DNA of 62,510 nucleotides, the filler included, from Hausera hauseri (taxonomy: Eukaryota), in NCBI GenBank assembly GCA_046269625.1. It is 12 parts of 12 records of this genome, joined end to end, with 100 filler letters (N's around TTAATTAATTAA, not from the genome) between each part and the next. Parts side by side here need not be neighbours in the genome. Positions count along the whole stretch, not along the records: positions 25,612 to 29,864 come from JBJURY010674440.1; positions 29,965 to 36,825 come from JBJURY010057440.1; positions 36,926 to 41,934 come from JBJURY010362706.1; 9 more parts are not named here. One strand, 5' to 3'. The position numbers and the translations under genes are program-made. The notes beneath the pieces were generated by a model. The model had not been told where the DNA came from, searched no databases, and saw only the letters and a program-made list of their open reading frames with translations. Every line of letters begins with the position of its first letter. Position 1 is the stretch's first letter. Below are positions 1 through 62,510 of the stretch, in pieces.

Positions 1-2779
1 CATGTGCAATATCGATTTATCGATTAACCCCCCGCGGGGGGTCTGTGCCCGAATGCCCATTTTCTCCCTACTGGGGTCGGTTTTTCAAATTTTTTAAAAA
101 TTAGAGGGGCTGGCCCCAAACCCTCCTTTTATAACTACTTTCGAGTCACATCATTTGTATACGTCAAACATGGTCATATATCCTTTCTCAGTAAAACATT
201 TTTCTTATTCATCTCAAACCTCTGGGATGCATCGTACTAGTCATTTTTGAAATTTTCGCACGGAAGTTGACCAAAGCAAAATGTTAAGTTTTCCATACCT
301 CAATCCGTTCAGCGTGAAGGATGGAGTGATCCAGAATCGGTATTTCTATACGAGTCTTTAATTTACTAAAATTATTCTCAAAATTGAATATTGAACAACT
401 GGCAAACTTTTTATACTTTATGAAATAATTATTAAATAGTACATTTTCTACTNNNNNNNNNNAATTAAGACCAGTGGTGTGTAAATGTTTCACCATGCAG
501 GCCAAAGTACTCAACTAAATAGTACATTTTCTACTAGTTATACTTATAGTAACTTTCCTTGTAAATGAAATGTGTACATTTATTACTAGAATTATAATTT
601 TTTAAAAATTGTAGAATATCACAGTAACTTATCCCAAATTATAAAAATGGTTATGTATGTATAAATATTATTGTATGTACTTTTTTGTAACTTTAATTTG
701 TAACGTCTTACAATCAATTTGAATGAGAATAAAGTGTTACTCTTAAATGGAAATCATGAATTTTTAGAAATAATCTTCACTCATAATTTATTGAAAATGT
801 TTTATTATTTTATATAATAGTCAGAAAAAATAATACAATCTGAAATTTTTCCATTGAATGAATTTGAATTGAAAATTATTTTATCTGAAAATGTGAATGC
901 CGACAAAATTCAATGGCATACATGGAAAGCAAATTAGTCCGATTTTCAATAACAAATATAATGAAGTACACGCATTCCTAATCAGTTTATTCTTTTACCA
1001 AAAATGTTATCATAGAAAAACGGAGGTAAGAAATAAACGAGGTATAATAATTATCTACGCATAATGCTTCTTAATTCTTTCGATTTTGTTGGAATAAATT
1101 ATGCGTCATTATTTACTTCACTGTTACTGCTGAATCATTTTTCAATTCCCAATTTCTGATTTCCTATGAAAGGCAAATTTCAAGAGTTGGTGAAAGATGA
1201 ATTCACCGATTCCTCGTGAAGGCTTATTTTATCAACACAAACGAATTGCTAACGCAAACAAAATTATAGAAATCCGCCAACTTGGATTTTCCAAATTAAT
1301 CACTTCTCAATAATTAGACCAATGATTGGGTTGACACAATTATCGACAACTGTCAACCTAAATTTCCAGAAGTGAGTACAAAAAACAATCCCTCGACAAC
1401 CAAACGAGTAACAGTTAATAAATCATCAATAATGAATATAAAAATTAAACAATAGCCATGAGAAGTCCGAGCAAATCAGTTGTCTAAATTGACAACTGGA
1501 TTTCGATAAACGAAACCAAAATGATATATAAACCATTCGCACAATCAAACAAACAACAATAATTTTAAGACTTGCCGAAGTTCCTTTAAAAATCCTTTCT
1601 TGGTGATATAATTATCTACGTAGAAATCATAGTGGAAGATCATTATTATTACGATTACAAGGTTTGATAATATGTGATTTACAATTGACTTTTCATTTGT
1701 TGTTAAAATAAACGAATATTCCATTTTGAATTTTGGGTAACCAATGTCGCAAGAAACAAATAGGGATATATATTCTTGAGTTTCCAACCGAATAATTAAA
1801 CCGATTCTCGTGCACGATATATTATCTTACTCCTCTTGATTTCAATTACGAATTAAGAAAACATGGTTGAACAGAATGAAGAAATCCCCGAATTGCAAAA
1901 CGGAGAAAGCTTCGATAAATTATGTTTTGATTGAAATTATACCATTCTACCTTGTTTTATAAAATAGATTAAACCGTAACATTAATTAATGTAATTATTA
2001 ATTAGATAGCCGTTACCGACATTGTAGAATTTGTTTTAATAATAAATATTAGTAAAAGAATTAACAGTATTGAGTGGTCATGATGAATTGTCAACGGACT
2101 ACTGTAAACTTTTAGATAAATTACATTTCGGGGAGATGTGGTTCAATTGAATATTTGTCTTATGACTAAGTATTGCTAACAATCAACAGTCAATAACGTA
2201 ACATCAGTAGATATCAGTAACATCACCAGATATTGGAATGAGTCAGTCCTCTACGGCAGTTAAAACCTGTAAAGTCCTCGAGCAATGCCCTCGTAGATGA
2301 GATTACTACTAATGAGGTGCACCGTCAGGAGACATCAGCAAATTCGATATGAGGACACATGTGGATGATATACCGCGATCGAGATTACACTCAGCATGCA
2401 GATCAGTCACTTGTGGAGGTGCTCTGCGCGATAAAACAGAATGAATAATCCGGATTCCGTAAATTTCTCAGAATTATCGTAGCTAGTGCATTTGCTTTTC
2501 CTGATTGTAAAGTCCACACCTACTATTTCATCATTTATTGTAAATTAATTAGTTACACAAACCCAGTGTCATAGAGTAAAATTAAATGGAATTTCAGTTA
2601 GTAATGTCCGTTTTTATACAGTGCAAGTAGACAAGGGAAGGGACAATATATATACAGAGGCATCACGAAACTTCTAGGCGCAGGCTGATCTCNNNNNNNN
2701 NNATAATTACAACAATTTCTTTGGTTTCTGGAGTGATTTACAAAATGATTGTCTTTTTAACGCTGCTATATAAAAAATT

Positions 2780-3800
2780 TCAGTGTGGGTTTGAGTTTTT
2801 GGACGGTAACTTTTATTGGAATTCGGCAGGTAGGTATCAAAATTATTTTGATTGACGCTTACTTTCGCTTCGATCATGTTTTATAAGGAGATTCAAAATA
2901 TCCAAAATTAGGTTCATTTCGTTTTTTGTTTCGGTTAATTCGAATAATATTTTTTAGACAGAATAAGACTGGAGATTGCATAAATTTAAAACTAAATCCA
3001 ATATGAATAAATTGATCATGATCCAGAAAATTACAAGTCATAAAAGTTTTATTTAATTCTCACACCTATATCCTGCATATTGAAACAACTTAAAAAACTA
3101 TTTAGAACTTTTATACATCAAAAAAAAGTTTTTGTTGGTCAATTTAGGCACCACAGACAAAATCACGGAAATTACTATCCGTGCATATAATGCGAATGTC
3201 CAAAGGTGTTTTTTGATACTGAAAATTCAAAAACTTCTTATGTACGTACACTTGGTTCTGTCAGAGAAATTTCTAAGGCATTTAAAAACCAAAAGCAATC
3301 TTAACCTACAAGGAAAGTACTGACAGAAGACTTTAAAAATGGTGTAGAGGAGCCTCTTATTGAAGGTTCTAATAGTGATATACGTTTGAAGGTTTTACCT
3401 CCAGGTGAATTGAAGACAAAAATGCACTCCAGAGAATTTACGAGAAATATGCGTAAGCAGCTATTATCAAATACCAAAAAACTATTGGATCTTAAAATCA
3501 AGGCTAATAAATGCGAGCGTAATCTTGTGAATTTTGTAAAAGCATTCAGAACTTTCAGTATTGTGAAACCAGTTTGTTTTGCTAAGCAACTTTCCTACGG
3601 TTTAGAGCAGGCAAGCAGCAATTTCAAAGTAGCTTATATGAAGCTAGAAATATCTGTTAACACAGCGGTCTACGTTGTTTTCAATCATTGTATTGAGTTT
3701 TCTAGATTAAAAACCGTCATTGTCAAAATTTAGTGAACGGTCAGCAAAATCTTTTCACGCGAGTTTTGTCCAATCTTGGACGAATTCCGGTAAGGTGCCT
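2780..3800 (+). pseudogene. Degenerate DDE transposase relic, Chapaev/Transib (RAG1-like) type
   Basis: Frameshifted pieces YPCI*CEC, VRTLGSVRE, EPLI..VLPPGEL, VKAFRTF..VCFAKQL..FKVAYMKLEISV..VVFNHCIEF and SERSAKSFH follow the motif order recalled for these transposases (PPELH; SEQxxESxH). Confidence 0.45.
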
Positions 3801-5125
3801 GAAAATCATAAATTGTTTGGTACACATATTTTGGATTCATTTATTCTTTATATTGGACGCCATTTGTAAATTTGTTGACATTAAAATGTCTCTGTAATTA
3901 GAAAACAAATTTTATACCTATATGTTTGATCATTTGTATATTTTTGTTATATACTGGGGTGGTCCTTACACAACTCGCACTGTATAACAATAGTCTCACT
4001 TGAAATTTAATTACTANNNNNNNNNNNNNNNNNNNNNNNNNNNNNNNNNNNNNNNNNNNNTTAATTAATTAANNNNNNNNNNNNNNNNNNNNNNNNNNNN
4101 NNNNNNNNNNNNNNNNTTTAGCTTTTCGAAGAATATATGAATGGTATCTCAATCTTATTCGTTGGAAAACAGTTAGAAGGAAGAGCGATATTCAATTTGA
4201 TGTTCAAAATTCTCGATTTTACTGAAAACTTGTGTTTTTCTTAATTTTCCGTATTTACAGACGCTTTTGTATATATCATATTGTAACATTTTCAAATGTA
4301 AAAAATACTTTGTTTTGTTTAAATAATACAATTTTAGTGCCTTTATTTCAGTTTAAATCATTCGGCCATTTTATCTGAATAATTGTGTTTTAATTTCAAT
4401 TTACAATTTGTTGTTATTCGTTTAGAAATCAGTGCTAATATTCAATCTGTACACGCCATATTTTCGAAAGAATTTGTTATTCAATTACAATTTAACATTT
4501 CCAGTTTCAATTTAGATTTCATTTTTCAAGTACATAGTAGTGGATTTATAAGTTGTTAATAAAATTAATCAATTTATTGCACATCGCCTTTCACGACAAT
4601 AGAAAATTCGATAACCGAATACAAAATAAAGAAAAAATTTCTGTCTGCGACAAAGAAACTAACAAAAAGACTCCTGGATCTCGCTTCTACAAACAACATA
4701 ATTGTTGTCAGAACGAACATAAAGAAATCGAAATCCCGAAATTTGTCAGTTTCCAAACAACATTCACACTGAATAAATTCAAATCTCTCGCTAATGATTC
4801 CGTTCCATTAACGGAGAAAATCGTCATTTACGACGTTTAAATGGAACCTACCCCGGCCGATCAAGTGAAATTACCGGACGTCAAATTCGGTGTCCAATGT
4901 AATAGACATTTTATCAATGAAGATAATTTACGATTGCACCAATTCCATAATCATGCAATCCGGAAAATAAAACATTCAGCAATCCTCCGGTGACCAGACG
5001 TAACTATTCTGGATATTCGCCGGCAGTCTACCGAGTTGGACCGCGTAGAGCGGAGCACGGTAATGCTGCTATTTTTCTATAATCCAACAAACGAATATAA
5101 TTTCATTTATTTCATACATTTTATC

Positions 5126-6180
5126 ATGAACCCTATTGAAATTTTATACTTATGTTTTCTCGTCTGTATACACGCGATAAAAGGAATCGAATTTAGATTA
5201 AGTTATTCCAAACTTTTTTTACTTAAAAGTGCTTTTACACGCACGAAATATACGATACGAGGCTCATCTTTCATTGCTCATAAACGGTCTCCAAGCATCA
5301 CCGAGGTGGCAACATTCTCACCTTTGTTTTCGCATGTAAAATGTTCTTATAACGGCGCTACTACTCCTGTATGGCAATTGTTTAATCGTGCAACAGCTAC
5401 AAGTTACACCAAAAACATAGATACCGGTCGTATTGTACATTTCGACGTCACTGTTGACGTTATTAACCATCGATCGGTTGAACCCCGACCACAGAAGTTA
5501 TATTTACATGAAACTCCAAAAACTCTTATTGTCAGGCCTTCCGATAAATTTAGTAACACGTTCTCCACGTTTGACGATTCACCATTTGAATGGTCAATAC
5601 ATGCGTCGGGTTTAAATAGCGATGCACAAGGTGTTCTAAGACTTATAACACGGACTGAATTAGAATATTCAACAATAATGTCGATTGGAAATTTGAACCA
5701 GCAAGGCCTCCAAGATTACATGCAGTTAGCCCGTGGTTTGAAATTAGGGTCCACTAGTATTTCTTTAATATTTCGTGACAAAAAAGTAAAAAGTATTGTG
5801 CATAGTCAAGATGTTAAGTTTTTAGTCATGGCTGTTTTATCGCCACAATGCATATAACTGATCCCTATCATTCACATATCCTATAAAATGTACATCCATA
5901 GTCAAGGATCATCTATAGAAGTAAACCTTCCGAGCAATAAATACATCTTCCAAGCCAACAACAGTGACACCACAGTCCTTGATACTCAGCGCTCAACTGA
6001 TACAGCAAAAAAATACGCCCACATCGTAACTATACTTCTTGACAAAATATCACAGATGAAGTCCGACATCCGTCGCCAGTTTTACCCGTCGTTAAACTGG
6101 GATTCCTGTCACTTCATATTTTAATTGGAGAGACCGTTTGGGTCTTACAAGCGGTCAAAGCACATATTTGTACCGTAACT
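5126..6180 (+). pseudogene. NUP210: Nuclear pore membrane glycoprotein 210 (gp210), degraded N-terminal fragment
   Basis: Signal peptide MNPIEILYLCFLVCIHA. DTGRIVHFDVTVDVI..KLYLHETP..NTFSTFDDSPFEWSI parallels gp210 TTGQVLRCDAIVDLI..ELYLEDSP..NTFSTLAGLVFEWTI. Continues in 5888-6124 and as WVLQA near 6140. Has stops/frameshifts and ends at an LTR-type block. Confidence 0.8.
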
Positions 6181-9100
6181 GTGAAACCGTGTGATTCTAA
6201 GTCGTCAGATATACATGCCCGGTAATAAGCGTCCCGAACCTACCATTTTTGCGGGGAGCTCGGTTACCCCAAAGTTCGGGATTCGCTGCGGCGGGGTTGA
6301 AGTCCCGGCCGCTCACCCCACGCCATTGGGTCGGACGACACCGTTCGCTGACTCCACATGACACGCCCCTGGCTATACATCCACACCATTTTCCTCTTCT
6401 TTTTTTAAATAACGCACATATTTGCGAAATCGCATCAACACACGCAAACACTACAGACTTCTACAATGCCATCTACACTTTTCTTCACTTATCTGACTTT
6501 TATACCACACACAATGACTCCACAGTACTTATCTACGGAATCCTACAATTTTCTTCAACTTATATCCAACTCCATATACACTTCCGTATGCGTGGTGGCA
6601 TGAATTTATCGCCAACCATAGACACCACGGATAAAACCATCATGAAACCAAAATCTGTCATATTGCTTCAAAACCCACTCTTACATCCGCTAATAACCCT
6701 TCACCTACTACTTCTTCCACCCCTTTCTCTCACTGCACTGAATTCTTTATTGACAACCAAGGATCCAGCAAAACTTGGTTGCAATTCCATCAACTGTGGC
6801 TACAAGCCCATAACGTTACCGATTCTTTAACTAAAACACACATCCTCCTCTTCTTACTCCCTAACAATATCAAAACACGAATTCGCAACATCCTTGAAAT
6901 CTTTGATTTTCCTGACCCATATTCACAGCTCCTCAACGCTGTTCTTAAAATCACAGAACCCTCAATGGTCACGATCATACAACGCTTCTTCCACGCCAAA
7001 GCTATAGGCACACAACGACCACCAGAATTTTTACGCACCTCTTTAGCACATCTACAAACCCTCGGCGTCACTAAAGAACACAATTCAGAATACTGCGCCA
7101 CTACTTCCTCAACGCGTTACCCATCCAAATTCGGGCTCTACTTACCGTGGTGGAGGACTCCACAGTTCTTGAGAAATTTGCCGAATTAGCCGATAAAACA
7201 CACGACGTTCTACACTTAAATTCCCCACTAATCGTTTCGGCGGCAGTTGCCGCTACCGGTATCCAAAACAATAACACATTAATAGAGCAACAATTAAATA
7301 AGTTACGTGCCGAAAATACAGCACCTCAAGCAGCAGTTAACAATATAAACAACAAATTAAATGAACTTACCCTATCCCGGCGAAGAAATTTTGTTGCTGA
7401 CCGCGCCCATTCTGCATCTAAAAACCGGTCACCATCGCCTGTGAGGTCGTCTATCTGCTACTATCACAGCAGATTCAATAATAGTTCTAAAAATGCTGCC
7501 TATGGTGCAAATTTTGTAATAAAAGTTTTTCTCAGACACCGTTGTTTGCGTGTACTACGCAAAGTTTAAAAATCAAGCCTGTAAATGCATTCCAAGCTGC
7601 AATTTTAAAACAGATACGAACGACGGACGTGCTACCTTTTCTTCTAATAGTCGTCCTAGTTTACCCTTTCAAAAAAACTAAGTTTGCCGCCAGAAGTCAC
7701 GGCAAACTCTGGCAAAGGCACTATTACATCTTCTGAATGCCAACACGCCTCTTTTGCTGTCTTTACTCTAAAGTCTGCAATCACCGCTCCTACAACGCAA
7801 TCCGTTGATTTCTTCATCGATACAGGTGCAATGATTTCTTTATGATCACAAACCTTCCCTGTACAAAATTCACCATTCAGAATTAAGCCCTTGTACAACG
7901 CTTCAGGTCAACCGCTGCACATTTCTAGCATGGATAAATTATCTTTTATTTTACCACAATTTCCTTTACCTTTCCAATGGACGTTCACAGTTGCTAATGT
8001 CCAGACGGCAATTCTAGGGTCAGATTTCCTATTGCATTATAATTTATTGGTTGACTGCAGTCAACGATGTTTGAGTAGTAGCATCACTGGCAGCATTACG
8101 GAGCATATAAATAGCATTTCGACTACTTCGCAGTCGATCGAGACGCGGAGATCAATTTTGAGAAAACCAAAACTATTTTGTATTTTCGTAATATTTCACT
8201 CCGTAAATTTTTCAATAATAATATTTAAATCCAATTGAGGTTCGATATCGCCAATTGCGGTACTGTCACCAACGTAAATTCACTTGATGAAATCACTTCA
8301 TCCAACACCATTTTCGATTCGACCATCTTACACCAAATACCACTTGACTGCACATCACCAAACAACGCACACATTGCATCCGCTACTACTCAAGCCGTTT
8401 CGCCATCATCACCTAATCTGTCACAACTGCCTACAACTTTACAGCAATTCGTCAACACTTCGTGTCCACGAATACTCAAACAAGATCGTACGTTTACTCC
8501 CAATAAACAGCACTGTACATCACATAATTACACAACACCAACGACCAATACGCCAAAAGGTACGACCACTGTCACCTCCGCGTAGACAGGCCGTAGAAAC
8601 CGAATTTCTTTAGCAAGGACACTCCGGAATTTTACGCCGTTCCAAATCTCCCTGGTCGTCACCTTTACATGTTGTACAAAAAAGGACGGAATTTTTAGAC
8701 CATGCGATGACTTACAACTTAACTATTATGGATGCGTATCCCTTAGCACTCATCAAGTATATCTTGTATCGACTTAATTCAACCGCAATTTATTCGACCA
8801 TCGATTTGGCCAAAGCATACCACCAAATACCGGTGACACCAAAGACATAGAAAAGACTGCTATCGCTACTCCTTTTGGTCTCTACGAGTACCTGTTTAGG
8901 CCATCCGGGTTGCGAAATGCCGCGCAGACCTTTCATCGACACATCGATTCAATTCTCTAAGATCTTCCGTTTGCGCACCCTTACATTAGTGGTATTCTAA
9001 TCGTTTCGTCTTCAGTCAAACAACACGAGGAACACCTCCGCTCAATATTCCAACGCCTTAACCACCATAACCGCCAAGTCAATTTCGACAAATTCCATTT

Positions 9101-9719
9101 CTTCAAAAAACGCATCAATTTTTGAGCCACTTTATGTCACCAGACAGCCACTCTCCTCAACCAGACCGAGTTGAAGCCCTCAAAAATATCCAGTTACCAT
9201 GTACGACCACCGAAATGCGCATCTTCCTTGGTACACTACACTTTGTACATAAATATGTACTATATTGCTCCGAATTGACAGCACCATTTGCACACTTAAG
9301 CGGCGGCAAAATCATCAGCCAATCCAGTGGGCACCTGAATTGGTTGACAAGTTTAATAAGCAACGCGAAGGAATTAAGACCGTCGATATTCTCGATTTCT
9401 CCCAGCCTGACGCGGAACTCATCCTTACGACAGACGCTTCAACCACTGCAGTAGGTGCTATACTCCACCAAATCCACAAAGGAGAAAATCAACCGCTAGA
9501 ATTTTTCTCTCGTAAAGTAACATCTCCTGAAACTTGATATTCCACGTTCGATTGAGAATTATTGGCAATCGTTCTCGCTTTAAAGCATTTCTCACACCTA
9601 CTTGTCGCTCGCCATATTACCATGCAGACCGATTACAAGCACTTACTTCACATCATGGCTATGAAACACCCTTCTACACGGCAAGAACGACAGATATCAT
9701 ACTTGTCGACATTTAACTT
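6180..9719 (+). mobile_element. Ty3/Gypsy LTR retrotransposon family 1, degenerate (LTR 3' end, gag, protease, RT, RNase H)
   Basis: GC-rich block ends CCACA (6358) followed by PBS-like TGACACGCCCCTGG; gag PKTWLQFH..DPYSQL, CYYHSRF; protease FIDTGA; RT SPWSSPLH, IDLAKAYHQIP; RNase H TDAST..VGAIL, PLEFFSRK. Confidence 0.9.
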
Positions 9720-10047
9720 NNNNNNNNNNNNNNNNNNNNNNNNNNNNNNNNNNNNNNNNNNNNTTAATTAATTAANNNNNNNNNNNNNNNNNNNNNNNNN
9801 NNNNNNNNNNNNNNNNNNNGGGCAATCAACTATAAAAAGAGAAGTACCAAAAATCGTAACTAAGAAATATTCAGATACTTCTGCCTATTGGTTATGATAG
9901 GGATACCAGGCCTATTAGCTCAGACGATGAAACCACTCGACCCATAGATGAGAACATTCCTTCCAAACAAAACCTTAGAAAGTAGACTGACGAAAAGTAT
10001 TTATCATGAGATAACTTACACAAAAAGGCCAAAAATGCATAAAATTT

Positions 10048-11232
10048 ATGACATTTGAAAGGTTACCCAACCAGTACATGATAGAAATCCAAGTAATCCA
10101 CAAGCACGATCATGAACAAAGTTCGAAACAACGAAAGTATGATTGCGAACTTACTTATTGGAGGAACACGACAGAATGTATAGTAGACGACTCTGGCTAT
10201 TATCTCATATATTATACTGTGATCAAGAGACATAAGAATACCTATCAATGGCAATATACCAAATGTCGAGGTATTATTCAGGTTCCTAATAAACGAATAA
10301 TGAATTCAATCAAATTGGATGAGATAATAATAACTCAACTTACCGTTAAGTCAATAGAATTTAAAAGCGGACGAAGTTGTATTGAAATTAAAACCATGAT
10401 AGAACTGGAAGAAAAGAGAGCAATAAGTATAATACTCACGGATGTAGAAAAGAAACAAAAGATACCAACAAAATTCCGGTTGACGGACAGACATCTTCAA
10501 ATTTGCTGTGAAGCCGTACAACGAAGAACCAATGACTTACAATTTATATTAACACGAAAGGATCCGGAGAACGTCAAATCATTAATTCACCAGGGGCCAA
10601 GAATATATGTTCAACTCAAAAATGTTGTTAAATACTACGACCACCAGCAACCAATTGTCACGACACCGTTTGTAAATCCTCCACGATCTAATAAATTACA
10701 GATTAGTATTGGAGAAATGACTGTTCTCATTTGACCTCACGTTTTACCCTATCGTCAGAAGCGTTCTGTTTTAGAAAATATCACAGTATCTTCCACATTC
10801 ACTTCCTTAGTTATAGCTATCCAACCTGATTTAAATTTTTATAAAATTAAACTCGCCTGTAAGCTATGTCAAAAGATAATAGCAAAAGGCATAATCACGC
10901 CAGACGATACAATAGTGCCGTGTGCCGACCTAAGACCAAATACAAAATATACAGTTACATTGAAATTATATGGCGATGATAATACGATGATTGCAACTAA
11001 ATCGCTAACAGCTTCGACGAGAGCCCAAATACAGCAAAAACCAGAAAATAAAAAAATAAGTACAAGTCCCTTTAATTCTTCAGGTTTTATTCTGACGAGG
11101 GAAATAAATAAGTTCCAAATAAATTCCAACAAGTTGCAACTTTTAAAGTTTATTTTTTTTAAACGTTTTAACATCAATATTTCATTTATCAATATTTACA
11201 ATTATTTACATATATCAGTAAAAATATATTAG
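10048..11232 (+). CDS. Unknown protein(s); the C-terminal part resembles a fibronectin type III repeat
   Basis: 228-aa ORF (10048-10734) followed by CADLRPNTKYTVTLKLY, an FN3-like LxPxTxYxVxL motif. Confidence 0.3.
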
Positions 11233-12598
11233 TCGCTCGGAAATAATATTTTTTGGTTTTGATCTTTTGAACGGCATACTCGTCTAGCTTGTACACAAAC
11301 ATCTGCCATACATAAATTGATAGACCCATTTCTCAGTTTCGGATGTCTGGATTTTATGAATTCTTTAATAGCCGATATAATTTTTGGATTGAATTTCTGT
11401 TTGTAATAGCCTTCTCCACTTAAAGAACTGGCGGCTAAAATTTTCTGAGAAAAGAAATTCTTCATCAGCAGTCGAATGAATCTGGTGGCACTGTTTAAAG
11501 CTTTGAGCAACATTATTTGATAAAGGTCTTTTCCGATAAAATAATTCCGTAGTATGAGAAATGAGTAGAAAATTTCCGTCGGAAAAACTAGACGCGCCCA
11601 CCATCGCAGCACCACATTACCGTACCAAAAATCGGTTATTGATTTTTGACAAATTTGGTAAACTGAGAAATTCTCGACATTTGGCTTTGAATGCAATTGC
11701 TGAAATACTTTTGTTTTCCAATGAATCCAACTTTTTCACCAAATACGTTGTTACGATTCTTTGTTCACTCGTTGGATCTCGATGTAAAGTTCGACTTACA
11801 ACTTTGATAGCGTATTTTTCACAAAATCGCTTCAGTTTTCTTATGCTTGTTTTTGTATCAACTGGAAATCTCGGCGTTTGTTCTAGCTCCTTACAAATTA
11901 AGCACGTTGGCATGACGTATGGTAAAATTTCAAATTTACAGCATCTCCGTAGAACTTGTCATTTCAAATCTACCTGTTATTAGATTCAAAAACAACGATG
12001 AGTTGTAATAGGAATTGCTGTCCAATGATGCAATTACTTTAATTTTTGTGAAATATTCTAATACAGATTTTGTCAGTGATTCAGTTTGAAATTTGACGTA
12101 AAATTTTTTCTTTATACGTTTTCTAATTTTCTTAAAAATACCATGGCTTTGTGTTGACCTTTTGTCTTCTCTTTTGAATTCTTTTGATATTAGTTGTTTT
12201 CTAACTAACTGGAGTATTGATTTCACGTTGTTTTGCGTTAAGTAATAACTATAAAAAAATTGTTTGTACCTTTTAATCCATTTTAAGATGCGATTTTTAT
12301 CACTTCTTTTAATAATTGCCAGCCACATTAAATGTGTACCCGTGTTTTGAAAAGGTCCGGGAATTTCTGGTATACCATTAGACAGATTGTCCATTTTTCC
12401 AATTAACGGTATTTTATGCAAATTTTCGTTTCTCCGAATGAAATTTAACTTCCGTGGATCGCCACAAACGAGTTCCAGAGGTGTACGTTCATCAAGAGAC
12501 ATTTTAAGTAACGGTCGATAATCTGACACCATTATTACTTTAATATAGAACGGCAAAATTCCAAATAAATAAAATTCCAAATGTAGAAAATAAAGCAA
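11229..12598 (-). CDS. BEN-domain protein; upstream ORFs 11617-11913 and 11936-12598 are probably exons or neighbouring genes
   Basis: ATRFIRLLMKNFFSQKILAASSLSG..FNPKIISAIKEFI..INLCMADVCVQARR is a typical C-terminal BEN domain pattern; exon structure not resolved. Confidence 0.65.
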
Positions 12599-12931
12599 TA
12601 ACTAATAAAGTTTTATTCAGTCAACAAAATTTCAAAAAAAATTCAATAAATTTTTTATCAATTATCATATTCATAGAAATAGTCTAAAATGGAAATTAGC
12701 AGTAAATTGAGTAGAAGGAAATTGATAAAAATGACTTCATTAAACCATATAAATTTGTATGATGTATTCATCCCTCATTTCTGATGGCATTCCTCCGTTC
12801 GAAGTAACTTTTACCACTGACATAAATTTTATTTAAATACATCTAGCACACAACCGATAAAAGTTGATGCACTCAAATGTTATACAGAAATAAAAGAATC
12901 CAGTTGATCGCTTTTGTTTAAACAAAATTAA

Positions 12932-15900
12932 ATGTTGATAAACTTATGTAACTCTATACGTTTCGATATTCGTCGATTTGAAATTTGTTTTGCGCAAGCA
13001 GGCATTCCAGCAAAAGGAAGTATCTGGCGCACTTTCCTCACGCATTTTTTTACTGAATTCGGTGTAGCTGGACCGTGGCGACGCTCGAGTCTGCGGCACC
13101 ACACTACCCTCCGTTATAAAATGACACTGTTGTGGCGACACTGCAGCATTCACAATAGATCAACAACAACAAAATGCAATGCTGCAGCAACAAATTGCGC
13201 AATTATGCACAGAAAATGAAACATTATAAAAAACAATCAACAACATTAACGACAAACTAAACGCATTAACACTACCTCGACGTTTTTCTAGGCCTGCTTC
13301 CCCTGGTGTATTTAATCAACGTTAAAGACGGTCGCCTTCGCCCGCGCGGTCATTATCATAGCAAATTTTGCAACAATGCTCAGAAATTCTGCATCGGTTG
13401 TAAATTTTATTCCCCTGGTTTTAATACAAGCAACATCGTTTGCATCTACCACTCCAAATTTGGCACAAAAGCACAAAAAGGCCTACCTGACTGTACCTAC
13501 AGCACATACAATAAGACCAACACTAATAAGCTCAAACAAAACAGTAGGCCAAATTCACAAGGTCCAAAAAGCTAATTTCGCCGCAAGGACACACGGCAAG
13601 TCCTAGCAAAGGCAACAACCCGCAAAAACATAGCCGACATATTTCTTTTACTGTATTCACATTGGAAGCAGCGGTCATCACTCCAACAAAGCAAAAATTA
13701 ACTTAGACACTGGCGCAGCCATCTTTCTACTGCCACCAACACAACACATTTAACACAATTACACTTGCCAAAAGCAACTGGTCACTGCGTCTGGTGAACC
13801 TTTACAAATTTTTGGAGTCACCACATTGACATTCACCTTCCCACATTTTACAAACACATTCACAGAAATTTACAATTATGTACGCACACCTATATTGGGT
13901 TAAGACTTTATGTCCCACTACAATTTACTTGTAGATTGCAAACAATGTTCCTTAAAGAGCGGAAATAATCTTAATCAAATTAGCAGCCTTTCGATGACCA
14001 CCCCGACGATCGCGCCCAATAAGTCAATATTAAGGAAAACGACTACCGATTTGAATTATTTTTATAATCATTTATTGTACAGAAATTTTTATTACGGTGA
14101 CAAATGCGATATTGCCAACTGCTTGGCACTTATTAATAATAGCACAGTTGCCAACACCATCTTCAATACGAACATCCTATACCAAATACCTCCCAGTCGC
14201 AACTCCTCATCTATAACTCATAACTCAACTGCATCCAGTCACCTTACATCGACACCATCGGATAATTTGTCATCCTTGTCTTATCATTTACAGTAATACA
14301 TTTCGTCCTCCTGCACGCATCTGCTGCAAAAGGACAAATCATTCATACCACCTCACTCCACCTTTCATCACATAGTAACAGCTCATCAAAGACCAATACG
14401 TCAAAAGGTCAGCGCGCTATCGCCTCGCCGCAGATAGGCAGTGGAGGCTGAGTTTCTCGAACTGGAAAGATCCGCCATAATCAGAAAATCCAAATCCCCT
14501 GGTCTTCACAACTACATGTGATTCCAAAAAAAGATGGTACCTTTCGCACATGCGGTGATTACCGCCAACTCAATATCATAACAACAATGGATGCCTACCC
14601 TCTACCATTAATCAACGATATCCTTCACTGGCTCCATGGTTAGACCATCTTTTCCTGCATTGATTTGCACAAAGCATACTACCAAATTCCGGTGGTCCCA
14701 GTAGAAATTCCCAAAACAGCTGCCGTTACCCTTTCAGCCTTTTCGAATATCTTTTTATGCCTTTTGAACTCCGTAGCGCTTCCCACAACTTACAAAGGCA
14801 TATCGACACAGTTCTTTGAGGTTTAGACTTCGGATGACATCTTAATTGCATCATCTTCCTCGAAGCAGCACTTCGAACACCTACGTTTGATCTCCCAAAT
14901 CGTGCAACAAAACAATTTGCAAATTAATTTCGCCAAATGCTCCCTTTTTTCAACATAAGATCAACTTCCTAGGACATGTTATTAGCTCCTCCGAACATTC
15001 ACCTCAGCCAGAGCGCATCACACAGCTCAAAAACATTCATATACCACGTACATCAAAAGAGATGCGTTCTTTCCTGGGAACCTTGTACTTTGTTCATAAG
15101 CACGTTTCGCACTGTTTCACTCTAACTGCTCCATTTGCATCACTAAGCTCTGGCAAGAAGAAACAGCCTATTCAATGGACCGCCAACTTAGTCAATGATT
15201 TCGATCGCATCAAGACAATTTAAAAACTGGAAATTATGCCCTATCCATACTCCCATGCAGAACTTTTCTTAACCACCGACGCGTGAACAACAGCTGCAGG
15301 TGCTGCCCACATCAAGTTAAAAATGGATCCCATGAGCCATTGGAATTCTTTTCTCGAAAATTCACAGCACAAGAACAAAGATATTCCACCTTTAACACAG
15401 AGTTGCTTGCAATGGTCCTTGCCGTAAACCACTTCAAACATCTCATAACTGCATGAACTTTCACAAGACAAACGGACCACAAGCCCTTACTTCAAATTCT
15501 CACTATGAAATCGCCTTCCCCACGTCAGGAGAGGTAAATATCGTATTTGTCAACATTTAGTTTTGTAATTAAGCACTTAGACGGAGTCGGCAATTTAGCA
15601 GCTGACTGTTTGTCCCGATCAGTCAGCTCGACTGGTTTCACACCAATTTTTCCCCAATCCAAACGTCAGCAAAATCAGCCACCTCCTGACATCCTTAAAT
15701 CTATTAAATCTTGCAAAACCATCGACGGCGTGGCATTCGACACCTCCTAACCTAAAATTCCCAAAATCATTCTTTCTGGGTCGCTTCAAAAGGAAGCGTT
15801 CCACAGTGTACATTCGTTGCATCATCCCGATACCAAGGCCACTTTTCGCATCTTACCACGTCAAGTAGTATGGCCGTCAATGCGCTATGACGTGCAGGCA

Positions 15901-16020
15901 TGAGTAAGGCAGTGTGGCATGCAAAAAATACAAAGTTGTTAAGCACCAAAAGCCACCACTATTTCATTTCCCTGCACGTCTCGTTTTGAATCTCTTCACA
16001 TTTACCTTGTACGCCACTAC
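12932..16020 (+). mobile_element. Ty3/Gypsy family 1, degenerate copy (partial gag, PR, RT, RH, integrase Zn finger)
   Basis: CIYHSKFG, LDTGAA, HYNLLVDC, IDLHKAYYQIP, GVGNLAADCLSR, HSLHHP; collinear with 6180-9719. Confidence 0.88.
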
Positions 16021-16559
16021 CATTAGACTACATTCATATTCTTAGAAATCCATAAAAACAATACTAGCATAACCACTGAAATTAACATCCAAAGATTTAT
16101 TTTCATCAAATAATTTTATAAGTATGAAACGTGGATGTCAAATANNNNNNNNNNNNNNNNNNNNNNNNNNNNNNNNNNNNNNNNNNNNTTAATTAATTAA
16201 NNNNNNNNNNNNNNNNNNNNNNNNNNNNNNNNNNNNNNNNNNNNGATATTAAGGGTCGAATATTTAAAGGGGTACGAGCAGCATCCTTTAATATGAGTGT
16301 AAAACTAATGTACATGCATAATATAATAGTGTACTAGTATAGTATAATATACTGCAAAAACAATAACGCACGTACGTGGATTGTATTGTTCACAGTAACT
16401 GTGAGAAAGTAATCGAGAGCTAGCTGATAACGCCGCTGTTATAGTAACTAATATATTATATTATTTTTATTATTTTAATTGGGTAATTATTTTTAGTAAC
16501 TTTTCTGCATGCATTTTAGTATGATTTCATACTGGTTTTTAAGTAGAACCATCATAAGT

Positions 16560-18760
16560 ACTGATGAATAAACAGGGTATTCATATTGCTCCATGTTTAG
16601 ATATTATTGAAAACCACTAAACTGTTGTTCGTTTAATTAATGTACATCACCAACAAAAGATTATGAAGAAACGAACTCGAATCAGTATCGTATACAACGC
16701 ACAATATGTCGAATATGCATTAGACGACAATCTAGAAAGTGAAACGATATCCAACAAAACGAATAATAATCTTCTAAAGTTCCCTAGAACATTTATCAAT
16801 GAAAAATTAAAATGTGATGGAAACATTAGCTTAACAGATGAGCAAGAAGGTCAACTTCGAAAATTATTAATAAAGCATCAGGACGTATTTACTCGTAACG
16901 AATATTAACGATTAAGACTTTAAAACATTCTACAAAGTTAGAAAAGAATAAAGAGAAACCTATCAAAGTGACCATATCATTTAAGTTATGATAAAAATAT
17001 TCAAGCACGGGAAATTATTATAGAAATGAACGAGCATAAAATCATATGCCCTAGTCACTCTCCGTGGACAGCTCCCATGATCATTGTAAAGACGAAAGAT
17101 GGTACAATGAGGTTCTGTTCAGAATATCGGGATCTGAACAATGTAACTGAGAAAGATACTTATCCTTTACCACGGATAAATGATCTTTTGTATCAGCTTC
17201 ACGATGCAGTTATATTTACTACCGTCCATCTGCAAAAGAGATATTGGCAGGTAGAAATCGAAGAAGATAAGCCTAAAACTATGTTTTCCATTGGCAAAGG
17301 GCTATGGGAATTCGAAAAGATGCCATTTGGGTTAACGAATGCGTCCGAAACTTTCCAAATATTGATGGATCTTGTGCGGTTAGGATCAGAGCACACTTTA
17401 GTGTGCGTGGATGACATTATAATTGCTTCACCAAATTTTAAACAACACTTGGAAGATTTGGAGGATTTGTTCAACAGACGTAAAATAATTGGTGTAAAAA
17501 TTAATTTAAATGTGAATTCGGCAAAAATTAAGTGGACTTTCTGATACATCGAGTATCTAGTAGTTAGGATCGGTATGGTCGGCAATATCGGCGGTTCAAA
17601 ATCAGGATTATCACTTGACATCTTATCGGCCTTTCCTATCGAATCCGTTTCACGCATTTCGTCAAAAAGTTAAATATTTTATTCATTACAAATATTCAAA
17701 GAAATTTTCGTTTATGAAAAATAAATCATTTTAATTATTATTTATTTTTCTGAGCCATCACTCTAGTAAAAACATTGGACCCCACAAGAAAAAATACTGA
17801 ATAAAGTAAGATTTTCCGAAAACACTAAAGTCCTTTAGGCGTTTTCTGGGAATTGCTGGTTATTGTAGAAAGCACACAAAAGATTTTCATATAATAGCTA
17901 CACCATTATATGAACTTATCAAGGACGAGAGTTCTCCTAAATGAACAACAAAATGCCAAAGACTTTTATCTCCTCCAATATTGCAATATCCAGGCTTAGC
18001 GAAACCGTTGAGTTTAATGACCGATGGCTGTAATGTTGGTCTTGGTGTGGTACTCACACAAATGGGTGAAGATGGAAAAGAGCATGCAGTAACTTATGCA
18101 GGAAGAAGTTTGAAAAAGCTTGAAAAAGATTATTCAACGATAGAGAAAGAATTACTGTCAGTAGCTTATGCAATGGAGTTGTTTAGTTCATACACTAGTG
18201 AGACAAAAGTTATAAAGGTTTATACCCATCATAAACCATTGTAGTGGTGTATGTACTTTCTACTATGGTTAATTAACGGCCGGATGATTGGGACGATTTT
18301 ATCAAATCATGCTTATTCGCTGCTCGAATGGAAATACGTCCAGAAACAATGGCAACTCTTTTATCTAATGCATTTGAGAGACGCAAATATATCGATAGAT
18401 GTTAAATTTTTTCCACCAACGGCACATTTAATAGAAATATCCGATTACAAATAGTTAATGTTAGAACGCCTGGGAGAAGTATGGAGCACGGCAGGCATCC
18501 AAACGACAAACTATCAGGCCGATTATAAGGACGCATGACGACAGAACGAAAATGCATAAATTTCAAGTTGGAGATAAAGCTATGTCACACGTACCTCTTC
18601 CTAAGAAAGGAAAGACATCAAAATTAGATCGCCCATATAAAGGACCCTATATAATTGAAAAGCTTGACAATACAAATTTATATTTAAGAAAAAATAAGGG
18701 ACGAAAGGCATGCATGGTGAAAGTGCATGTTAACCGGTGTTAAGAAGTCAAGATTTAAAT
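16560..18760 (+). mobile_element. Ty3/Gypsy pol fragments (family 2): RT, RNase H, integrase C-terminus
   Basis: SPWTAP..DGTMRFC, DTYPLPRI, MPFGLTNA, CVDDII; TDGCNVGLGVVL, YSTIEKELL; GPY/F motif DRPYKGPY. Confidence 0.88.
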
Positions 18761-19103
18761 AGCTCTCAAACTATAGAAACAACACGAATTAAAACTTAAG
18801 AAAGGAAGAGTGAAACACAAACAATTCCCAGGTCAAAAGTAAAGAGAACTCCACATTCTCAGAATAATAGGATTCAGTCGGAAAATCTGGTTCAACGCTT
18901 TTAAATACCATAAATCTCGTTGTTTTCCAAACGAGTACAATCTTAGAAGCTATCGTACACGAGGGCGTGAAGATCAGATTTGAATGTTACCATGAAGAAA
19001 AAAAGTTGACGATGGATATTTGACGAATACGGAATCAATGTCGTCATATGTGGGCCTTGAGTCTAATTCCGAATAGATAATTAAAATATTTGAAATTTTC
19101 AAG

Positions 19104-20040
19104 TTAACACTTTCGCGCACCGGCGACGCGTATATGCATCCTATGACTTTTAGCGCGATTTTCTTATCTTAACTTTTTCACATCAAATACATTGATATCA
19201 CATTAGTCATCAATAAAAGCATTATACATTTATTCATTCACCTACTCATTCATTCTTTCATTCACAATAAAGTTTCATTTTTTCAAGTGTAATAATCTGA
19301 TTCTGGTTCAGAAACGGATATTTATTCATATTCGAGTGATGGGTATTCGACTGACAATCAACCTGAAATTAGAAGATCACGACGGTTTTATTGGCAAAAA
19401 TCTAATTTTCGTCCTAAAAAATGTGATTTCGACAGTTCTTCATCGGGAATTAGCGATAATATATCAATTGAGAGCTTTTGATTATTTCAAGGTATTCTTT
19501 GATGAAGAAATAATGCAAAAAAACTTTGAAATGGCAAGATGTAACATCATCTGAAATGTATAGATGAAAATTTACTGCTTTACAAGGGAAGCCTATCATT
19601 TACACAGTATTTATCTAACAAGAGAAGTAGATTTGGGATAAAATTTTTCATTTTGTGCGATTATGAAAGTAAGTTCGTGTTAGAATTTATCATTTACACC
19701 GGAAAAGATACAAATGTCGTCAATGGTGAAGAAATTGGCATTTCAGGATCATTGGTAAAACCATTGATGCATCGATACGGGAACCGAAATCATATACTCT
19801 ACATTGGCAACCGGTATTCTAGCCCTATCTTATTCGAATTACTGCAGAAAAACGGACTTGGAGCTTGTGGAACAGTGAAATATTAGCTCTAAAGTATATG
19901 GATAAGAGAGAAGTCTTCAAGCAAAGCTCAGTACATGCTAATGATATGGTCGATACGGGTAAAAAGGATCACAAAACGAAGAGAAACATCATCAAGTCAT
20001 TATGCATAACTGAGTACAACCAATATATGGTGATTTTAGA
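19104..20040 (+). mobile_element. piggyBac transposon relic (PGBD4-like), internally deleted
   Basis: TTAA-CACTTT putative left end; FDYFKVFFDEE; IDENLLLYKG..QYLSNKRSRFGIK..LCD..IYTGK; (D>G)NRYSSPIL..ACGTV. Confidence 0.85.
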
Positions 20041-20699
20041 TTAACTGCGTAGATGTTTTCGTTTGTTGGCTCCGGTCTCGTTCGTATAAGTCGCATATCG
20101 GGAATAAAAGATGTCCTAGTTGAAAAATTTGAAGTCGTCGAAGAAAAAAAACTTCTATTTATGTAAACAAAATTAGAAATTTTCAATATTTTTCCTTTGC
20201 TTTTTGCAATTGCTATCACGGCACTTATTCTGCTTCCCCACACAGTATCCCTGTTTGCCGTAAATTTATAATATAAATAAAAAATAAGAATTTACGGATG
20301 TTATAAATATTGTATTTGATTACGGATTCGTGAAATTTAGAAAAATCCAATGTTAATAAAAAATCATGCCGGAAATTCTATTTGTTTTAAGCACAACATA
20401 GGCCCCCAGTGAAAAGTTAACAAATTATATTTAGCAGTTATTTTGACGAATTTATCCAAAAACTGAAGTTTTCGTCGTCCTGATTCTACCAGAGGGATAC
20501 TGTACATGACTATATGGTTTAAACTGCACATTTTTGCGTGATTTTATGGTGACAGCTGGTAGCTCGTTTGACGAGTTTGTGGAAAGTAGTTTGCGTTTGC
20601 GCATTTCCTGCTCCCATTTGCGTAGTCAGTAGAAAAGGAGACATTGTTTCGTTATTTTGACAATTATAGGAGCATTAGATCGCGGTTAGTTTGGCTATT

Positions 20700-21160
20700 A
20701 TTTTGAATTAATGCTTGTTTTGGAGAGTCCGGTTGTGGTAAGGTAAATAAATCATATAACAAAGGTTTATTGTTAGGGGGTTTCATTTTCACTAACCGTT
20801 TTTTCTGCATCGTCTGTGATAAAGAAGGCTCGTTTCACGTTTGAAACGTGAATGACTACTTCCTTTCCGTCCAAAATATGCCGGTTGAAAAGCGTTACGT
20901 TTCTTTCTGGCAGGAATGTCTTTTCCTGGTTTAACACTCTGCAAAATTTAACACTCTGCGTTAATATTCCTTCACTTTCCGCAACGTCAAGAAGTGCCTT
21001 GATAGATGTTCCAAACAAAGCTGGTGCCGGGGGGGCAGTCAGTTAATGTTGATGGAGTATTTCTCCAACCGAAGAGAATTGGCTTCGGCGAAGATTTTTA
21101 ACGATACCTTCAGCGTTCTGTGAAAACGTTCGATTGAGCCGTTTGTCAATGAAAAATCAT
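20700..21160 (-). mobile_element. Gypsy integrase C-terminal remnant
   Basis: NGSIERFHRTLKVSL; PAPALFG. Confidence 0.65.
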
Positions 21161-21329
21161 TGTTTTAGGCACAACAAATTGGATATGGAAAGAAGTTTTT
21201 CTGAANNNNNNNNNNNNNNNNNNNNNNNNNNNNNNNNNNNNNNNNNNNNTTAATTAATTAANNNNNNNNNNNNNNNNNNNNNNNNNNNNNNNNNNNNNNN
21301 NNNNNATTCATAAGAGGAGGAAAATAAGG

Positions 21330-21456
21330 TTCATTTACTGATTGAATTGAGTGAAATGTTATATCAACTTTTACAATAAAAAACTTATGGAAAATTCTAC
21401 TTTACAATACTCGTGTGACGTTGATGTCGGAATGGTAGATACACGAACTACTTACA
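21330..21456 (+). repeat. About 125-bp repeat, probable LTR 3' end, truncating the family-3 pol; homologous copy at 45879-46002
   Basis: Shared TGACGTTGA(T/G)GTCGGAATGGTAGATAC..CTACT(T/A)ACA, upstream AATAAA, terminal CA. Confidence 0.65.
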
Positions 21457-23920
21457 GTCATAATAGCACTTGTTTTCGTTTTTAATCGTGACAATGCATC
21501 CGCATCAACGTGCTTCATACCAGGTTTATATCGGAATTCAATATTATATCTCGAGATCTCTTCAATCCATCTAATCAACCTACACGAAGGGTTGTTTGCT
21601 CGTGCCTTTAAAGTTGTAATTGCCTTGTGATCGGTAACTATTATTATCTTCTGTCCATATATGTAAACGGTAAAATGCCTTAATGCTTCTTTTACTGCTC
21701 GAGTTTTTAGTTCGGTCACTGAATAATTTTTCTTTGCTTTCTTCAGGGAGCGTCCTCCATAAGCGATTGGGTGTTCTAGTTCTTCATCTTCGCGTTTCTG
21801 TGCCAATTCATATCCAATACCTTCTTTACTTACGTCTGTTTTAATAATAAACGGTAAGTTAAAATCAGGATATCTCAGTACTGGTTCGCTAGTTAGTATC
21901 TTCTTCATTTTGTCGAACGCCTATTGTTCAACGTCGGTCTATCTCCATTTCGTTCCCTTTTTTAATAGTCGATATAATGGCGCATTGATTTTCGAGTTAT
22001 CTGGTACGTAGGTACCATAATATCCACATAGACCTAACCAATGTCTCAGTTCCTTTTGGTTCTGAGGTTCCATACAGTCTGAAATTTTGTTCTGTAATGA
22101 TTTGACAGGCTTGGATCCTCCTTTGCCAACTATATGGCCCAGGTAGGATACGGAGTTTTGAGCCAATCTACATTTCTTTGGGTTCAGCGTCAACCCAGCT
22201 TGTTCTAATCTCATAAGAGTGTCTTTAATATCCGTCAGATGCTCTTTTTCGTCTTTTGATGCAATCAGTACGTCATCTAAGTACGCAAATGCGTGTTCAA
22301 GTCCCATTAGCATTTTGTTCATCATCCTGGTAAATATGGCTGGGCCAGTGGTAATTCCAAATAGCATAACGTTAAATTCGTATACGCCACTGTGAGATTT
22401 AAACGCTGTTTTATAACGATCCTCGTCTTCGATCTCTACTTGCCAATATCCGGATTGTAAGTCCAAAGTTGTAAACCATTTTGCTCCTGATAGACTATCT
22501 AGAGTCTCTTTCACGGATGGTAAGGGAAAAGAATCTTTCATTATGAGAGTATTTAATGCTCTATAATCGATACAAAATCGATATTTCGTGGTACCCTTCT
22601 TTTTGACCATAAGAATAGGGGAATACCACGATCTGAAACTTGGTCGGATTATATCGGCCTTTAACACACGTTCTACCTCTTTGGTTATCTTCTGCCTCAG
22701 GGAATGTGGTAGCGGATACCATTTTGGCATTTTCTGTTCCTTGAGATCGATTTCATCGTCGGAACCAGGCTTTTTCTTAAGTGGTATAGTTAATTTTATT
22801 GTCTTTGCTCGGTCTATGTCTTCTTCGTCCTTCGCAATGATTGATTTATATCGACATAATAATTCGTAAAACTGGCAATAAGCTTCTGGTAAAAACTTCT
22901 TATCGACATGTGGTGGAAATTGGGCGTACTTCTACGGTTTCTCTTCAACCGTTGTTGCTGACATTTTGTAAGTATGCCCTAGAGTAGTGTTAGCATATAA
23001 CCTCACTGGAGTCTGGGCATTATTCACTATCCTTACAGGTATTCGTCCCGACGCTACTCGGGTTAATATACTGCTCAATATTATATTCGGGTTTAGTGCT
23101 TCTTTTGGTTCAAAGTATACTGGCAAATTATCGTCTTGACAGATTTGCGCGAATATCAACTATTCCGTTCTAGGCGGAGTGCTGTCGTCGACCGGAATCC
23201 AGACTTCTTTGGGTTTTCTCTCTATTAATTTTAGTTCTTTTCATCGGTCCGAGCTCGATTAATTTCGAGGTATTCAAATCTATCGCGACGTTTGGTAGAC
23301 GTCTTAATATATCACACCCTGGCACCACATCATCCGTCAATTGTTCCATTATAGAAAATTCATGTTGGAACGTTTGTCCCATTATTTGAAGATTATGATT
23401 CCACTTAAATGTTGGCCTTGATTCTTGTCCGAAACCTCCTATACTTCTGGGGTCTGTTGATAGTGGTAAACGTAGTTGATTCCTTAGTGTTTTTGGTATC
23501 GATCCGTCTTTTATAAATGATTTCTCTGATCCGGTATTTACTAGTGCGTATACTTCTCAATCGTCAATACTAATTTTGGCCAAAGGTCTACATTCTTTTA
23601 TCTTAGGTTGTTTAACGACAGATATCTTGTACGCATTTATATTAATTTCTTGTGCTTTATTTTCGGCTACTTGTCTTAATTCTTCAATGGGATATAATCC
23701 ATTATTTACACTGTTTTTGTTGTCTCGATCCGGCGTATTGATTAGCGGTTTTCGGTTGTTTTGGTTATGGGAGGATTGCATTCGTGGATTGTCCCAAATT
23801 AATGATTTAGTTTCTATATTCCGTGAAATCCTTGGAGAGTATATCACTCTGTGGTCATCCACCGATTGGCGGCACAATTCCGATTTTTCCTTAACTCGGT
23901 AGATGTTTCGTAACACGCCG
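21457..23920 (-). mobile_element. Ty3/Gypsy family 3 pol: aspartic protease, RT, RNase H
   Basis: VYALVNTGSEKSFI (about 23530); RFCIDYRALN, LDLQSGYWQV, AYLDDVLI; KTDVSKEGIG, VTDHKAI, HVDADALSR. Confidence 0.93.
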
Positions 23921-23999
23921 TATTGTTTTTTCCCCTCATAGGGATCTTTGTAACTGAAAGGCTTCCGATAGATTTCCGAACTATAGGAGTTAATGGATC

Positions 24000-25511
24000 T
24001 CTTATCGCTGTCTTTGTATTGCGGTACCGAAGGGGGTAGAGTGGCAAAGGCGGCTGAGCGTCTTACGATTGCTTACCTTGGAGACCGCGTCTCCTCCCTT
24101 AGGCTCATCGTCATCCGAATCGTTTTTTCGAAATTTTGTATTTCTTTGTCCTATAAAAAATATAGGTTTTCTCTTTCGTTGTCTCGCCACGTTGCTTTTC
24201 CATCTGTTTTCTTCGTAGGCCTTCAAAAATTTTCCAAACGATGTTATGATTGCGGTCAAAATTTTGCATGAAAATCAGGTTAGAGTAAATATTTCATAAC
24301 CATTTATGATAGATTGAATTATAGCCTTTACGAGTTGTAACAAGAAGTAGATGACTAAAAATCCTGATGCAGCTTGTCCGAAAATTAAAAATCTTTCCCA
24401 AATGTTATATAATATTTCTGTAGTGACTCTTTGATAATGATTGACGCCAAGTATGGATTCCCATTTTGCTTTATAGCGAGTGTCATCCATTACCGTTGAC
24501 ATGGCTCTATTTAGCTCATGTGCACGTTGTCGAGGGAAGGCTAAAATTTGTTTGAAAGCTTCAATTTCATTTGGTCTGTAAATCCTTTACTTGCAGTGTC
24601 GGCGAACTTATCGTCTGTTNNNNNNNNNNTTATTCCTTTTAACAAATTTATTCCAGTTAATTATCCAGGCGTTGCTATTATTACTCCATTTTGAAGACTT
24701 TTGCAATCTGTCTCACTTCTCTTAAACATAAGTTCGCCTAAGCCTACTTTACATTCTTTTAAAATTGTTGGCTGTGTCGAGTTTTCTAGCAAAACTTTTG
24801 TAAGTAGCATAGCCAATCGCGGTACATTTTGATATATGACTGTCAATTCTTGAATACAACGTTTTTCCTCCACATTTAGGGATACGTCCCGTTTTTCACA
24901 CTCGTAGGTCAACAGAACTTCTCCTGTAACTCTTCCGAAAATGCCTTCTTTCATTGGAATTACAGGTGACGCTAGTTCTGGATTTGCATATATTAAGGCT
25001 ACTTTGGTTCTCATAATTTCTATATCCAATTTACAGTCGTTTGCGATTATCTTGTGAGATAACTGTGCTAGTCCAATTTGCCCTTTATAATAAAAGTAAT
25101 AATCTCTATTCTTTAAATAATCTTCTATTTTTACATCTTGTGTTTGGAGAGAAAAAGTAGCTATTGCAGCTTCTGCTACGAAGAATGCTTCATAATTTGT
25201 GGTTTACATTACTACATCACATCGGGAAAGCATTTACTTCTTAATTAACTTCAATCCGTGACCTTGGGAGATCAATATCCTGGGTGTCGATTGTTCAGCG
25301 ACGTCCTTCCTTGACCTGGCATTATTGTCGGTTGCATATACATATCTTTTTCCCGTGGTTTCGTCAAAATTTATTTCTTTTATTTTAATAAATTTGCAAT
25401 CGTTCATAGGTGGTGGGGTCAAAATAACTATCGAATTTCGGAAAGTACAGGCACCATCTTGGATATGACACTTCTGGTTTTCGGTATATTTTTGTGTAAC
25501 TCTATGGAACA
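24000..25511 (-). pseudogene. Envelope glycoprotein, chuvirus-G/herpes-gB-like class III fusogen (C-terminal half, TM helices, tail)
   Basis: CKLDIEIMRTKVALIYANP..GIFGRVTGEVLLTYEC..RCIQELTVIY; IYRPNEIEAFKQILAFPRQR; WERFLIFGQAASGFLVIYFLLQLV transmembrane segment. Confidence 0.72.
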
Positions 25512-25743
25512 NNNNNNNNNNNNNNNNNNNNNNNNNNNNNNNNNNNNNNNNNNNNTTAATTAATTAANNNNNNNNNNNNNNNNNNNNNNNNNNNNNNNNN
25601 NNNNNNNNNNNCGGTAAGTATATGATGATTCGGCGATATGGGTGCATGGTTTTCATCTTTCTGTCCCAGTTTACCGAATCTTTCATTTGCGTTTCGTTCT
25701 AATTGTTGTAATGCAAGCAAAACCGACACCATCGACGGCAACG

Positions 25744-26773
25744 ATGGGCGACGTGTGGTTCGATCCGCGTCAACCCGTCGGGTATACTGGCGTCGACAAA
25801 CTGGCAAAGACTGTCAAACAGACTCGGAAATAGACCCAACGTTGGCTCGGGAAACAGTTAGCATACATCCTAAACAAACCGATAAGAAGGCGGTTTTCAA
25901 CTCGTGCATACCGTGCTGCCGGTGTAAATAATGTATGGTAAATGAATCTGATGGAAATGATTCTGTACGCTAGCATCAACAATGGGTATCGGTACGTTCT
26001 GACATGTGTTGATGTGTTTAGTCGTTTTGCACGTGCAATTGCTATGAAATCTAAATCCTGTAAAGAGATTGCCGATGCTGTCTAGACACTGATACAACAA
26101 CAACAACAACAGTCACTGAAGCATTTACAAACAGATTTGGGTAAGGAATTCTACAACGCCCACGGTCTTGTAGACTGTTCGGCGTAAACCATTACCCTGT
26201 GTTTTTCCAATTCAAGGCTGCACTCGTAAAAGATTTAATCAAATATTGCGCGGTCACCTAAACAAATTCTTTACGACGCAAAACAACAAACTCAGGATAG
26301 AAGTACTACCAGATATTATTCATGCACACAATCATTAGACACATAGGGGTATCAATGGATTGCGGCCGGTTGAGGTAATCGATGATTTGAACATGTGGCT
26401 TTATCAAAACCCACGAGGACGACAGGCAATTAAACGCCCAAAATATAAAATCGGTGCTTACGTACGTATTTCTAAAATAATTACGATGCCATTCATTAAG
26501 AATTTCAATCAGAACTGGAGCGACGAGGTTTTCCGCATTTTGGCAATCAACACAAAGCAAATACCTGTCATGTACGTTTTAGAGGATGAAAACAGTGAAG
26601 AAATACGCGGTAAATTCTAGGAAAAGGACCTGCAAGTACTGCTCGAGAAACCTGATGTATATCGTATTCAGGAAATTCTACGTTCAAGTGGAAATGGTTA
26701 GAATAAACAATATCTCGTCAATTGGCACGGATACACTACACCGAGTTGGATTTTTGCATCTCAGATTGAGTGA
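25744..26773 (+). pseudogene. Polinton rve integrase with C-terminal chromodomain (copy A)
   Basis: WFDPRQPVGYTGVDKL, GYRYVLTCVDVFSRF, LQTDLGKEFYN, NWSDEVF, YRIQEIL..YLVNWHGY. Confidence 0.9.
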
Positions 26774-27840
26774 TGAGCATTTATTAGGTACTTGATAGTA
26801 ATAGATCATTATCACAACATGACGACGACAATGACGACAATATCGCTAAACAGTTTACCGTGCACTTTAACCAACCGGTCGATTTACGCCACGGAGCCTA
26901 AGAAGTGGCTTTGACGGAATTCATATTTATATTTTCACAATGACAATAAATCAGAACAGTGGTATTTACTTTATTCAACAAGAAACGTACCCTATTTCAA
27001 GTTATTTGCGTACAATCCGACACAGTAACCGATATATTTTTCGCAATTATTCGCGAGAAAATTTTTCGGTTTATGCTTATTTTTCAAACTACCGTATGAT
27101 ACTAATGCATCGAAATCCCATGGATTTGCAGTTTAAATCTATAGCTGATGCTCAGGCATAGGGTTTTCAATCAGTCAATGTACACTCAAAACGTCTACGG
27201 CTAGGTGGACATGTTATAATTGGTGAAAAATTGGACTTTTCATCCAATGCAGAATCCAAAATTATAGTAAAGTGGACTAAGTCAGAATCCGTCTTCCGCT
27301 CATATACTATACCACACGATTTATTAATGCAAACAGAACTGGAATTGTATGAGTACGTCAAGAAAACGGCTACATTAGCCTTAAAGACATGTGAAATAAA
27401 CGCAGATGGTCATATTTCAATTATACTACATGACAAGGTTACATAATTTGCATTTGATGAATTATTCGTTCTGAATCTGGGATTTCACAACGCGAATACA
27501 ATCAAAACATTGTTGGACGATCTAATGTTGCCAAATACAAACCACAAGTCTATGGAGCATTTCACCGAATCAACATTTTAACTGACTTAACCGAATCCAA
27601 ACTCATTGATGAAGAACGTAAACAACTAGTGGCTTCTATCGAACTGGATTCTGACACGTACAAAACATCACATCGGGTGAAACTGTGCGCGTTAATATGC
27701 TCAGAACCATGTACTTATCATTGTCTCACAATATTGTGCACAGTATTTCCGTGTATATGATTGATGAATTTTGGGAACCCATTAAACTTCTGTTGGGGTC
27801 AACGACACATTTGACGTTACATTTTCGGCGCCGTCGATAA
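26773..27840 (+). pseudogene. Minor capsid (penton) protein 1, copy A
   Basis: N-terminal MSIY..F..EVALTEF and C-terminal MYLSL..TTHLTLHFRR. Confidence 0.75.
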
Positions 27841-27896
27841 TAAAGAAACTCTGCCATCACTATCATCATCATCATCATCATGAGATCATCGAGATC

Positions 27897-28849
27897 ATGA
27901 GCATTTACATGGTGTTGCCAAGCATCAGTTATCCGACGACTCGTCCGAACAATTCAGCCAGTGAATACGTTGTATATTGGAACAATCATTTGGAATTATC
28001 TTCTAGACAGTGGGCGGTTACATTGACTAAATTTAACTTTCCCTACGCACCGGTGACATCGAAAGGTAGTATGGAAATAACGTACAACAAGACTGTTACT
28101 GAAACAAAAACACTTTTTTGTCCTCAGACACTTACTAACAATAAAATAACAATCGGAGAATCGGTCATTTGCACGACCAGTACAAATTACGATTTATACG
28201 GCAAGATCGGTGTTTTTATTTTTGGGAAAAACTGACATTTTGTGGAAAATTTTGAATTTACTGTCACTTTTGAGTCCTCTGATATGGCGCAGAAATTTGG
28301 ATTCAAAAATATCGAATACAAAGGTAAAGATATTAAAAGTGAATATGTGGTTGCTCCAAGATTAAGTCCTGTACATTACCAGACAACGGTGAAATTTACT
28401 TATACAGAACAAAGGGTGTCAACATCATACATATTAATTGAAGACAATGTCTATTGCGAATCTGTAGCACATCTTTGTCGACACTATTCTTCAAATCAAA
28501 AGTACAAGGAGATATTTAAAGTTTTCGAGTCAGATGCAAATGGGTTGATTAAAATTGAATTGTCTAAGGATATTGTCAACATTTCATTGGACAAAGCTTT
28601 GGCAATGGTATTGAATTTTGAAAAACTGCGGTTTGAGGCATCGACGGCGGCGGCGGCGGCGGCACATGTTGCAACACTTAAACCAAAACTAAAAACGGGA
28701 CTAAGTCAAATGTACATTATGTGAACGTCACTAAACCGATTTTGGTCGGTGGAGTACGTGTACCTCTACTCCATGCAATTTATCCGGAAAGTAGCAAGTA
28801 TACTGCTGGCGACAATGCCACTGTCAAGCTCGATAATCCAATGTACCTG
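27897..28849 (+). pseudogene. Minor capsid (penton) protein 2, copy A, truncated by an insertion
   Basis: MSIYMVLPSISYPTTRPNNSASEY..WAVTLTKFNFP; LVGGVRVPLL..DNPMYL. Confidence 0.8.
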
Positions 28850-29864
28850 TGTGGTGCCCGCAGCAGCCGGTGCCCTCTGGCCCATTTGGTTGGGCGTGGC
28901 CGGGCGTCCGTTGCCCCGCGTAGGGCCCATAGTCGAGCCCAATTTTCCACCTCGAAAAAGATTCAAAATCAAATTCAGGAAAAATAAATCAGAGAACAAG
29001 CCAGACAGCAATTAGTGAATATGAGCAGTGCACAGATCGTATCCGATGTGAATATTCCCAAAAATTTTTTCGTTACAATAAGATTCAAACAAATCTTCAA
29101 ACAGCAACGAATACAACAGTCACAGAAACAACAACAATCAATCAATGTCAAAATTTTCCCCTCATCATTACAAGATATGCCATCATTACAACCGGTACCT
29201 CACATGTTTGTGGGCCGTTGTATTACCAGGAATAAAATGCGATTGGTCAAATTAAAAGTTTCCCTCAAAGGAAACGAATATCCCGTCACTTTTGAAAAAG
29301 GCAACATACAAATTCTCGAGAGAATCGAAGCACAAACACCAATATACGAAAATGGTCTATCTGTTTACCGATTTGAAAACGTTTCAATGTGACTACATCA
29401 GAAAATTCATGATGAAACTCAGATTTTTGAAGAAATATCACTAACGAAATATTCGTACATTCAGTATCATAATATGGAATCAATGGTTTTTTGTTCAATT
29501 CAAAAATATCGGTTTCACATTAACAGTACTAAACAACCCAATCTCTTACAGAAACTCATGGTATCAAAAGTCATTTTAAAATTAAAGGATATTTCATTCG
29601 ATACGAACTTCTTATATGTTAAAGATTCGTACAAACCAAAGTGTGATCCGTTAATTGTCACTCGAATTAATAATAATGTTAATTCTGAACCGAAATGTCC
29701 AGTCGAAAAATCTCAAGTTAACAGTCAACTACATACCCCAATCAAACGTCGAGTAGCTGCTAAAATTCGACGAACGGTGAGTGAAACTGAAATTTCAACG
29801 AAAGTAAGCAGATTATCCACCTCAGGTGATTTAAACCAATATTCCAAAAGGTCCGTGATGAGTC
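28850..29864 (-). mobile_element. LTR-type insertion into penton-2 (terminus TGTGGTGCCC) carrying unknown + strand ORFs 29015-29864
   Basis: Penton homology stops at 28849; the next ~120 bp match the reverse complement of 56130-56256. Confidence 0.7.
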
Positions 29865-29964
29865 NNNNNNNNNNNNNNNNNNNNNNNNNNNNNNNNNNNN
29901 NNNNNNNNTTAATTAATTAANNNNNNNNNNNNNNNNNNNNNNNNNNNNNNNNNNNNNNNNNNNN

Positions 29965-30521
29965 ATATTCAGTCGACACTTTAAACCATCATCGCCATCG
30001 GGTACATGAGACATTTCACGACCGATACAATCAAACAGTTTTGTATTCTGCGCTGGTAAATCGACAGATTGCTGTTGCACGGTCGTTTCGTTCAACTTTA
30101 AATCTACGTTTAATTCATGTAGAGCATCAGAAAGTTTATCCAAATTTTCACCCGAAATCCGCTTTACACGAAAGTTGTACTTGGATGCACATAGAGTCAC
30201 GGGATCATTCAATGAAATCAGTACGGGTGTTGGCAGAAAATGCATTTCGTACTTTCGAAAAATTCGTTTCGGTAAAAATATCTGTGTTTGGCGCGACGAC
30301 GCCGACGATTTTGATTTTCCTCGTCTACGTATTCCACCAATCATTGCATTTCGCCTTTTTAACGTCGGTTTTGCTGCTGCTGCTTTTTGAGCAAGTTTCT
30401 GTTTCGTTTCCAGACAATCAACCTGCAGACAACCACTCGGTTTTTCTAACTGTTGTTGTTGGACAGGTGGTGGTTTTAGCAGTTTGACAATAGAATAATC
30501 CTTTTTGTTGTAGGCAAGCAA
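29965..30521 (-). CDS. Unknown basic protein, in frame with the TBP-like ORF beyond one TAG; runs off the contig
   Basis: About 185-aa open frame with NLS-like LKRRNAMIGGIRRRGK. Confidence 0.5.
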
Positions 30522-30527
30522 CCACGA

Positions 30528-31136
30528 CTAATCTGAACTTTCATTATCATCATCCTTGGTATCATTGAGTAGAATTGTTTTGTTATCGTCTTCTATGGCA
30601 GTAATGTCTGAATGGGCATGGGAATGGTATTTATAGTTTCTTGTTGTTGTGCAATGTACATTATTTTGATTCAGTAAAATATTTATGTGAATTTTAATTT
30701 GATTAATAATCATTTTATAGTCCACTGTCCGAATACCGAGTACAACTATTTTTCCCCTGCTAAACACATTGACACAAAGTGGGCGAAACGATGTCAGTCT
30801 TAGTGCAGGAAACAATTCGGGTTCATATGTACATTCATCAGTGGCCATTGCTAATCTGTACAAATTGATTTTTTGGTGGTGGTAGTCTAACTGATTCGTT
30901 ACCGTTATTGATTGGATTTTGTCAATGACAATTTCGAATGGTAATAGTTTACTGTCGTCAACTGTGATTGGTTTGCGACAACCCATAATACAACACTTTC
31001 CCGATTGAAATACGATGCATGTAAAATTCGGTGGACACCGAAAAACATACTGTTTCGGCTTCCATTGATTAAAAGGTATTGTGCTAATAATGTCACACTC
31101 GGTAACATGTCCGCGATAGTTGATATTAGCTAACAT
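30528..31136 (-). CDS. Divergent TATA-binding-protein (TBP)-like protein
   Basis: Two TBP repeats: TCIVFQSGKCCIMGC and INLYRLA..YEPELFPAL..VNVFSRGKIVVLG (canonical: ALIFSSGKMVCTGA; YEPELFPGL; LLIFVSGKVVLTG); intronless. Confidence 0.85.
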   Translation of the reverse strand: MLANINYRGHVTECDIISTIPFNQWKPKQYVFRCPPNFTCIVFQSGKCCIMGCRKPITVDDSKLLPFEIVIDKIQSITVTNQLDYHHQKINLYRLAMATDECTYEPELFPALRLTSFRPLCVNVFSRGKIVVLGIRTVDYKMIINQIKIHINILLNQNNVHCTTTRNYKYHSHAHSDITAIEDDNKTILLNDTKDDDNESSD

Positions 31137-31236
31137 TATGAAAACAGTTTTTATACTATAGCTATTTATATATGCGTGTAACATGATTATAAACAAATCA
31201 TGTGATGGTGAGGGAAGGTTGTATTATTATTATTAG
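31137..31236. promoter_or_regulatory. Putative bidirectional promoter between the TBP-like and ATPase genes
   Basis: About 100-bp gap between divergent starts, with TATAAAA and TATATAAATA on minus and TATAAA on plus; the AT-rich background weakens this. Confidence 0.3.
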
Positions 31237-31950
31237 ATGAAGCTGCAGAATGATGCCATTTTCCAGATTGTAGGCCCCAGTGGAAGTGGTGAAACACACT
31301 TTGTGTGTAAACCTTTGCAGAAATACCGTGACATGTTCCATAAACAGCGGTATAATCACATATACTGGCATCAGAGTGTTGGTGATAATGGTGAGTCCGG
31401 TTTGACATAACGGCAATTTTGTAAACTAAAATCCATAACGGTAATTGATGGGTTTGATGAGAACTGGTCAGAGATATTACGCAACGGTGACGTTATTGTC
31501 ATTTACGATTTATTTCAATAGGCAACAAAACAATCGGACTTCAACAACCTGTTTACGAAGATTGCACGACACCGTCGCGAAACGGTTATTTTTATTACGC
31601 GAAACATGTCCCATCAGGGCAGCCAGCATAGAACAAGAAATCTAAACGTACCCTACTTCGTGTTGTTCAAAAATCCCCGTGATCAGACTATCATTGATTA
31701 TGTTGCACGACAAGCATTTCCTCACAATCAAGTTTAGTTGATAGATACCTATCATGATGTTACGACCGAACCACACGGATACATGTTCATCGACTTTACG
31801 CAACAGTGTCCCGATGACATGCGTGTATGAACAGACATTTTCAACCAGAAAGGTGGTGTATATGTCTGTAAAAAATTCGAAAATCAACGACATGATTATG
31901 ATAAAAAACAAACAAACAAACAAAATGAAGAATTTCCGAAGAACAATTGT
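31237..31950 (+). pseudogene. A32/FtsK-like DNA packaging ATPase
   Basis: IVGPSGSG(E)T Walker A, VIVIYDL Walker B, LFTKIARHR, RTRNLN..FVLFKNPRD, PHGYMFIDF. Confidence 0.9.
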
Positions 31951-32008
31951 TAAACGTAAACCTATTACCAAGCGGGTGTCCGGCGGCAAGAAACGTGTAT
32001 CAAAATGA
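31892..32008 (+). CDS. Small basic, protamine-like putative core protein
   Basis: KNFRRTIVKRKPITKRVSGGKKRVSK; VSGG|K resembles an adenain cleavage site. Confidence 0.35.
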   Translation: MIMIKNKQTNKMKNFRRTIVKRKPITKRVSGGKKRVSK

Positions 32009-32471
32009 ACCACCGCTACAGTAAAGCGATTAATCAATTCTGTGCTTCGTCGAACAATAACAACAACTAGACGCAAATTACCGTTACAGGGGCAACGGTT
32101 ATAAACAACTACGTCAAATCAGCATCAATACGTCCACAAAAAGCATGTGATTCAAACGTAGTCAACTGTACTTTATTGCTTTGATCAAGGCACCTACGAG
32201 ACATAAGCAAAACATGCTACGATCATTCCCACAGTTTGTAGTAGACGATTGGATGGAAAATGTGTACAATATCGTCGTAGGTCACGTTGACATTGGTAGT
32301 GGAAAGCGGAATTTACTAAAGTATCGAAAACGACTTATTGGCCTTGTCAACGCTCATAGTAAACGACTGAAACTAGAGGTTATGTACCAGCAAGACGGTG
32401 GATTCCTTGGTACAATTTTACCTATTGTCGAGTCATTAGTGGGTGGACTCATTGGTTCTGCAACAACATGA
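32004..32471 (+). pseudogene. Small Polinton virion protein with C-terminal QxGGFL amphipathic helix
   Basis: ENVYNIVVGHV..LLKYRKRL..QQDGGFLGTILPIVESLVGGL; second copy at about 57125-57488 (-). Confidence 0.75.
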
Positions 32472-32623
32472 TAGTATAAACAGTGACCGTAAGTATATGA
32501 TGATTCGGCGATATGGGTGCATGTTTTTCATCTTTCTGTCCCAGTTTACCGAATCTTTCATTTACGTTTCGTTCTAATTGTTGTAATACAAGCATCAAAA
32601 CCGACACCATCGACGGCAACAAC

Positions 32624-33602
32624 GATAAGCGATGTGTGGTTCAACCCGCGTCATCCCGCCGGCTATACTGGCGTCGACAAACTGACAAATACTGTCAAAC
32701 AGACTCGGCAACAGACCTAACGTTGTGTCGAAAAACAGTTAGCACACAGACTAAACAAACTGATAAGAAAGCGGTTTCCAAGTCATGCATACCGTGCTGC
32801 CGGTGTAAATAACGTATGGCAAATGGATCTGATGGAAATGATTCCGTACTCCAGTATCAACGATGGATATCGGTACGTGCTAACATGCGTTGATGTGTAT
32901 AGTCGTTTTGCATGCGCAATTACCGTGAAATCTAAATCCTGTAAAGAAATTGCCGACGCTGTTCAGACACTGATACTACAACAACAACCGAAGCATTTAC
33001 AAACGGATTTGGTTAAGGAATTCTACAACGCTCACGTTGCAGCGGTATTGAAACGGTTCCGCTTAAATAACTACTCGGTGTTTTCCCAATACAAAGCTGC
33101 ACTCGTCGAACGATTTTACGAACATTGCGCGGTCGCCTAAACAAATTCTTTACGAACCATGGCACAAACGCTGGGTAGATATACTACTGGACACATCGAC
33201 GGCATCGTGGCATCAATGGATTACGACCGGTTGACGTAATCGATGAATTGGACATGTGGCTTTATCAAAACCAAACACGACGACAGGCAGTTAAACGTAT
33301 TTCGAAAATAAGTACGACACCATTCATTAAAAATTTCAATCGGAACTGGAGCAGCGAGGTTTGTCGAATTTCGGCAATCAACACAAAACAAACACCTATC
33401 ATGTACGGTTTAGAGAATGAAAACGGTGAGGAAATACGCGGTAAATTCTGCGAACAAGAAATACAGGTACTGCCCGAGAAACCCGATGTATATCGTATTC
33501 AGGAAATTCTACGTTCACGAGGCAAGGGTCTGAATAAACAATATTGTCAAGTTGCACGGATACACTGCATCGAGTTGGATTTTTGCATAGCAGATTGAGT
33601 GA
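32624..33602 (+). pseudogene. Polinton rve integrase-chromodomain (copy B)
   Basis: WQMDLMEM, LTCVDVYSRF, LQTDLVKEFYN, KAALVERF. Confidence 0.9.
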
Positions 33603-34660
33603 TAAGCATTTATTTGGTATTTGAGAGTAACAGATTATTATCACAACATGACGACAATAACAATACCGCTAAACCGTTTACCATGCACTTCCACCAACCG
33701 TGCGATTTACGTCCCGGAGCCTAGGAATTGGCCTTGACGGAATTCACATTTACATTTTCACCAATGGCAATACGTCAGAACAGTGGCATTTACTTTAACC
33801 GACAAGAAACGTACCCTATTTCAAGTCATTTTCGGACAATCCCACAGAATAACCCATATACTCTTCGCAATTATTTGCGACAAAATTTCTTGGTTTATGA
33901 TTATCTTTCAAACTACTGTGTGAAACTAATACATCGATATCCTATAGAAATGCAGTTTAAATCTATAGCTGTTGCTCAGGCATGGGGTTTTCAATCAGTC
34001 AATCTACACTCAAAACGTTTACGGCTAGGTGGATATGTTATAATTGGTGAAAAATTGGATCTTTTATCCAATGCCGAATTCAATATTACAGTAAAGTGGA
34101 CTAAGTCAGAATCAGTCTTTCGCTCATATATTATACAACACGATTTATTAATGGAAATGGAAATGGAATTATGTGAGTACGTCAAGAAGACGGCTACATT
34201 AGCTGTAAAAACATGTGAAATATACGAAGATAGTCAAATTTCGATTATACTACAAGACGATGTTACACATTTTGCTTTTGATGAATTATTGACTAGGAAT
34301 CTGGGTTTTTAAAAACGCATATTCTATCAAACCATTGTTGGACAATCTATTGTTGCCAAATACAAACCGCAATTGTATGGAGCATTTCATAGAATTAACA
34401 TTTTAACAGACTTAACCGAATCTGTACTTGTTGATAGAGAACGTAAACAATTACTGGCTTCTATCGAACTGGGTTCTAACACGTATAAAACATCGTGTGA
34501 AACTGTTCGCGTTAATATGCTCAAACCCATGTACTTATCATTGTCTCACAATATTGTGCACAGTATTTCCCTGTATATGCTTGATGAATTTTTGGAACCC
34601 ATTAATTTTCTGTTTGGGTCAACGACACATTTGACGTTACATTTTCGACGTCGTCGATGA
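33602..34660 (+). pseudogene. Penton 1 (copy B)
   Basis: ALTEFTF; KQLLASI..PMYLSL..HLTLHFRRRR. Confidence 0.78.
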
Positions 34661-34699
34661 TAAACAAACTGCATAAGCATCATTGACATCATTGTGAAT

Positions 34700-35776
34700 A
34701 TGGGCATTTCCATGGTGTTGCCGCGCAACAGTTGGCCGACGACTCGTCCGAACAATTCAGCCAGTGAATACGTTGTAGATTGGAACAATCCTTAGTATTT
34801 ATCTGGAATATTGGAGGTTGCACTGACGGAATTTAACTTTTCCTACGCACCGGTGACATTGCAAAGGTAGTATGAAAATAACGTACAACAAGACTGTTAT
34901 TAAAACCAAAATACATTCTTGTCCCCTGACACGTACTGACAATAAAATAACAGTTGGAGAATCTTCCATTTGCACGAGTACAAATTACGGTTTATACGGC
35001 AAGATCGGTGTTTTTATTTTAGGGGAAACTTACATTTTATGTCAGATTTTGAATTTACTGTGAGCTTTGAGTCCTCTGATATGGTGCAGAAATTTGGATT
35101 CAAAAATATAGAGCACAAAGGTAGAGATGTTAAAAGTGAATATGCAGTTTCTCCAAGATTAAATCCCGTAAATTATCAGACAACGGTAAAATTTATCTAT
35201 ACATCAAAAAGGGTGTCAACATCATACGTATCGATTGAAGAAAATGTCTATTGCGAATCTGTAGCACATTCCTGTTAACACTTTTCTTCAAATCAAAAAC
35301 ACAAGGAGATATTTTAAGTTTTCTAATCAGATGTAAGTGGGTACATCAAATTTGAACTGGTTAAGGATATTGTCGACATTTCATTTGATAAAGCCTTGGC
35401 TATGATATTTGGTTTTGAAATACATCGGTTTGAGGCATCGAATACAAAGATGGCACATATTGCAATGCTTAAACCCAAACTGAAAACTGGACAAAGTCAA
35501 ATGTACATTTACGTGAACGTCACCTAACCGATTTTGGTCGGTGGCGTACGTGTACCGCTACTCCGTGAAATTTATCCGGAAAGCAGCAAGTATACTGCTG
35601 GCGACAATGTCACTGTCAAGCTTGATAATCCAATGTACCTACCTGTGGCAAGTACATCTATAAACAATGTTTAAGTCAATATCAGATATGACGAGGACTA
35701 CTTTATTGGATTTCCGTACGGTACCACAACCAGTCAAACTCTTCATTTCCGTCGAAACCAACAACAACACGATTGA
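34700..35776 (+). pseudogene. Penton 2 (copy B)
   Basis: RPNNSASEY..EVALTEFNF; VGGVRVPLLR..NPMYLPV..HFRR. Confidence 0.78.
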
Positions 35777-36074
35777 TTCTGAAATCGTTTCCATTTACAG
35801 TAAACCCTAGCAAAGTGGTGAACTGCCGTATTTCGTTGGTAAACAGTATGGCTCTGGATGGTTGCGTATATTTGCACGTTTCGCATTTGAAGCGTATTAC
35901 AGTGTATCGATTTTAGCATCACTAAAGGAACAGGCATTGTCAGAAATAAAAAGCGCTGCACCGAGAGTCGCTGAATCAGTCAAAAAACAATTTCCTGGTA
36001 GTGGCCTGAGAAAACGTGGTAGATCAGCTAGCTTTTCAATTATAAACAAACGTCGACGTACGATTTTCGATTGA
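35776..36074 (+). pseudogene. Small Gly-rich amphipathic (putative membrane-lytic) protein, copy B
   Basis: QSGELPYFVGKQYGSGWLRIFARFAF..GSGLRKRGR..TIFD. Confidence 0.65.
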
Positions 36075-36093
36075 TTGATTGACAGACAGACAA

Positions 36094-36825
36094 ATGGAAT
36101 CTGAAAAATCTGAATTGTGTATATTTGACAAAGGCGCACCACAAGTTGTTATTGACAATGCAGCATTTGAATAAATCTACCCCGTTGATTCGGTTTCGAC
36201 CTATGATAACATTGACATTCAATTCAACATTGTGGCATCGGAAAATTAATACCTGGATTTGAGCGATACGCTACTGTATGTAAAAGTTATTGTTAAAAAG
36301 GATGCATCAACGGTTCTCGCTGCAACAGACACTGTCACATCGGCCAATCACTTTTTCCTCACACTGTTCCAGGAAGCTTCATTGACTCTGAATAGCTTCA
36401 AAATCGAAGGCAACACCAGTCTATACAGTATCAAAGCACTCATTGAAACGGCTCTGAATTACGGCGCAGACACAAAAACGACTCAGTTGACAAAAACCAT
36501 CGGATACAATGCCACTCCGGCAAATCGTCAGGCATTAGTGGCAGAATCAAAAGCACCTACAATGTGTGGACAGTTGTACTTTGACTTTTTTGATCAGCCG
36601 AAATACCTACTGCCAGGCGTTAAAGCCATGATTCGGCTCAAAAGTAGCGACATTGTCTTTTGTTTGAAAACCGCCGTTGCACAGCTTAAACGCATACTGA
36701 AAATTACCGAGGCACGATTATACGTACGTCGAGTAAAAGTAGAACCACCTGTGCTCATGGGACATCGATTGGGCTTGGAAACGCAAAATGCCTGTTACCC
36801 GATACAACGCACAGAACTCGTCTTT
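36094..36825 (+). pseudogene. Double jelly-roll major capsid protein (hexon-like), 5' part, copy B
   Basis: KSELCIFD..QVVID..IQFNI..YLDLSDTLLYVKV; DFFDQPKYLLPGV; EARLYVRRVKV. Confidence 0.88.
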
Positions 36826-39444
36826 NNNNNNNNNNNNNNNNNNNNNNNNNNNNNNNNNNNNNNNNNNNNTTAATTAATTAANNNNNNNNNNNNNNNNNNN
36901 NNNNNNNNNNNNNNNNNNNNNNNNNGCACTTACTTGGTACTTGATACTGACAATTCATCATCACAGAATGACAACAATACAGCTGAACGGTTCACAATGG
37001 ACTTGGACCAACCGCTAGAATTACGCATGGGAACCGGGGAAGTGACTATAACAGAATTCACAATTACATTTTCATCCTAATCAATACGTGAGAAAAGCGG
37101 TATTTACTTTGCTTGACTAGAAAAATACCCTATTTCAAGCCGTTTACAGTTAATCCGATACTCTAACAAATATATTCTTTGCAGTTTTTCGCGATCCAAT
37201 TTCGCGGTTTATGCTTATTTTTCAAACCTCTGTATGAAACTAGCACATCGATATCCCATAATATTGAAGTTTAAATCCATAGGTGATGCTCAGGCATGGG
37301 GTTTTCAATCAGTGATTGTACGGTCGAAAGGTCTACGGCTAGGTGGACATCTTATAATTGGTGAAAAATTGAAACTTTCCTCAAATATGACAGGGCACTT
37401 GTAGTGAACTGGATTGGGTCAGTATCAGTCTTTCGCTCGTGAATCAGTCTTTTCGCTCATATGACTTATTTATGGAAGTGGAACTGGAATTATGTGAATA
37501 AGCCAAGAAAACGGCTACATTAGCTGTAAAGACATGTGAAATAAACGCAGATGGTCATATTTTGCTTACAATACATGATAATGTTACATATTTTTCCATT
37601 GGTGAATTATTGCCTCGGAATCTATTTTTTTCAAAACGCGAATTCTATCAAACTATTGTTGGACAATCTACTGTTGCCAAACACAAACCGCAACTCCATG
37701 GAGCATTTCATAGAATTAACATTTTAACAAACTTAACCGAATCCGTAATTGTTGCTGGAGAATGTAAACAACTACTGGCTTCTATCGAACTGGATTCTGA
37801 CACGTACAAAACATCAAGTGAAACTGTTCACGTTAATATGCTCAGACCCATGTATTTATCGTTGTCTCACAATGTTATGCACAGTATTTCCGTGTATATA
37901 GTCGTCGAATTTTGGAAGCCCATTAAATTTCTGTTTAAATCCAAGACACATTTGATGCTACATTTTCGTCGTCATCATCGATAATAAAAAACAGCGTCAT
38001 TACTATCATCATCATCATCATTATCGAGATCATGAGTATTTACATGGTATTGCCGAGCAACAATTGTCCGACGACTCATGCGAACAATTCAGCCGGTGAA
38101 TACGTTGTAGATTGGAACAATTCTTTGGATTTATCTGTAAAATAGGAGGTTGCAATGACGGAATTTAACTTTCCCTACGCACCGGTGACATTGAAACGTA
38201 GTATGAATATAACGTACAACAAGACTGTTCCTGAAACCAAAACACATGCTGACACTTACTAACAATAAAATAACGGTAGGATAATCGGCCATTTGCATGA
38301 CCAGTACAAATTACGCTTTATACGGCAAGATCAATGTTTTTACTTTTGGAGAAAACTTACATTTATAACAGACTTTTAATTTACTGTCAGCTATGAGTCC
38401 TCTGATATAGTGTCGAAATTTGGATTCAAAAATACAGAGTACAAGGGTAAAGATATTAAAAGTGAATATGCGGTTGCTCCAAGATTAGGTCTCATATATT
38501 AGCAGACAATGGTGAAATTTACCTATACAGTACAAAGGATGTCAACATTATACATATCAATTGGAGAGAATGTCTGTTGCGAATCTGTAGCACATCTCTG
38601 TCGACACTTTTCAAATCAAAAGTACAAGGATATATTTAAAGTTTTCGAGTCAGATGCAAGTGGGTACATTAAATTTGAACTGACTAAGGATATTGTCGAT
38701 ATTTCATTGGACAAAGCTTTGGCCATGGTACTGGGTTTTGAAAAACAGCGGTTTGAGGCATCGAATACGAAGATGGCACATATTGCAACACTTAAACCCA
38801 ATTTGAAAACTGGACTAAGTAAAATGTACATTTACGTGAACGTCACTGAACCGAGTTTGGTGGATGGAGTACGTGTACCACTACTCCGGACAATTTATCC
38901 GGAAAGCAGCAAGTATACAGCCGGCGACAATGTCACTGTCAAGCTCGATAATCTAATGTACCTACTTTTGGCATCTACATCTATAAACAATGTAGAAGTG
39001 AATATCCGATATGACGACGGCTTCTTCATCGAATTTCCGTATGGTACAACAACCAGTGTAACCATTCATTTCCGTCGCAAACATGTTTGATTCTCATTTT
39101 GTATCCACTTACAGTAAACCTCAGCAGGGCAGTGAACTGCTGTATTTCGTTGGTAAACAGTATGGATCTGGATGGTTGCGTACATTGGCAAGTTTAGCAT
39201 TTCCGGTGTTGACGATTATTGGATCCGTGGCAGCAAAAATGGCACAATTTGTTTTATGAAAAAAAGCCGATTCTTCCATTGTTAAAGGAATGCGCCTTGT
39301 CAGAAATAAAAGATGCTGCACCGGGAGACAGTCAGTGAGACATTCTAAAAACAATTCATCGGTAGTGTTTTGAAAAAACGTCGTACAGCATCGAGCTTAT
39401 CAACTATAAACAAACGTCGTCATACGATTTTCGATTGATTGAAC

Positions 39445-40676
39445 ATAGCATCTGCAAAATCTGATTTGTGTATGTTTGACAAGGCCGCGCAACAAGTTGT
39501 TATTAACAATGCGGCGTTTGAAGAAATCTACCCCGTTGACTCGGTTTCAACAGAGGACAACATTGACATTTAGTTAGATATAATGGCATCGGACAATGTA
39601 TACCTAGATTTGAATGATACCCTGCTGAACGTAAAAGTCTTTGTTAAAAAAGATGCATCGATGGCTCTCGCTGCAACGGACATTGTCACACAAGCAAATT
39701 TCTTTTTAATCACACTTTTCCAGGACGCTTTACTGACTCTAAACAGTGTTAAAATTGAAGGCAATACCAGTCTGTACAGTATCAAAACGCACATTGAAAC
39801 GGTTTTGAATATTAGTGTAGACACGAAAACGACTCACTTGAAAACCATTGGATACGATGCCACTGTAGCAAATAGTCAGACATGGGTGGCAAAATCAAAG
39901 GGTTTTACAATGTGTGGACCACTGTATTTTACTTTTCCGATCAGCCGAAATACCTGTTACCTGGCGTTAAAGCCATGATTCGACTCAAACTCTGTGACAG
40001 TTTCTTTTGTTTGAAAACTTGGGTTGCAAATCTTAAATCCATACTGAAAATTACCGAGGCGCAATTATACGTACGTCGTGTAAAGGTAGAACCATCTGTG
40101 CTCATGGGACATCAATTGGGTTTGGAAACTACGAATGCCTGTTACCCGACACAACGCACAGAACTCGTGTTTTACTCCATACCCAACGGTTCGACAATAT
40201 TTTACAAGGACGCATTTTTTGGCGATATGCAACTGCCGAAATTTGTGCTTGTTACATTCCAAACGACTACACATCAAACCGGTAGTTATGCTACCGATTC
40301 GGAAACGTTCACCAACAGCAGTGTGAATTGCATCACTTTGCGTAAAAATGCTAATTTCGTTGAGACGTACAAGAAAAATTTTAAGACCGATGATTACGTT
40401 TGCACTTATATGCAAACTTCCGTGCGCAATATGAGTATAATGAATAAAAATCTCAACAATGGTATATCGATGGATTTGTTTAAGTCCGCCTATCCGTTTT
40501 TCACCTTTGTCCTGGCTCCGGATTATGATGCTGAACAGGCTCAACTATGTTTACAGGAAAACCTACGTTTAGAGGTTCACTTCGCCGAAGCGCTGACACA
40601 GTCTACCGTTATGTACATTTACGGTGTAATAGATGCCGAGGTAGAAATAACGAAAAACGGAACCGTCATTTTATAA
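39445..40676 (+). pseudogene. Major capsid protein, full length (about 410 aa), frameshifted, copy C
   Basis: KSDLCMFD, YLDLNDTLL, QPKYLLPGV, LPKFVLVTF, FFTFVLAPD, NLRLEVHFAEAL. Confidence 0.9.
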
Positions 40677-40730
40677 ATAAAATTGAAAGTCTTTCTCTTT
40701 TCTAACATGAAGTAATTTATTATTGCTACT

Positions 40731-41096
40731 ATGCTTAAATCAAGTTTTATGTTTAGCTCCACTGAAGTCAGTCACTATGGAAAACTCATGGGTGTGAATT
40801 TTCGTGGTGTGTTTCCACTGGACCGTGTGCCGCGTGATATACCACAAGTTGTTGGTTTCATTGCCAGTACACAAACTTCATCGTTACCGGGCGTACATGG
40901 AATTGCTGTGTACGTCCATCCGGCCGTCGTAAGAGTATTCGATCCGCTCGGATTTTACTATTCGTCATAGCCAGTTTCTCAAACTGAACCACAATCTCAT
41001 CGTGTTGAATATAATCGACTTCATTGTCAACATCCATTGACCGTATTATGTAGACATTACTGCTTATTGTGGCTTACATTACAAACTCTTGTGTGA
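40731..41096 (+). pseudogene. Adenain-like (C5) cysteine protease
   Basis: FRGVFPLD, PGVH(G)IAV, VFDPLG, CQHPLTVLCRHYC give the His/Asp/Gln/Cys order; internal stop at 40968. Confidence 0.85.
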
Positions 41097-41164
41097 ACAA
41101 TGACTAAATGTTTACTGTAGCTTTATGAATTTCAAATTCATGTTGTTTTGTTATGAAATGCTAC

Positions 41165-41300
41165 TGTCCGAAAGTGGGTCAGGTAAAAAAATGTTTGTTA
41201 CAGTGAGATAAGTGGGGAAATGTGGTTGTCCGAAAACTAGGTCAGTAAATAATTAAAATGACCGTTATAGCCAGATAGGTGGGGAAATTGTATTGGCCAA
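41165..41300. repeat. Two imperfect ~62-67-bp tandem repeats downstream of the protease
   Basis: TGTCCGAAA..GGTCAG..AAATG..AGATA(A/G)GTGGGGAAAT occurs twice. Confidence 0.7.
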
Positions 41301-42034
41301 AATGTTCCTTGTTATTGTAGTTAACTATTAGTCGTTAATTCTTTTTGACGGATTTAATTGGCAGCTCATTAAAACATAACTTTAGTGCGTTTAAAGTGAT
41401 GATGATGATGATGCTGATGATAGTTTTAACAACATTTTTTAACGACTTAATCGTCTGATCGTGAGGCGACCGTAATATGAAATGCTCAACTATTGATGGG
41501 CTACGTGTTCAACCCATTTCCACATTCGTCTGAAATTTTTCCCGTTTGAAATTTTTCCATCGGGTTTTCCCCATGTTACCGTGGTCAGGCAACATTGCAA
41601 CCGTGTTCCTTCGATTCGCCCTCATCGATTTGACCGTATGACTGATCTTCACTGTGCTCGTCACTTGTGTTGCGTTGCTTGTTGCAGATTTCCTGCTTTC
41701 CTTTTTTGTCATTTAGCTCCTCTCCCTTATATTTGTGCAGTCACCCGCGCTACAAACTTTTGCTCTTCTCATCATGAGTTACCGATTTGGTTCATTCCGC
41801 AGTATGTAACGTGAATCTGGGGATGAGGGGTGTGTGGTTAGGAGCGGACACTTCTATCTACTACCGTTTGATCCAGTTAAACCATCTTTCAAACGTTTTA
41901 TTCTTACTTCCATATATTTGCTTGGTACAAAAGTNNNNNNNNNNNNNNNNNNNNNNNNNNNNNNNNNNNNNNNNNNNNTTAATTAATTAANNNNNNNNNN
42001 NNNNNNNNNNNNNNNNNNNNNNNNNNNNNNNNNN

Positions 42035-45000
42035 CTGATAGGCTCCATACGGAAAATCACACGTTCTCATTGCGGAGCTAGTTTGATCCACAAATATTAT
42101 TTGGAATTTTACATAATCTTTAACCGATTCGCTTGCCTTGAACCATGCACATGGTTTGCTCCAGTCCATATCGCAGACTCTAAGTGACTACAAATTTTGC
42201 ATATCCTTACGTCTTTTCGCATGTTGTTGTTTTTCGGTTCGAGCTATTGGCCTTATTTTCGGCATATACGAAGCGATTAATGAAAGGCCAAGAATTGTTT
42301 GTACATATAATATCGGTCTGGTTACTATTGATGACATTTTCTTTTCTTTCTTTGTTTGACTCCTATTTTCTTTACTTGAACGCAGATTATAGCGTTTATT
42401 TGCCTTATTTCCGTTTTAACCACTCTTTTAACGACCTCTTCTTTGCCATTTTTGTTCGTACAAATTGTGGCCGGCGTGGTTCTGCGAACCTCATAAGGTC
42501 CTATTCCGGTTCGAGTGAGCTTCAAAGATGTGCCTTTCTTGGCTACCGGGTAGTGTACATAAACCCAATTTCCTTGTTCTAGATCATGTGATTTAGCCTT
42601 CTTGTCGTATTGCTTTTTAAATTGTTCTTGATACCATTGAGAAAATTCTTNNNNNNNNNNTTCGCGGGATGTGGCGTAGTATTAATAGCAAATTGAGTAT
42701 CTTCTAGAAATTCATCCCAATCCTTCTGATCTTTTGCGACTGCTGTTGACAAAATTCGTACAACCGTTGCGTTCATTCGTTCGACCATTCAGTTGCATTG
42801 AGGGTGATAAGCTGTCGTCGTTAATTGTTCAATCTCAAATATTTTGGTAATTTTATCGAATAATTCACTTGTAAAATTCCTTCCTTGATCCTCCAAGTGT
42901 GTTCGGGCAGTCCATATCTGCAAATAATTTTCCTTACTACGGCTTCTGCCAGAGTTTCAGCCTTTTGATCAGTAAGTGCTATCTGTTCGACAAAATGAGT
43001 TAATCGGTCGATACATGTCAGAATATATTTATTACTTTTGTGAGTTGTAGGTAATGGTCCTACGATATCCGTAGACATTGCTTGTATCGGCCTATCCTGT
43101 ACATTTATCGGTTTGAGTACAGCAATATAATATCGCACTTTTTAGTGTTTAGTTGCGCATACTTCACAAGCGTTTACCCAATTTTTTACATCAATATAAA
43201 TGCTTGGCCAGTAATATTTATTCAATATTTGTTCGAATGTCTTTTTCAAGGACATGTTTCCAGCTAAGTATGAGTCATGTTCGGCCATTAACATTTGGGT
43301 TCATAATCCTTTTGTTATAACTGCTAATTTTTGTCCTTTACGTTAGTAATATAAAACATTTTCGTGGCTTTCGTCATTTGATACACAATATTTATGACCG
43401 TATCTCTGTAAATGTTTTCGTAACTGGTGGCCTTTTGGTATTATATCTTTTCTACAGATTCAATTCTTTGTTGCATAACCCTATCCTTCTTTTGTTCAAA
43501 AGGAATCATAATTGATTTATCCAGCGTTAAAGCTCGTTGTCTATCCGGTAACTCCTCGAGTTGAGTTTTTCTTATTACAGTAGTTGCGCTTGTTTCAGAT
43601 TTTAGTATAGATAGTGCATTGGCATCGACATGTTTACTTCCGAGCTTATACTGGAATTCGATATTATATCATAAAATTCCTTCGATCCATCTGTTTAGTC
43701 TACACATCGGACTATTTGCTCTTCCTTTTAAAGTCGTAATGGCCTTGTGATAAGTAAAAATTATAATTTTCTGCCCGTACACCTAAACATTACGTTTCAA
43801 ACTCCGTAACTGAGTAATTGTTTTCCGCCTTCTTCAATGATCGTCCTCCATAGGTTATCCGGTGTTCCTATTCCTCATCTTCACGTTTCTGGGCTAACTT
43901 ATATCCAATACCTTCTTTGCTAGCGTCAGTTTTAATTACAAATGGCAAACTAAAATCAGTATATCTTAAAACTGGTTCACTGGTTAAATTTTCTTCATTT
44001 CGTCGAAAGCTTTCTGTTTAACATCTGTCTATTTTCATTTAATCCCTTTTTACGTAAACGATACAATGGTGCATTTATTTTCGAATTATCTGCTGTGTAT
44101 GTAGCGTAGTATCTATACAAGCCTAACTAATGTCACTAATCTATTTGATTCTGATACGATCCGATATTTTGTTTAATAATGAATTGTCGGGTTTTGATCC
44201 TCCTTTTCCAACTATATGTCTAAGGTAGGATACTGCATTTTGGACCTATTTACACATCTTAGGATTCAGCTTCAATCCTGCTTGTTCCAATCTCATGAGT
44301 GTATCTTCACTATTTTTTAAGTGTTCCTATTCCGTTCTTGACGCGATATTACGTTGTCGAAATATGCAAATTTGTGTTTCAATCGCATCAATATTTTGTT
44401 CATCATTCGGATAAAAATAGCTGGTCCGGTTGTTATCCCGAGTGGCATAACGTTAAATTTGTATAAGCCATCATTAGTTTTAAATGCTGTTTTCTAGCGG
44501 TCTTCATCCTCTATCTCTGCCTTCCAGTATGTGGATTGCAAGTCTAGTGTAGTAAACCATTTTGCTTATGAGGATTTATTTAGGGCTTCTTTTACTGATG
44601 GTTATGGAAAAGAGTCTTTCATTATAAAGGTGTTCAACGCTCGGTAATCGGTACGAAATCCATGTTTTGTGATACCTTTCTTTCTGACCATGAGTATAGG
44701 TGAATACCAAGATCTGTAACGAGATCTAATTATGTCAGCTTTATGCATTCTTTCGACTTCTTTTGTTATTTCGCGCCTTAGTGAGTGCGGCGTAGGATAC
44801 CATTTTGGGATCTTTTGACTTTTAAGGTCGATTTAATCGTTTGAACCAGTTTTTTTCTTAAACGGAATCGTTAACCTCAGATCTATGACTGCCAATATCT
44901 TCTTCGTCTTTAGCAATAATTGATTTATAACGACACATGAGATCATAAAAGCGACAATACGATTCTGGTGAAAATTGAGTTTCAACATGCGTCGGAAATT

Positions 45001-45240
45001 CGGCGCATCTATAAGGTTTTTCCTCTATAGTTATTGATGATACTTTATAAGTATGGCCCAAAGTAGTATTAGCGTACAGTTTAATGGCGGTTGGCGCATT
45101 TTAGCTATACTGATCGGTAAACGACCTGTTGATACTCTCGTTAGTACATTACTGAACACGATGCTCGGATTTAACATTTCCATTGGTTCGAAATATTCTG
45201 TTTGATCGTCGTCTTAGTGAATTTGTGTGTAAATCAGCAT
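42035..45240 (-). mobile_element. Ty3/Gypsy family 3, second degenerate copy (RT, RH, integrase, post-integrase ORF)
   Basis: Nucleotide-collinear with 21457-23160; DIVGPLP..KYILTCIDRLT, MVERMNAT, GPYEV. Confidence 0.9.
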
Positions 45241-45345
45241 ACCTCTAACATCGAGAGTTAATTAAATTGTTACATAGATCTGAAGGTTTGGAAAAATTGA
45301 TCAAAATGGAATAAGCTTCTCAATTTGAATAATGTTACATGTACA

Positions 45346-45602
45346 CAGAGGCTGATCTAGAGAAATCGGTACCCTGAGAAAAAGTAGATTCCCGTACCCC
45401 CTGATTACTAGTTACTTTATTCTTGCATAATTACTACAAACTGCAACCAGCGATATTAATTATTTATAGATCAGTACATATTTGAACAACATTTTCAGCT
45501 TCTTATTAATTGTGTAATGGTGAGTCAAACCAATTTTCCGGGCTCACTGCCTTCTGTGCCCCGGGCAGCTGCTTCGGTTGCTTAACCCTCCATCGGCCAC
45601 TG
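45346..45602. mobile_element. Possible MITE
   Basis: Imperfect TIRs CAGAGGCTGAT / ATCGGCCACTG; no TSD seen. Confidence 0.35.
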
Positions 45603-45878
45603 GGTGCCTACATTCAAGACAAAAACAGTTGGTGTTGGATATATGAAAGACCCTATTACTTTCAAAGACTTAGGACCTCATTAAACCTTAATGTGGAACT
45701 GGTTTTCATTCATGAACACTGTGGACATTTTATCCTCAGATTGTTTTGTGATAAAACTCTGAATTATAACTGTGAGGAGGAATTTAAACGAATATTAAGG
45801 TTTAAATTCAAATCAAAGTTAATTCAATAAATAGCCAATATCAAGTCGAGAAATTCAAAAAAGGATGAAAATAAGACT

Positions 45879-46002
45879 CATTTAATGAGTGAATGAGATA
45901 ATTGTTATACCAACTTTTATAATAAATTTCTTATGCATAATTCAATCTTACAATCATCGAATGACGTTGAGGTCGGAATGGTAGATACGCGATCTACTAA
46001 CA
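45879..46002 (+). repeat. Probable LTR 3' end, homologous to 21330-21456
   Basis: Direct sequence similarity; ends TAACA. Confidence 0.65.
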
Positions 46003-46163
46003 TTTGTAATATTCACCTTTGATGCATAATTGTTAATCAAATGGGGTTTCTAATGTGTAAGTAGTGCATATCCTTTGAACGCGCTGATCACGCTTTACTT
46101 CTGCATGCAGTTGTTTAAGTTTATCAATTGCGTTGTTTAAATTTGAAAAGTAGTCACAAAGCA

Positions 46164-47212
46164 ATGGATAAGAAGCATTTGCGTACGATTTTTTATACGA
46201 GTTCAAGCTCGGTCATAATGCAGTTGAAGCTAGCCGTAATATAAACTGTCTTTGGAAAGACAGTGTAAATGAAAGAACTGTGCAACGTTGGTTTGTACAA
46301 TTCTGTGGGTGAGATGAAAGCCTCGAGGATGAAGAAAGATCTGGTCGTTCCTATGTAATTAACAACGATGAACTGAAAGCTTTGATCGAAGCTGATCCTC
46401 ACCAAACTATTGCGGAGCTTACAGAACAATTAGGAGTTCGTTCATCAACAGTGTGTAAGCATCTGCACCAACTGGGTAAATCCAAGAAGCTGGAGAAATG
46501 GGTGCCGCATGAACTGAACGAAAAACATAGAAATCTCCGCTACGAATTGTGTTCATCGCTTCTTCTGGGCAATAAAACGAACCGTTTCTTGATCTCATTG
46601 TTACGTGCGATGAAAAATGGATTATTTATGACAACAGACCACGTGCGGTCAGTGGTTGGATAAAGGTGAACTTCCAAAACAATTTCCCGAACCTAATTTG
46701 CATATCAAGAAGGTTATGACGATAGTTTGGTTGTCTGTAGCTGGGATCGTCGATTATGGCTTTCTGAATCCGGGAGAAACCATCACAGCCGAGATGCCCT
46801 GTCGTCTAATCGATGAAATGCACAAGAAATTACTACGTCTTTAACCAGCATTGTTCAATCAAAAATGTCTTATATTCCTCAACGATTCCTCAAAAATGAC
46901 ACTCCAGAAGCTGCACCCGCCTTACTCACCTGACCTGTCACCGACAGATTATCACCTCTTTTACTACCTCGACCCCTTCTTGAAGGAGAAAACCTTCGAA
47001 GATCAAGCTACTGCTAAGAAGGCCTTCGAAGACTTCCTTCACTCCCTGACTCCTGATTTTTACAAATCTGGAATACATAAGCTTGTATCCCGTTGGGAAG
47101 AATGTGTACACTCTGAAGGTTTTTATTTCTAGTTAATATGTTTTGTTTTGGCAAAGTTATGCGTCTTTTAAATTATGGTTATAAAACCACATAACTTTTC
47201 GAACGACTGGAT
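46164..47212 (+). mobile_element. Mariner transposon (Hsmar1/SETMAR-like), degenerate transposase plus right TIR
   Basis: YEFKLGHNA, TVQRWF, LEDEERSGR, WVPHEL, HPPYSPDLSPTDYHLF; TIR-like AAAACCACATAACTTTTCGAACGACTGGATA. Confidence 0.95.
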
Positions 47213-47642
47213 AGCTCATAATGACATTTGAAAGAAATGTTATAATTTGTACTAAGTTCTGCGTGGGAATCAAAAGAGCGATAAATAGAACTGACGTATA
47301 TTATTCATTCATTTCATTACTTAAGCCAAGTTTTATACCGAGTTATCGATCCATCGTTTTGCATGATCGATTATTTCACTAGCCATTAGAATATTCTTAT
47401 TGCAATGTTAGCAGATGATAAGAAGCACATAAGGGAATTGACGCAGCGAAGAATTATTTGCGCACGTTTAGAGTAATATGATCATCATCGCATGTTTGAT
47501 AGGCTTTCGCTACCATTTGAAGCAGAAGATTACATTTATCGGNNNNNNNNNNNNNNNNNNNNNNNNNNNNNNNNNNNNNNNNNNNNTTAATTAATTAANN
47601 NNNNNNNNNNNNNNNNNNNNNNNNNNNNNNNNNNNNNNNNNN

Positions 47643-50600
47643 TTTCTCACTACTAACGTCTGTGGATAAATCCAAGAAGACTTTCAGAAACACTGCCAAA
47701 ATTTTTAACACAAAATTCGATCATCTGAAAGACACGTTAAATAATCAAAACTCGGCGCCAATTTTCACCATGCAATTAAATGCCACTCTGACGGTTGCAT
47801 TCTGCGACACGGATGCTTTTACCCCGGTGTTTGGTCGCAGTTGCGGCGTGACCGAGGCATCGGCTGCTCACCCAACGGCCGTGGGGCAGGCCGCACAACG
47901 CGCGTGATTACCACGCCACGCCTTAGGCACTCACTCGCCCACTGTGTTTTCATTTTTCTTTAAGAACAAATATATGCACATATATTACACTCTCACAGAC
48001 TACAACGCACCATCTGTATTCTCTTGTCACAAAGCACCTCCACTTCAAAAGCATCTATTTGCATCTCAACGGTTTCATTCTTCAGTCCACAGACGATTCA
48101 TCTTATACCACATTTTTCCTTTCTTCTCTTCACATCATAACCGTAACACCTAACCTTCTTGGTGGTTCCGACATTAACCCAGATACTTCGGAGCATAAAA
48201 AACTTCATTCGTACCCAGTCATCGTGGCAAAATCACCTTCCAACTCTTCGAAATTCCAGTGTGTCGATTTTTTGGACAGCCGAAACTCCCCACGGACTTG
48301 GCTAGACTTCCATGCTCGTTGGCTAAAAGCTTACAATCTGACATATTCTTTCCTAAAAGCCAACAGTCTACTTATTTACATTCCTTCTTCTTTAAGATCA
48401 CGTTTATCAAATCTTGCAGATATCTTTGCTAGAAGGACCCTTATAACTCACTTCACACCGCAGTTCTAAAGCTTACTAAACCATCTATCTATGAAATAAT
48501 TCAAAAATTCTTTAATGAAAACGCGTTAAATTACAGCAAACCGTCCGAATTTCTTCGCACAACCCTTTCACAGCTCAGNNNNNNNNNNGATTGTCATCAT
48601 AATGATCTTTCAACGCATCCTCCTCAAAACATTTATACAACGATTTACGTCATTATTTTCTCTAATCCCTGCCGAAAGATATCAAGGCCCTGCTTACTGT
48701 CGTTGAGGACAGTGCCTCGCTGGAAAAATTAGCCCAATTGGCTGATAAAAGCTTTGATATACTACATACTCAAAATTCACCCAGCATTGCAGCAGCACTC
48801 ACAACATAAACAACTTGTAATCAACATACAATGTCGAATATTGACAATCAGCTACAATCATTATACGCCGAAAACGTTTCATTAAGGCAAGCTATTACAT
48901 CAATGACAAACAAATTTAATCAAATTACAGTGCTGCGCAGAACTTTTTCTGGGAATCGACAACTTCCCAACAGATTAAATGGTTCTTCGCCCAACAGTTC
49001 TCTTGTACGCGGCCACATCTGTTTTTTTCATTTCAAATTTAAACAATGCGCCAATAAATGGTGAATAGGATACAGATTTTATAATCAAAACTTTAGATTA
49101 AATGACTCCGTTTGCGTTTATTACAATAAATTTTGCGACAACGCTCGCAAATGCTTACCAGGCTGTAAATTTTACAATTTTTCGGCACAGTCTAACTTAC
49201 CAACGCATTCAAAAAATGTACAATGCCATCAGAAGTAACTGCAACTTTTGGTCAAGGCGCAAACACTTCATTAAACAGCCCTAACGCAGTCATTGCTGTC
49301 ACTACACTGCAAGCTACCATTACGTCCAAATTTCTTCCATCTCTTTTTTATTGACACTGGAGCTGCAAGGTCACTTCTTCCGCTCCCTTATGAATTGCAA
49401 AAATCTTATTCATTCAGTAAATCATTATTTACTGCCAATGCTGATCCATTGCGCACCATTGGCACTGCACATCCCTCTTTTTCTCTGTCCAATTTTTCCA
49501 AACAGTTTTCTTGGAAATTCATTATAGCAAATGTACAAAGTTAAATCCTGGGATCCGATTTTCTTTCATACTACAATTTGCTAATTGATTGCTGACAGCG
49601 TCGTTTGATGGAGAGCTCCACCTTTTGCTCTAAAGTTTTACCGGCTTCTAATATTTTGAATTCAATTTCTTCAGAACGCCATTCTGTGACCGACAGCGAT
49701 TTAACTCAGTCAATTACTAAACCCAATATAAAATCAATTTTAAAAAGTGCAAATGTTAGGAATAATTCATATAATCGGATTGCGAGTGTTAATAGTGGCT
49801 AGTCATTCTCTTCAAACAATATAACATCAAACCAAACCACCTTAGCCACTGACAAACGTGTGCCAACATCCCATTCATTTTTCGGCCAATTAACAATGGA
49901 TCTGCAAACATTTGTGACTGCGCAATGCCCAAGAATTCTTAAAAAAGACCCCAGCTTTAAATGTCCCATCAAAACATTTCACCACATAATTACCTCTTAT
50001 CAATGTCTAATTCGGCAAAAATTGCGACCTCTTTCACCACGTAGAAGAAAAGCTGTTGCTGAAGAGTTTCAAACTTTAGAGAACGCTGGTATCATCAGAC
50101 GTTCTAAGTCACCTTGGGCTTCACCGTTACATGTCGTGTCCAAGAAGGACGGTACTTTTAGACCTTATGATGACTATCGCCAACTAAACACTATAGCGAT
50201 CATGGACGCATGCACCCTGCCACTGATCAAATACATATTGCACAAACTCCATAGCAAAACAATCTTTTCGTTTATCGATCTCCACAAGGCATATTACCAA
50301 ATTCCAGTCGCTGCCGCTGACATCGAAAACGGCTGTGATAACACCTTTCGGCCTTTTTGAGTGTATTTACATGCCTTTTGGCCTTTGCAGTGCCTCACAG
50401 ACATTCCAAAGGCACATTGACACAGTTCTGGATGACCTAGACTTTGCTTTCCCATATATAAACGACATTCTAATCGTTTCTTCATCATCCAAACAGCTTG
50501 CGCATAAGCTTCCAGCGCCCGAATCAGAACAAACTTGAAGTGAACTTCGCCAAATGCTTTTTTTTCCAACATAAAATCAACTTTCTTTTACATATTATCA

Positions 50601-52130
50601 CCAAATATGGCCACTTTCCCCGGCAAGACCGCATCACTCATCTCAGATATGTCAATTTACCACGCATATCAACAGAAATGTGCTCTTTTCTCGGAACGCT
50701 TCACTTCGTGCACAAGTATGTGCCTCACTGTTCATCATTCACGGCACCGTTTGTCTTAGTCAACTCCGGTAAAAAAGCAGCTTATCCACTAGACTACTGA
50801 CTTAGTCAATTCTTTCTAACACCTCAAAGATAATCTAAAAACCGTAGAAATCCTTGCATACCCTGACCCAAACTCGGAACTTTTCTTAACAGCGGACGCA
50901 GCAGATGCAGTATTTCATAAATTTAAGTACGGATTTCATCAACCTCTTAAATTTTTCTCAAGAAAATTCACAAAAGTTGAACAACGTTATCAATCTTTTG
51001 ATAGGGAACTTCTTGCAATGTTCCTAGCATGAAAGTATTTTAAACATCTGCTAATATGACGCACATTCACCACGCAAACGGGCCATAAGTCCCTAATTCA
51101 TATTCTCACAATGAAATTTCCATCTCCACGTCAGGAGAGACACAAATCGTACCTCTCAACATTTGCGTTTGAAATAAAACATACTTCAGGCGTTCATAAT
51201 ATCGTGGCTGATTTTTTGTCCCGTTCCGTCGACTCGGTCATGTTTGCGCTTATGTTTGACAATGAGTTACTCAGACAGAACCAGCCAGACGAGTCTAATC
51301 TCTCCGCTTTCAAGTTTTGCATAATCATTGATGGCATAGCTTAAGACATCTCTAATCCTGGATCTACCAAAATTATTTTATAACCTTCTTTGCAAAAAGC
51401 AGCCTTCACCAATATTCATTTCTTGCATCATCCAGGATCCAAAGCTACTTTTCGCCTTCTTAAACGCAAAGTTATAAGGCCATCAATAAAAACAGGTGTG
51501 CAGGATTGGGTTAGGGAGTGTGTGGCATGCCAGAAGTTTAAAGTAGCCAAACACCTCTAGCCGCCATTCTACCATTTTCCCTGCTTATCACGTTTCGACA
51601 CCGTCCACATCGATATAGTCGGACCGCTTCCACCTGACAACGGCCATCAATTCATGCTTACAATGATGGATCGTGCTTCTAGATGGCAAGAAGCCATTCC
51701 ACTTCGCTCAACCAACACTGCGACCATTGCAGATGTCCTCATACGCATATGACTCAACAAATTCGGCTCACCTAAGCACATGATCACTGATTAAGGCCTC
51801 CAATTTGAGTCGGATATTTTCAGATCATTACTAAATCGACTGGGAAACAAACATATCCATATAACGCCTTATTATCCTCAGTAAAATGAGCTACTGGAGC
51901 GTTTTCATCGTACGATGAAAATCTCCCTTCAAATATTAGCAGACTCCAATCAACACTGGGTAAACCTTATTTTTTACGTTCTACTTGGATGGCGGAACAT
52001 ACCATCCACAACCACTGACTGCTTTCCATCTGAAACACTTTTTGGCACACCAGTGCATGCATTGTTCGAGTTAACGGAGTGTGACGAAACAACCACTGAC
52101 GAAACAATTCGAGCTGCCCTAAACAACGAT
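47643..52130 (+). mobile_element. Ty3/Gypsy family 1, near full-length degenerate copy (LTR end, gag, PR, RT, RH, IN)
   Basis: PRTWLDFH, FIDTGAARS, SPWASPLH, YINDIL, VADFLSR, HIDIVGPLP, ERFHRTMK. Confidence 0.92.
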
Positions 52131-52419
52131 TTGTTCTGTAGAATTTTAAATTACCTAGGGACCTATCTGCGGTGTGTGACAACCATAAATTCAAAATCAA
52201 TTTCAAAATTGTAAGTTTTTATTTGTATATTGCTGCACTAAAATTATTTTGAAACTTTCAACCACTACAAATAAGAATTAAATGACCAATTTATGTCAAA
52301 AAATGGTAGGTATTTTTGTATTTCTCATTATGGTACCTTAATTTTCTTTGTAGATCTATAACCTGTACAAAATTTGCTTGGCACAGAATCATGCAAACGG
52401 GTAAATCTGCCACAATTCA

Positions 52420-53407
52420 ATGCAGTTCTATTATGGATATAAGTTCAACAAGATCCCGTTTTTCAAATGCCCGGCCCATTTCTTCACTGCCCCAGGCATG
52501 AGCTGGGCAGCAATGCTGAAATATTCAAAAATAAGTCTCCAGATCTTGACGGACTATAAGATGATCCCCGTGCTAGAGCGAGGCATCAGAAGTGGAATCT
52601 GTCAGGCCATTCACCGGCATGGAGAGGCCAATAATAAATACATGGGAGACTATGATGCATTTAAGGAATAATCATATGTAGCATACCTTGATGCAAACAA
52701 TCTCTACGGGCAAGCAATGAGTGCCCCATTTCCCTACGATAATTTTCAATGGGTGAAGCAGCCGGAGGAATTGGATATCAAGTTAACGGATCCCAATGGA
52801 TACTCGGGCTACATCCTTGAGGTGGATGTAGAATACCCTCATACTATCCACAGTAACCATGTGCAGTTGCCGTTTCTGCCGGAGACCAGTATTCCACCAA
52901 ATTGGAAGAAAAAGAAGTTGCTGTGCCACCTCGGAAACCGGAAGAGGTATGTAGCCCATTCCATCAACCTCCAACAGGCTCTGAAGAATGGACTCCAAGT
53001 CACGAAGAACCATCGTGCTCTCGCCTTCAGCCAGTTTAAATGGCTGGAGCCATACATTGCATTCAACACGCAGCTGAGGGCCAATGCCAAAAACGAGTTT
53101 CGAAAAGACCAGTTCAATCTCTATAACAACTCAGTTTTAGGCAAAACGATGGAAAATATCCGGAACCGGATCAACATCGAGTTGGTATGAGATTAGAAGT
53201 GAGCGAAGAATTTAATTCCTAAGCTCCGCTTCAACAGCAGCATCATATATGTATTGGATCTAGTAAGTATACATATGCTGAAGACCTGCTTGGAGTTCAA
53301 CAAGCCCATATAAGTTGACATGACAATACTAGACCTGTCGAAAACATTGAATTATGAATTCCATTAAAACACAATGGTTCCGGCATTCAATGACCTCCAG
53401 CTTATGT
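52420..53407 (+). pseudogene. Protein-primed family B DNA polymerase fragment (Polinton type)
   Basis: TAPGMSWAAMLK, ERGIRSG, ANNKYM, YLDANNLYGQAM, GYILEVDVEYP, NNSVLGKTMEN. Confidence 0.93.
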
Positions 53408-54016
53408 NNNNNNNNNNNNNNNNNNNNNNNNNNNNNNNNNNNNNNNNNNNNTTAATTAATTAANNNNNNNNNNNNNNNNNNNNNNNNNNNNNNNNNNNNN
53501 NNNNNNNATAGTATATTCCACTGTTCTCACGTATTGTTATTGGTGAAAATGTAAATGTGAATTCCGCCAAAGCCACTTCCCAGGTTTCCTGGCGTAAGTC
53601 GAGCGGCTTGTCCAACGCCATGGTAAACCGTTCAGCGGTATTGTTGTTGTTGTTGTTGTCATGTTCTGGTAATCTGTTATTATCAAGTACCAAATAAATG
53701 CTCATCATTCAATCTGCGATGCAAATATCCAACTCGGTGTAGTGTATCCGTGCCACTTGACAAGATATTGTTTCTTCGAACCTTTGCCGCGTGAACGTAG
53801 AATTTCCTGAATACGATACACATCAGGTTTTTCCTGTAGTATTTGCAGTTCCTGTTCGTAAAATTTGCCATGTATTTCGTCATCATTTTCATCCTCTAAA
53901 ACGTACATAACAGATGTTTTTTGTGTTGATTGTTGAAATTCGGAAAACCTCATCGCTCCAATTCTGATTGAAATTCGCAATGAATGGTGTCGTACTCAGA
54001 TTTGAAATATGTACAT

Positions 54017-56256
54017 TCTGGTTCCGTTGGATGATTGAAATCAATTTCGATGATGTTGTCATGAATGCATAAAGCAACAGAATCCGTTTCAACAAACTCC
54101 GCTAAACGTCTATGATTTGGGAATAACTCCATCTTGTTATCCATTGCTTCAAACTCAATTTTGCACTTCAGAAAATATAGTTAAATCCTCAAAGAAAAAA
54201 TTTCGTGACAAAATATCTTATAAGATACTGAAAATGCCAATATGGCATTTTTATTAATTTTCAAATTCGAAAAAGTTCACTCCGAATAAATTTTATTTCT
54301 GCTAAACAAATTATTTACCAAATCATAAATTATATTTGAAGACATAAATTCATTAAGTTTTATCAATAGCCAAATTGACAATTCACAAAAATCTGATGAT
54401 TATCAAAACGTTCATTCATTCGTTAAAAATATCTCGTGCAATTAATTCCTTCATGGTTTCATTAGATCCTGCATATATCGACTGAACTCTAACGTCAGCA
54501 TACGATTTGCAAACGGGATATTCCCACATATATCCCCAACCACCATGCAATTGAACGCAATCGTAACACACTTTGTTTAAAAGATCATTCGCATAAAATT
54601 TAGTCATCGAAGACGTTTGGGAATCTAACTTGCCTTCATTTAACAACTTCAAACAATCATCAATAAACGATCTTGTAACGGAAATGATGTTTTAATTTCA
54701 GCCATTTTATGTTGAATTGTCTGCAAGGTGCTCAGCGTACTTTTAAAGGCCTTCTTCTGTTTAACGTATGCTCGAATTTCTTCAAAAACAAATTTCCCCA
54801 TAGATTGAGACATTGCAGCAACAACGATTCTTCCTCTTGGTAATTCTTGCCTCAAATATACAAATCCCTTGTTTTCTTCAACAAGTAAATGACTTAGATA
54901 ATCTTACGTCTTCGAAAAATAACTCCGACGTATCTTGGGCTTTCAAACCCATCCTTTTCAATTTCTTTCCTTTCATGAATTCTGACATTCCAGCTTCGAC
55001 AATAAACAAGCTGATTCCGTGAGCTGCCGATTTCGCTTCAGTATTAGTGACAGCCACCACATTTGCCAAATCGGCTAGAGCACCGTTGGTAATGAGTACT
55101 TTAATACCGGACAAAATATAATCACTGCCATCTTTCTTTGCTCTAGAACGTACGGCTTGTAAATCGCTGCCAACACTGGGCTCAGTCATTGCTATACAGC
55201 CAATATAATCACCGCTAGTTAATCGAGACATATATATTTTTTTTGCTCTTTGGTTGCATACTTGCTCAAATACGGCATGACTATATGAGAATGAAGTGGA
55301 AATCCTGGACCTAAACAATTTGAATAGGCTAATGAAATTGACACAAAATAGAATCAGTCAAAGCGATCAAATACTGAAACATGAAATAAATTAAATATTG
55401 TAAAAGGTAATTGATGAATGGGATAAAACGCGAAGGGACAACATTTTCTTGATTTGCAAGTAATTGGTCAAATTTTTGAGACAAATTTAGAGAAAATATT
55501 TCTTTGACAACTTCCGTAAGATAGTGTTGACTAAGTGAAATTCAATGATGGTTGGACTTAACTTTTTTGTCTTCAAGTGACCATTCGAATTTTCTACAAT
55601 GTTTGAACTTGTGACTAAAATCTTGTTAGCATAATCTTTAAAGCCAAACAAAGACTGTTGGATTGTAAAACATTCGAAAAATTAAGTCAAACACAACCTA
55701 ACTATCATATAGGTCAGTATTCGGTCCGTAATGCTTCATTATTCTGTGAGGCGAATATTTCTTTGGATGGAGTTAAGCTGCAACTTGTATAGGGAAAAAG
55801 CACTCTTTGTCAATTAATCATTTTTTATGGAAATAATTCGAAATCGAAAACAGTTTGTCGTGGATTAATGTCGTGTATCAATTCATGTTGATGTTTCATC
55901 ACGATGATTATGAAAATAATTCTATCGACGAACGGTTTGATTCTAGTTGGGTCCGGAAGATGGCGTATTTAGAACTGAAAAATTGTTAACATTGGTATTT
56001 TGTTTGGTTCGTGCATATGAGCATTTATTATGTCGCAATATCGGAGAGAGCGCGAAGAGGCAATTCTTGACTGGCTGGTCGTCACGTGGACGTGATCGAT
56101 GATGGATGGCAGTCTGGAAACATCTTTTCGATTTTGAATTTTGGGAGCAAAAAGTTAGGAAATCGGACCGAACTATGCATCCGAGGCGGCGGCAATGGAA
56201 GCCCGGCTGAGCTCGACCAAATAAGCCAAAGGGCACAGGCCGCTATGGGCACCACA
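54017..56256 (+). mobile_element. 2,240-bp solo-LTR-like insertion with 5-bp TSD TACAT
   Basis: TACAT at 54012-54016 and 56257-56261; ends TCTGG...CCACA; excision restores integrase KIGDYVHIS. Confidence 0.85.
54416..55310 (-). pseudogene. ACADL: Long-chain acyl-CoA dehydrogenase, 3' two-thirds, frameshifted
   Basis: PGFPLHSHIVMPY, IAMTEPSVGSDLQ, GLKAQDTSELFFEDVRL, QLHGGWGYMWEYP; three frameshifts; ELPQER changed to ELPRGR. Confidence 0.88.
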
Positions 56257-57840
56257 TACATAATCACCGATTTTATGCTTGGGACGTTTAGTCGGTCGTC
56301 ATCGTCGTTGTGTTCGGTTTTGGTAAAGCCACATGTCCAAATCATCGATTATATCCACTGGCCATAACCCATTGATGCCACGATGTGTCGAATGATTGTA
56401 TGCGTGAATAATATCCGTCAGTACATCTACCCAGCGTTTGTTGCATTGCTTCATAAAGAATTTGTTTAGGCGACTGCGAATTGTCCAATTAAATCTTTCA
56501 ACGGGTGCAACATTGTATTGGCAAAATACTGAGTAGTGGTTTACGCCGAACCGTTTCAATACCGCTGCAACGTGAGTGTTGTAGAATTCCTTAACCAAAT
56601 CCGTTTGTAAATGCTTCGGTGGCTGTTATTGTTGTTGTATCGGTGTCTGAACAGCGTCGGCAATCTCTTTACCGGATTTAGATTTCACAGCAATTGCGCG
56701 TGCAAAACGACTAAACTCATTAATACATGTCAGCACGTACCGATACCCATCGTTGATGCTAGAGTACGGAATCATTTCCATTAGATTTTGCCATACGTTA
56801 TTTACACTGAAAGCACGGTATGCACGAGTTGAAAATAGCCTTCTTATCGGTTTGTTTAGGTTGTATGCTAACTGTTTCCCCAGCCAACGTTGGGTTTTTC
56901 GCCGACTCTGTTTGACATTCTGTGCCAATTTATCGACGCTAGTATACTCGACGGGATGACGCGGATCGAACCACAAGTCGCCCATCGTTGTTGTCGATAG
57001 TGTCGGTTTTGCTTGCATTACAACAATTAAAACAAAAAGTAAATGAAAGATTCGGTAAAGTGGGACAAAAATATGAAAACCATGCACCCATATCGCAAAT
57101 CACCATATACTTACAGTCATTGTTTATACTGCGTTGCTGCAGTACCTATGAGACCACCCAGTAATGACGTGATAAGCAGTAGAATTGCACTAACGAATCC
57201 TCCGTCTTGCTGAAACATGACCTCTCATTTCAATCCTTTACTACAAATGTTGGCAAGACCAATGAGTCGTTTTCGATACTTTAGTAAATTCCGCTTCCCA
57301 CTACCAACGTCAACGTGACCCACAACGATATTGTATAAAATTTCCTTCAAATAGTCTACTACAAACTGTGGGAATGATCACAGCATGTTTCACTTATGTC
57401 TGGTAGGTGCCTTGAGCAAAGCAATAAAGTACGGCTGACTAAGTTTGAATTGCATTTTCTGGACGCATTGATACTGATGAGACGTAGTNNNNNNNNNNNN
57501 NNNNNNNNNNNNNNNNNNNNNNNNNNNNNNNNTTAATTAATTAANNNNNNNNNNNNNNNNNNNNNNNNNNNNNNNNNNNNNNNNNNNNATTCATTTATAG
57601 CTACAAATTTGGATATAATTTCCACTGCAACTATGGATAAACAAAGTTTATCGATGGTTCCGAAATCAAACATGAAATAATGTGTCATTGAATGACAATA
57701 TATGATAGTTTGTATAAAGCGAATTTCGTGAATAGACTTTGCAAATAGTATAAGTAGAAAGTTGAATCCAGAAAAAAGAAATGACTATATTTAACAACAA
57801 CAAGAACATGAAACAATGTCAAATAAACAAAGGAATGCAT

Positions 57841-60800
57841 CTACTGCCATGCACGGTAAAGTGCGCGACGTGCAGCTAATTTCTGTGTAATGAAAGCACC
57901 GAAAATCATGCCGATCGTCACAGTTGCAATGAACAAATAATCAAAATCTTCTTTCAACACATCATACATTTTACTAGGTGCCACCTGAGTAAAGAACAAA
58001 TCCAGCCCATTGATAAACACCAAACTCGTTGACTCGAGTCCCGATGGACCAGAGAAAATGTGTCGAGTTCGTGCAATTGTGTGATTATAATTGATAAGAT
58101 TAAATGGCTTTATGATAATTTCCGGCATGTATGGTTCAACTCCTTCTTCACTGGAAATAATAAGTCATAGAAAATGGAGTTACATCATCGATAATCAATT
58201 ACAGTAATTCCTGTGTCATACTCAATGATCGCCGAGGGTCTAATTGGGCCTTGGGTAATTCGAGGATACTGCCTGATTCAAGTGCAACTGAATAACAAGG
58301 AAATGGCCAATAGACGACAGATCGACGATGAATAACTTACGTAACAGACTCTTAGATGTGATCCCCTTTTCTGTAATAGACACAGCCGCCCGTCTGATAA
58401 ATGTGCCCATGATGTAGCCTTGTTTGAGTACGACAGGATTCGACAAAATATTCTCCTCAGCCGACATTATTCGACTGCGTTGTCTCGATGAAAATTTCTT
58501 CGTTGTCGCCCGTTCACCACCAATGATTGATATGATGTCAAACCCTCCACCGACGTCATGTCGATTGACATTCATGGACCGACGTAATTGGCCAATGTCG
58601 ACATCTTTGATTTCTGTTATAATGGAGTCGGGAATTTCGTATGGTTCGTACAATTCCATTACGGCTATTTCCGTTCGGTGGGATCGGAGATTTTGGAATG
58701 AGTACTGAATAGGTGAAATTGTATTGCGTACTAAGGACTATTCAAATGTACCACTATCCAATTTTCAGATTGGACTAAATTGAGGGGACCAGATGCTTTT
58801 TTGTGAACTGTGCTGTATACGATTTTCCCTGTAACGACATCAATGAGATAGAGTGTTACGGCTGTTGCGTCAGTTTGATGGGAACCATCATTGGATTGAC
58901 TGTTACTGTTGATTATTGATTCTGTCATCAGTGCAAGGAGATTTGGATTGAGATATTTGTATAGCACATTTCGATCGGATAGTACTTTACCAACGGAATG
59001 AACTTGTTCTGTAAAATATCAAATATGATTGTTTTCGAACAAACGATTTGTGAGTATTCACGGATAAGACTCAGATTGGCATACGTTGTTGTCGTTGGTT
59101 GTGAATTTTGGTGAACGTTTTGTCGATAGATACATGGAAACTCGATAGCTGTGTTCAATTTAATGAATGATTTTTGTAATTATTTAATGAACACTTTTGT
59201 CTCATTCAATGCATAACGCGAATATTGTGTTTATTGATTTGTTAAATTAAAACTCGAATAAAAGATTTGGAGGTGGTTCTCCCCACGGAATAATCCCGTA
59301 TTCGAGTTCTCATAAAAATATCGTTGTTTTCTTTGTTTATTTATCGGTTTAAAAAAGACAACACCGAGTTGTATTTAGAAACACTACAATACAGCCCCCC
59401 CATCGACACCCACGTATCACAATCTACAAAATATAAAACCTACCAATCGGTGATTTGAACGCAATTGCCGATATTCTTTGAGCCATGACACTGAAATCCA
59501 ATTTCCATATTTCATGAGCCACATAACAGTCATGATCCTGACTGGTCGGTGATGCACACTCCTCGGTTAGATGTCGTCGAATTTCGTAACCGAATACGAC
59601 ACTGGTGACGTCATCAACACGATAGATAAATATGGGATGAGTTTCCAATGATAATTTGAATGTGAAAGGGAAAATATGAACCTGATGAAGATGAGACACA
59701 ATAAAATAATCAATAATCAACAGACAATATGTATGTGGTAGGAATGTTGCATGACACACACACTCACACACGCATACACACAAACAACAACGACAACATG
59801 CAGCTTACTTTGAGGGCACTTCCATACTAATGAAAATTATGTCAATGAAATACCGTTATCAATGAAATTATCGATACAAACGTACCTTGAGATTCCTGTC
59901 CAACATCAATACCGGTTTACTGTACGCGTTATCCTCACTGACTGGCAAAGGTAACAAAGTAGCTTGGTAAATGTTGTACGGCAATTTGATAACAGATTGT
60001 TGCGGTGTCCCCGTAATGGGGTTAAATGTGAACAAGATGGGCTTTCCCGTTATCTAAATCAATGGACGAGTGACGTGTGACAATACAGTCGATACGTACT
60101 GCATCCAGCATCAATAATGCTGCTTCGGGAGGATGGGGGAAATGAGCAGTCGTACGCAGGATAAACAATTGCACCTTCTTGCCCTTGAATGGTTTGGCGT
60201 TGTCGATTAGATGACGCCAAATTATTCGACCAGATGATGATTCCATTCCGAATACCTTTCCGGCAGTCGTTGCCAACACGAGCATTTTATGAACGTTAAA
60301 ACTATCCCGTCGGAGAGACGTAGCTAAATTCATCTGGGGATCGGCAAATGATTCATTACCCGGTGTGTCAGTCATTGAGGACTGATCCTCACCGTCACCA
60401 GCACAGCCCCATTCATCCTTTCGTTGGCAATAAGCCTTGTCTTGACTACTGTATCGTGGTGTACGAGACTGTCTAATTTGCTCCTGGATGAAATACTACA
60501 ACACGATGTGACATTCATGAATTTGCATTACTTTTAATTGTGATAATTGCGTGCTGATTCGTTTGAAAAATTTCTGTGCAATGTTGTCTTTGTTGTGACC
60601 GAATTCCTCGTCCATTTTCGCCTCGGTATCCGATACTGGTAAATCTAACATGTCTACTGTGACAACATCGGCCAAAGATTCCTCTCTCATCCACAGTACA
60701 TTGCCTGTTGAGAAAATTTAACAAATTAATTAATTAATTAATTAATTAAATTAATTAAAAATTCCAATCCAACCGTTATGATTCAAAAAATGAAGCGCAT

Positions 60801-62146
60801 GATCACTGGTCATCATAAACAGCCTATACGCAATTCCACTGTCCTTTTTACGGAACAGAACCGGTTCTATTTTCACAGGACGACCATGATGGGCGGCCAA
60901 TGTAAAATCATTGGATAACGATTTTATTTCTCTGCCGTCCTTTAAATCTGCGAATCGAACGCGTACATTACGCAATTTCTGAGAAGGAACAAATTCAACA
61001 GTGGCAAGAAACAGTTGACCATCCTGATCAGCGATGGAAGGCAGATAAACATTTCCAATGGAAAATTGGAGAGAAACAGACAGCAGTCCGTGATCGGTGA
61101 TTGTAACATCGTAGACCGCTACTGAATAGCTGCTATCTGCATCGCTGCCCAGTGGATATCCAATAAGGAATTTATCGGCTGCCACGATGTTGACGTACGC
61201 CGCATTCTGTCGACTGAAATCTGCCGGTAACATGATATGGGTCGATAGGAATTTCGGATTCGCGTGGTTCGTGTTCATGACGCGCACCTGTGCTTCGGAA
61301 ACGTCCAGACAGACGAACATTTGATGAGCCGACGAACTATCACACATTACGGCATTTGACAATGACCCTGAACTGGAATCTGCGACATTGATAACGCCGC
61401 CAGAATTACTGAATAATTTAAACGAGAATTTCTTGCCCGACTCAACAATCAACATCACAGAATCGGATGACTTTCTTATTATCAAATGGAATCGACTGAT
61501 TTCTGATGGTTTGACGGATCTGTTAAAATACACAATCAATTACTCCATTAATTAATTTCTTACAAATCTGAATTCCATTTATCGGCGCCGGTTTTCAATC
61601 CAAATGCCGACAATTGACTGTCATACGCAACGTAAATCGTGTCAGAATCTTCATCACACCTCATCAACGTTTTGTTAACTCTCGATTCCGTCAATTGTTT
61701 CTCCCATAACAACGTACCAACGACAGTATCCCACACACGCAACAACGGCGCATCTTCCAACATAGTCAATGTCGTCAAATCTACAAAATCCCCAAAATAA
61801 TAGAATAAAATTCCAAGTCAAGCCGTACGATTTTTGCAATAATCGACGGATAAGACCTTTTCATCTTCCTTCAAATGTTGTCGCCATTCTATTAAAATCC
61901 CCAAAATAAATCAACAAAACAATTTGCCAAACCGATATTGCCAGAAACGAGATTTATCGCAGCATAAACGTTACTGTCGGTCGTAACGATAATTCGGCGG
62001 CTCGGTGCATTGTGTTTCTCGATGTAATACTTGTCAACAACACCGAGATATTGCTGGTACCAATCAAATTTACCGACTTGATCTTCGTAAAGACCATTGC
62101 AAAATTGTAAAATTAATAAAGGAAAGAATAAAATTGAAATATGCAT
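57841..62146 (-). CDS. EMC1: ER membrane protein complex subunit 1, multi-exon with mostly short GT-AG introns
   Basis: Signal peptide + LYEDQVGKFDW; REESLADV; RDSFNVHKMLV; YKYLNPNL; SENWIV; SGLESTSLV..GLDLFFTQVAPSKMYDVLKEDFDY + TM + LYRAWQ stop. Confidence 0.95.
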
Positions 62147-62510
62147 AAAAAATCCAGTTTTTATGAAATGATTCTGTAAAATTCGTTGACTTTTTCTTGT
62201 AAATATTAAAACAAAGCCATAAAAATATTTCACAGTTTAATTTTGGCAAATTGTTTACTTGTCTTATATCTTCATACAAAGGCATTTTTGTTCTGTTAAT
62301 ACATATTGGTCTGTCGCTTCTTATATATCAATAAAAACTTACTTTTATGCGATAAATAAAATAATCTTTTTAAAGGGCTACAAAGTGTTCAACCAAAGCT
62401 TTTAAATTTCGAATAGAATTTGACGGAATTTAAAATATTAAACTATTTCATCCTCTCATTAATCGCGGTTTTAATATGTATGATGGTTGAGATATGCACT
62501 ATGTAACTTT

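Follow-up and report, generated by a model that had tools for sequence, protein, structure and literature searches.

The minus strand of one contig of Hausera hauseri (GCA_046269625.1) encodes a viral-type membrane glycoprotein directly upstream of the protease (PR), reverse transcriptase (RT) and RNase H (RH) of a Gypsy element, and the question arises whether this order belongs to a lineage of elements or to an accident at a single locus. We examine it in a stretch of 62,510 nucleotides, called the window below, which is a chain of contigs with eleven 100-bp spacers as joints; since the contigs are joined by spacers, their order has no value as evidence of adjacency. We will show that the region is very probably the middle of a decayed, Burro-like Ty3/Gypsy LTR element with the order gag-env-pol, cut on both sides by contig ends. 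The domain order, the class of the fusogen, the single gag-env-PR-RT-RH-IN open reading frames (ORFs) of relatives, the hydrophobic segments flanking env, and the decay are all directly supported.

State of the focal copy

The focal element fills a single contig (21306-25511) that is flanked by two of the 100-bp spacers, and the only gap of this contig is a run of 10 N inside env (24620-24629), as the original prediction had described. On the minus strand the order is that of a class III glycoprotein, a transmembrane (TM) anchor, a charged tail rich in K, R and D, a linker, PR, RT and RNase H; the predicted succession from ectodomain to RH is borne out by PF24664, by hydropathy, and by PF00077, PF00078 and PF17917.

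At one end the element meets the spacer at 25512-25611, past which the env N-terminus, gag and the 5′ LTR would lie. At the other end a 160-bp dispersed repeat (21306-21465) takes the place of the sequence past RNase H. A second copy of this repeat, with 80% identity, is located at 45853-46011, with a transposase fragment of the Tc1/mariner type (PF01498, 46313-46660) roughly 300 bp away. The integrase is missing from the focal copy because the element is interrupted past RNase H, first by the repeat and then by the end of the contig. No LTR-like repeat was found in the focal contig, where all seven direct-repeat families are of 31 nt or less, and there is neither an N-gap nor a repeat at its env-PR junction. 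The base composition is uniform over env, linker, PR and RT.

Along the path from env to RNase H there are nine in-frame stops and three frame changes (near 24585, 24070 and 23170). The focal copy is a dead, decayed and truncated fragment, which makes it incapable of infection in its present form, and the suggestion that it might be infectious has to be given up for this copy. With its stops, its frame changes and a degenerate PR motif, it also falls outside the intact-ORF inclusion rule of PMC13524379.

The pol domains are nevertheless readily recognized. The aspartic protease (23173-23556, minus strand) matches PF00077 with an E-value of 5e-6, its active-site motif near 23540 being the degenerate one. 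It is followed on the same strand by a PR-RT spacer (22932-23168), which has no Pfam match at E≤10, can be aligned with the corresponding stretch of gypsy pols, and matches in position the dUTPase-like segment described for Burro. The reverse transcriptase with its connection (21942-22928, minus strand; PF00078, E 1.3e-37) has YLDD at 22283, and the RNase H (21546-21866, minus strand) matches PF17917 at 1.2e-29. The named RT matches are polyproteins of the Ty3-G, 412, 297 and K02A2.6-like kinds. Judged by its gypsy-type RT, by the order PR-RT-RH here and by the succession from RH to integrase in the sister copy described next, the element can be assigned to Ty3/Gypsy (Metaviridae).

The sister copy of the same family lies at 42035-45200 on the minus strand and contains the PR-RT spacer, RT, RNase H, an integrase (an rve match) and the start of a hydrophobic ORF. 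It is 71% identical to the focal copy over 1672 bp of nucleotide sequence, is likewise decayed, and lacks its 5′ end. The post-integrase ORF was considered as the start of an env in the canonical position and was rejected, as it has no env-profile match, no Pfam match and no BLAST match to env; nor does the env profile match anywhere else in this copy. With a hydrophobic ORF other than env coming after its integrase, the sister copy argues that the family is not of the gag-pol-env type.

A class III fusogen and its tail

We now consider the glycoprotein. The middle part of its ectodomain occupies 24634-25509 on the minus strand, is of the class III, chuvirus/gB type, and contains three of the in-frame stops. 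The C-terminal stalk, the membrane-proximal region and the anchor follow in another frame at 24176-24592 (minus strand), identified by PF24664 and by the env profile; the TM anchor itself is at 24329-24385 on that strand, with a hydropathy of 1.83 over 19 aa. PF24664, the Monjiviricetes fusion glycoprotein, matches the minus strand at 25509-24634 (E 2.4e-11) and at 24583-24008 (E 1.2e-18). A profile made from 11 relatives matches the two focal env pieces with iE-values of 1.3e-55 and 9.1e-27, and gives no further match in the window below an iE of 2.6. The focal env covers positions 190-639 of this 666-position profile, that is, roughly the C-terminal two thirds; as it begins at the contig edge at position 190, the N-terminal third is missing.

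The fold points in the same direction. A predicted model of a 292-aa env piece (pLDDT 77.9, pTM 0.48) has a central helix of 48 residues, and Foldseek gives 19 matches to it in BFVD at E≤0.001, the best at 1.6e-8, which are chu-, xinmo-, qin- and rhabdo-like glycoproteins. Against the PDB there was no match at E≤0.001 and herpes gB was found weakly (best E 9.3e-3), while class III fusogens make up 38 of the 39 among the matches listed. The profile of env alignment A1, searched against solved structures, found herpesvirus gB only (all 35 of the sequences that reach E≤1, with 1.7e-5 as the best value). In the Atlas, the env of P0122, one of the relatives, falls among the clusters of PF24664 at 0.95. 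The focal env is a chuvirus/herpes-gB-type class III fusogen, and the chuvirus-like nature that the original prediction had read from the sequence is upheld by profile and fold alike.

Between Env and PR lies the linker, or cytoplasmic tail (23560-24069, minus strand), which stays open over 170 codons of the PR frame, a length reached by none of 2000 shuffles. The distance from anchor to PR is about 265 aa in the focal copy and 82-360 aa in 13 relatives. As had been claimed, the linker is mostly open and has no CCHC knuckle; it also has no Pfam match. The frame change near 24070 divides the env tail from the linker, and the in-frame fusion of the two is thus not directly visible in this copy.

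It is at this point that the order ENV-GAG-POL has to be weighed, in which the linker would hold a very short Gag, as in two oribatid mite elements. Such an order is on record in the methods of PMC13524379, and the focal linker has room for a small Gag, is open in the PR frame and is split from env by a frame change. However, the Gag-capsid profile, Pfam and the search for CCHC are all blank there. This profile, built from five relatives, matched 33 other proteins among 187 and left the linker unmatched. The polarity of the linker, 64%, is above the 45-55% of four capsid domains. In the relatives, moreover, Gag sits upstream of env, and the YP motif of their linkers is present in the focal one. 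We consider an ENV-GAG-POL order highly improbable for this element, and the linker is better read as the tail of Env than as Gag. The absence of gag and LTR between env and PR, on which the original prediction rested, can accordingly be confirmed from the blank Gag profile and the short repeats.

The motif in question is LYP, at about 23697 and some 55 aa ahead of the PR motif. Of 13 env-pol proteins, 9 have a hydrophobic-YP motif in the last 100 aa ahead of PR, and the focal copy has its own at a similar distance. The motif is found there in none of 33 control pols, these being the ones with a full 100 aa ahead of the protease motif out of 118 non-env RT matches. The motif was chosen after the sequences had been seen, the 13 rows are related to each other and four of them are without it, and this result therefore argues for homology of the linkers better than for function. 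Compared with shuffles, YPx(1-3)L is found in 7 of the 13, with 1.95 expected; the protease pattern used here skipped the first protease of P0126. We take the hydrophobic-Tyr-Pro motif to resemble the LYPx(n)L late domains of retroviruses.

Domain order among relatives

The relatives were collected by an exhaustive HMMER search with the env piece, which gave 67 matches, 23 of them at E≤1e-10; a word-based search with the same piece among longer proteins gave no significant match among 2213 candidates. The motif scan covered all 67, and the Pfam scan 13 of the 23 best (those of at least 748 aa). In 11 of these 23, env runs into PR within one ORF, and the remaining 12 end in env or at most 41 aa past it. 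Five of the 11 reach RT and RNase H, and in five of them CCHC knuckles precede env. In none of the 67 was an RT motif found ahead of env. Relatives of the same env group with CCHC knuckles or Gag before env are P0124, P0130, P0131, P0136 and P0142; P0136 has Retrotrans_gag (PF03732) at 79-173, and P0130 has three CCHC knuckles, along with a DTG-like motif upstream of env that has no Pfam protease match.

An independent search with RT leads to the same arrangement. Among 120 listed matches, PF24664 occurs in two, both of which read env-PR-RT-RH-IN; in P0093 a single ORF of 2440 aa holds gag-env-pol in full, with zf-CCHC ahead of env. Since Gag precedes env in the relatives, we read the order as gag-env-pol and ascribe the absence of gag at the focal locus to the contig end. 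Since gag, the LTRs and the start of env are outside the window, this order is established for the relatives and not for the focal copy. The claim of an env-pol polyprotein in a Ty3/Gypsy lineage can therefore be retained as regards the lineage and the fusion of env upstream of pol in the family, and has to be dropped as regards a gag-less element. A single env-pol ORF is likewise seen in the 11 env relatives and the two RT relatives, but not along the focal path with its stops and frame changes.

A truly gag-less env-pol element, either non-autonomous or with Env as its sole structural protein, would find some backing in P0121, P0123 and P0128, which begin only 125-139 aa before env and have no Gag domain there. 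These are predicted ORFs, however, that may start past a stop or a frameshift, and their close relatives are the five proteins with CCHC or Gag upstream named above. As the window is cut within env, the absence of gag is not observable here, and we regard this explanation as extremely improbable.

A different objection is that the junction could be due to chance, the env of a gag-pol-env element or a stray chuvirus-type glycoprotein having been joined to a foreign PR by deletion, nesting or misassembly. The assembly is indeed fragmented and rich in repeats, the focal RT does not group firmly with the env-pol elements, and the sister copy, whose 5′ end stops short of PR, does not confirm the junction. 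Against this, RT precedes env in none of the 67 relatives and 11 of them share the junction, the sister copy has no env past its integrase, the linker is open over 170 codons with the motif of the family, and the junction is free of N-gaps and repeats. A gag directly before PR, combined with an env-PR junction unique to this locus, would have spoken for such an origin; the relatives lack a gag in that place, and the junction is not unique. We judge a chance junction very unlikely, and comparison of the sequences indicates that the env-PR junction is a trait of the family and not an accident.

The trees differ in firmness for the two parts of the element. In the env tree, which is a quick one with a long branch for the focal copy, the focal env is within a group of 17 rows with an SH-aLRT of 99; the group consists of the 11 env-then-PR proteins, five truncated relatives and the focal env, apart from stand-alone glycoproteins. 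The RT tree was made from 35 of 124 protein rows and the two window rows. Focal and sister RT pair at 100/100, and the pair joins P0132, P0142, P0008, P0127, P0123 and P0124 at only 78/77, below significance. In an AU test, a single clade of seven env-pol rows, P0008 and the window pair was not rejected (p 0.296), which does not demonstrate it either. With FastTree on 125 rows, the focal RT is found elsewhere, on a long branch near the env-pol protein P0098; the pairings P0132+P0142 and P0123+P0124 are common to both RT trees. The stem of the focal RT is 0.8 substitutions per site long, and identity to the nearest relatives is low, at about 30% for env and 37-42% for RT-RH.

Proposed mode of action of an intact element and comparison with known elements

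How an intact member of the family could work is suggested by the hydrophobic segments that flank env. Of the 12 relatives in which the start of env is included, 9 have a signal-like segment before it, and an anchor segment equivalent to the focal TM is present in all 15 of the env-bearing relatives examined. From the established topology of membrane proteins, a polyprotein with a signal segment and an anchor would have Gag in the cytosol, the ectodomain in the lumen and pol in the cytosol. One long polyprotein would thus be made, the Gag of which remains cytosolic. The internal signal segment would thread the Env ectodomain into the ER lumen and then be cleaved, and the C-terminal anchor would bring the chain back to the cytosol. 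The linker with PR-RT-RH-IN would hang from the Env tail until released by the protease, and Pol would enter the budding particles via Env and not as a Gag-Pol fusion, with Gag, Env and Pol in the ratio 1:1:1. The LYP motif of the linker may act as a late domain for the recruitment of ESCRT. It is only by inference that we ascribe particles, fusion and movement from cell to cell to the intact family.

Gag-env-pol elements are a little-studied design of enveloped retroelement, in which a fusogen from negative-strand RNA viruses is placed inside the polyprotein. Several features of the relatives are open to experiment, namely the hydrophobic segments flanking env, the YP before PR, the repeated protease domains and the post-integrase membrane protein, and they bear on the assembly of particles and on their movement between cells. 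The post-integrase stretches of five relatives have no match to each other (E of at least 0.056) and match the window only at the C-terminus of the integrase. In a limited literature search, we found no publication on this membrane protein, and none on the YP motif of the linker. A more far-reaching proposal is that the locus represents a deep, undescribed gag-env-pol branch in a host group without earlier reports, and that all gag-env-pol elements are enveloped viruses of non-retroviral design. In these, the polyprotein would pass through the ER membrane two times, the fusogen tail would carry Pol into the particle, YP and ESCRT would drive budding, and a second, variable membrane protein would follow integrase in frame. 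As a whole, we consider this doubtful.

As to the host, the window contains introns and exons of EMC1, NUP210 and acyl-CoA dehydrogenase, which point to an animal; no tRNA genes were found in it. The best matches of EMC1 come from cestodes, at an identity of about 35%. The comparison used 43 of 120 listed matches, 37 of them in the tree. There the host EMC1 forms a long branch next to flatworms, with an SH-aLRT of 89; by summed BLAST scores, nemerteans, brachiopods and molluscs come out ahead. A flatworm host would suit the known range of gag-env-pol elements.

Four known systems can be compared with the present one. NERV, the nematode endogenous retroviruses, reportedly have one continuous gag-env-pro-pol ORF. 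According to PMC13524379, NERV (Sacco et al. 2022, doi 10.1099/jgv.0.001739) have a flipped env/pol order, which arose once a metavirus had taken up the glycoprotein of an RNA virus. The flipped order is shared with the focal element; a nematode host is not indicated here, though the EMC1 rows compared included no nematode. Anakin, as described in PMC7642597, comprises BEL/Pao elements with a chuvirus-derived glycoprotein, so that a glycoprotein of this type in an LTR element is common to both, whereas the focal pol is Ty3/gypsy and not BEL/Pao by its Pfam and RT matches. Atlas virus was also considered as a comparator and set aside, as it belongs to the belpaoviruses and its env, which follows pol, is of class II.

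Burro is closer. In PMC6431247, Burro/GYPSM1 are giant gypsy-like elements of planarians, of more than 30 kb and with long LTRs, that have env in frame between gag and pol. Their ORF of about 5000 aa is given as Gag, CCHC knuckles, a Ubi/SUMO-like domain, BCL2, a mononegavirus-like env, PR, a dUTPase-like segment, RT, RH and IN, and Bcl-2, BIR, ankyrin and MATH domains are described. Shared features are the env between gag and pol in the ORFs of the relatives, the mononegavirus-type env and the PR-RT spacer. Among the nearest relatives there are also the three CCHC knuckles of P0130 and, directly before env in P0122 (E 0.00096) and P0121 (E 0.2), the two best env matches, weak Bcl-2 matches that are both under the curated cut-off. 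The likeness is one to the published description only, the marker domains, size and LTRs of Burro falling outside the focal contig.

The GAG-ENV-POL errantiviruses of PMC13524379 (Chary and Hayashi) are Ty3/gypsy elements with an HSV/gB-type ENV from Nematoda, Bryozoa and Platyhelminthes, with nine flatworm elements in supplement 1. The same source counts 114 gypsy elements that carry the chuvirus-like glycoprotein known from Pao elements of mosquitoes, and its main text is without the words 'polyprotein', 'fused' and 'frameshift'. A Ty3/gypsy pol, a gB-type env upstream of pol and no Gag between them are common to these elements and the focal copy, the comparison being by description; they are intact, often multicopy and LTR-flanked, in contrast to the decayed and truncated focal copy. 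The two mite elements with the ENV-GAG-POL order in that paper differ by their short Gag between env and pol, which is absent from the focal linker.

The architecture that the original prediction took to be unusual is already described, for Burro and for the GAG-ENV-POL errantiviruses. The gag-env-pol layout has been in print since 2019, and the focal locus adds a divergent, long-branch lineage to it and not a new kind of element. By analogy, an intact element would be expected to work like Burro and the GAG-ENV-POL errantiviruses; what appears to be new beside them, from comparison of the sequences, is the long-branch lineage itself, together with the hydrophobic-Tyr-Pro motif, which is conserved in the linker and similar to the late domains of viruses.

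Host exons and other repeats in the window

Each of the eleven spacers between contigs (e.g. 25512-25611) has at its centre a 12-bp linker with stops in all frames, flanked on either side by 44 N. The contig joins in the window are artificial, with no adjacency implied. Host exons could be assigned to NUP210 (4994-5854, plus strand), acyl-CoA dehydrogenase (54881-55357, minus strand) and EMC1 (57844-62236, minus strand), the last of which is uncommonly divergent in sequence.

Decayed gypsy-type pol regions are also found at ~6600-9720, 13300-16000, 16972-18800 (plus strand) and 48000-52200 (plus strand). With 24-40% amino-acid identity to the focal Ty3/Gypsy fragment, they are its remoter kin, and an env profile search of the window found no env in them.

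DNA transposons are represented by a piggyBac-type DDE fragment (19545-19883, plus strand; PF13843) and a Tc1/mariner-type transposase fragment (46313-46660, plus strand; PF01498). Two ORFs at 10015-11229 (plus strand) and 11232-11735 (minus strand) appear fibronectin-type-III-like by eye and gave no Pfam match; a BEN-domain ORF (PF10523, E 7.8e-7) adjoins them.

Probable Polinton/Maverick-like blocks

Four blocks (25614-28848, 32108-35640, 36926-40172 and 53510-57488) are 79-84% identical to one another. An rve integrase lies among them at 32721-33137, and a piece of protein-primed DNA polymerase B (52672-53187) is located near such a block. The blocks are decayed copies, and we infer that their family is Polinton/Maverick-like. 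A TBP-domain ORF (30531-31220, minus strand; PF00352, E 1.7e-14) is also situated near this sequence, and may represent a TBP-like gene that the element carries.

Additional domains in the protein relatives

In-frame extensions follow the integrase in relatives P0123 (2440-2855), P0124 (2230-2627), P0132 (beyond 2760) and P0008 (beyond ~1050). Each contains a signal-like segment and, further on, a transmembrane segment, and they may represent a second membrane protein. BLAST among the extensions matched none to another. At the equivalent position in the sister copy of the focal element, a hydrophobic ORF starts after the integrase (42035-42337, minus strand).

Aspartic protease domains are repeated in tandem C-terminal to env, 2-4 per ORF, in P0121, P0123, P0126, P0128, P0130 and P0136, and P0123 has an additional protease-like motif C-terminal to its integrase.

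In the env relatives P0121, P0122 and P0143, a Bcl-2-like segment immediately precedes the env signal on its N-terminal side. It matches PF00452 weakly in P0122 (E 0.00096) and in P0121 (E 0.2), and the three segments are mutually similar (E 8e-12 to 0.004). In having a Bcl-2-like domain right before env, these three relatives resemble the Burro elements of planarians (PMC6431247).

Follow-up and report, generated by a model that had tools for sequence, protein, structure and literature searches.

A TBP-like gene and a shared ATAAAC box suggest a built-in switch for virion production in a decayed Polinton family

Introduction

What would a Polinton do with a TBP of its own? Polinton virions have not been observed to date (Jeong et al., 2023). 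The question is raised here by a stretch of 62,510 nucleotides from Hausera hauseri (assembly GCA_046269625.1), which we call the window. It contains remnants of a Polinton/adintovirus family in which a shortened TBP-like gene lies beside the packaging ATPase, at one end of a row of virion genes.

Results

Four copies of one Polinton family

The window is made up of 12 separate contigs with N44-TTAATTAATTAA-N44 spacers between them, so that the four copies of the family sit on four contigs (B, 25612-29864; C, 29965-36825; D, 36926-41934; E, 53508-57488) and overlap only between contigs. That they are homologous, as originally predicted, was borne out by self-BLAST. Their pairwise identity is 76-84%, with B-C aligning at 83% over 3.3 kb, C-D at 79% over 3.3 kb, B-D at 81% over 2.1 kb, and E-C at 82% on the reverse strand.

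25612..28849, plus strand: copy B, with integrase, penton-1 and most of penton-2; ATAAAC box at 26703 retained
29965..36825, plus strand: copy C, a whole contig and the longest copy, from orfX to the N-half of the MCP; truncated on both sides by the contig ends
36926..41096, plus strand: copy D, with part of penton-1, penton-2 (38035-39084), lytic gene, MCP (39445-40673) and adenain (~40728-41075)
38983 and 39406: ATAAAC boxes of copy D
53508..57488, minus strand: copy E, with GGFL gene, integrase and the start of penton-1; ATAAAC box at 57127

Copy C alone has the TBP-like gene, orfX and the ATPase, copy D alone has adenain, and the rve integrase is present in copies B, C and E. Copy B ends at 28850 by an insertion, and a 2.2-kb insertion (54015-56256) interrupts the integrase of copy E; the two insertions have a common 85-bp end (76% identity). 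Each of the four copies is bounded by contig ends or insertions, and their contigs carry no terminus, TIR or TSD (Polintons being recognized by a TIR and a TSD of 5-8 bp). Mapping open-frame relatives onto each copy recovered the predicted gene order and supports an endogenous multi-copy family with a full virion module, best seen in copy C:

29965..30263, minus strand: orfX, a conserved neighbour of the TBP gene, truncated by the contig end; 27% to an ORF of relative L007 (E 1.5e-6)
31237..31857, plus strand: packaging ATPase with 4 stops; 62-64% to relatives L007 and L035; Walker A region, weak Pox_A32 match
31925..32140, plus strand: short basic ORF, putative core protein by position and composition only
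32151..32450, plus strand: GGFL protein, 41-43% to L007 and L035; by eye, against the Adinto18043 entry, like the GasderminX class of the Buck supplement
32595..33600, plus strand: rve integrase (Pfam rve, E 8e-11) with stops and a frame change; start codon approximate
33602..34657, plus strand: penton-1, a divergent paralogue with 2 stops; 54% to the open 345-aa P0020, 24-26% to single pentons
34700..35767, plus strand: penton-2 with 10 stops; 29-32% to single pentons, 24% to penton-1
35772..36068, plus strand: putative membrane-active (lytic) virion protein, 40% to L007; by eye, against the Adinto18043 entry, like the Cupiennin class
36094..36825, plus strand: MCP, N-half, truncated by the contig end; 52% to L035

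The MCP, in Polintons a double jelly-roll protein, is here 45-52% identical to 408-412-aa genes in the MCP position of relatives, and a more distant relative gave a weak Capsid_N match (E 0.007). Adenain of copy D had no direct Pfam match; it is 35% identical (E 1.5e-14) to an ORF of L023 that matches Pfam Peptidase_C5 (E 1e-7). The C-terminal piece of the window's integrase likewise had no Pfam match; relative L047 has a Chromo match (E 1e-8), and none was reported for L007. Support for the proposed core gene is limited to position and basic composition; the basic ORF of L007 gave no tblastn match. OrfX, matched in 9/81 TBP loci, had no Pfam match; as to whether it might be an OB-fold single-strand binding protein, Atlas was uninformative, returning only sub-threshold matches and a poor model. 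Among viral contigs, searches with the TBP protein, P0020 and the MCP alignment found no match, the TBP alignment found one giant-virus-like locus, and the ATPase alignment found 3 distant loci.

The two penton paralogues are upheld. The single jelly-roll fold of penton-1 is supported by the predicted structure of P0020, which aligns with the mavirus penton (Z 14.9, rmsd 5.5, 239 aligned) and with that of Sputnik (Z 13.1). The description of the two as enlarged does not hold: in close relatives, the four single pentons of full length are 340-406 aa long, so the size is normal for the lineage. We regard the two as old paralogues; as each has its own ATAAAC box in copy C, both were probably expressed. 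When 0-fold and 4-fold sites were compared between copies (raw dN/dS being set aside as biased by transitions), purifying selection on penton-1 was not significant. Special preservation of the TBP frame in copy C was also rejected: its 0 stops, vs 23 in the other aligned genes, compare with a rough expectation of ~2 and are not significant, and the penton and MCP have open stretches longer than the TBP frame. In themselves, the four copies are ordinary fossils.

A shortened TBP-like protein with a probably rebuilt DNA-binding face

The gene at the left of the ATPase is divergently oriented and preceded by a TATA-like box of its own:

30669..31136, minus strand: shortened TBP-like gene, ~150-aa core, frame open to 30528; Pfam PF00352 (TBP), E 1.8e-14
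31162..31172, minus strand: canonical TATA-like box 5' of the TBP gene, from sequence, limits approximate

Pfam and structure prediction agree that this gene, suspected from the start, is real. The modeled protein (pLDDT 94.5) matches cellular TBPs in Foldseek with TMq 0.64-0.72, TBP-containing structures fill all of the top 44 ranks (E below 1e-5), and the model shows the two-lobed saddle, with the N-lobe helices predicted to be down to 4-5 residues. In what we take to be yeast TBP numbering, the DNA face carries substitutions relative to cellular TBP that are fixed or nearly so within the clade (L205 to N in 48/48, T124 to M in 47/48, V122 to R in 46/48 and I194 to R in 43/48), and F207 is retained in 48/48. 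Of the four positions that presumably intercalate into DNA, three keep their phenylalanines (F43, F109 and F125, invariant in A2) and the fourth is apparently proline, as placed by motif anchoring. The C-lobe stirrup, whose glutamates contact TFIIB in TBP (PMC7221094), reads E-x-E in 98 of 135 family-like matches that were not selected by pattern (22 were unparsed); the invariance of EPELFPA in pattern-collected loci is built into the search pattern.

In a tree of TBPs the Polinton rows stand apart from cellular and giant-virus-like rows with support of 98/97. A one-seed search found a TFIIB gene beside the TBP in 0/80 loci of the clade with the ATAAAC box. Upstream of short-form TBP genes TATAWA occurs in 15/27 cases vs 5.6 expected; before long-form genes a canonical TATA occurs in 3/12 vs 1.4 expected, which is not significant.

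A common box upstream of late genes

Several genes of copy C have a common upstream ATAAAC box, a feature absent from the original prediction:

31189..31194, plus strand: ATAAAC box 5' of the ATPase, 48 nt from its start
32101..32106, plus strand: ATAAAC box before the GGFL gene
32476..32481, plus strand: ATAAAC box preceding the integrase region, whose start codon is approximate
33534..33539, plus strand: ATAAAC box within the integrase 3' end, before penton-1
34660..34665, plus strand: ATAAAC box between penton-1 and penton-2
35660..35665, plus strand: ATAAAC box within the penton-2 3' end (reads S-I-N), before the lytic gene
36042..36047, plus strand: ATAAAC box preceding the MCP, in the 3' end of the lytic gene, where it reads I-N-K

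Of the 8 plus-strand ATAAAC sites in copy C, seven have a late-gene start 15-120 nt downstream (P ~1e-5), and one lies inside the ATPase gene (31340). The box was not found before adenain or penton-2 in copy D, nor before penton-2 in copy B.

Across relatives, ATAAAC lies upstream of 74/83 non-redundant late-gene starts in loci with the same TBP clade, where 6.3 are expected. It precedes 2/37 starts in a family that pairs TBP with TFIIB and 0/45 in 12 loci without a TBP match, these TBP-less controls being other lineages, probably from other hosts, and including several partial contigs. The nearest box-to-start distance is 32 nt, though 21 was permitted. By gene, the box precedes the ATPase in 22/24 cases, MCP in 9/12, penton in 9/10, GGFL in 6/6 and the lytic gene in 5/5; lower are integrase (9/16), adenain (4/8), orfX (3/16) and pPolB (0/2). 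Locus L125, which was found via its integrase and carries a TBP gene, has the box before its ATPase. Loci with divergent TBPs have other candidate boxes, TTAAGC in 5/8 (L076), TATGCA in 3/5 (L080) and ATGCAA in 4/7 (L073-75 and L077), each a top 6-mer from 5-8 starts chosen with no correction. L079, also with a divergent TBP, had no clear box, and neither the TBP+TFIIB family nor the TBP-less set had a clear single one.

All these counts come from elements related by descent and are not independent. On the MCP tree, box-bearing loci require at least 2 label changes; the distribution of the box is thus not a mere reflection of capsid lineage. On the ATPase tree they form nearly one group, and shared ancestry alone could there keep a site for a host protein. 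A host factor, be it a forkhead protein or a host TBP/TRF that tolerates TATAAAC, might accordingly read the box, with the element's TBP doing another job, for example as a decoy that sequesters TFIIB or damps host transcription. RYAAAYA, which we take to be the forkhead site, indeed fits 18/24 ATPase upstream regions and most sites overall. However, ATAAAC fits better (22 vs 18 of 24 for the ATPase and 4 vs 1 of 8 for adenain), and G follows ATAAAC in 14/79 sites and precedes it in only 3, which speaks against a forkhead site. The 32-nt floor suits a core-promoter element, the box varies with the TBP subfamily, and a canonical TATA precedes the TBP gene itself. We therefore consider a host reader unlikely. 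Far less probable still is that ATAAAC merely results from constraint on the protein, with ATA AAC encoding Ile-Asn where genes end, or marks the 3' end of the gene upstream: several sites do lie in coding 3' ends (36042 and 35660) and one inside the ATPase gene, but the best-conserved site, before the ATPase, is intergenic with no same-strand gene upstream in copy C, and the same nucleotides recur in different proteins in the sense of the downstream gene.

The replication gene

The four copies' contigs carry no pPolB, in agreement with the original prediction that no replication gene is linked. As a trait of the lineage its absence is improbable, as the open-frame relative L007 (62% identical to the window's family in the ATPase and ~49% in the MCP) encodes a 1089-aa pPolB starting ~260 bp beyond adenain. 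The absence is best explained by truncation, because the contigs are only 4-7 kb long.

52471..53364, plus strand: pPolB fragment on another, unlinked contig; Pfam DNA_pol_B_2, E 7e-8

This fragment is not supported as the family's polymerase; its 35% identity to the L007 pPolB falls in the between-lineage range (31-39%). A non-autonomous capsid-module element, lacking pPolB and replicated in trans, would also account for the four contigs and for the 840 bp after adenain in copy D, which have no tblastx match to the loci compared. We find this improbable, as every copy stops at a contig end or insertion, L007 has its pPolB downstream of adenain, and a pPolB is reached in 7/81 TBP loci, which are mostly short. 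The active form of the family very probably had one too.

Discussion

On the explanation that we hold likely, taken as a whole, an abundant Polinton/adintovirus family that has a Beta-type virion module left the four stretches as dead insertions, which are decaying neutrally, and its lineage would run a two-step transcription program. In the first step, an ordinary TATA promoter would let host TBP transcribe the TBP-like gene of the element. In the second, the shortened TBP, its DNA-binding face rebuilt, its N-lobe trimmed and the Glu-x-Glu stirrup of its C-lobe retained, would bind a YATAAACR box that precedes every packaging, integrase and virion gene by 32 nt or more, and would recruit host TFIIB and Pol II, much as herpesvirus vTBP does. 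The model builds on the gene and its predicted fold, and on the box, whose spacing and whose occurrence in relation to TBP type were observed; from these we infer binding. The element's own TBP and a common non-standard TATA-like box before capsid and packaging genes together suggest a built-in switch for virion production.

Parts of this arrangement have counterparts in other viruses. The late box of beta- and gamma-herpesviruses is TATT, and BcRF1 and UL87 have roles in their vTBP system. The Polinton protein differs from vTBP in being a stand-alone saddle of 145-180 aa that retains the TFIIB stirrup. Beta- and gamma-herpesvirus vTBP (KSHV ORF24; PMC12529657) is a virus-encoded TBP mimic that picks viral late promoters for host Pol II; on the Polinton side the likeness is an association in sequence. 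Large dsDNA viruses described by Ravarani et al. (2020; PMC7221094) also encode TBPs with a diverged N-lobe and predicted escape from Mot1/TAF1-type regulation, but in most of these the stirrup glutamates vary, and a viral TFIIB accompanies them, whereas the Polinton clade keeps the glutamates.

The gene set itself, two pentons and a TBP, had been thought to point to a possibly undescribed lineage and is already on record. Adinto18043 (Buck et al., 2024, supplementary file 2; PMC11071296) lists PolBa, Penton1, Penton2, Cupiennin, Hexon, Adenain, Integrase, GasderminX, PacK and TBP, and the same supplement has TBP entries for many other adintoviruses. Its TBP gene adjoins the packaging ATPase, as in the window, and the two share two pentons, Hexon, Adenain and Integrase, along with genes that by eye resemble Cupiennin and GasderminX. 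They differ in gene order, the TBP of Adinto18043 is longer and distant from the window's (by eye it is identical to an L069 ORF that the family search recovered at 33%), and its pentons look like recent duplicates at the ends, while those of the window share 24% identity. The peptides PELFPALR, NINYKG and NINYRG did not occur in the portion of that supplement covered (PMC11071296), nor TBP or TATA in the corresponding portion of the main text. Adintoviruses are defined by an integrase with a C-terminal chromodomain, a PolB that bears an OTU-like domain at its N terminus and a Hexon that is BLASTp-reciprocal to reference viruses (PMC11071296, PMC8502044). Those combining an Alpha PolB with a Beta (Terrapene-class) virion module (Starrett et al., 2021; PMC8502044) share the ATPase, rve integrase, penton, hexon, adenain and GasderminX- and Cupiennin-like genes; in the sections covered (end of 3.1 to 3.4), the sole mention of TBP is a label in a figure legend, among MELD viruses and related elements, and no promoter analysis was seen. 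Because we found no named family matching in sequence, the window's family itself may be unnamed. Our literature search found no paper on a TBP/TATAAAC pairing.

Beyond this family, we lean with modest confidence towards a broad group of animal Polintons with a transcription code of its own, in which each TBP subfamily would read its own TATA variant (ATAAAC, TTAAGC or TATGCA) through a rebuilt DNA-binding face and borrow host TFIIB as a one-protein early-to-late switch, and another group would pair TBP with its own TFIIB. If true, such proteins would represent natural TBPs of altered specificity, and the sequences would be evidence for a staged, virus-like Polinton program. With a matched factor and promoter box in hand, the switching-on of Polinton virion genes becomes testable by binding assay and reporter, and the ATAAAC box offers a sequence marker for calling late genes. 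Should each TBP subfamily indeed have its own box, they would provide natural orthogonal TBP/promoter pairs.

The Polinton copies and their decay

Each of four contigs, among the 12 that make up the window (4-7 kb each, with artificial spacers in between), carries one decayed copy of a single Polinton/adintovirus family:

25612-29864, contig of copy B
29965-36825, contig of copy C
36926-41934, contig of copy D
53508-57488, contig of copy E

Other contigs hold LTR-retrotransposon pieces and pieces of the eukaryotic host genes NUP210 (Ig-like domains, 4994-5857) and EMC1 (58240-61539); CpG is undepleted in the window, and the host is presumably an invertebrate animal. The copies are 76-84% identical across aligned segments. 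By mapping open-frame relatives onto every copy, we confirmed the predicted gene order: orfX, a conserved neighbour of the TBP gene, and TBP on the minus strand, then ATPase, GGFL, integrase, penton-1, penton-2, lytic gene, MCP and adenain. Copy C contains 23 stops across its aligned parts, and the frame of its integrase changes once. Each of the 12 pairwise comparisons of genes showed lower divergence at non-degenerate than at four-fold sites (ratios 0.44-0.83), significantly so in five (MCP, p=2e-4; penton-2, two of three; one integrase pair; GGFL); for penton-1 the difference between copies was not significant. The stops and site-class ratios thus indicate that divergence among the copies arose in part while subfamilies were active and in large part through neutral decay. 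The family has many copies: contig C is hit by 60,085 contig pieces of run X1, and each of the four runs analysed, out of eight and from four organisms, covers all 30 bins of this contig.

The four copies lack a linked polymerase gene, and each of their ends is a contig end or an insertion. L007, a relative on a 12.9-kb contig whose frames for the shared core genes are open (ATPase 62%, MCP ~49%, TBP 49% identity), has a single penton and a 1089-aa protein-primed PolB (pPolB) beyond adenain. The window's own pPolB fragment (52471-53364, D-x-N-N-L-Y-G type), whose neighbour at the end of the contig is an LTR-type integrase region, is 35% identical to that of L007, no closer than between different lineages. 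It is therefore not assignable to the family of copies B-E and probably comes from another Polinton family.

Insertions in copies B (28850-29864) and E (54015-56256, minus strand) have a common 85-bp end (76%). The one in copy E, perhaps bordered by a duplication of 4-5 bp, holds a decayed, apparently intronless long-chain acyl-CoA dehydrogenase piece (Pfam Acyl-CoA_dh_M, E 4e-22); in the one in copy B, a frame of 292 codons interrupted by one stop gave no Pfam match. This is possibly a mobile element carrying host cDNA. Past adenain, contig D runs on into an unassigned tail with a 57-bp tandem duplication (41165-41288). Elsewhere, an LTR-retrotransposon contig bears a Monjiviricetes-type fusion glycoprotein piece (24661-25203, minus strand; Pfam E 2e-10) and a reverse transcriptase (21939-22931, minus strand) whose region is 71% identical to 43575-45200, and two long frames on contig 9820-16144 (10015-11232, plus; 11936-12601, minus) lack a Pfam match.

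The gene set is on record

The TBP-like gene is real: in copy C it has a Pfam match and a confident two-lobed model, with N-lobe helices cut to 4-5 residues, and the structures that fit this model best are without exception TBPs. This TBP family is large: we found 19 close protein relatives and 104 metagenome stretches with a related TBP, of which 80 were kept; among 148 new representatives examined, 135 were family-like TBP rows. Another Polinton hallmark gene lies on 41/80 TBP loci and on 24/31 loci of at least 4 kb; two loci, L078 and L001, are giant-virus-like, and two others, L071 and L072, carry TBPs of the canonical type. A 43-row TBP tree places the 25 Polinton-context rows together on one side of a branch (support 98/97), a result qualified by long branches. 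Six loci (L016, L019, L023, L028, L036, L042) have a conserved 160-175-aa ORF between adenain and TBP, directly before the TBP gene; its FIDFEAFQ-like start suggests a nuclease fold, and the three scanned have no Pfam match. In L003, L007, L015, L017 and L027, the sequence upstream of orfX has CAAGTAA and then an AT-rich run that closes with TAG immediately ahead of the ATG; this resembles a short intron that would connect orfX with the preceding ORF.

The original prediction saw a possibly undescribed lineage in the TBP-like gene and two enlarged pentons. TBP is, however, already labelled in a figure legend of Starrett et al. 2021 (PMC8502044), and the portions of Buck et al. 2024 (PMC11071296) covered here name TBP in at least 27 places in supplementary file 2, describe duplicate pentons in some adintoviruses, and annotate Adinto18043 with TBP, two pentons and PolB. 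The main ground for novelty therefore falls, and the element is another adintovirus-type Polinton. Nor are the pentons enlarged, since single pentons of 340, 361, 376 and 406 aa (L007, L035, L023, L019) make their size normal for the lineage.

Both pentons are present in copies B, C and D. P0020, the sole open full-length penton-1 homologue (54% identity; one match among 820 candidates), yielded a model (pLDDT 72.9) that best matches the pentons of mavirus (Z 14.9) and Sputnik (Z 13.1). The duplication is old, because penton-1 and penton-2 have 24% of residues in common and we found no nucleotide similarity between them. Other loci with two penton-like genes are L076, L080, L047/L057 and L123; both genes are long in L076, where they are separate, and in L080, where they are in tandem. 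In L123 (455-4976) the gene order is likewise integrase, penton, penton, lytic, MCP; its first penton frame measures 277 aa, and ATAAAC precedes 4/5 genes.

An upstream box accompanies the TBP clade

Upstream of the virion-module ("late") genes we noticed a box, ATAAAC (profile YATAAACR), never closer than 32 nt to the start codon. In copy C, seven of eight plus-strand sites precede ATPase, GGFL, integrase (approximate start), penton-1, penton-2, lytic and MCP (P ~1e-5); sites in matching places are kept once in B, twice in D and once in E, the others being absent from these copies.

Genes with ATAAAC within 110 nt upstream of the start (near-duplicates removed)
ATPase, 22/24
MCP, 9/12
integrase, 9/16
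adenain, 4/8
penton, 9/10
GGFL, 6/6
lytic, 5/5
orfX, only 3/16
pPolB, 0/2

Canonical TATAWA stands upstream of 15/27 short-form TBP genes versus 5.6 expected (near-duplicates retained); for long-form TBP genes the count, 3/12, is not significant.

Control loci were retrieved via integrase rather than TBP and typed by HMM, integrase loci that were too short or non-Polinton being excluded. Counting 15-120 nt upstream, ATAAAC occurs at 74/83 late-gene starts in the TBP-clade group (L002-L070 minus L066, plus L125), at 0/45 in 12 loci that were chosen by hand and gave no TBP match (eight with ATPase, integrase and pPolB, another with the same trio on 4 kb, the others partial), and at 2/37 in a 26-locus TBP+TFIIB family. 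In this last Polinton family (L146:8240-9583 and 25 related loci, L144-L189), TBP and TFIIB-like genes sit side by side and the box is missing; many copies sit inside one bacterial MAG, evidently as eukaryotic contamination.

Common descent of the box-bearing loci is only partly excluded as the cause, because the MCP tree requires at least two label changes and in the ATPase tree these loci are nearly a single group. The main rival to recognition by the element's own TBP is that a host factor, for example a forkhead protein, reads ATAAAC. The box apparently changes with the TBP subfamily: among loci with divergent TBPs, the top upstream 6-mers, all from small samples, are TTAAGC in L076 (5/8), TATGCA in L080 (3/5) and ATGCAA in L073-75/77 (4/7), and L079 has no clear upstream box.

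A putative element-encoded transcription switch

We anchored 48 clade rows on a cellular TBP, P0052, using the yeast numbering and roles of the residues (intercalating phenylalanines, stirrup, DNA face). The clade retains three intercalating phenylalanines and the stirrup, and the DNA face carries the fixed replacements V71N (35/37 parsed rows), V122R (46/48), T124M (47/48), N159S (42/48), I194R (43/48) and L205N (48/48); the same positions differ again in the divergent TBPs. Ravarani et al. 2020 (PMC7221094) describe the glutamate pair of the C-lobe as the contact with TFIIB and the N-lobe as the binding site of TFIIA, TAF1, Mot1 and NC2. Judged from sequence, the element TBP fits a factor that would read its own box via the altered face, use host TFIIB through the kept stirrup and, its N-lobe being trimmed, escape host TBP regulators. 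The spacer between the divergent TBP and ATPase genes of copy C measures 100 bp and has a canonical TATA on the TBP side and the variant box on the ATPase side, an arrangement that fits an early-to-late cascade in which the former would drive TBP and the latter ATPase. We found no description of a Polinton TBP paired with a specific upstream box in the literature covered, which comprised search listings and the accessible portions of the papers named here, of Krupovic 2014 and of Jeong 2023. The element TBP and its box may work like the herpesvirus vTBP system.

Follow-up and report, generated by a model that had tools for sequence, protein, structure and literature searches.

We analysed a window of 62,510 nucleotides, filler included, from the assembly of Hausera hauseri, which is probably a flatworm. 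Because the window joins 12 short contigs by means of spacers, the true context of the insertion considered here is restricted to positions 53508-57488. Within this contig, an integrase gene is interrupted by a unit that carries a decayed piece of the host gene for long-chain acyl-CoA dehydrogenase (ACADL), an enzyme of fat metabolism. The features of this unit, together with those of a second insertion that begins with a similar head, are collected in Table 1.

Table 1. Features at the two insertions, with positions counted along the whole window.
Feature	Position	Strand	Remarks
Target-site duplication, left copy TACAT	54012..54016	.	Uninterrupted counterpart site at 26462-26467
Target-site duplication, right copy TACAT	56257..56261	.	
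Inserted unit, 2,240 bp	54017..56256	-	TGTGGTG...CCAGA on the putative sense strand; joints skipping 2,245 bp
5′ part of interrupted integrase gene of a likely Polinton, with upstream DNA	56262..57488	-	82-84% identical to 25614-26467 and 32108-33284; Pfam rve in sister copy
3′ part of interrupted integrase gene, with downstream DNA	53510..54011	-	81-82% identical to 26462-26970 and 33295-33794
GC-rich head common to the 28850 insertion	56127..56256	-	nhmmer E 1e-12; 91/130 identical; opens with CsRn1 5′ motif TGTGGYG
Rest of block apparently covered by many related contigs (candidate U3-R of LTR)	55902..56126	-	AATAAA at 56029-56024
AT-rich spacer, about 530 bp	55375..55901	-	91%-identical relative over 55724-55967
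Candidate retained 46-nt GT-AG mini-intron	55329..55374	-	At ACADL residues 124/125, a conserved exon boundary
Decayed ACADL coding sequence, residue 125 to stop	54416..55329	-	No introns, three frameshifts, no internal stops
3′ UTR-like stretch	54250..54415	-	AATAAA at 54297-54292 and 54255-54250; no poly(A) tract after
Tail	54017..54249	-	Covered by diverged related contigs; no similarity to head
Second insertion with common head	28850..29864	+	Lies in a further copy of the large element; truncated at the contig end; sister-copy alignment stops at 28848
Cargo of second insertion	29435..29833	+	44% homologue of an uncharacterised Dendrocoelum lacteum protein, from its first residue

The insertion is real. 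An uninterrupted copy of the integrase gene at 25614-26970 is collinear with both flanks of the insert (82-84% identity), and the flanks meet at 26462-26467; another copy, at 32108-33794, also lacks the insert and differs over about 40 bp near the site. In a comparison with public contigs (run X1), two of the 15 joints listed, out of 64, skip exactly 2,245 bp (three contigs). The observed duplication of 5 bp fits best, and 4 bp plus one chance base is possible; the unit thus has the 4-6-bp duplication at an otherwise empty site by which Ty3/Gypsy solo LTRs are recognized. The TACAT duplication, the length of 2,240 bp and the plus-strand ends TCTGG and CCACA had all been given correctly in an earlier note on this DNA. 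Its description of the ends as canonical on both sides does not hold, because the minus strand finishes in CCAGA, with a terminal GA, rather than CA, that is one change from CA or AA. The interrupted integrase carries extra stop codons on either side of the insert.

The element that was hit is likely a Polinton. Such elements are recognized by a retroviral-type integrase that occurs together with genes for capsid, protease and a protein-primed polymerase; Pfam detects rve in the sister integrase copy and DNA_pol_B_2 in another contig. The label itself, like the capsid and protease calls, follows motifs that we take to be those of Polintons. Searches with the capsid gave no match in PDB, and searches with the integrase family gave none in the viral contigs of IMG/VR.

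The cargo comprises ACADL from residue 125 to the stop codon together with a 3′ UTR-like stretch. Its best BLASTP identities, 70-72%, are to mollusc long-chain acyl-CoA dehydrogenases, which bears out the identification made previously from the DNA. Metagenome relatives are 50-63% identical to the mollusc query among the best 80 of 585 matches, and a tree of 115 columns puts the cargo on a long branch and does not place the host. Decay has been mild (19 of 123 near-invariant residues are changed), and this ACADL copy is a dead pseudogene piece with no sign of function. A contig with 0 differences covers 54164-55168 and is the only one in three 133-bp bins of the core, and no further ACADL-bearing copy was seen among the run X1 contigs; the suggestion that the piece has been multiplied and resides in both LTRs of full elements finds no support in these contigs. 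The cargo had also been thought to be antisense. However, ACADL reads on the strand of the TGTGGTG head, and so does the cargo of the second insertion.

Several exon boundaries of ACADL are conserved among homologous gene models, which break at 124/125 in a pangolin isoform (P0039), wolverine (P0063) and a sea slug (P0015), at 289/290 in six vertebrate isoforms, and at 327/328 in vertebrates, the snail Lymnaea (P0006) and the fluke Opisthorchis (P0024). The cargo begins at the first of these boundaries and crosses the other two without a break. Host intron density was taken from an EMC1-like gene at 57841-62146, whose small introns number at least 10 (3.4 per kb) and whose longest exon measures 746 nt. 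As a search for EMC1 homologues found nothing, these introns were placed by eye, and with 10 of the 11 an open frame of 975 codons results. At the density of this one gene, the Poisson chance of 914 intron-free nucleotides is approximately 0.04. The absence of parental introns that characterizes LTR-mediated retrocopies is therefore seen here by proxy, through conserved boundaries and host intron density. Given the intron positions crossed and the approximately 3.4 introns per kb, the cargo is likely to be an mRNA copy rather than the unspliced, transduplicated gene piece envisaged before; at most one short intron may lie at its 5′ edge.

This candidate intron is of the same size class as the introns of the host EMC1-like gene (44-53 nt), and only 1 of 128 control AG sites satisfies the same post hoc criteria. 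Its join departs by 2 nt from the phase that vertebrate genes would lead one to expect. Perhaps one 46-nt intron was retained in an otherwise spliced ACADL copy. The gene piece had been reported to start after an acceptor-like TTGTTTAG. That sequence encodes part of N-C-L-G, and homology begins 15 nt earlier, at 55329.

The start of the unit on the minus strand, TGTGGTG, agrees at 7/7 positions with TGTGGYG, the 5′ integrase motif published for the ends of CsRn1-type Gypsy LTRs (PMC3601003, Table 3), as does that of the second insertion, and the far end agrees with the CsRN1 3′ motif MSYYAMA at 5/7. End motifs hardly fix the orientation by themselves (12/14 on the minus strand, 11/14 on the plus strand), and the 7-bp motif occurs 16 times in the window. 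Summed contig depth is 237-261 over 55902-56126 and 8-25 inside the unit, which is a hint and not a copy number. The well-covered block, head included, with its AATAAA is about the size of a mean CsRN1 LTR, 330 bp in the training set of PMC3601003.

The unit contains no long direct repeat, and a six-frame Pfam search returned only acyl-CoA dehydrogenase-type domains, in agreement with the earlier statement that paired LTRs and gag/pol are absent. A solo Ty3/Gypsy LTR would share its ends with full elements, in which a polypurine tract comes before the LTR and a priming site after it. As neither head has a polypurine tract, a priming site, gag/pol or a second LTR next to it in this window, we infer the LTR identity of the unit from its layout and the 7-bp motif. 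The spacer matches neither Pfam families nor the ACADL N-terminus. The tail was considered as a remnant of that N-terminus and rejected (3.0 bits, 1/500 shuffles, 2/267 window tiles), as it shows too many changes at conserved residues. The head pattern matches neither viral nor metagenome contigs (0 in each set), searches for Rfam families and tRNAs yielded none, and the heads fold no better than shuffled sequences (z -0.03 and -1.02).

The insertion at 28850 was correctly recognized as a relative with the same end and other cargo. NUP210, however, is not that cargo, as the NUP210 domains lie at 4994-6121 in another contig. The second cargo is a different, flatworm-like gene and not a transposase. 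Its protein gave no match in word-search, Pfam or Atlas, and three matches in an exhaustive HMMER search; P0126, a repetitive protein of 3,722 amino acids, was discarded as a homologue because it has no aligned stretch. At 13103, TGTGGTGCC occurs a third time, behind a purine-rich run; this occurrence was likewise discarded as a further head, since it does not align to the two heads and lies within gag-homologous sequence.

As the origin of this duplication-flanked insertion, with its common head, decayed ACADL piece, intron-free body and uniform strand, we propose a solo terminal repeat of a CsRn1-like Gypsy element into which a mostly spliced ACADL transcript was copied during reverse transcription. 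We assign this reading a probability of about 0.55. The first cDNA piece, carrying the right end of the element, would have jumped to a co-packaged ACADL mRNA, at its 3′ end shortly past the poly(A) signal, and approximately 1.1 kb would have been copied back to the exon boundary. A switch back to the element RNA near the head would then leave the cargo with the head of the LTR on one side and its tail on the other. Ordinary plus-strand synthesis would place the cargo in both LTRs, the 5-bp duplication would arise on integration, and LTR-LTR recombination would yield the solo unit. In favour of an RNA origin, the ACADL piece extends to the stop codon and two AATAAA signals. The earlier view that a retroviral-type integrase made the insertion, which has a Gypsy-like end and host-gene sequence aboard, is retained in this proposal.

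More tentatively, and with doubt prevailing, a flatworm Gypsy family might routinely jump its first strand onto co-packaged host transcripts, some incompletely spliced. Its repeat would then consist of a fixed short head and a changing mRNA cargo, and solo-LTR formation would scatter promoter-led gene pieces.

A one-ended integration would dispense with the paired LTR altogether, in that a normal LTR head followed by read-through or captured RNA would have been inserted by way of a cryptic CA-like end. The CCAGA end would suit this course, and so would the tail, which resembles neither the head nor other LTR-position DNA in the window. We nevertheless regard it as unlikely, given that diverged related contigs cover the tail at a summed depth of 20-66 versus 8 inside the unit (a hint, not a copy number), as expected of a family end, and that the end is a single transition from the CsRn1-type ...CCAAA.

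A still less probable origin is an ACADL retrocopy made by a LINE and inserted later into an existing repeat. The cargo is indeed bracketed by a 12/14 direct repeat (TTTCAGTAT) at 55366-55379 and 54220-54233, the latter copy being approximately 16 nt behind an AATAAA, but such a match arose in 27 of 300 shuffles and is not significant, so that the ACADL piece has no convincing duplication of its own, one of the conditions that the earlier note had named as refuting its view. There is also no poly(A) tract, though the cargo is only mildly decayed, and a LINE would leave unexplained why the same head precedes another host-like cargo in the same orientation.

We give similarly little credence to a non-autonomous cut-and-paste transposon (Pack-TIR or Ginger2/TDD-like) with captured host DNA, although both ends appear repeated around a private middle, TDD-4/5 give 5-bp duplications in the part of PMC2836005 that treats them, and single-copy Pack-TIRs occur in animals according to the corresponding section of PMC8277862. 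The ends of the unit show no terminal inverted repeats or arm pair (4/5, 10/17 and 17/40 bases match), compared with 40-270 bp in Ginger elements. Moreover, conserved introns are missing from the cargo, and the second head is followed by an ORF that does not code for a transposase. An assembly chimera, which the short contig and the lack of any listed record spanning the whole stretch might suggest, is very improbable in view of the exact duplication at a site uninterrupted in other copies, the second insertion that begins at the same base, and the 0-difference contigs over 54164-55168 and 55665-55990, which may come from the source run and so not be independent.

If the solo-repeat reading is true, the cargo inside the repeat would be doubled in each cycle, would persist when recombination strips away the remainder of the element, and would lie directly behind the LTR promoter. 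This would open a route by which gene fragments are shuffled and host genes are possibly targeted by small RNAs, one that would escape standard LTR finders and retrogene screens, and it would amount to a testable statement on where the first strand transfer can land. The clean empty site and the cargo limits at an exon boundary and a poly(A) signal make the unit a good test case.

In the retroviral read-through transduction reportedly described by Swain and Coffin in 1992, non-homologous strand transfer links host RNA lying 3′ of an LTR to the ends of the element. Nothing here points to an LTR in the ACADL locus, and the donor site of the candidate intron seems to be preserved, which fits a jump onto the transcript better than read-through transduction.

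The unit is likely a variant of LTR-mediated retroposition with the cargo inside the repeat. In metazoans this process fuses partial copies of host mRNAs to LTR-element DNA (Tan et al., 2016; PMC5131818), and the portion of that work concerned describes retrocopies that, like the unit, have neither a poly(A) tail nor a private duplication; for BLASTOPIA, a switch close to an exon junction was observed, and the ACADL cargo starts at an exon boundary. Microsimilarity at the joints is a further trait of such retrocopies. In the cases described there, the retrocopy stands in place of some internal ORF sequence, with an LTR on either side, whereas here there is one duplication-flanked unit without internal domain, ORF remnants or paired repeats, whose cargo extends to the mRNA 3′ signals and may keep one intron. 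Placement of the copy in the repeat itself is likely what sets the unit apart from the cases that our search brought up, with the copy in the interior of the element. Our literature search, to which most subscription journals were closed, found no report of host mRNA inside an LTR or of read-through transduction by an LTR retrotransposon; the supplements of PMC5131818, which list individual retrocopy structures, might include a comparable example.

Repeated ends around a private piece of a host gene are shared with Pack-TIRs and Pack-MULEs, as the pertinent section of PMC8277862 presents them, but the unit has no terminal inverted repeats and its cargo is RNA-like. Kilobase-scale LTRs recall the giant Ogre and Burro elements, and planarian Gypsy elements have captured domains; in the account of these in PMC6431247, however, captured domains lie in polyprotein or accessory ORFs and are not decayed mRNA pieces in the repeat. 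CsRn1-clade elements, in the parts of PMC2582038 and PMC3601003 that describe them, have LTRs of 146-381 bp and 4-bp duplications, whereas the unit measures 2.2 kb, its duplication is of 5 bp (or 4+1), and its 3′ motif is imperfect. The clade is further recognized by a tRNA-Trp priming site and a CHCC gag in the linked element; the unit has no linked internal domain. The clade and the unit have in common the TGTGGYG 5′ motif, an AATAAA within the first 330 bp and CHCC-like gag relatives in the assembly: Gypsy relics bearing motifs that resemble the CHCC gag signature of the clade (PMC2582038) are found in other contigs of the window.

We consider it somewhat better than an even bet, at a probability of about 0.55, that the 2,240-bp insertion is a solo unit that arose when an ACADL transcript was captured in LTR reverse transcription, followed by integration and recombination. 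In LTR reverse transcription the first cDNA, which bears the right end of the element, jumps to the 3′ end of an RNA, and the sequence copied next enters both LTRs. Here, the first cDNA would have jumped onto a co-packaged ACADL transcript, landing immediately downstream of its poly(A) signal; synthesis would then have returned to the element RNA near an exon boundary. Such a jump and return would yield the order observed: head (the first ~130 bp of the unit), spacer, sense cargo, 3′ UTR and tail. Integration and later LTR-LTR recombination would then have left a solo unit flanked by a duplication. The earlier note was partly confirmed in its observation and partly supported in its interpretation; the antisense RNA that it proposed is not predicted by this layout. 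This copy of the unit is dead.

Features discussed, with positions in the window (12 contigs, each 4-7 kb, with N-padded spacers between them; the insertion lies within contig 53508-57488)
Feature	Position	Strand	Description
Insertion (unit)	54017-56256	-	
TACAT copies	54012-54016; 56257-56261		
ACADL piece	55329-54416	-	residue 125 to stop
Candidate retained intron	directly upstream of ACADL piece	-	46-nt GT...AG, host intron size
ACADL N-terminus-like tail segment	54164-54241	-	
Second head	28850-28974		
Second cargo	29435-29833	+	44% homologue of an uncharacterised protein (170 aa) of D. lacteum, starting at its residue 1
Uninterrupted integrase copy	25614-26467		aligns with right flank (84%)
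Uninterrupted integrase copy	26462-26970		same copy, aligns with left flank (82%)
TBP-like ORF	30531-31223	-	divergent, intron-free, Pfam TBP E 2e-14
EMC1-like gene	57841-62146	-	apparently intact
NUP210 Ig domains 1-3	4994-6121	+	two long frames just 5′ of Gypsy gag (gag from ~6465)
Fusion glycoprotein relic	24278-25203	-	Monjiviricetes-type
ORFs upstream of Gypsy gag remnant	9820-12601		
BEN-domain frame	11232-11735	-	
Two frames	10015-11229	+	no Pfam match
Transposase remnants	19545-19883; 46313-46841	+	DDE_Tnp_1_7 and Tc1/mariner-type

On the minus strand the unit starts with TGTGGTG and finishes with CCAGA. Table 3 of PMC3601003 gives TGTGGYG and MSYYAMA as the 5′ and 3′ integrase motifs of CsRN1 LTRs. 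Because the unit scores 7/7 and 5/7 against these on the minus strand and 5/7 and 6/7 on the plus strand, the motifs alone barely fix its direction. We favour the minus strand, given that both cargos share the strand of the head and that an AATAAA lies 228 nt into the unit. CsRn1-like elements are described in the relevant part of PMC2582038 as making 4-bp duplications, with ends sometimes altered to AAA or ATA. The head recurs once in the window (nhmmer E 1e-12; 91 of 130 positions identical), and the two heads begin at the same base, which at the second site is the point where another copy of the target element ceases to align with its sisters. Since neither head adjoins a polypurine tract, a priming site or pol, we infer the LTR identity of the unit; Gypsy relics with CHCC-like gag motifs are present in other contigs of the window. 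Summed contig depth, which is not copy number and serves as a hint only, was 237-261 over 55902-56167, 16-26 over 55104-55901, 8-12 over 54306-55103 and 20-66 over 54040-54305, hinting that both ends of the unit have relatives and that its core is private. The unit holds no paired long repeats and carries TACAT on both sides. We regard one-ended integration as unlikely.

The best BLASTP identities of the ACADL piece, 70-72%, are to mollusc enzymes. The cargo carries three frameshifts but no stop within its frame, and 19 of the 123 near-invariant residues are altered (median 0 among 102 homologues, two of whose models had 10 and 15); it is a pseudogene piece in mild decay. Breaks in homologous gene models fall at 124/125 (pangolin isoform P0039, wolverine P0063, sea slug P0015), at 289/290 (six vertebrate isoforms) and at 327/328 (vertebrates, and also Lymnaea P0006 and Opisthorchis P0024), and these breaks we read as exon boundaries. 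The cargo starts at the first and crosses the other two uninterrupted; 914 uninterrupted nt would have a chance of ~0.04 at 3.4 introns per kb, a yardstick taken from the EMC1-like gene alone (at least 10 small GT-AG introns, mostly 44-69 nt; longest exon 746 nt). The description of the cargo as unspliced consequently fails for its body and possibly holds for its 5′ edge, though at another site: TTGTTTAG, which the earlier note took for a splice acceptor directly before the gene piece, is coding, and homology begins 15 nt earlier. The 46-nt stretch upstream is likely, though not certainly, a retained intron; its criteria, set post hoc, were matched by 1 of 128 control AG sites, and its join lies 2 nt off what we take to be the vertebrate phase at 124/125. 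The ~165 nt beyond the stop hold two AATAAA signals and lack a poly(A) tract. The cargo is bracketed by a 12/14 direct repeat, which 27 of 300 shuffles equalled. A later LINE retrocopy of ACADL appears improbable.

There is a faint likeness between part of the tail (54017-54249) and the N-terminus of ACADL, at 3.0 bits (1 of 500 shuffles; 2 of 267 tiles). Were it genuine, the cargo would be circularly permuted, with its 3′ part ahead of its 5′ part; we left it out of account, as it demands too many changes at conserved residues.

Ginger and Pack-TIR elements, according to PMC2836005 and PMC8277862, require terminal inverted repeats. These are absent from the unit, whose ends match at 4/5, 10/17 and 17/40 positions, and a Pack-type DNA transposon carrying the gene piece seems improbable. 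In planarian Burro elements, captured domains sit in the polyprotein (PMC6431247). The template-switch retrocopies of Tan et al. (2016) replace internal ORFs between two LTRs, and the main text contains neither 'solo' nor 'within the LTR' (PMC5131818). The unit works like that process but lacks the position between two LTRs. A literature search of incomplete coverage found no paper on mRNA inside an LTR or on read-through transduction. The value of the unit is that it offers a clean test of the idea that host transcripts may be loaded by a Gypsy family into its terminal repeat.

The insertion itself is genuine, with TACAT at either end of 2,240 bp, as the earlier note described. The alignments of the two flanks to the uninterrupted integrase copy meet at the duplicated bases, and a given 5-mer would match by chance about once in 750 at local composition. 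Two of the 15 joints listed for the public sequencing run X1 (3 contigs) skip exactly 2,245 bp, the combined length of the insert and a single TACAT. Misassembly is barely credible. The interrupted integrase gene has further stop codons and is dead. Its assignment to a Polinton rests partly on motifs and partly on a Pfam rve match in a sister copy; PDB and IMG/VR searches added no support. Both head-bearing insertions lie in copies of one large Polinton-like element (summed contig depth ~1e5), which may reflect target preference or merely the repeat-richness of these short contigs. A TBP-like ORF is among the genes adjoining the Polinton-like integrase.

At the second insertion, the head is followed by an open frame and then by the second cargo, which matches no transposase family and is likely an ordinary host gene. 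Its N-terminal motif, resembling SERTA/IER-type proteins, has no Pfam match. As the sole named close homologue of this cargo comes from Dendrocoelum lacteum, the host is probably a flatworm; an ACADL tree gave no placement. The EMC1-like gene in the last contig had no homologue at E 1e-10 in a word-based search, so the host lineage would be fast-evolving or poorly sampled.

NUP210, tentatively placed by the earlier note at the second insertion, is found instead on a different contig, 5′ of a Gypsy gag; no clear priming site separates the two. Its Ig domains are possibly further host-gene cargo at a 5′ LTR position. Immediately 5′ of a Gypsy gag-pol region is the fusion glycoprotein relic, and envelope-like genes are unusual in such a place. 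The ORFs upstream of another Gypsy gag remnant include, besides the BEN-domain frame, a 221-aa frame (-). The two transposase remnants, of which the DDE_Tnp_1_7 one is piggyBac-type, lie beside Gypsy relics.
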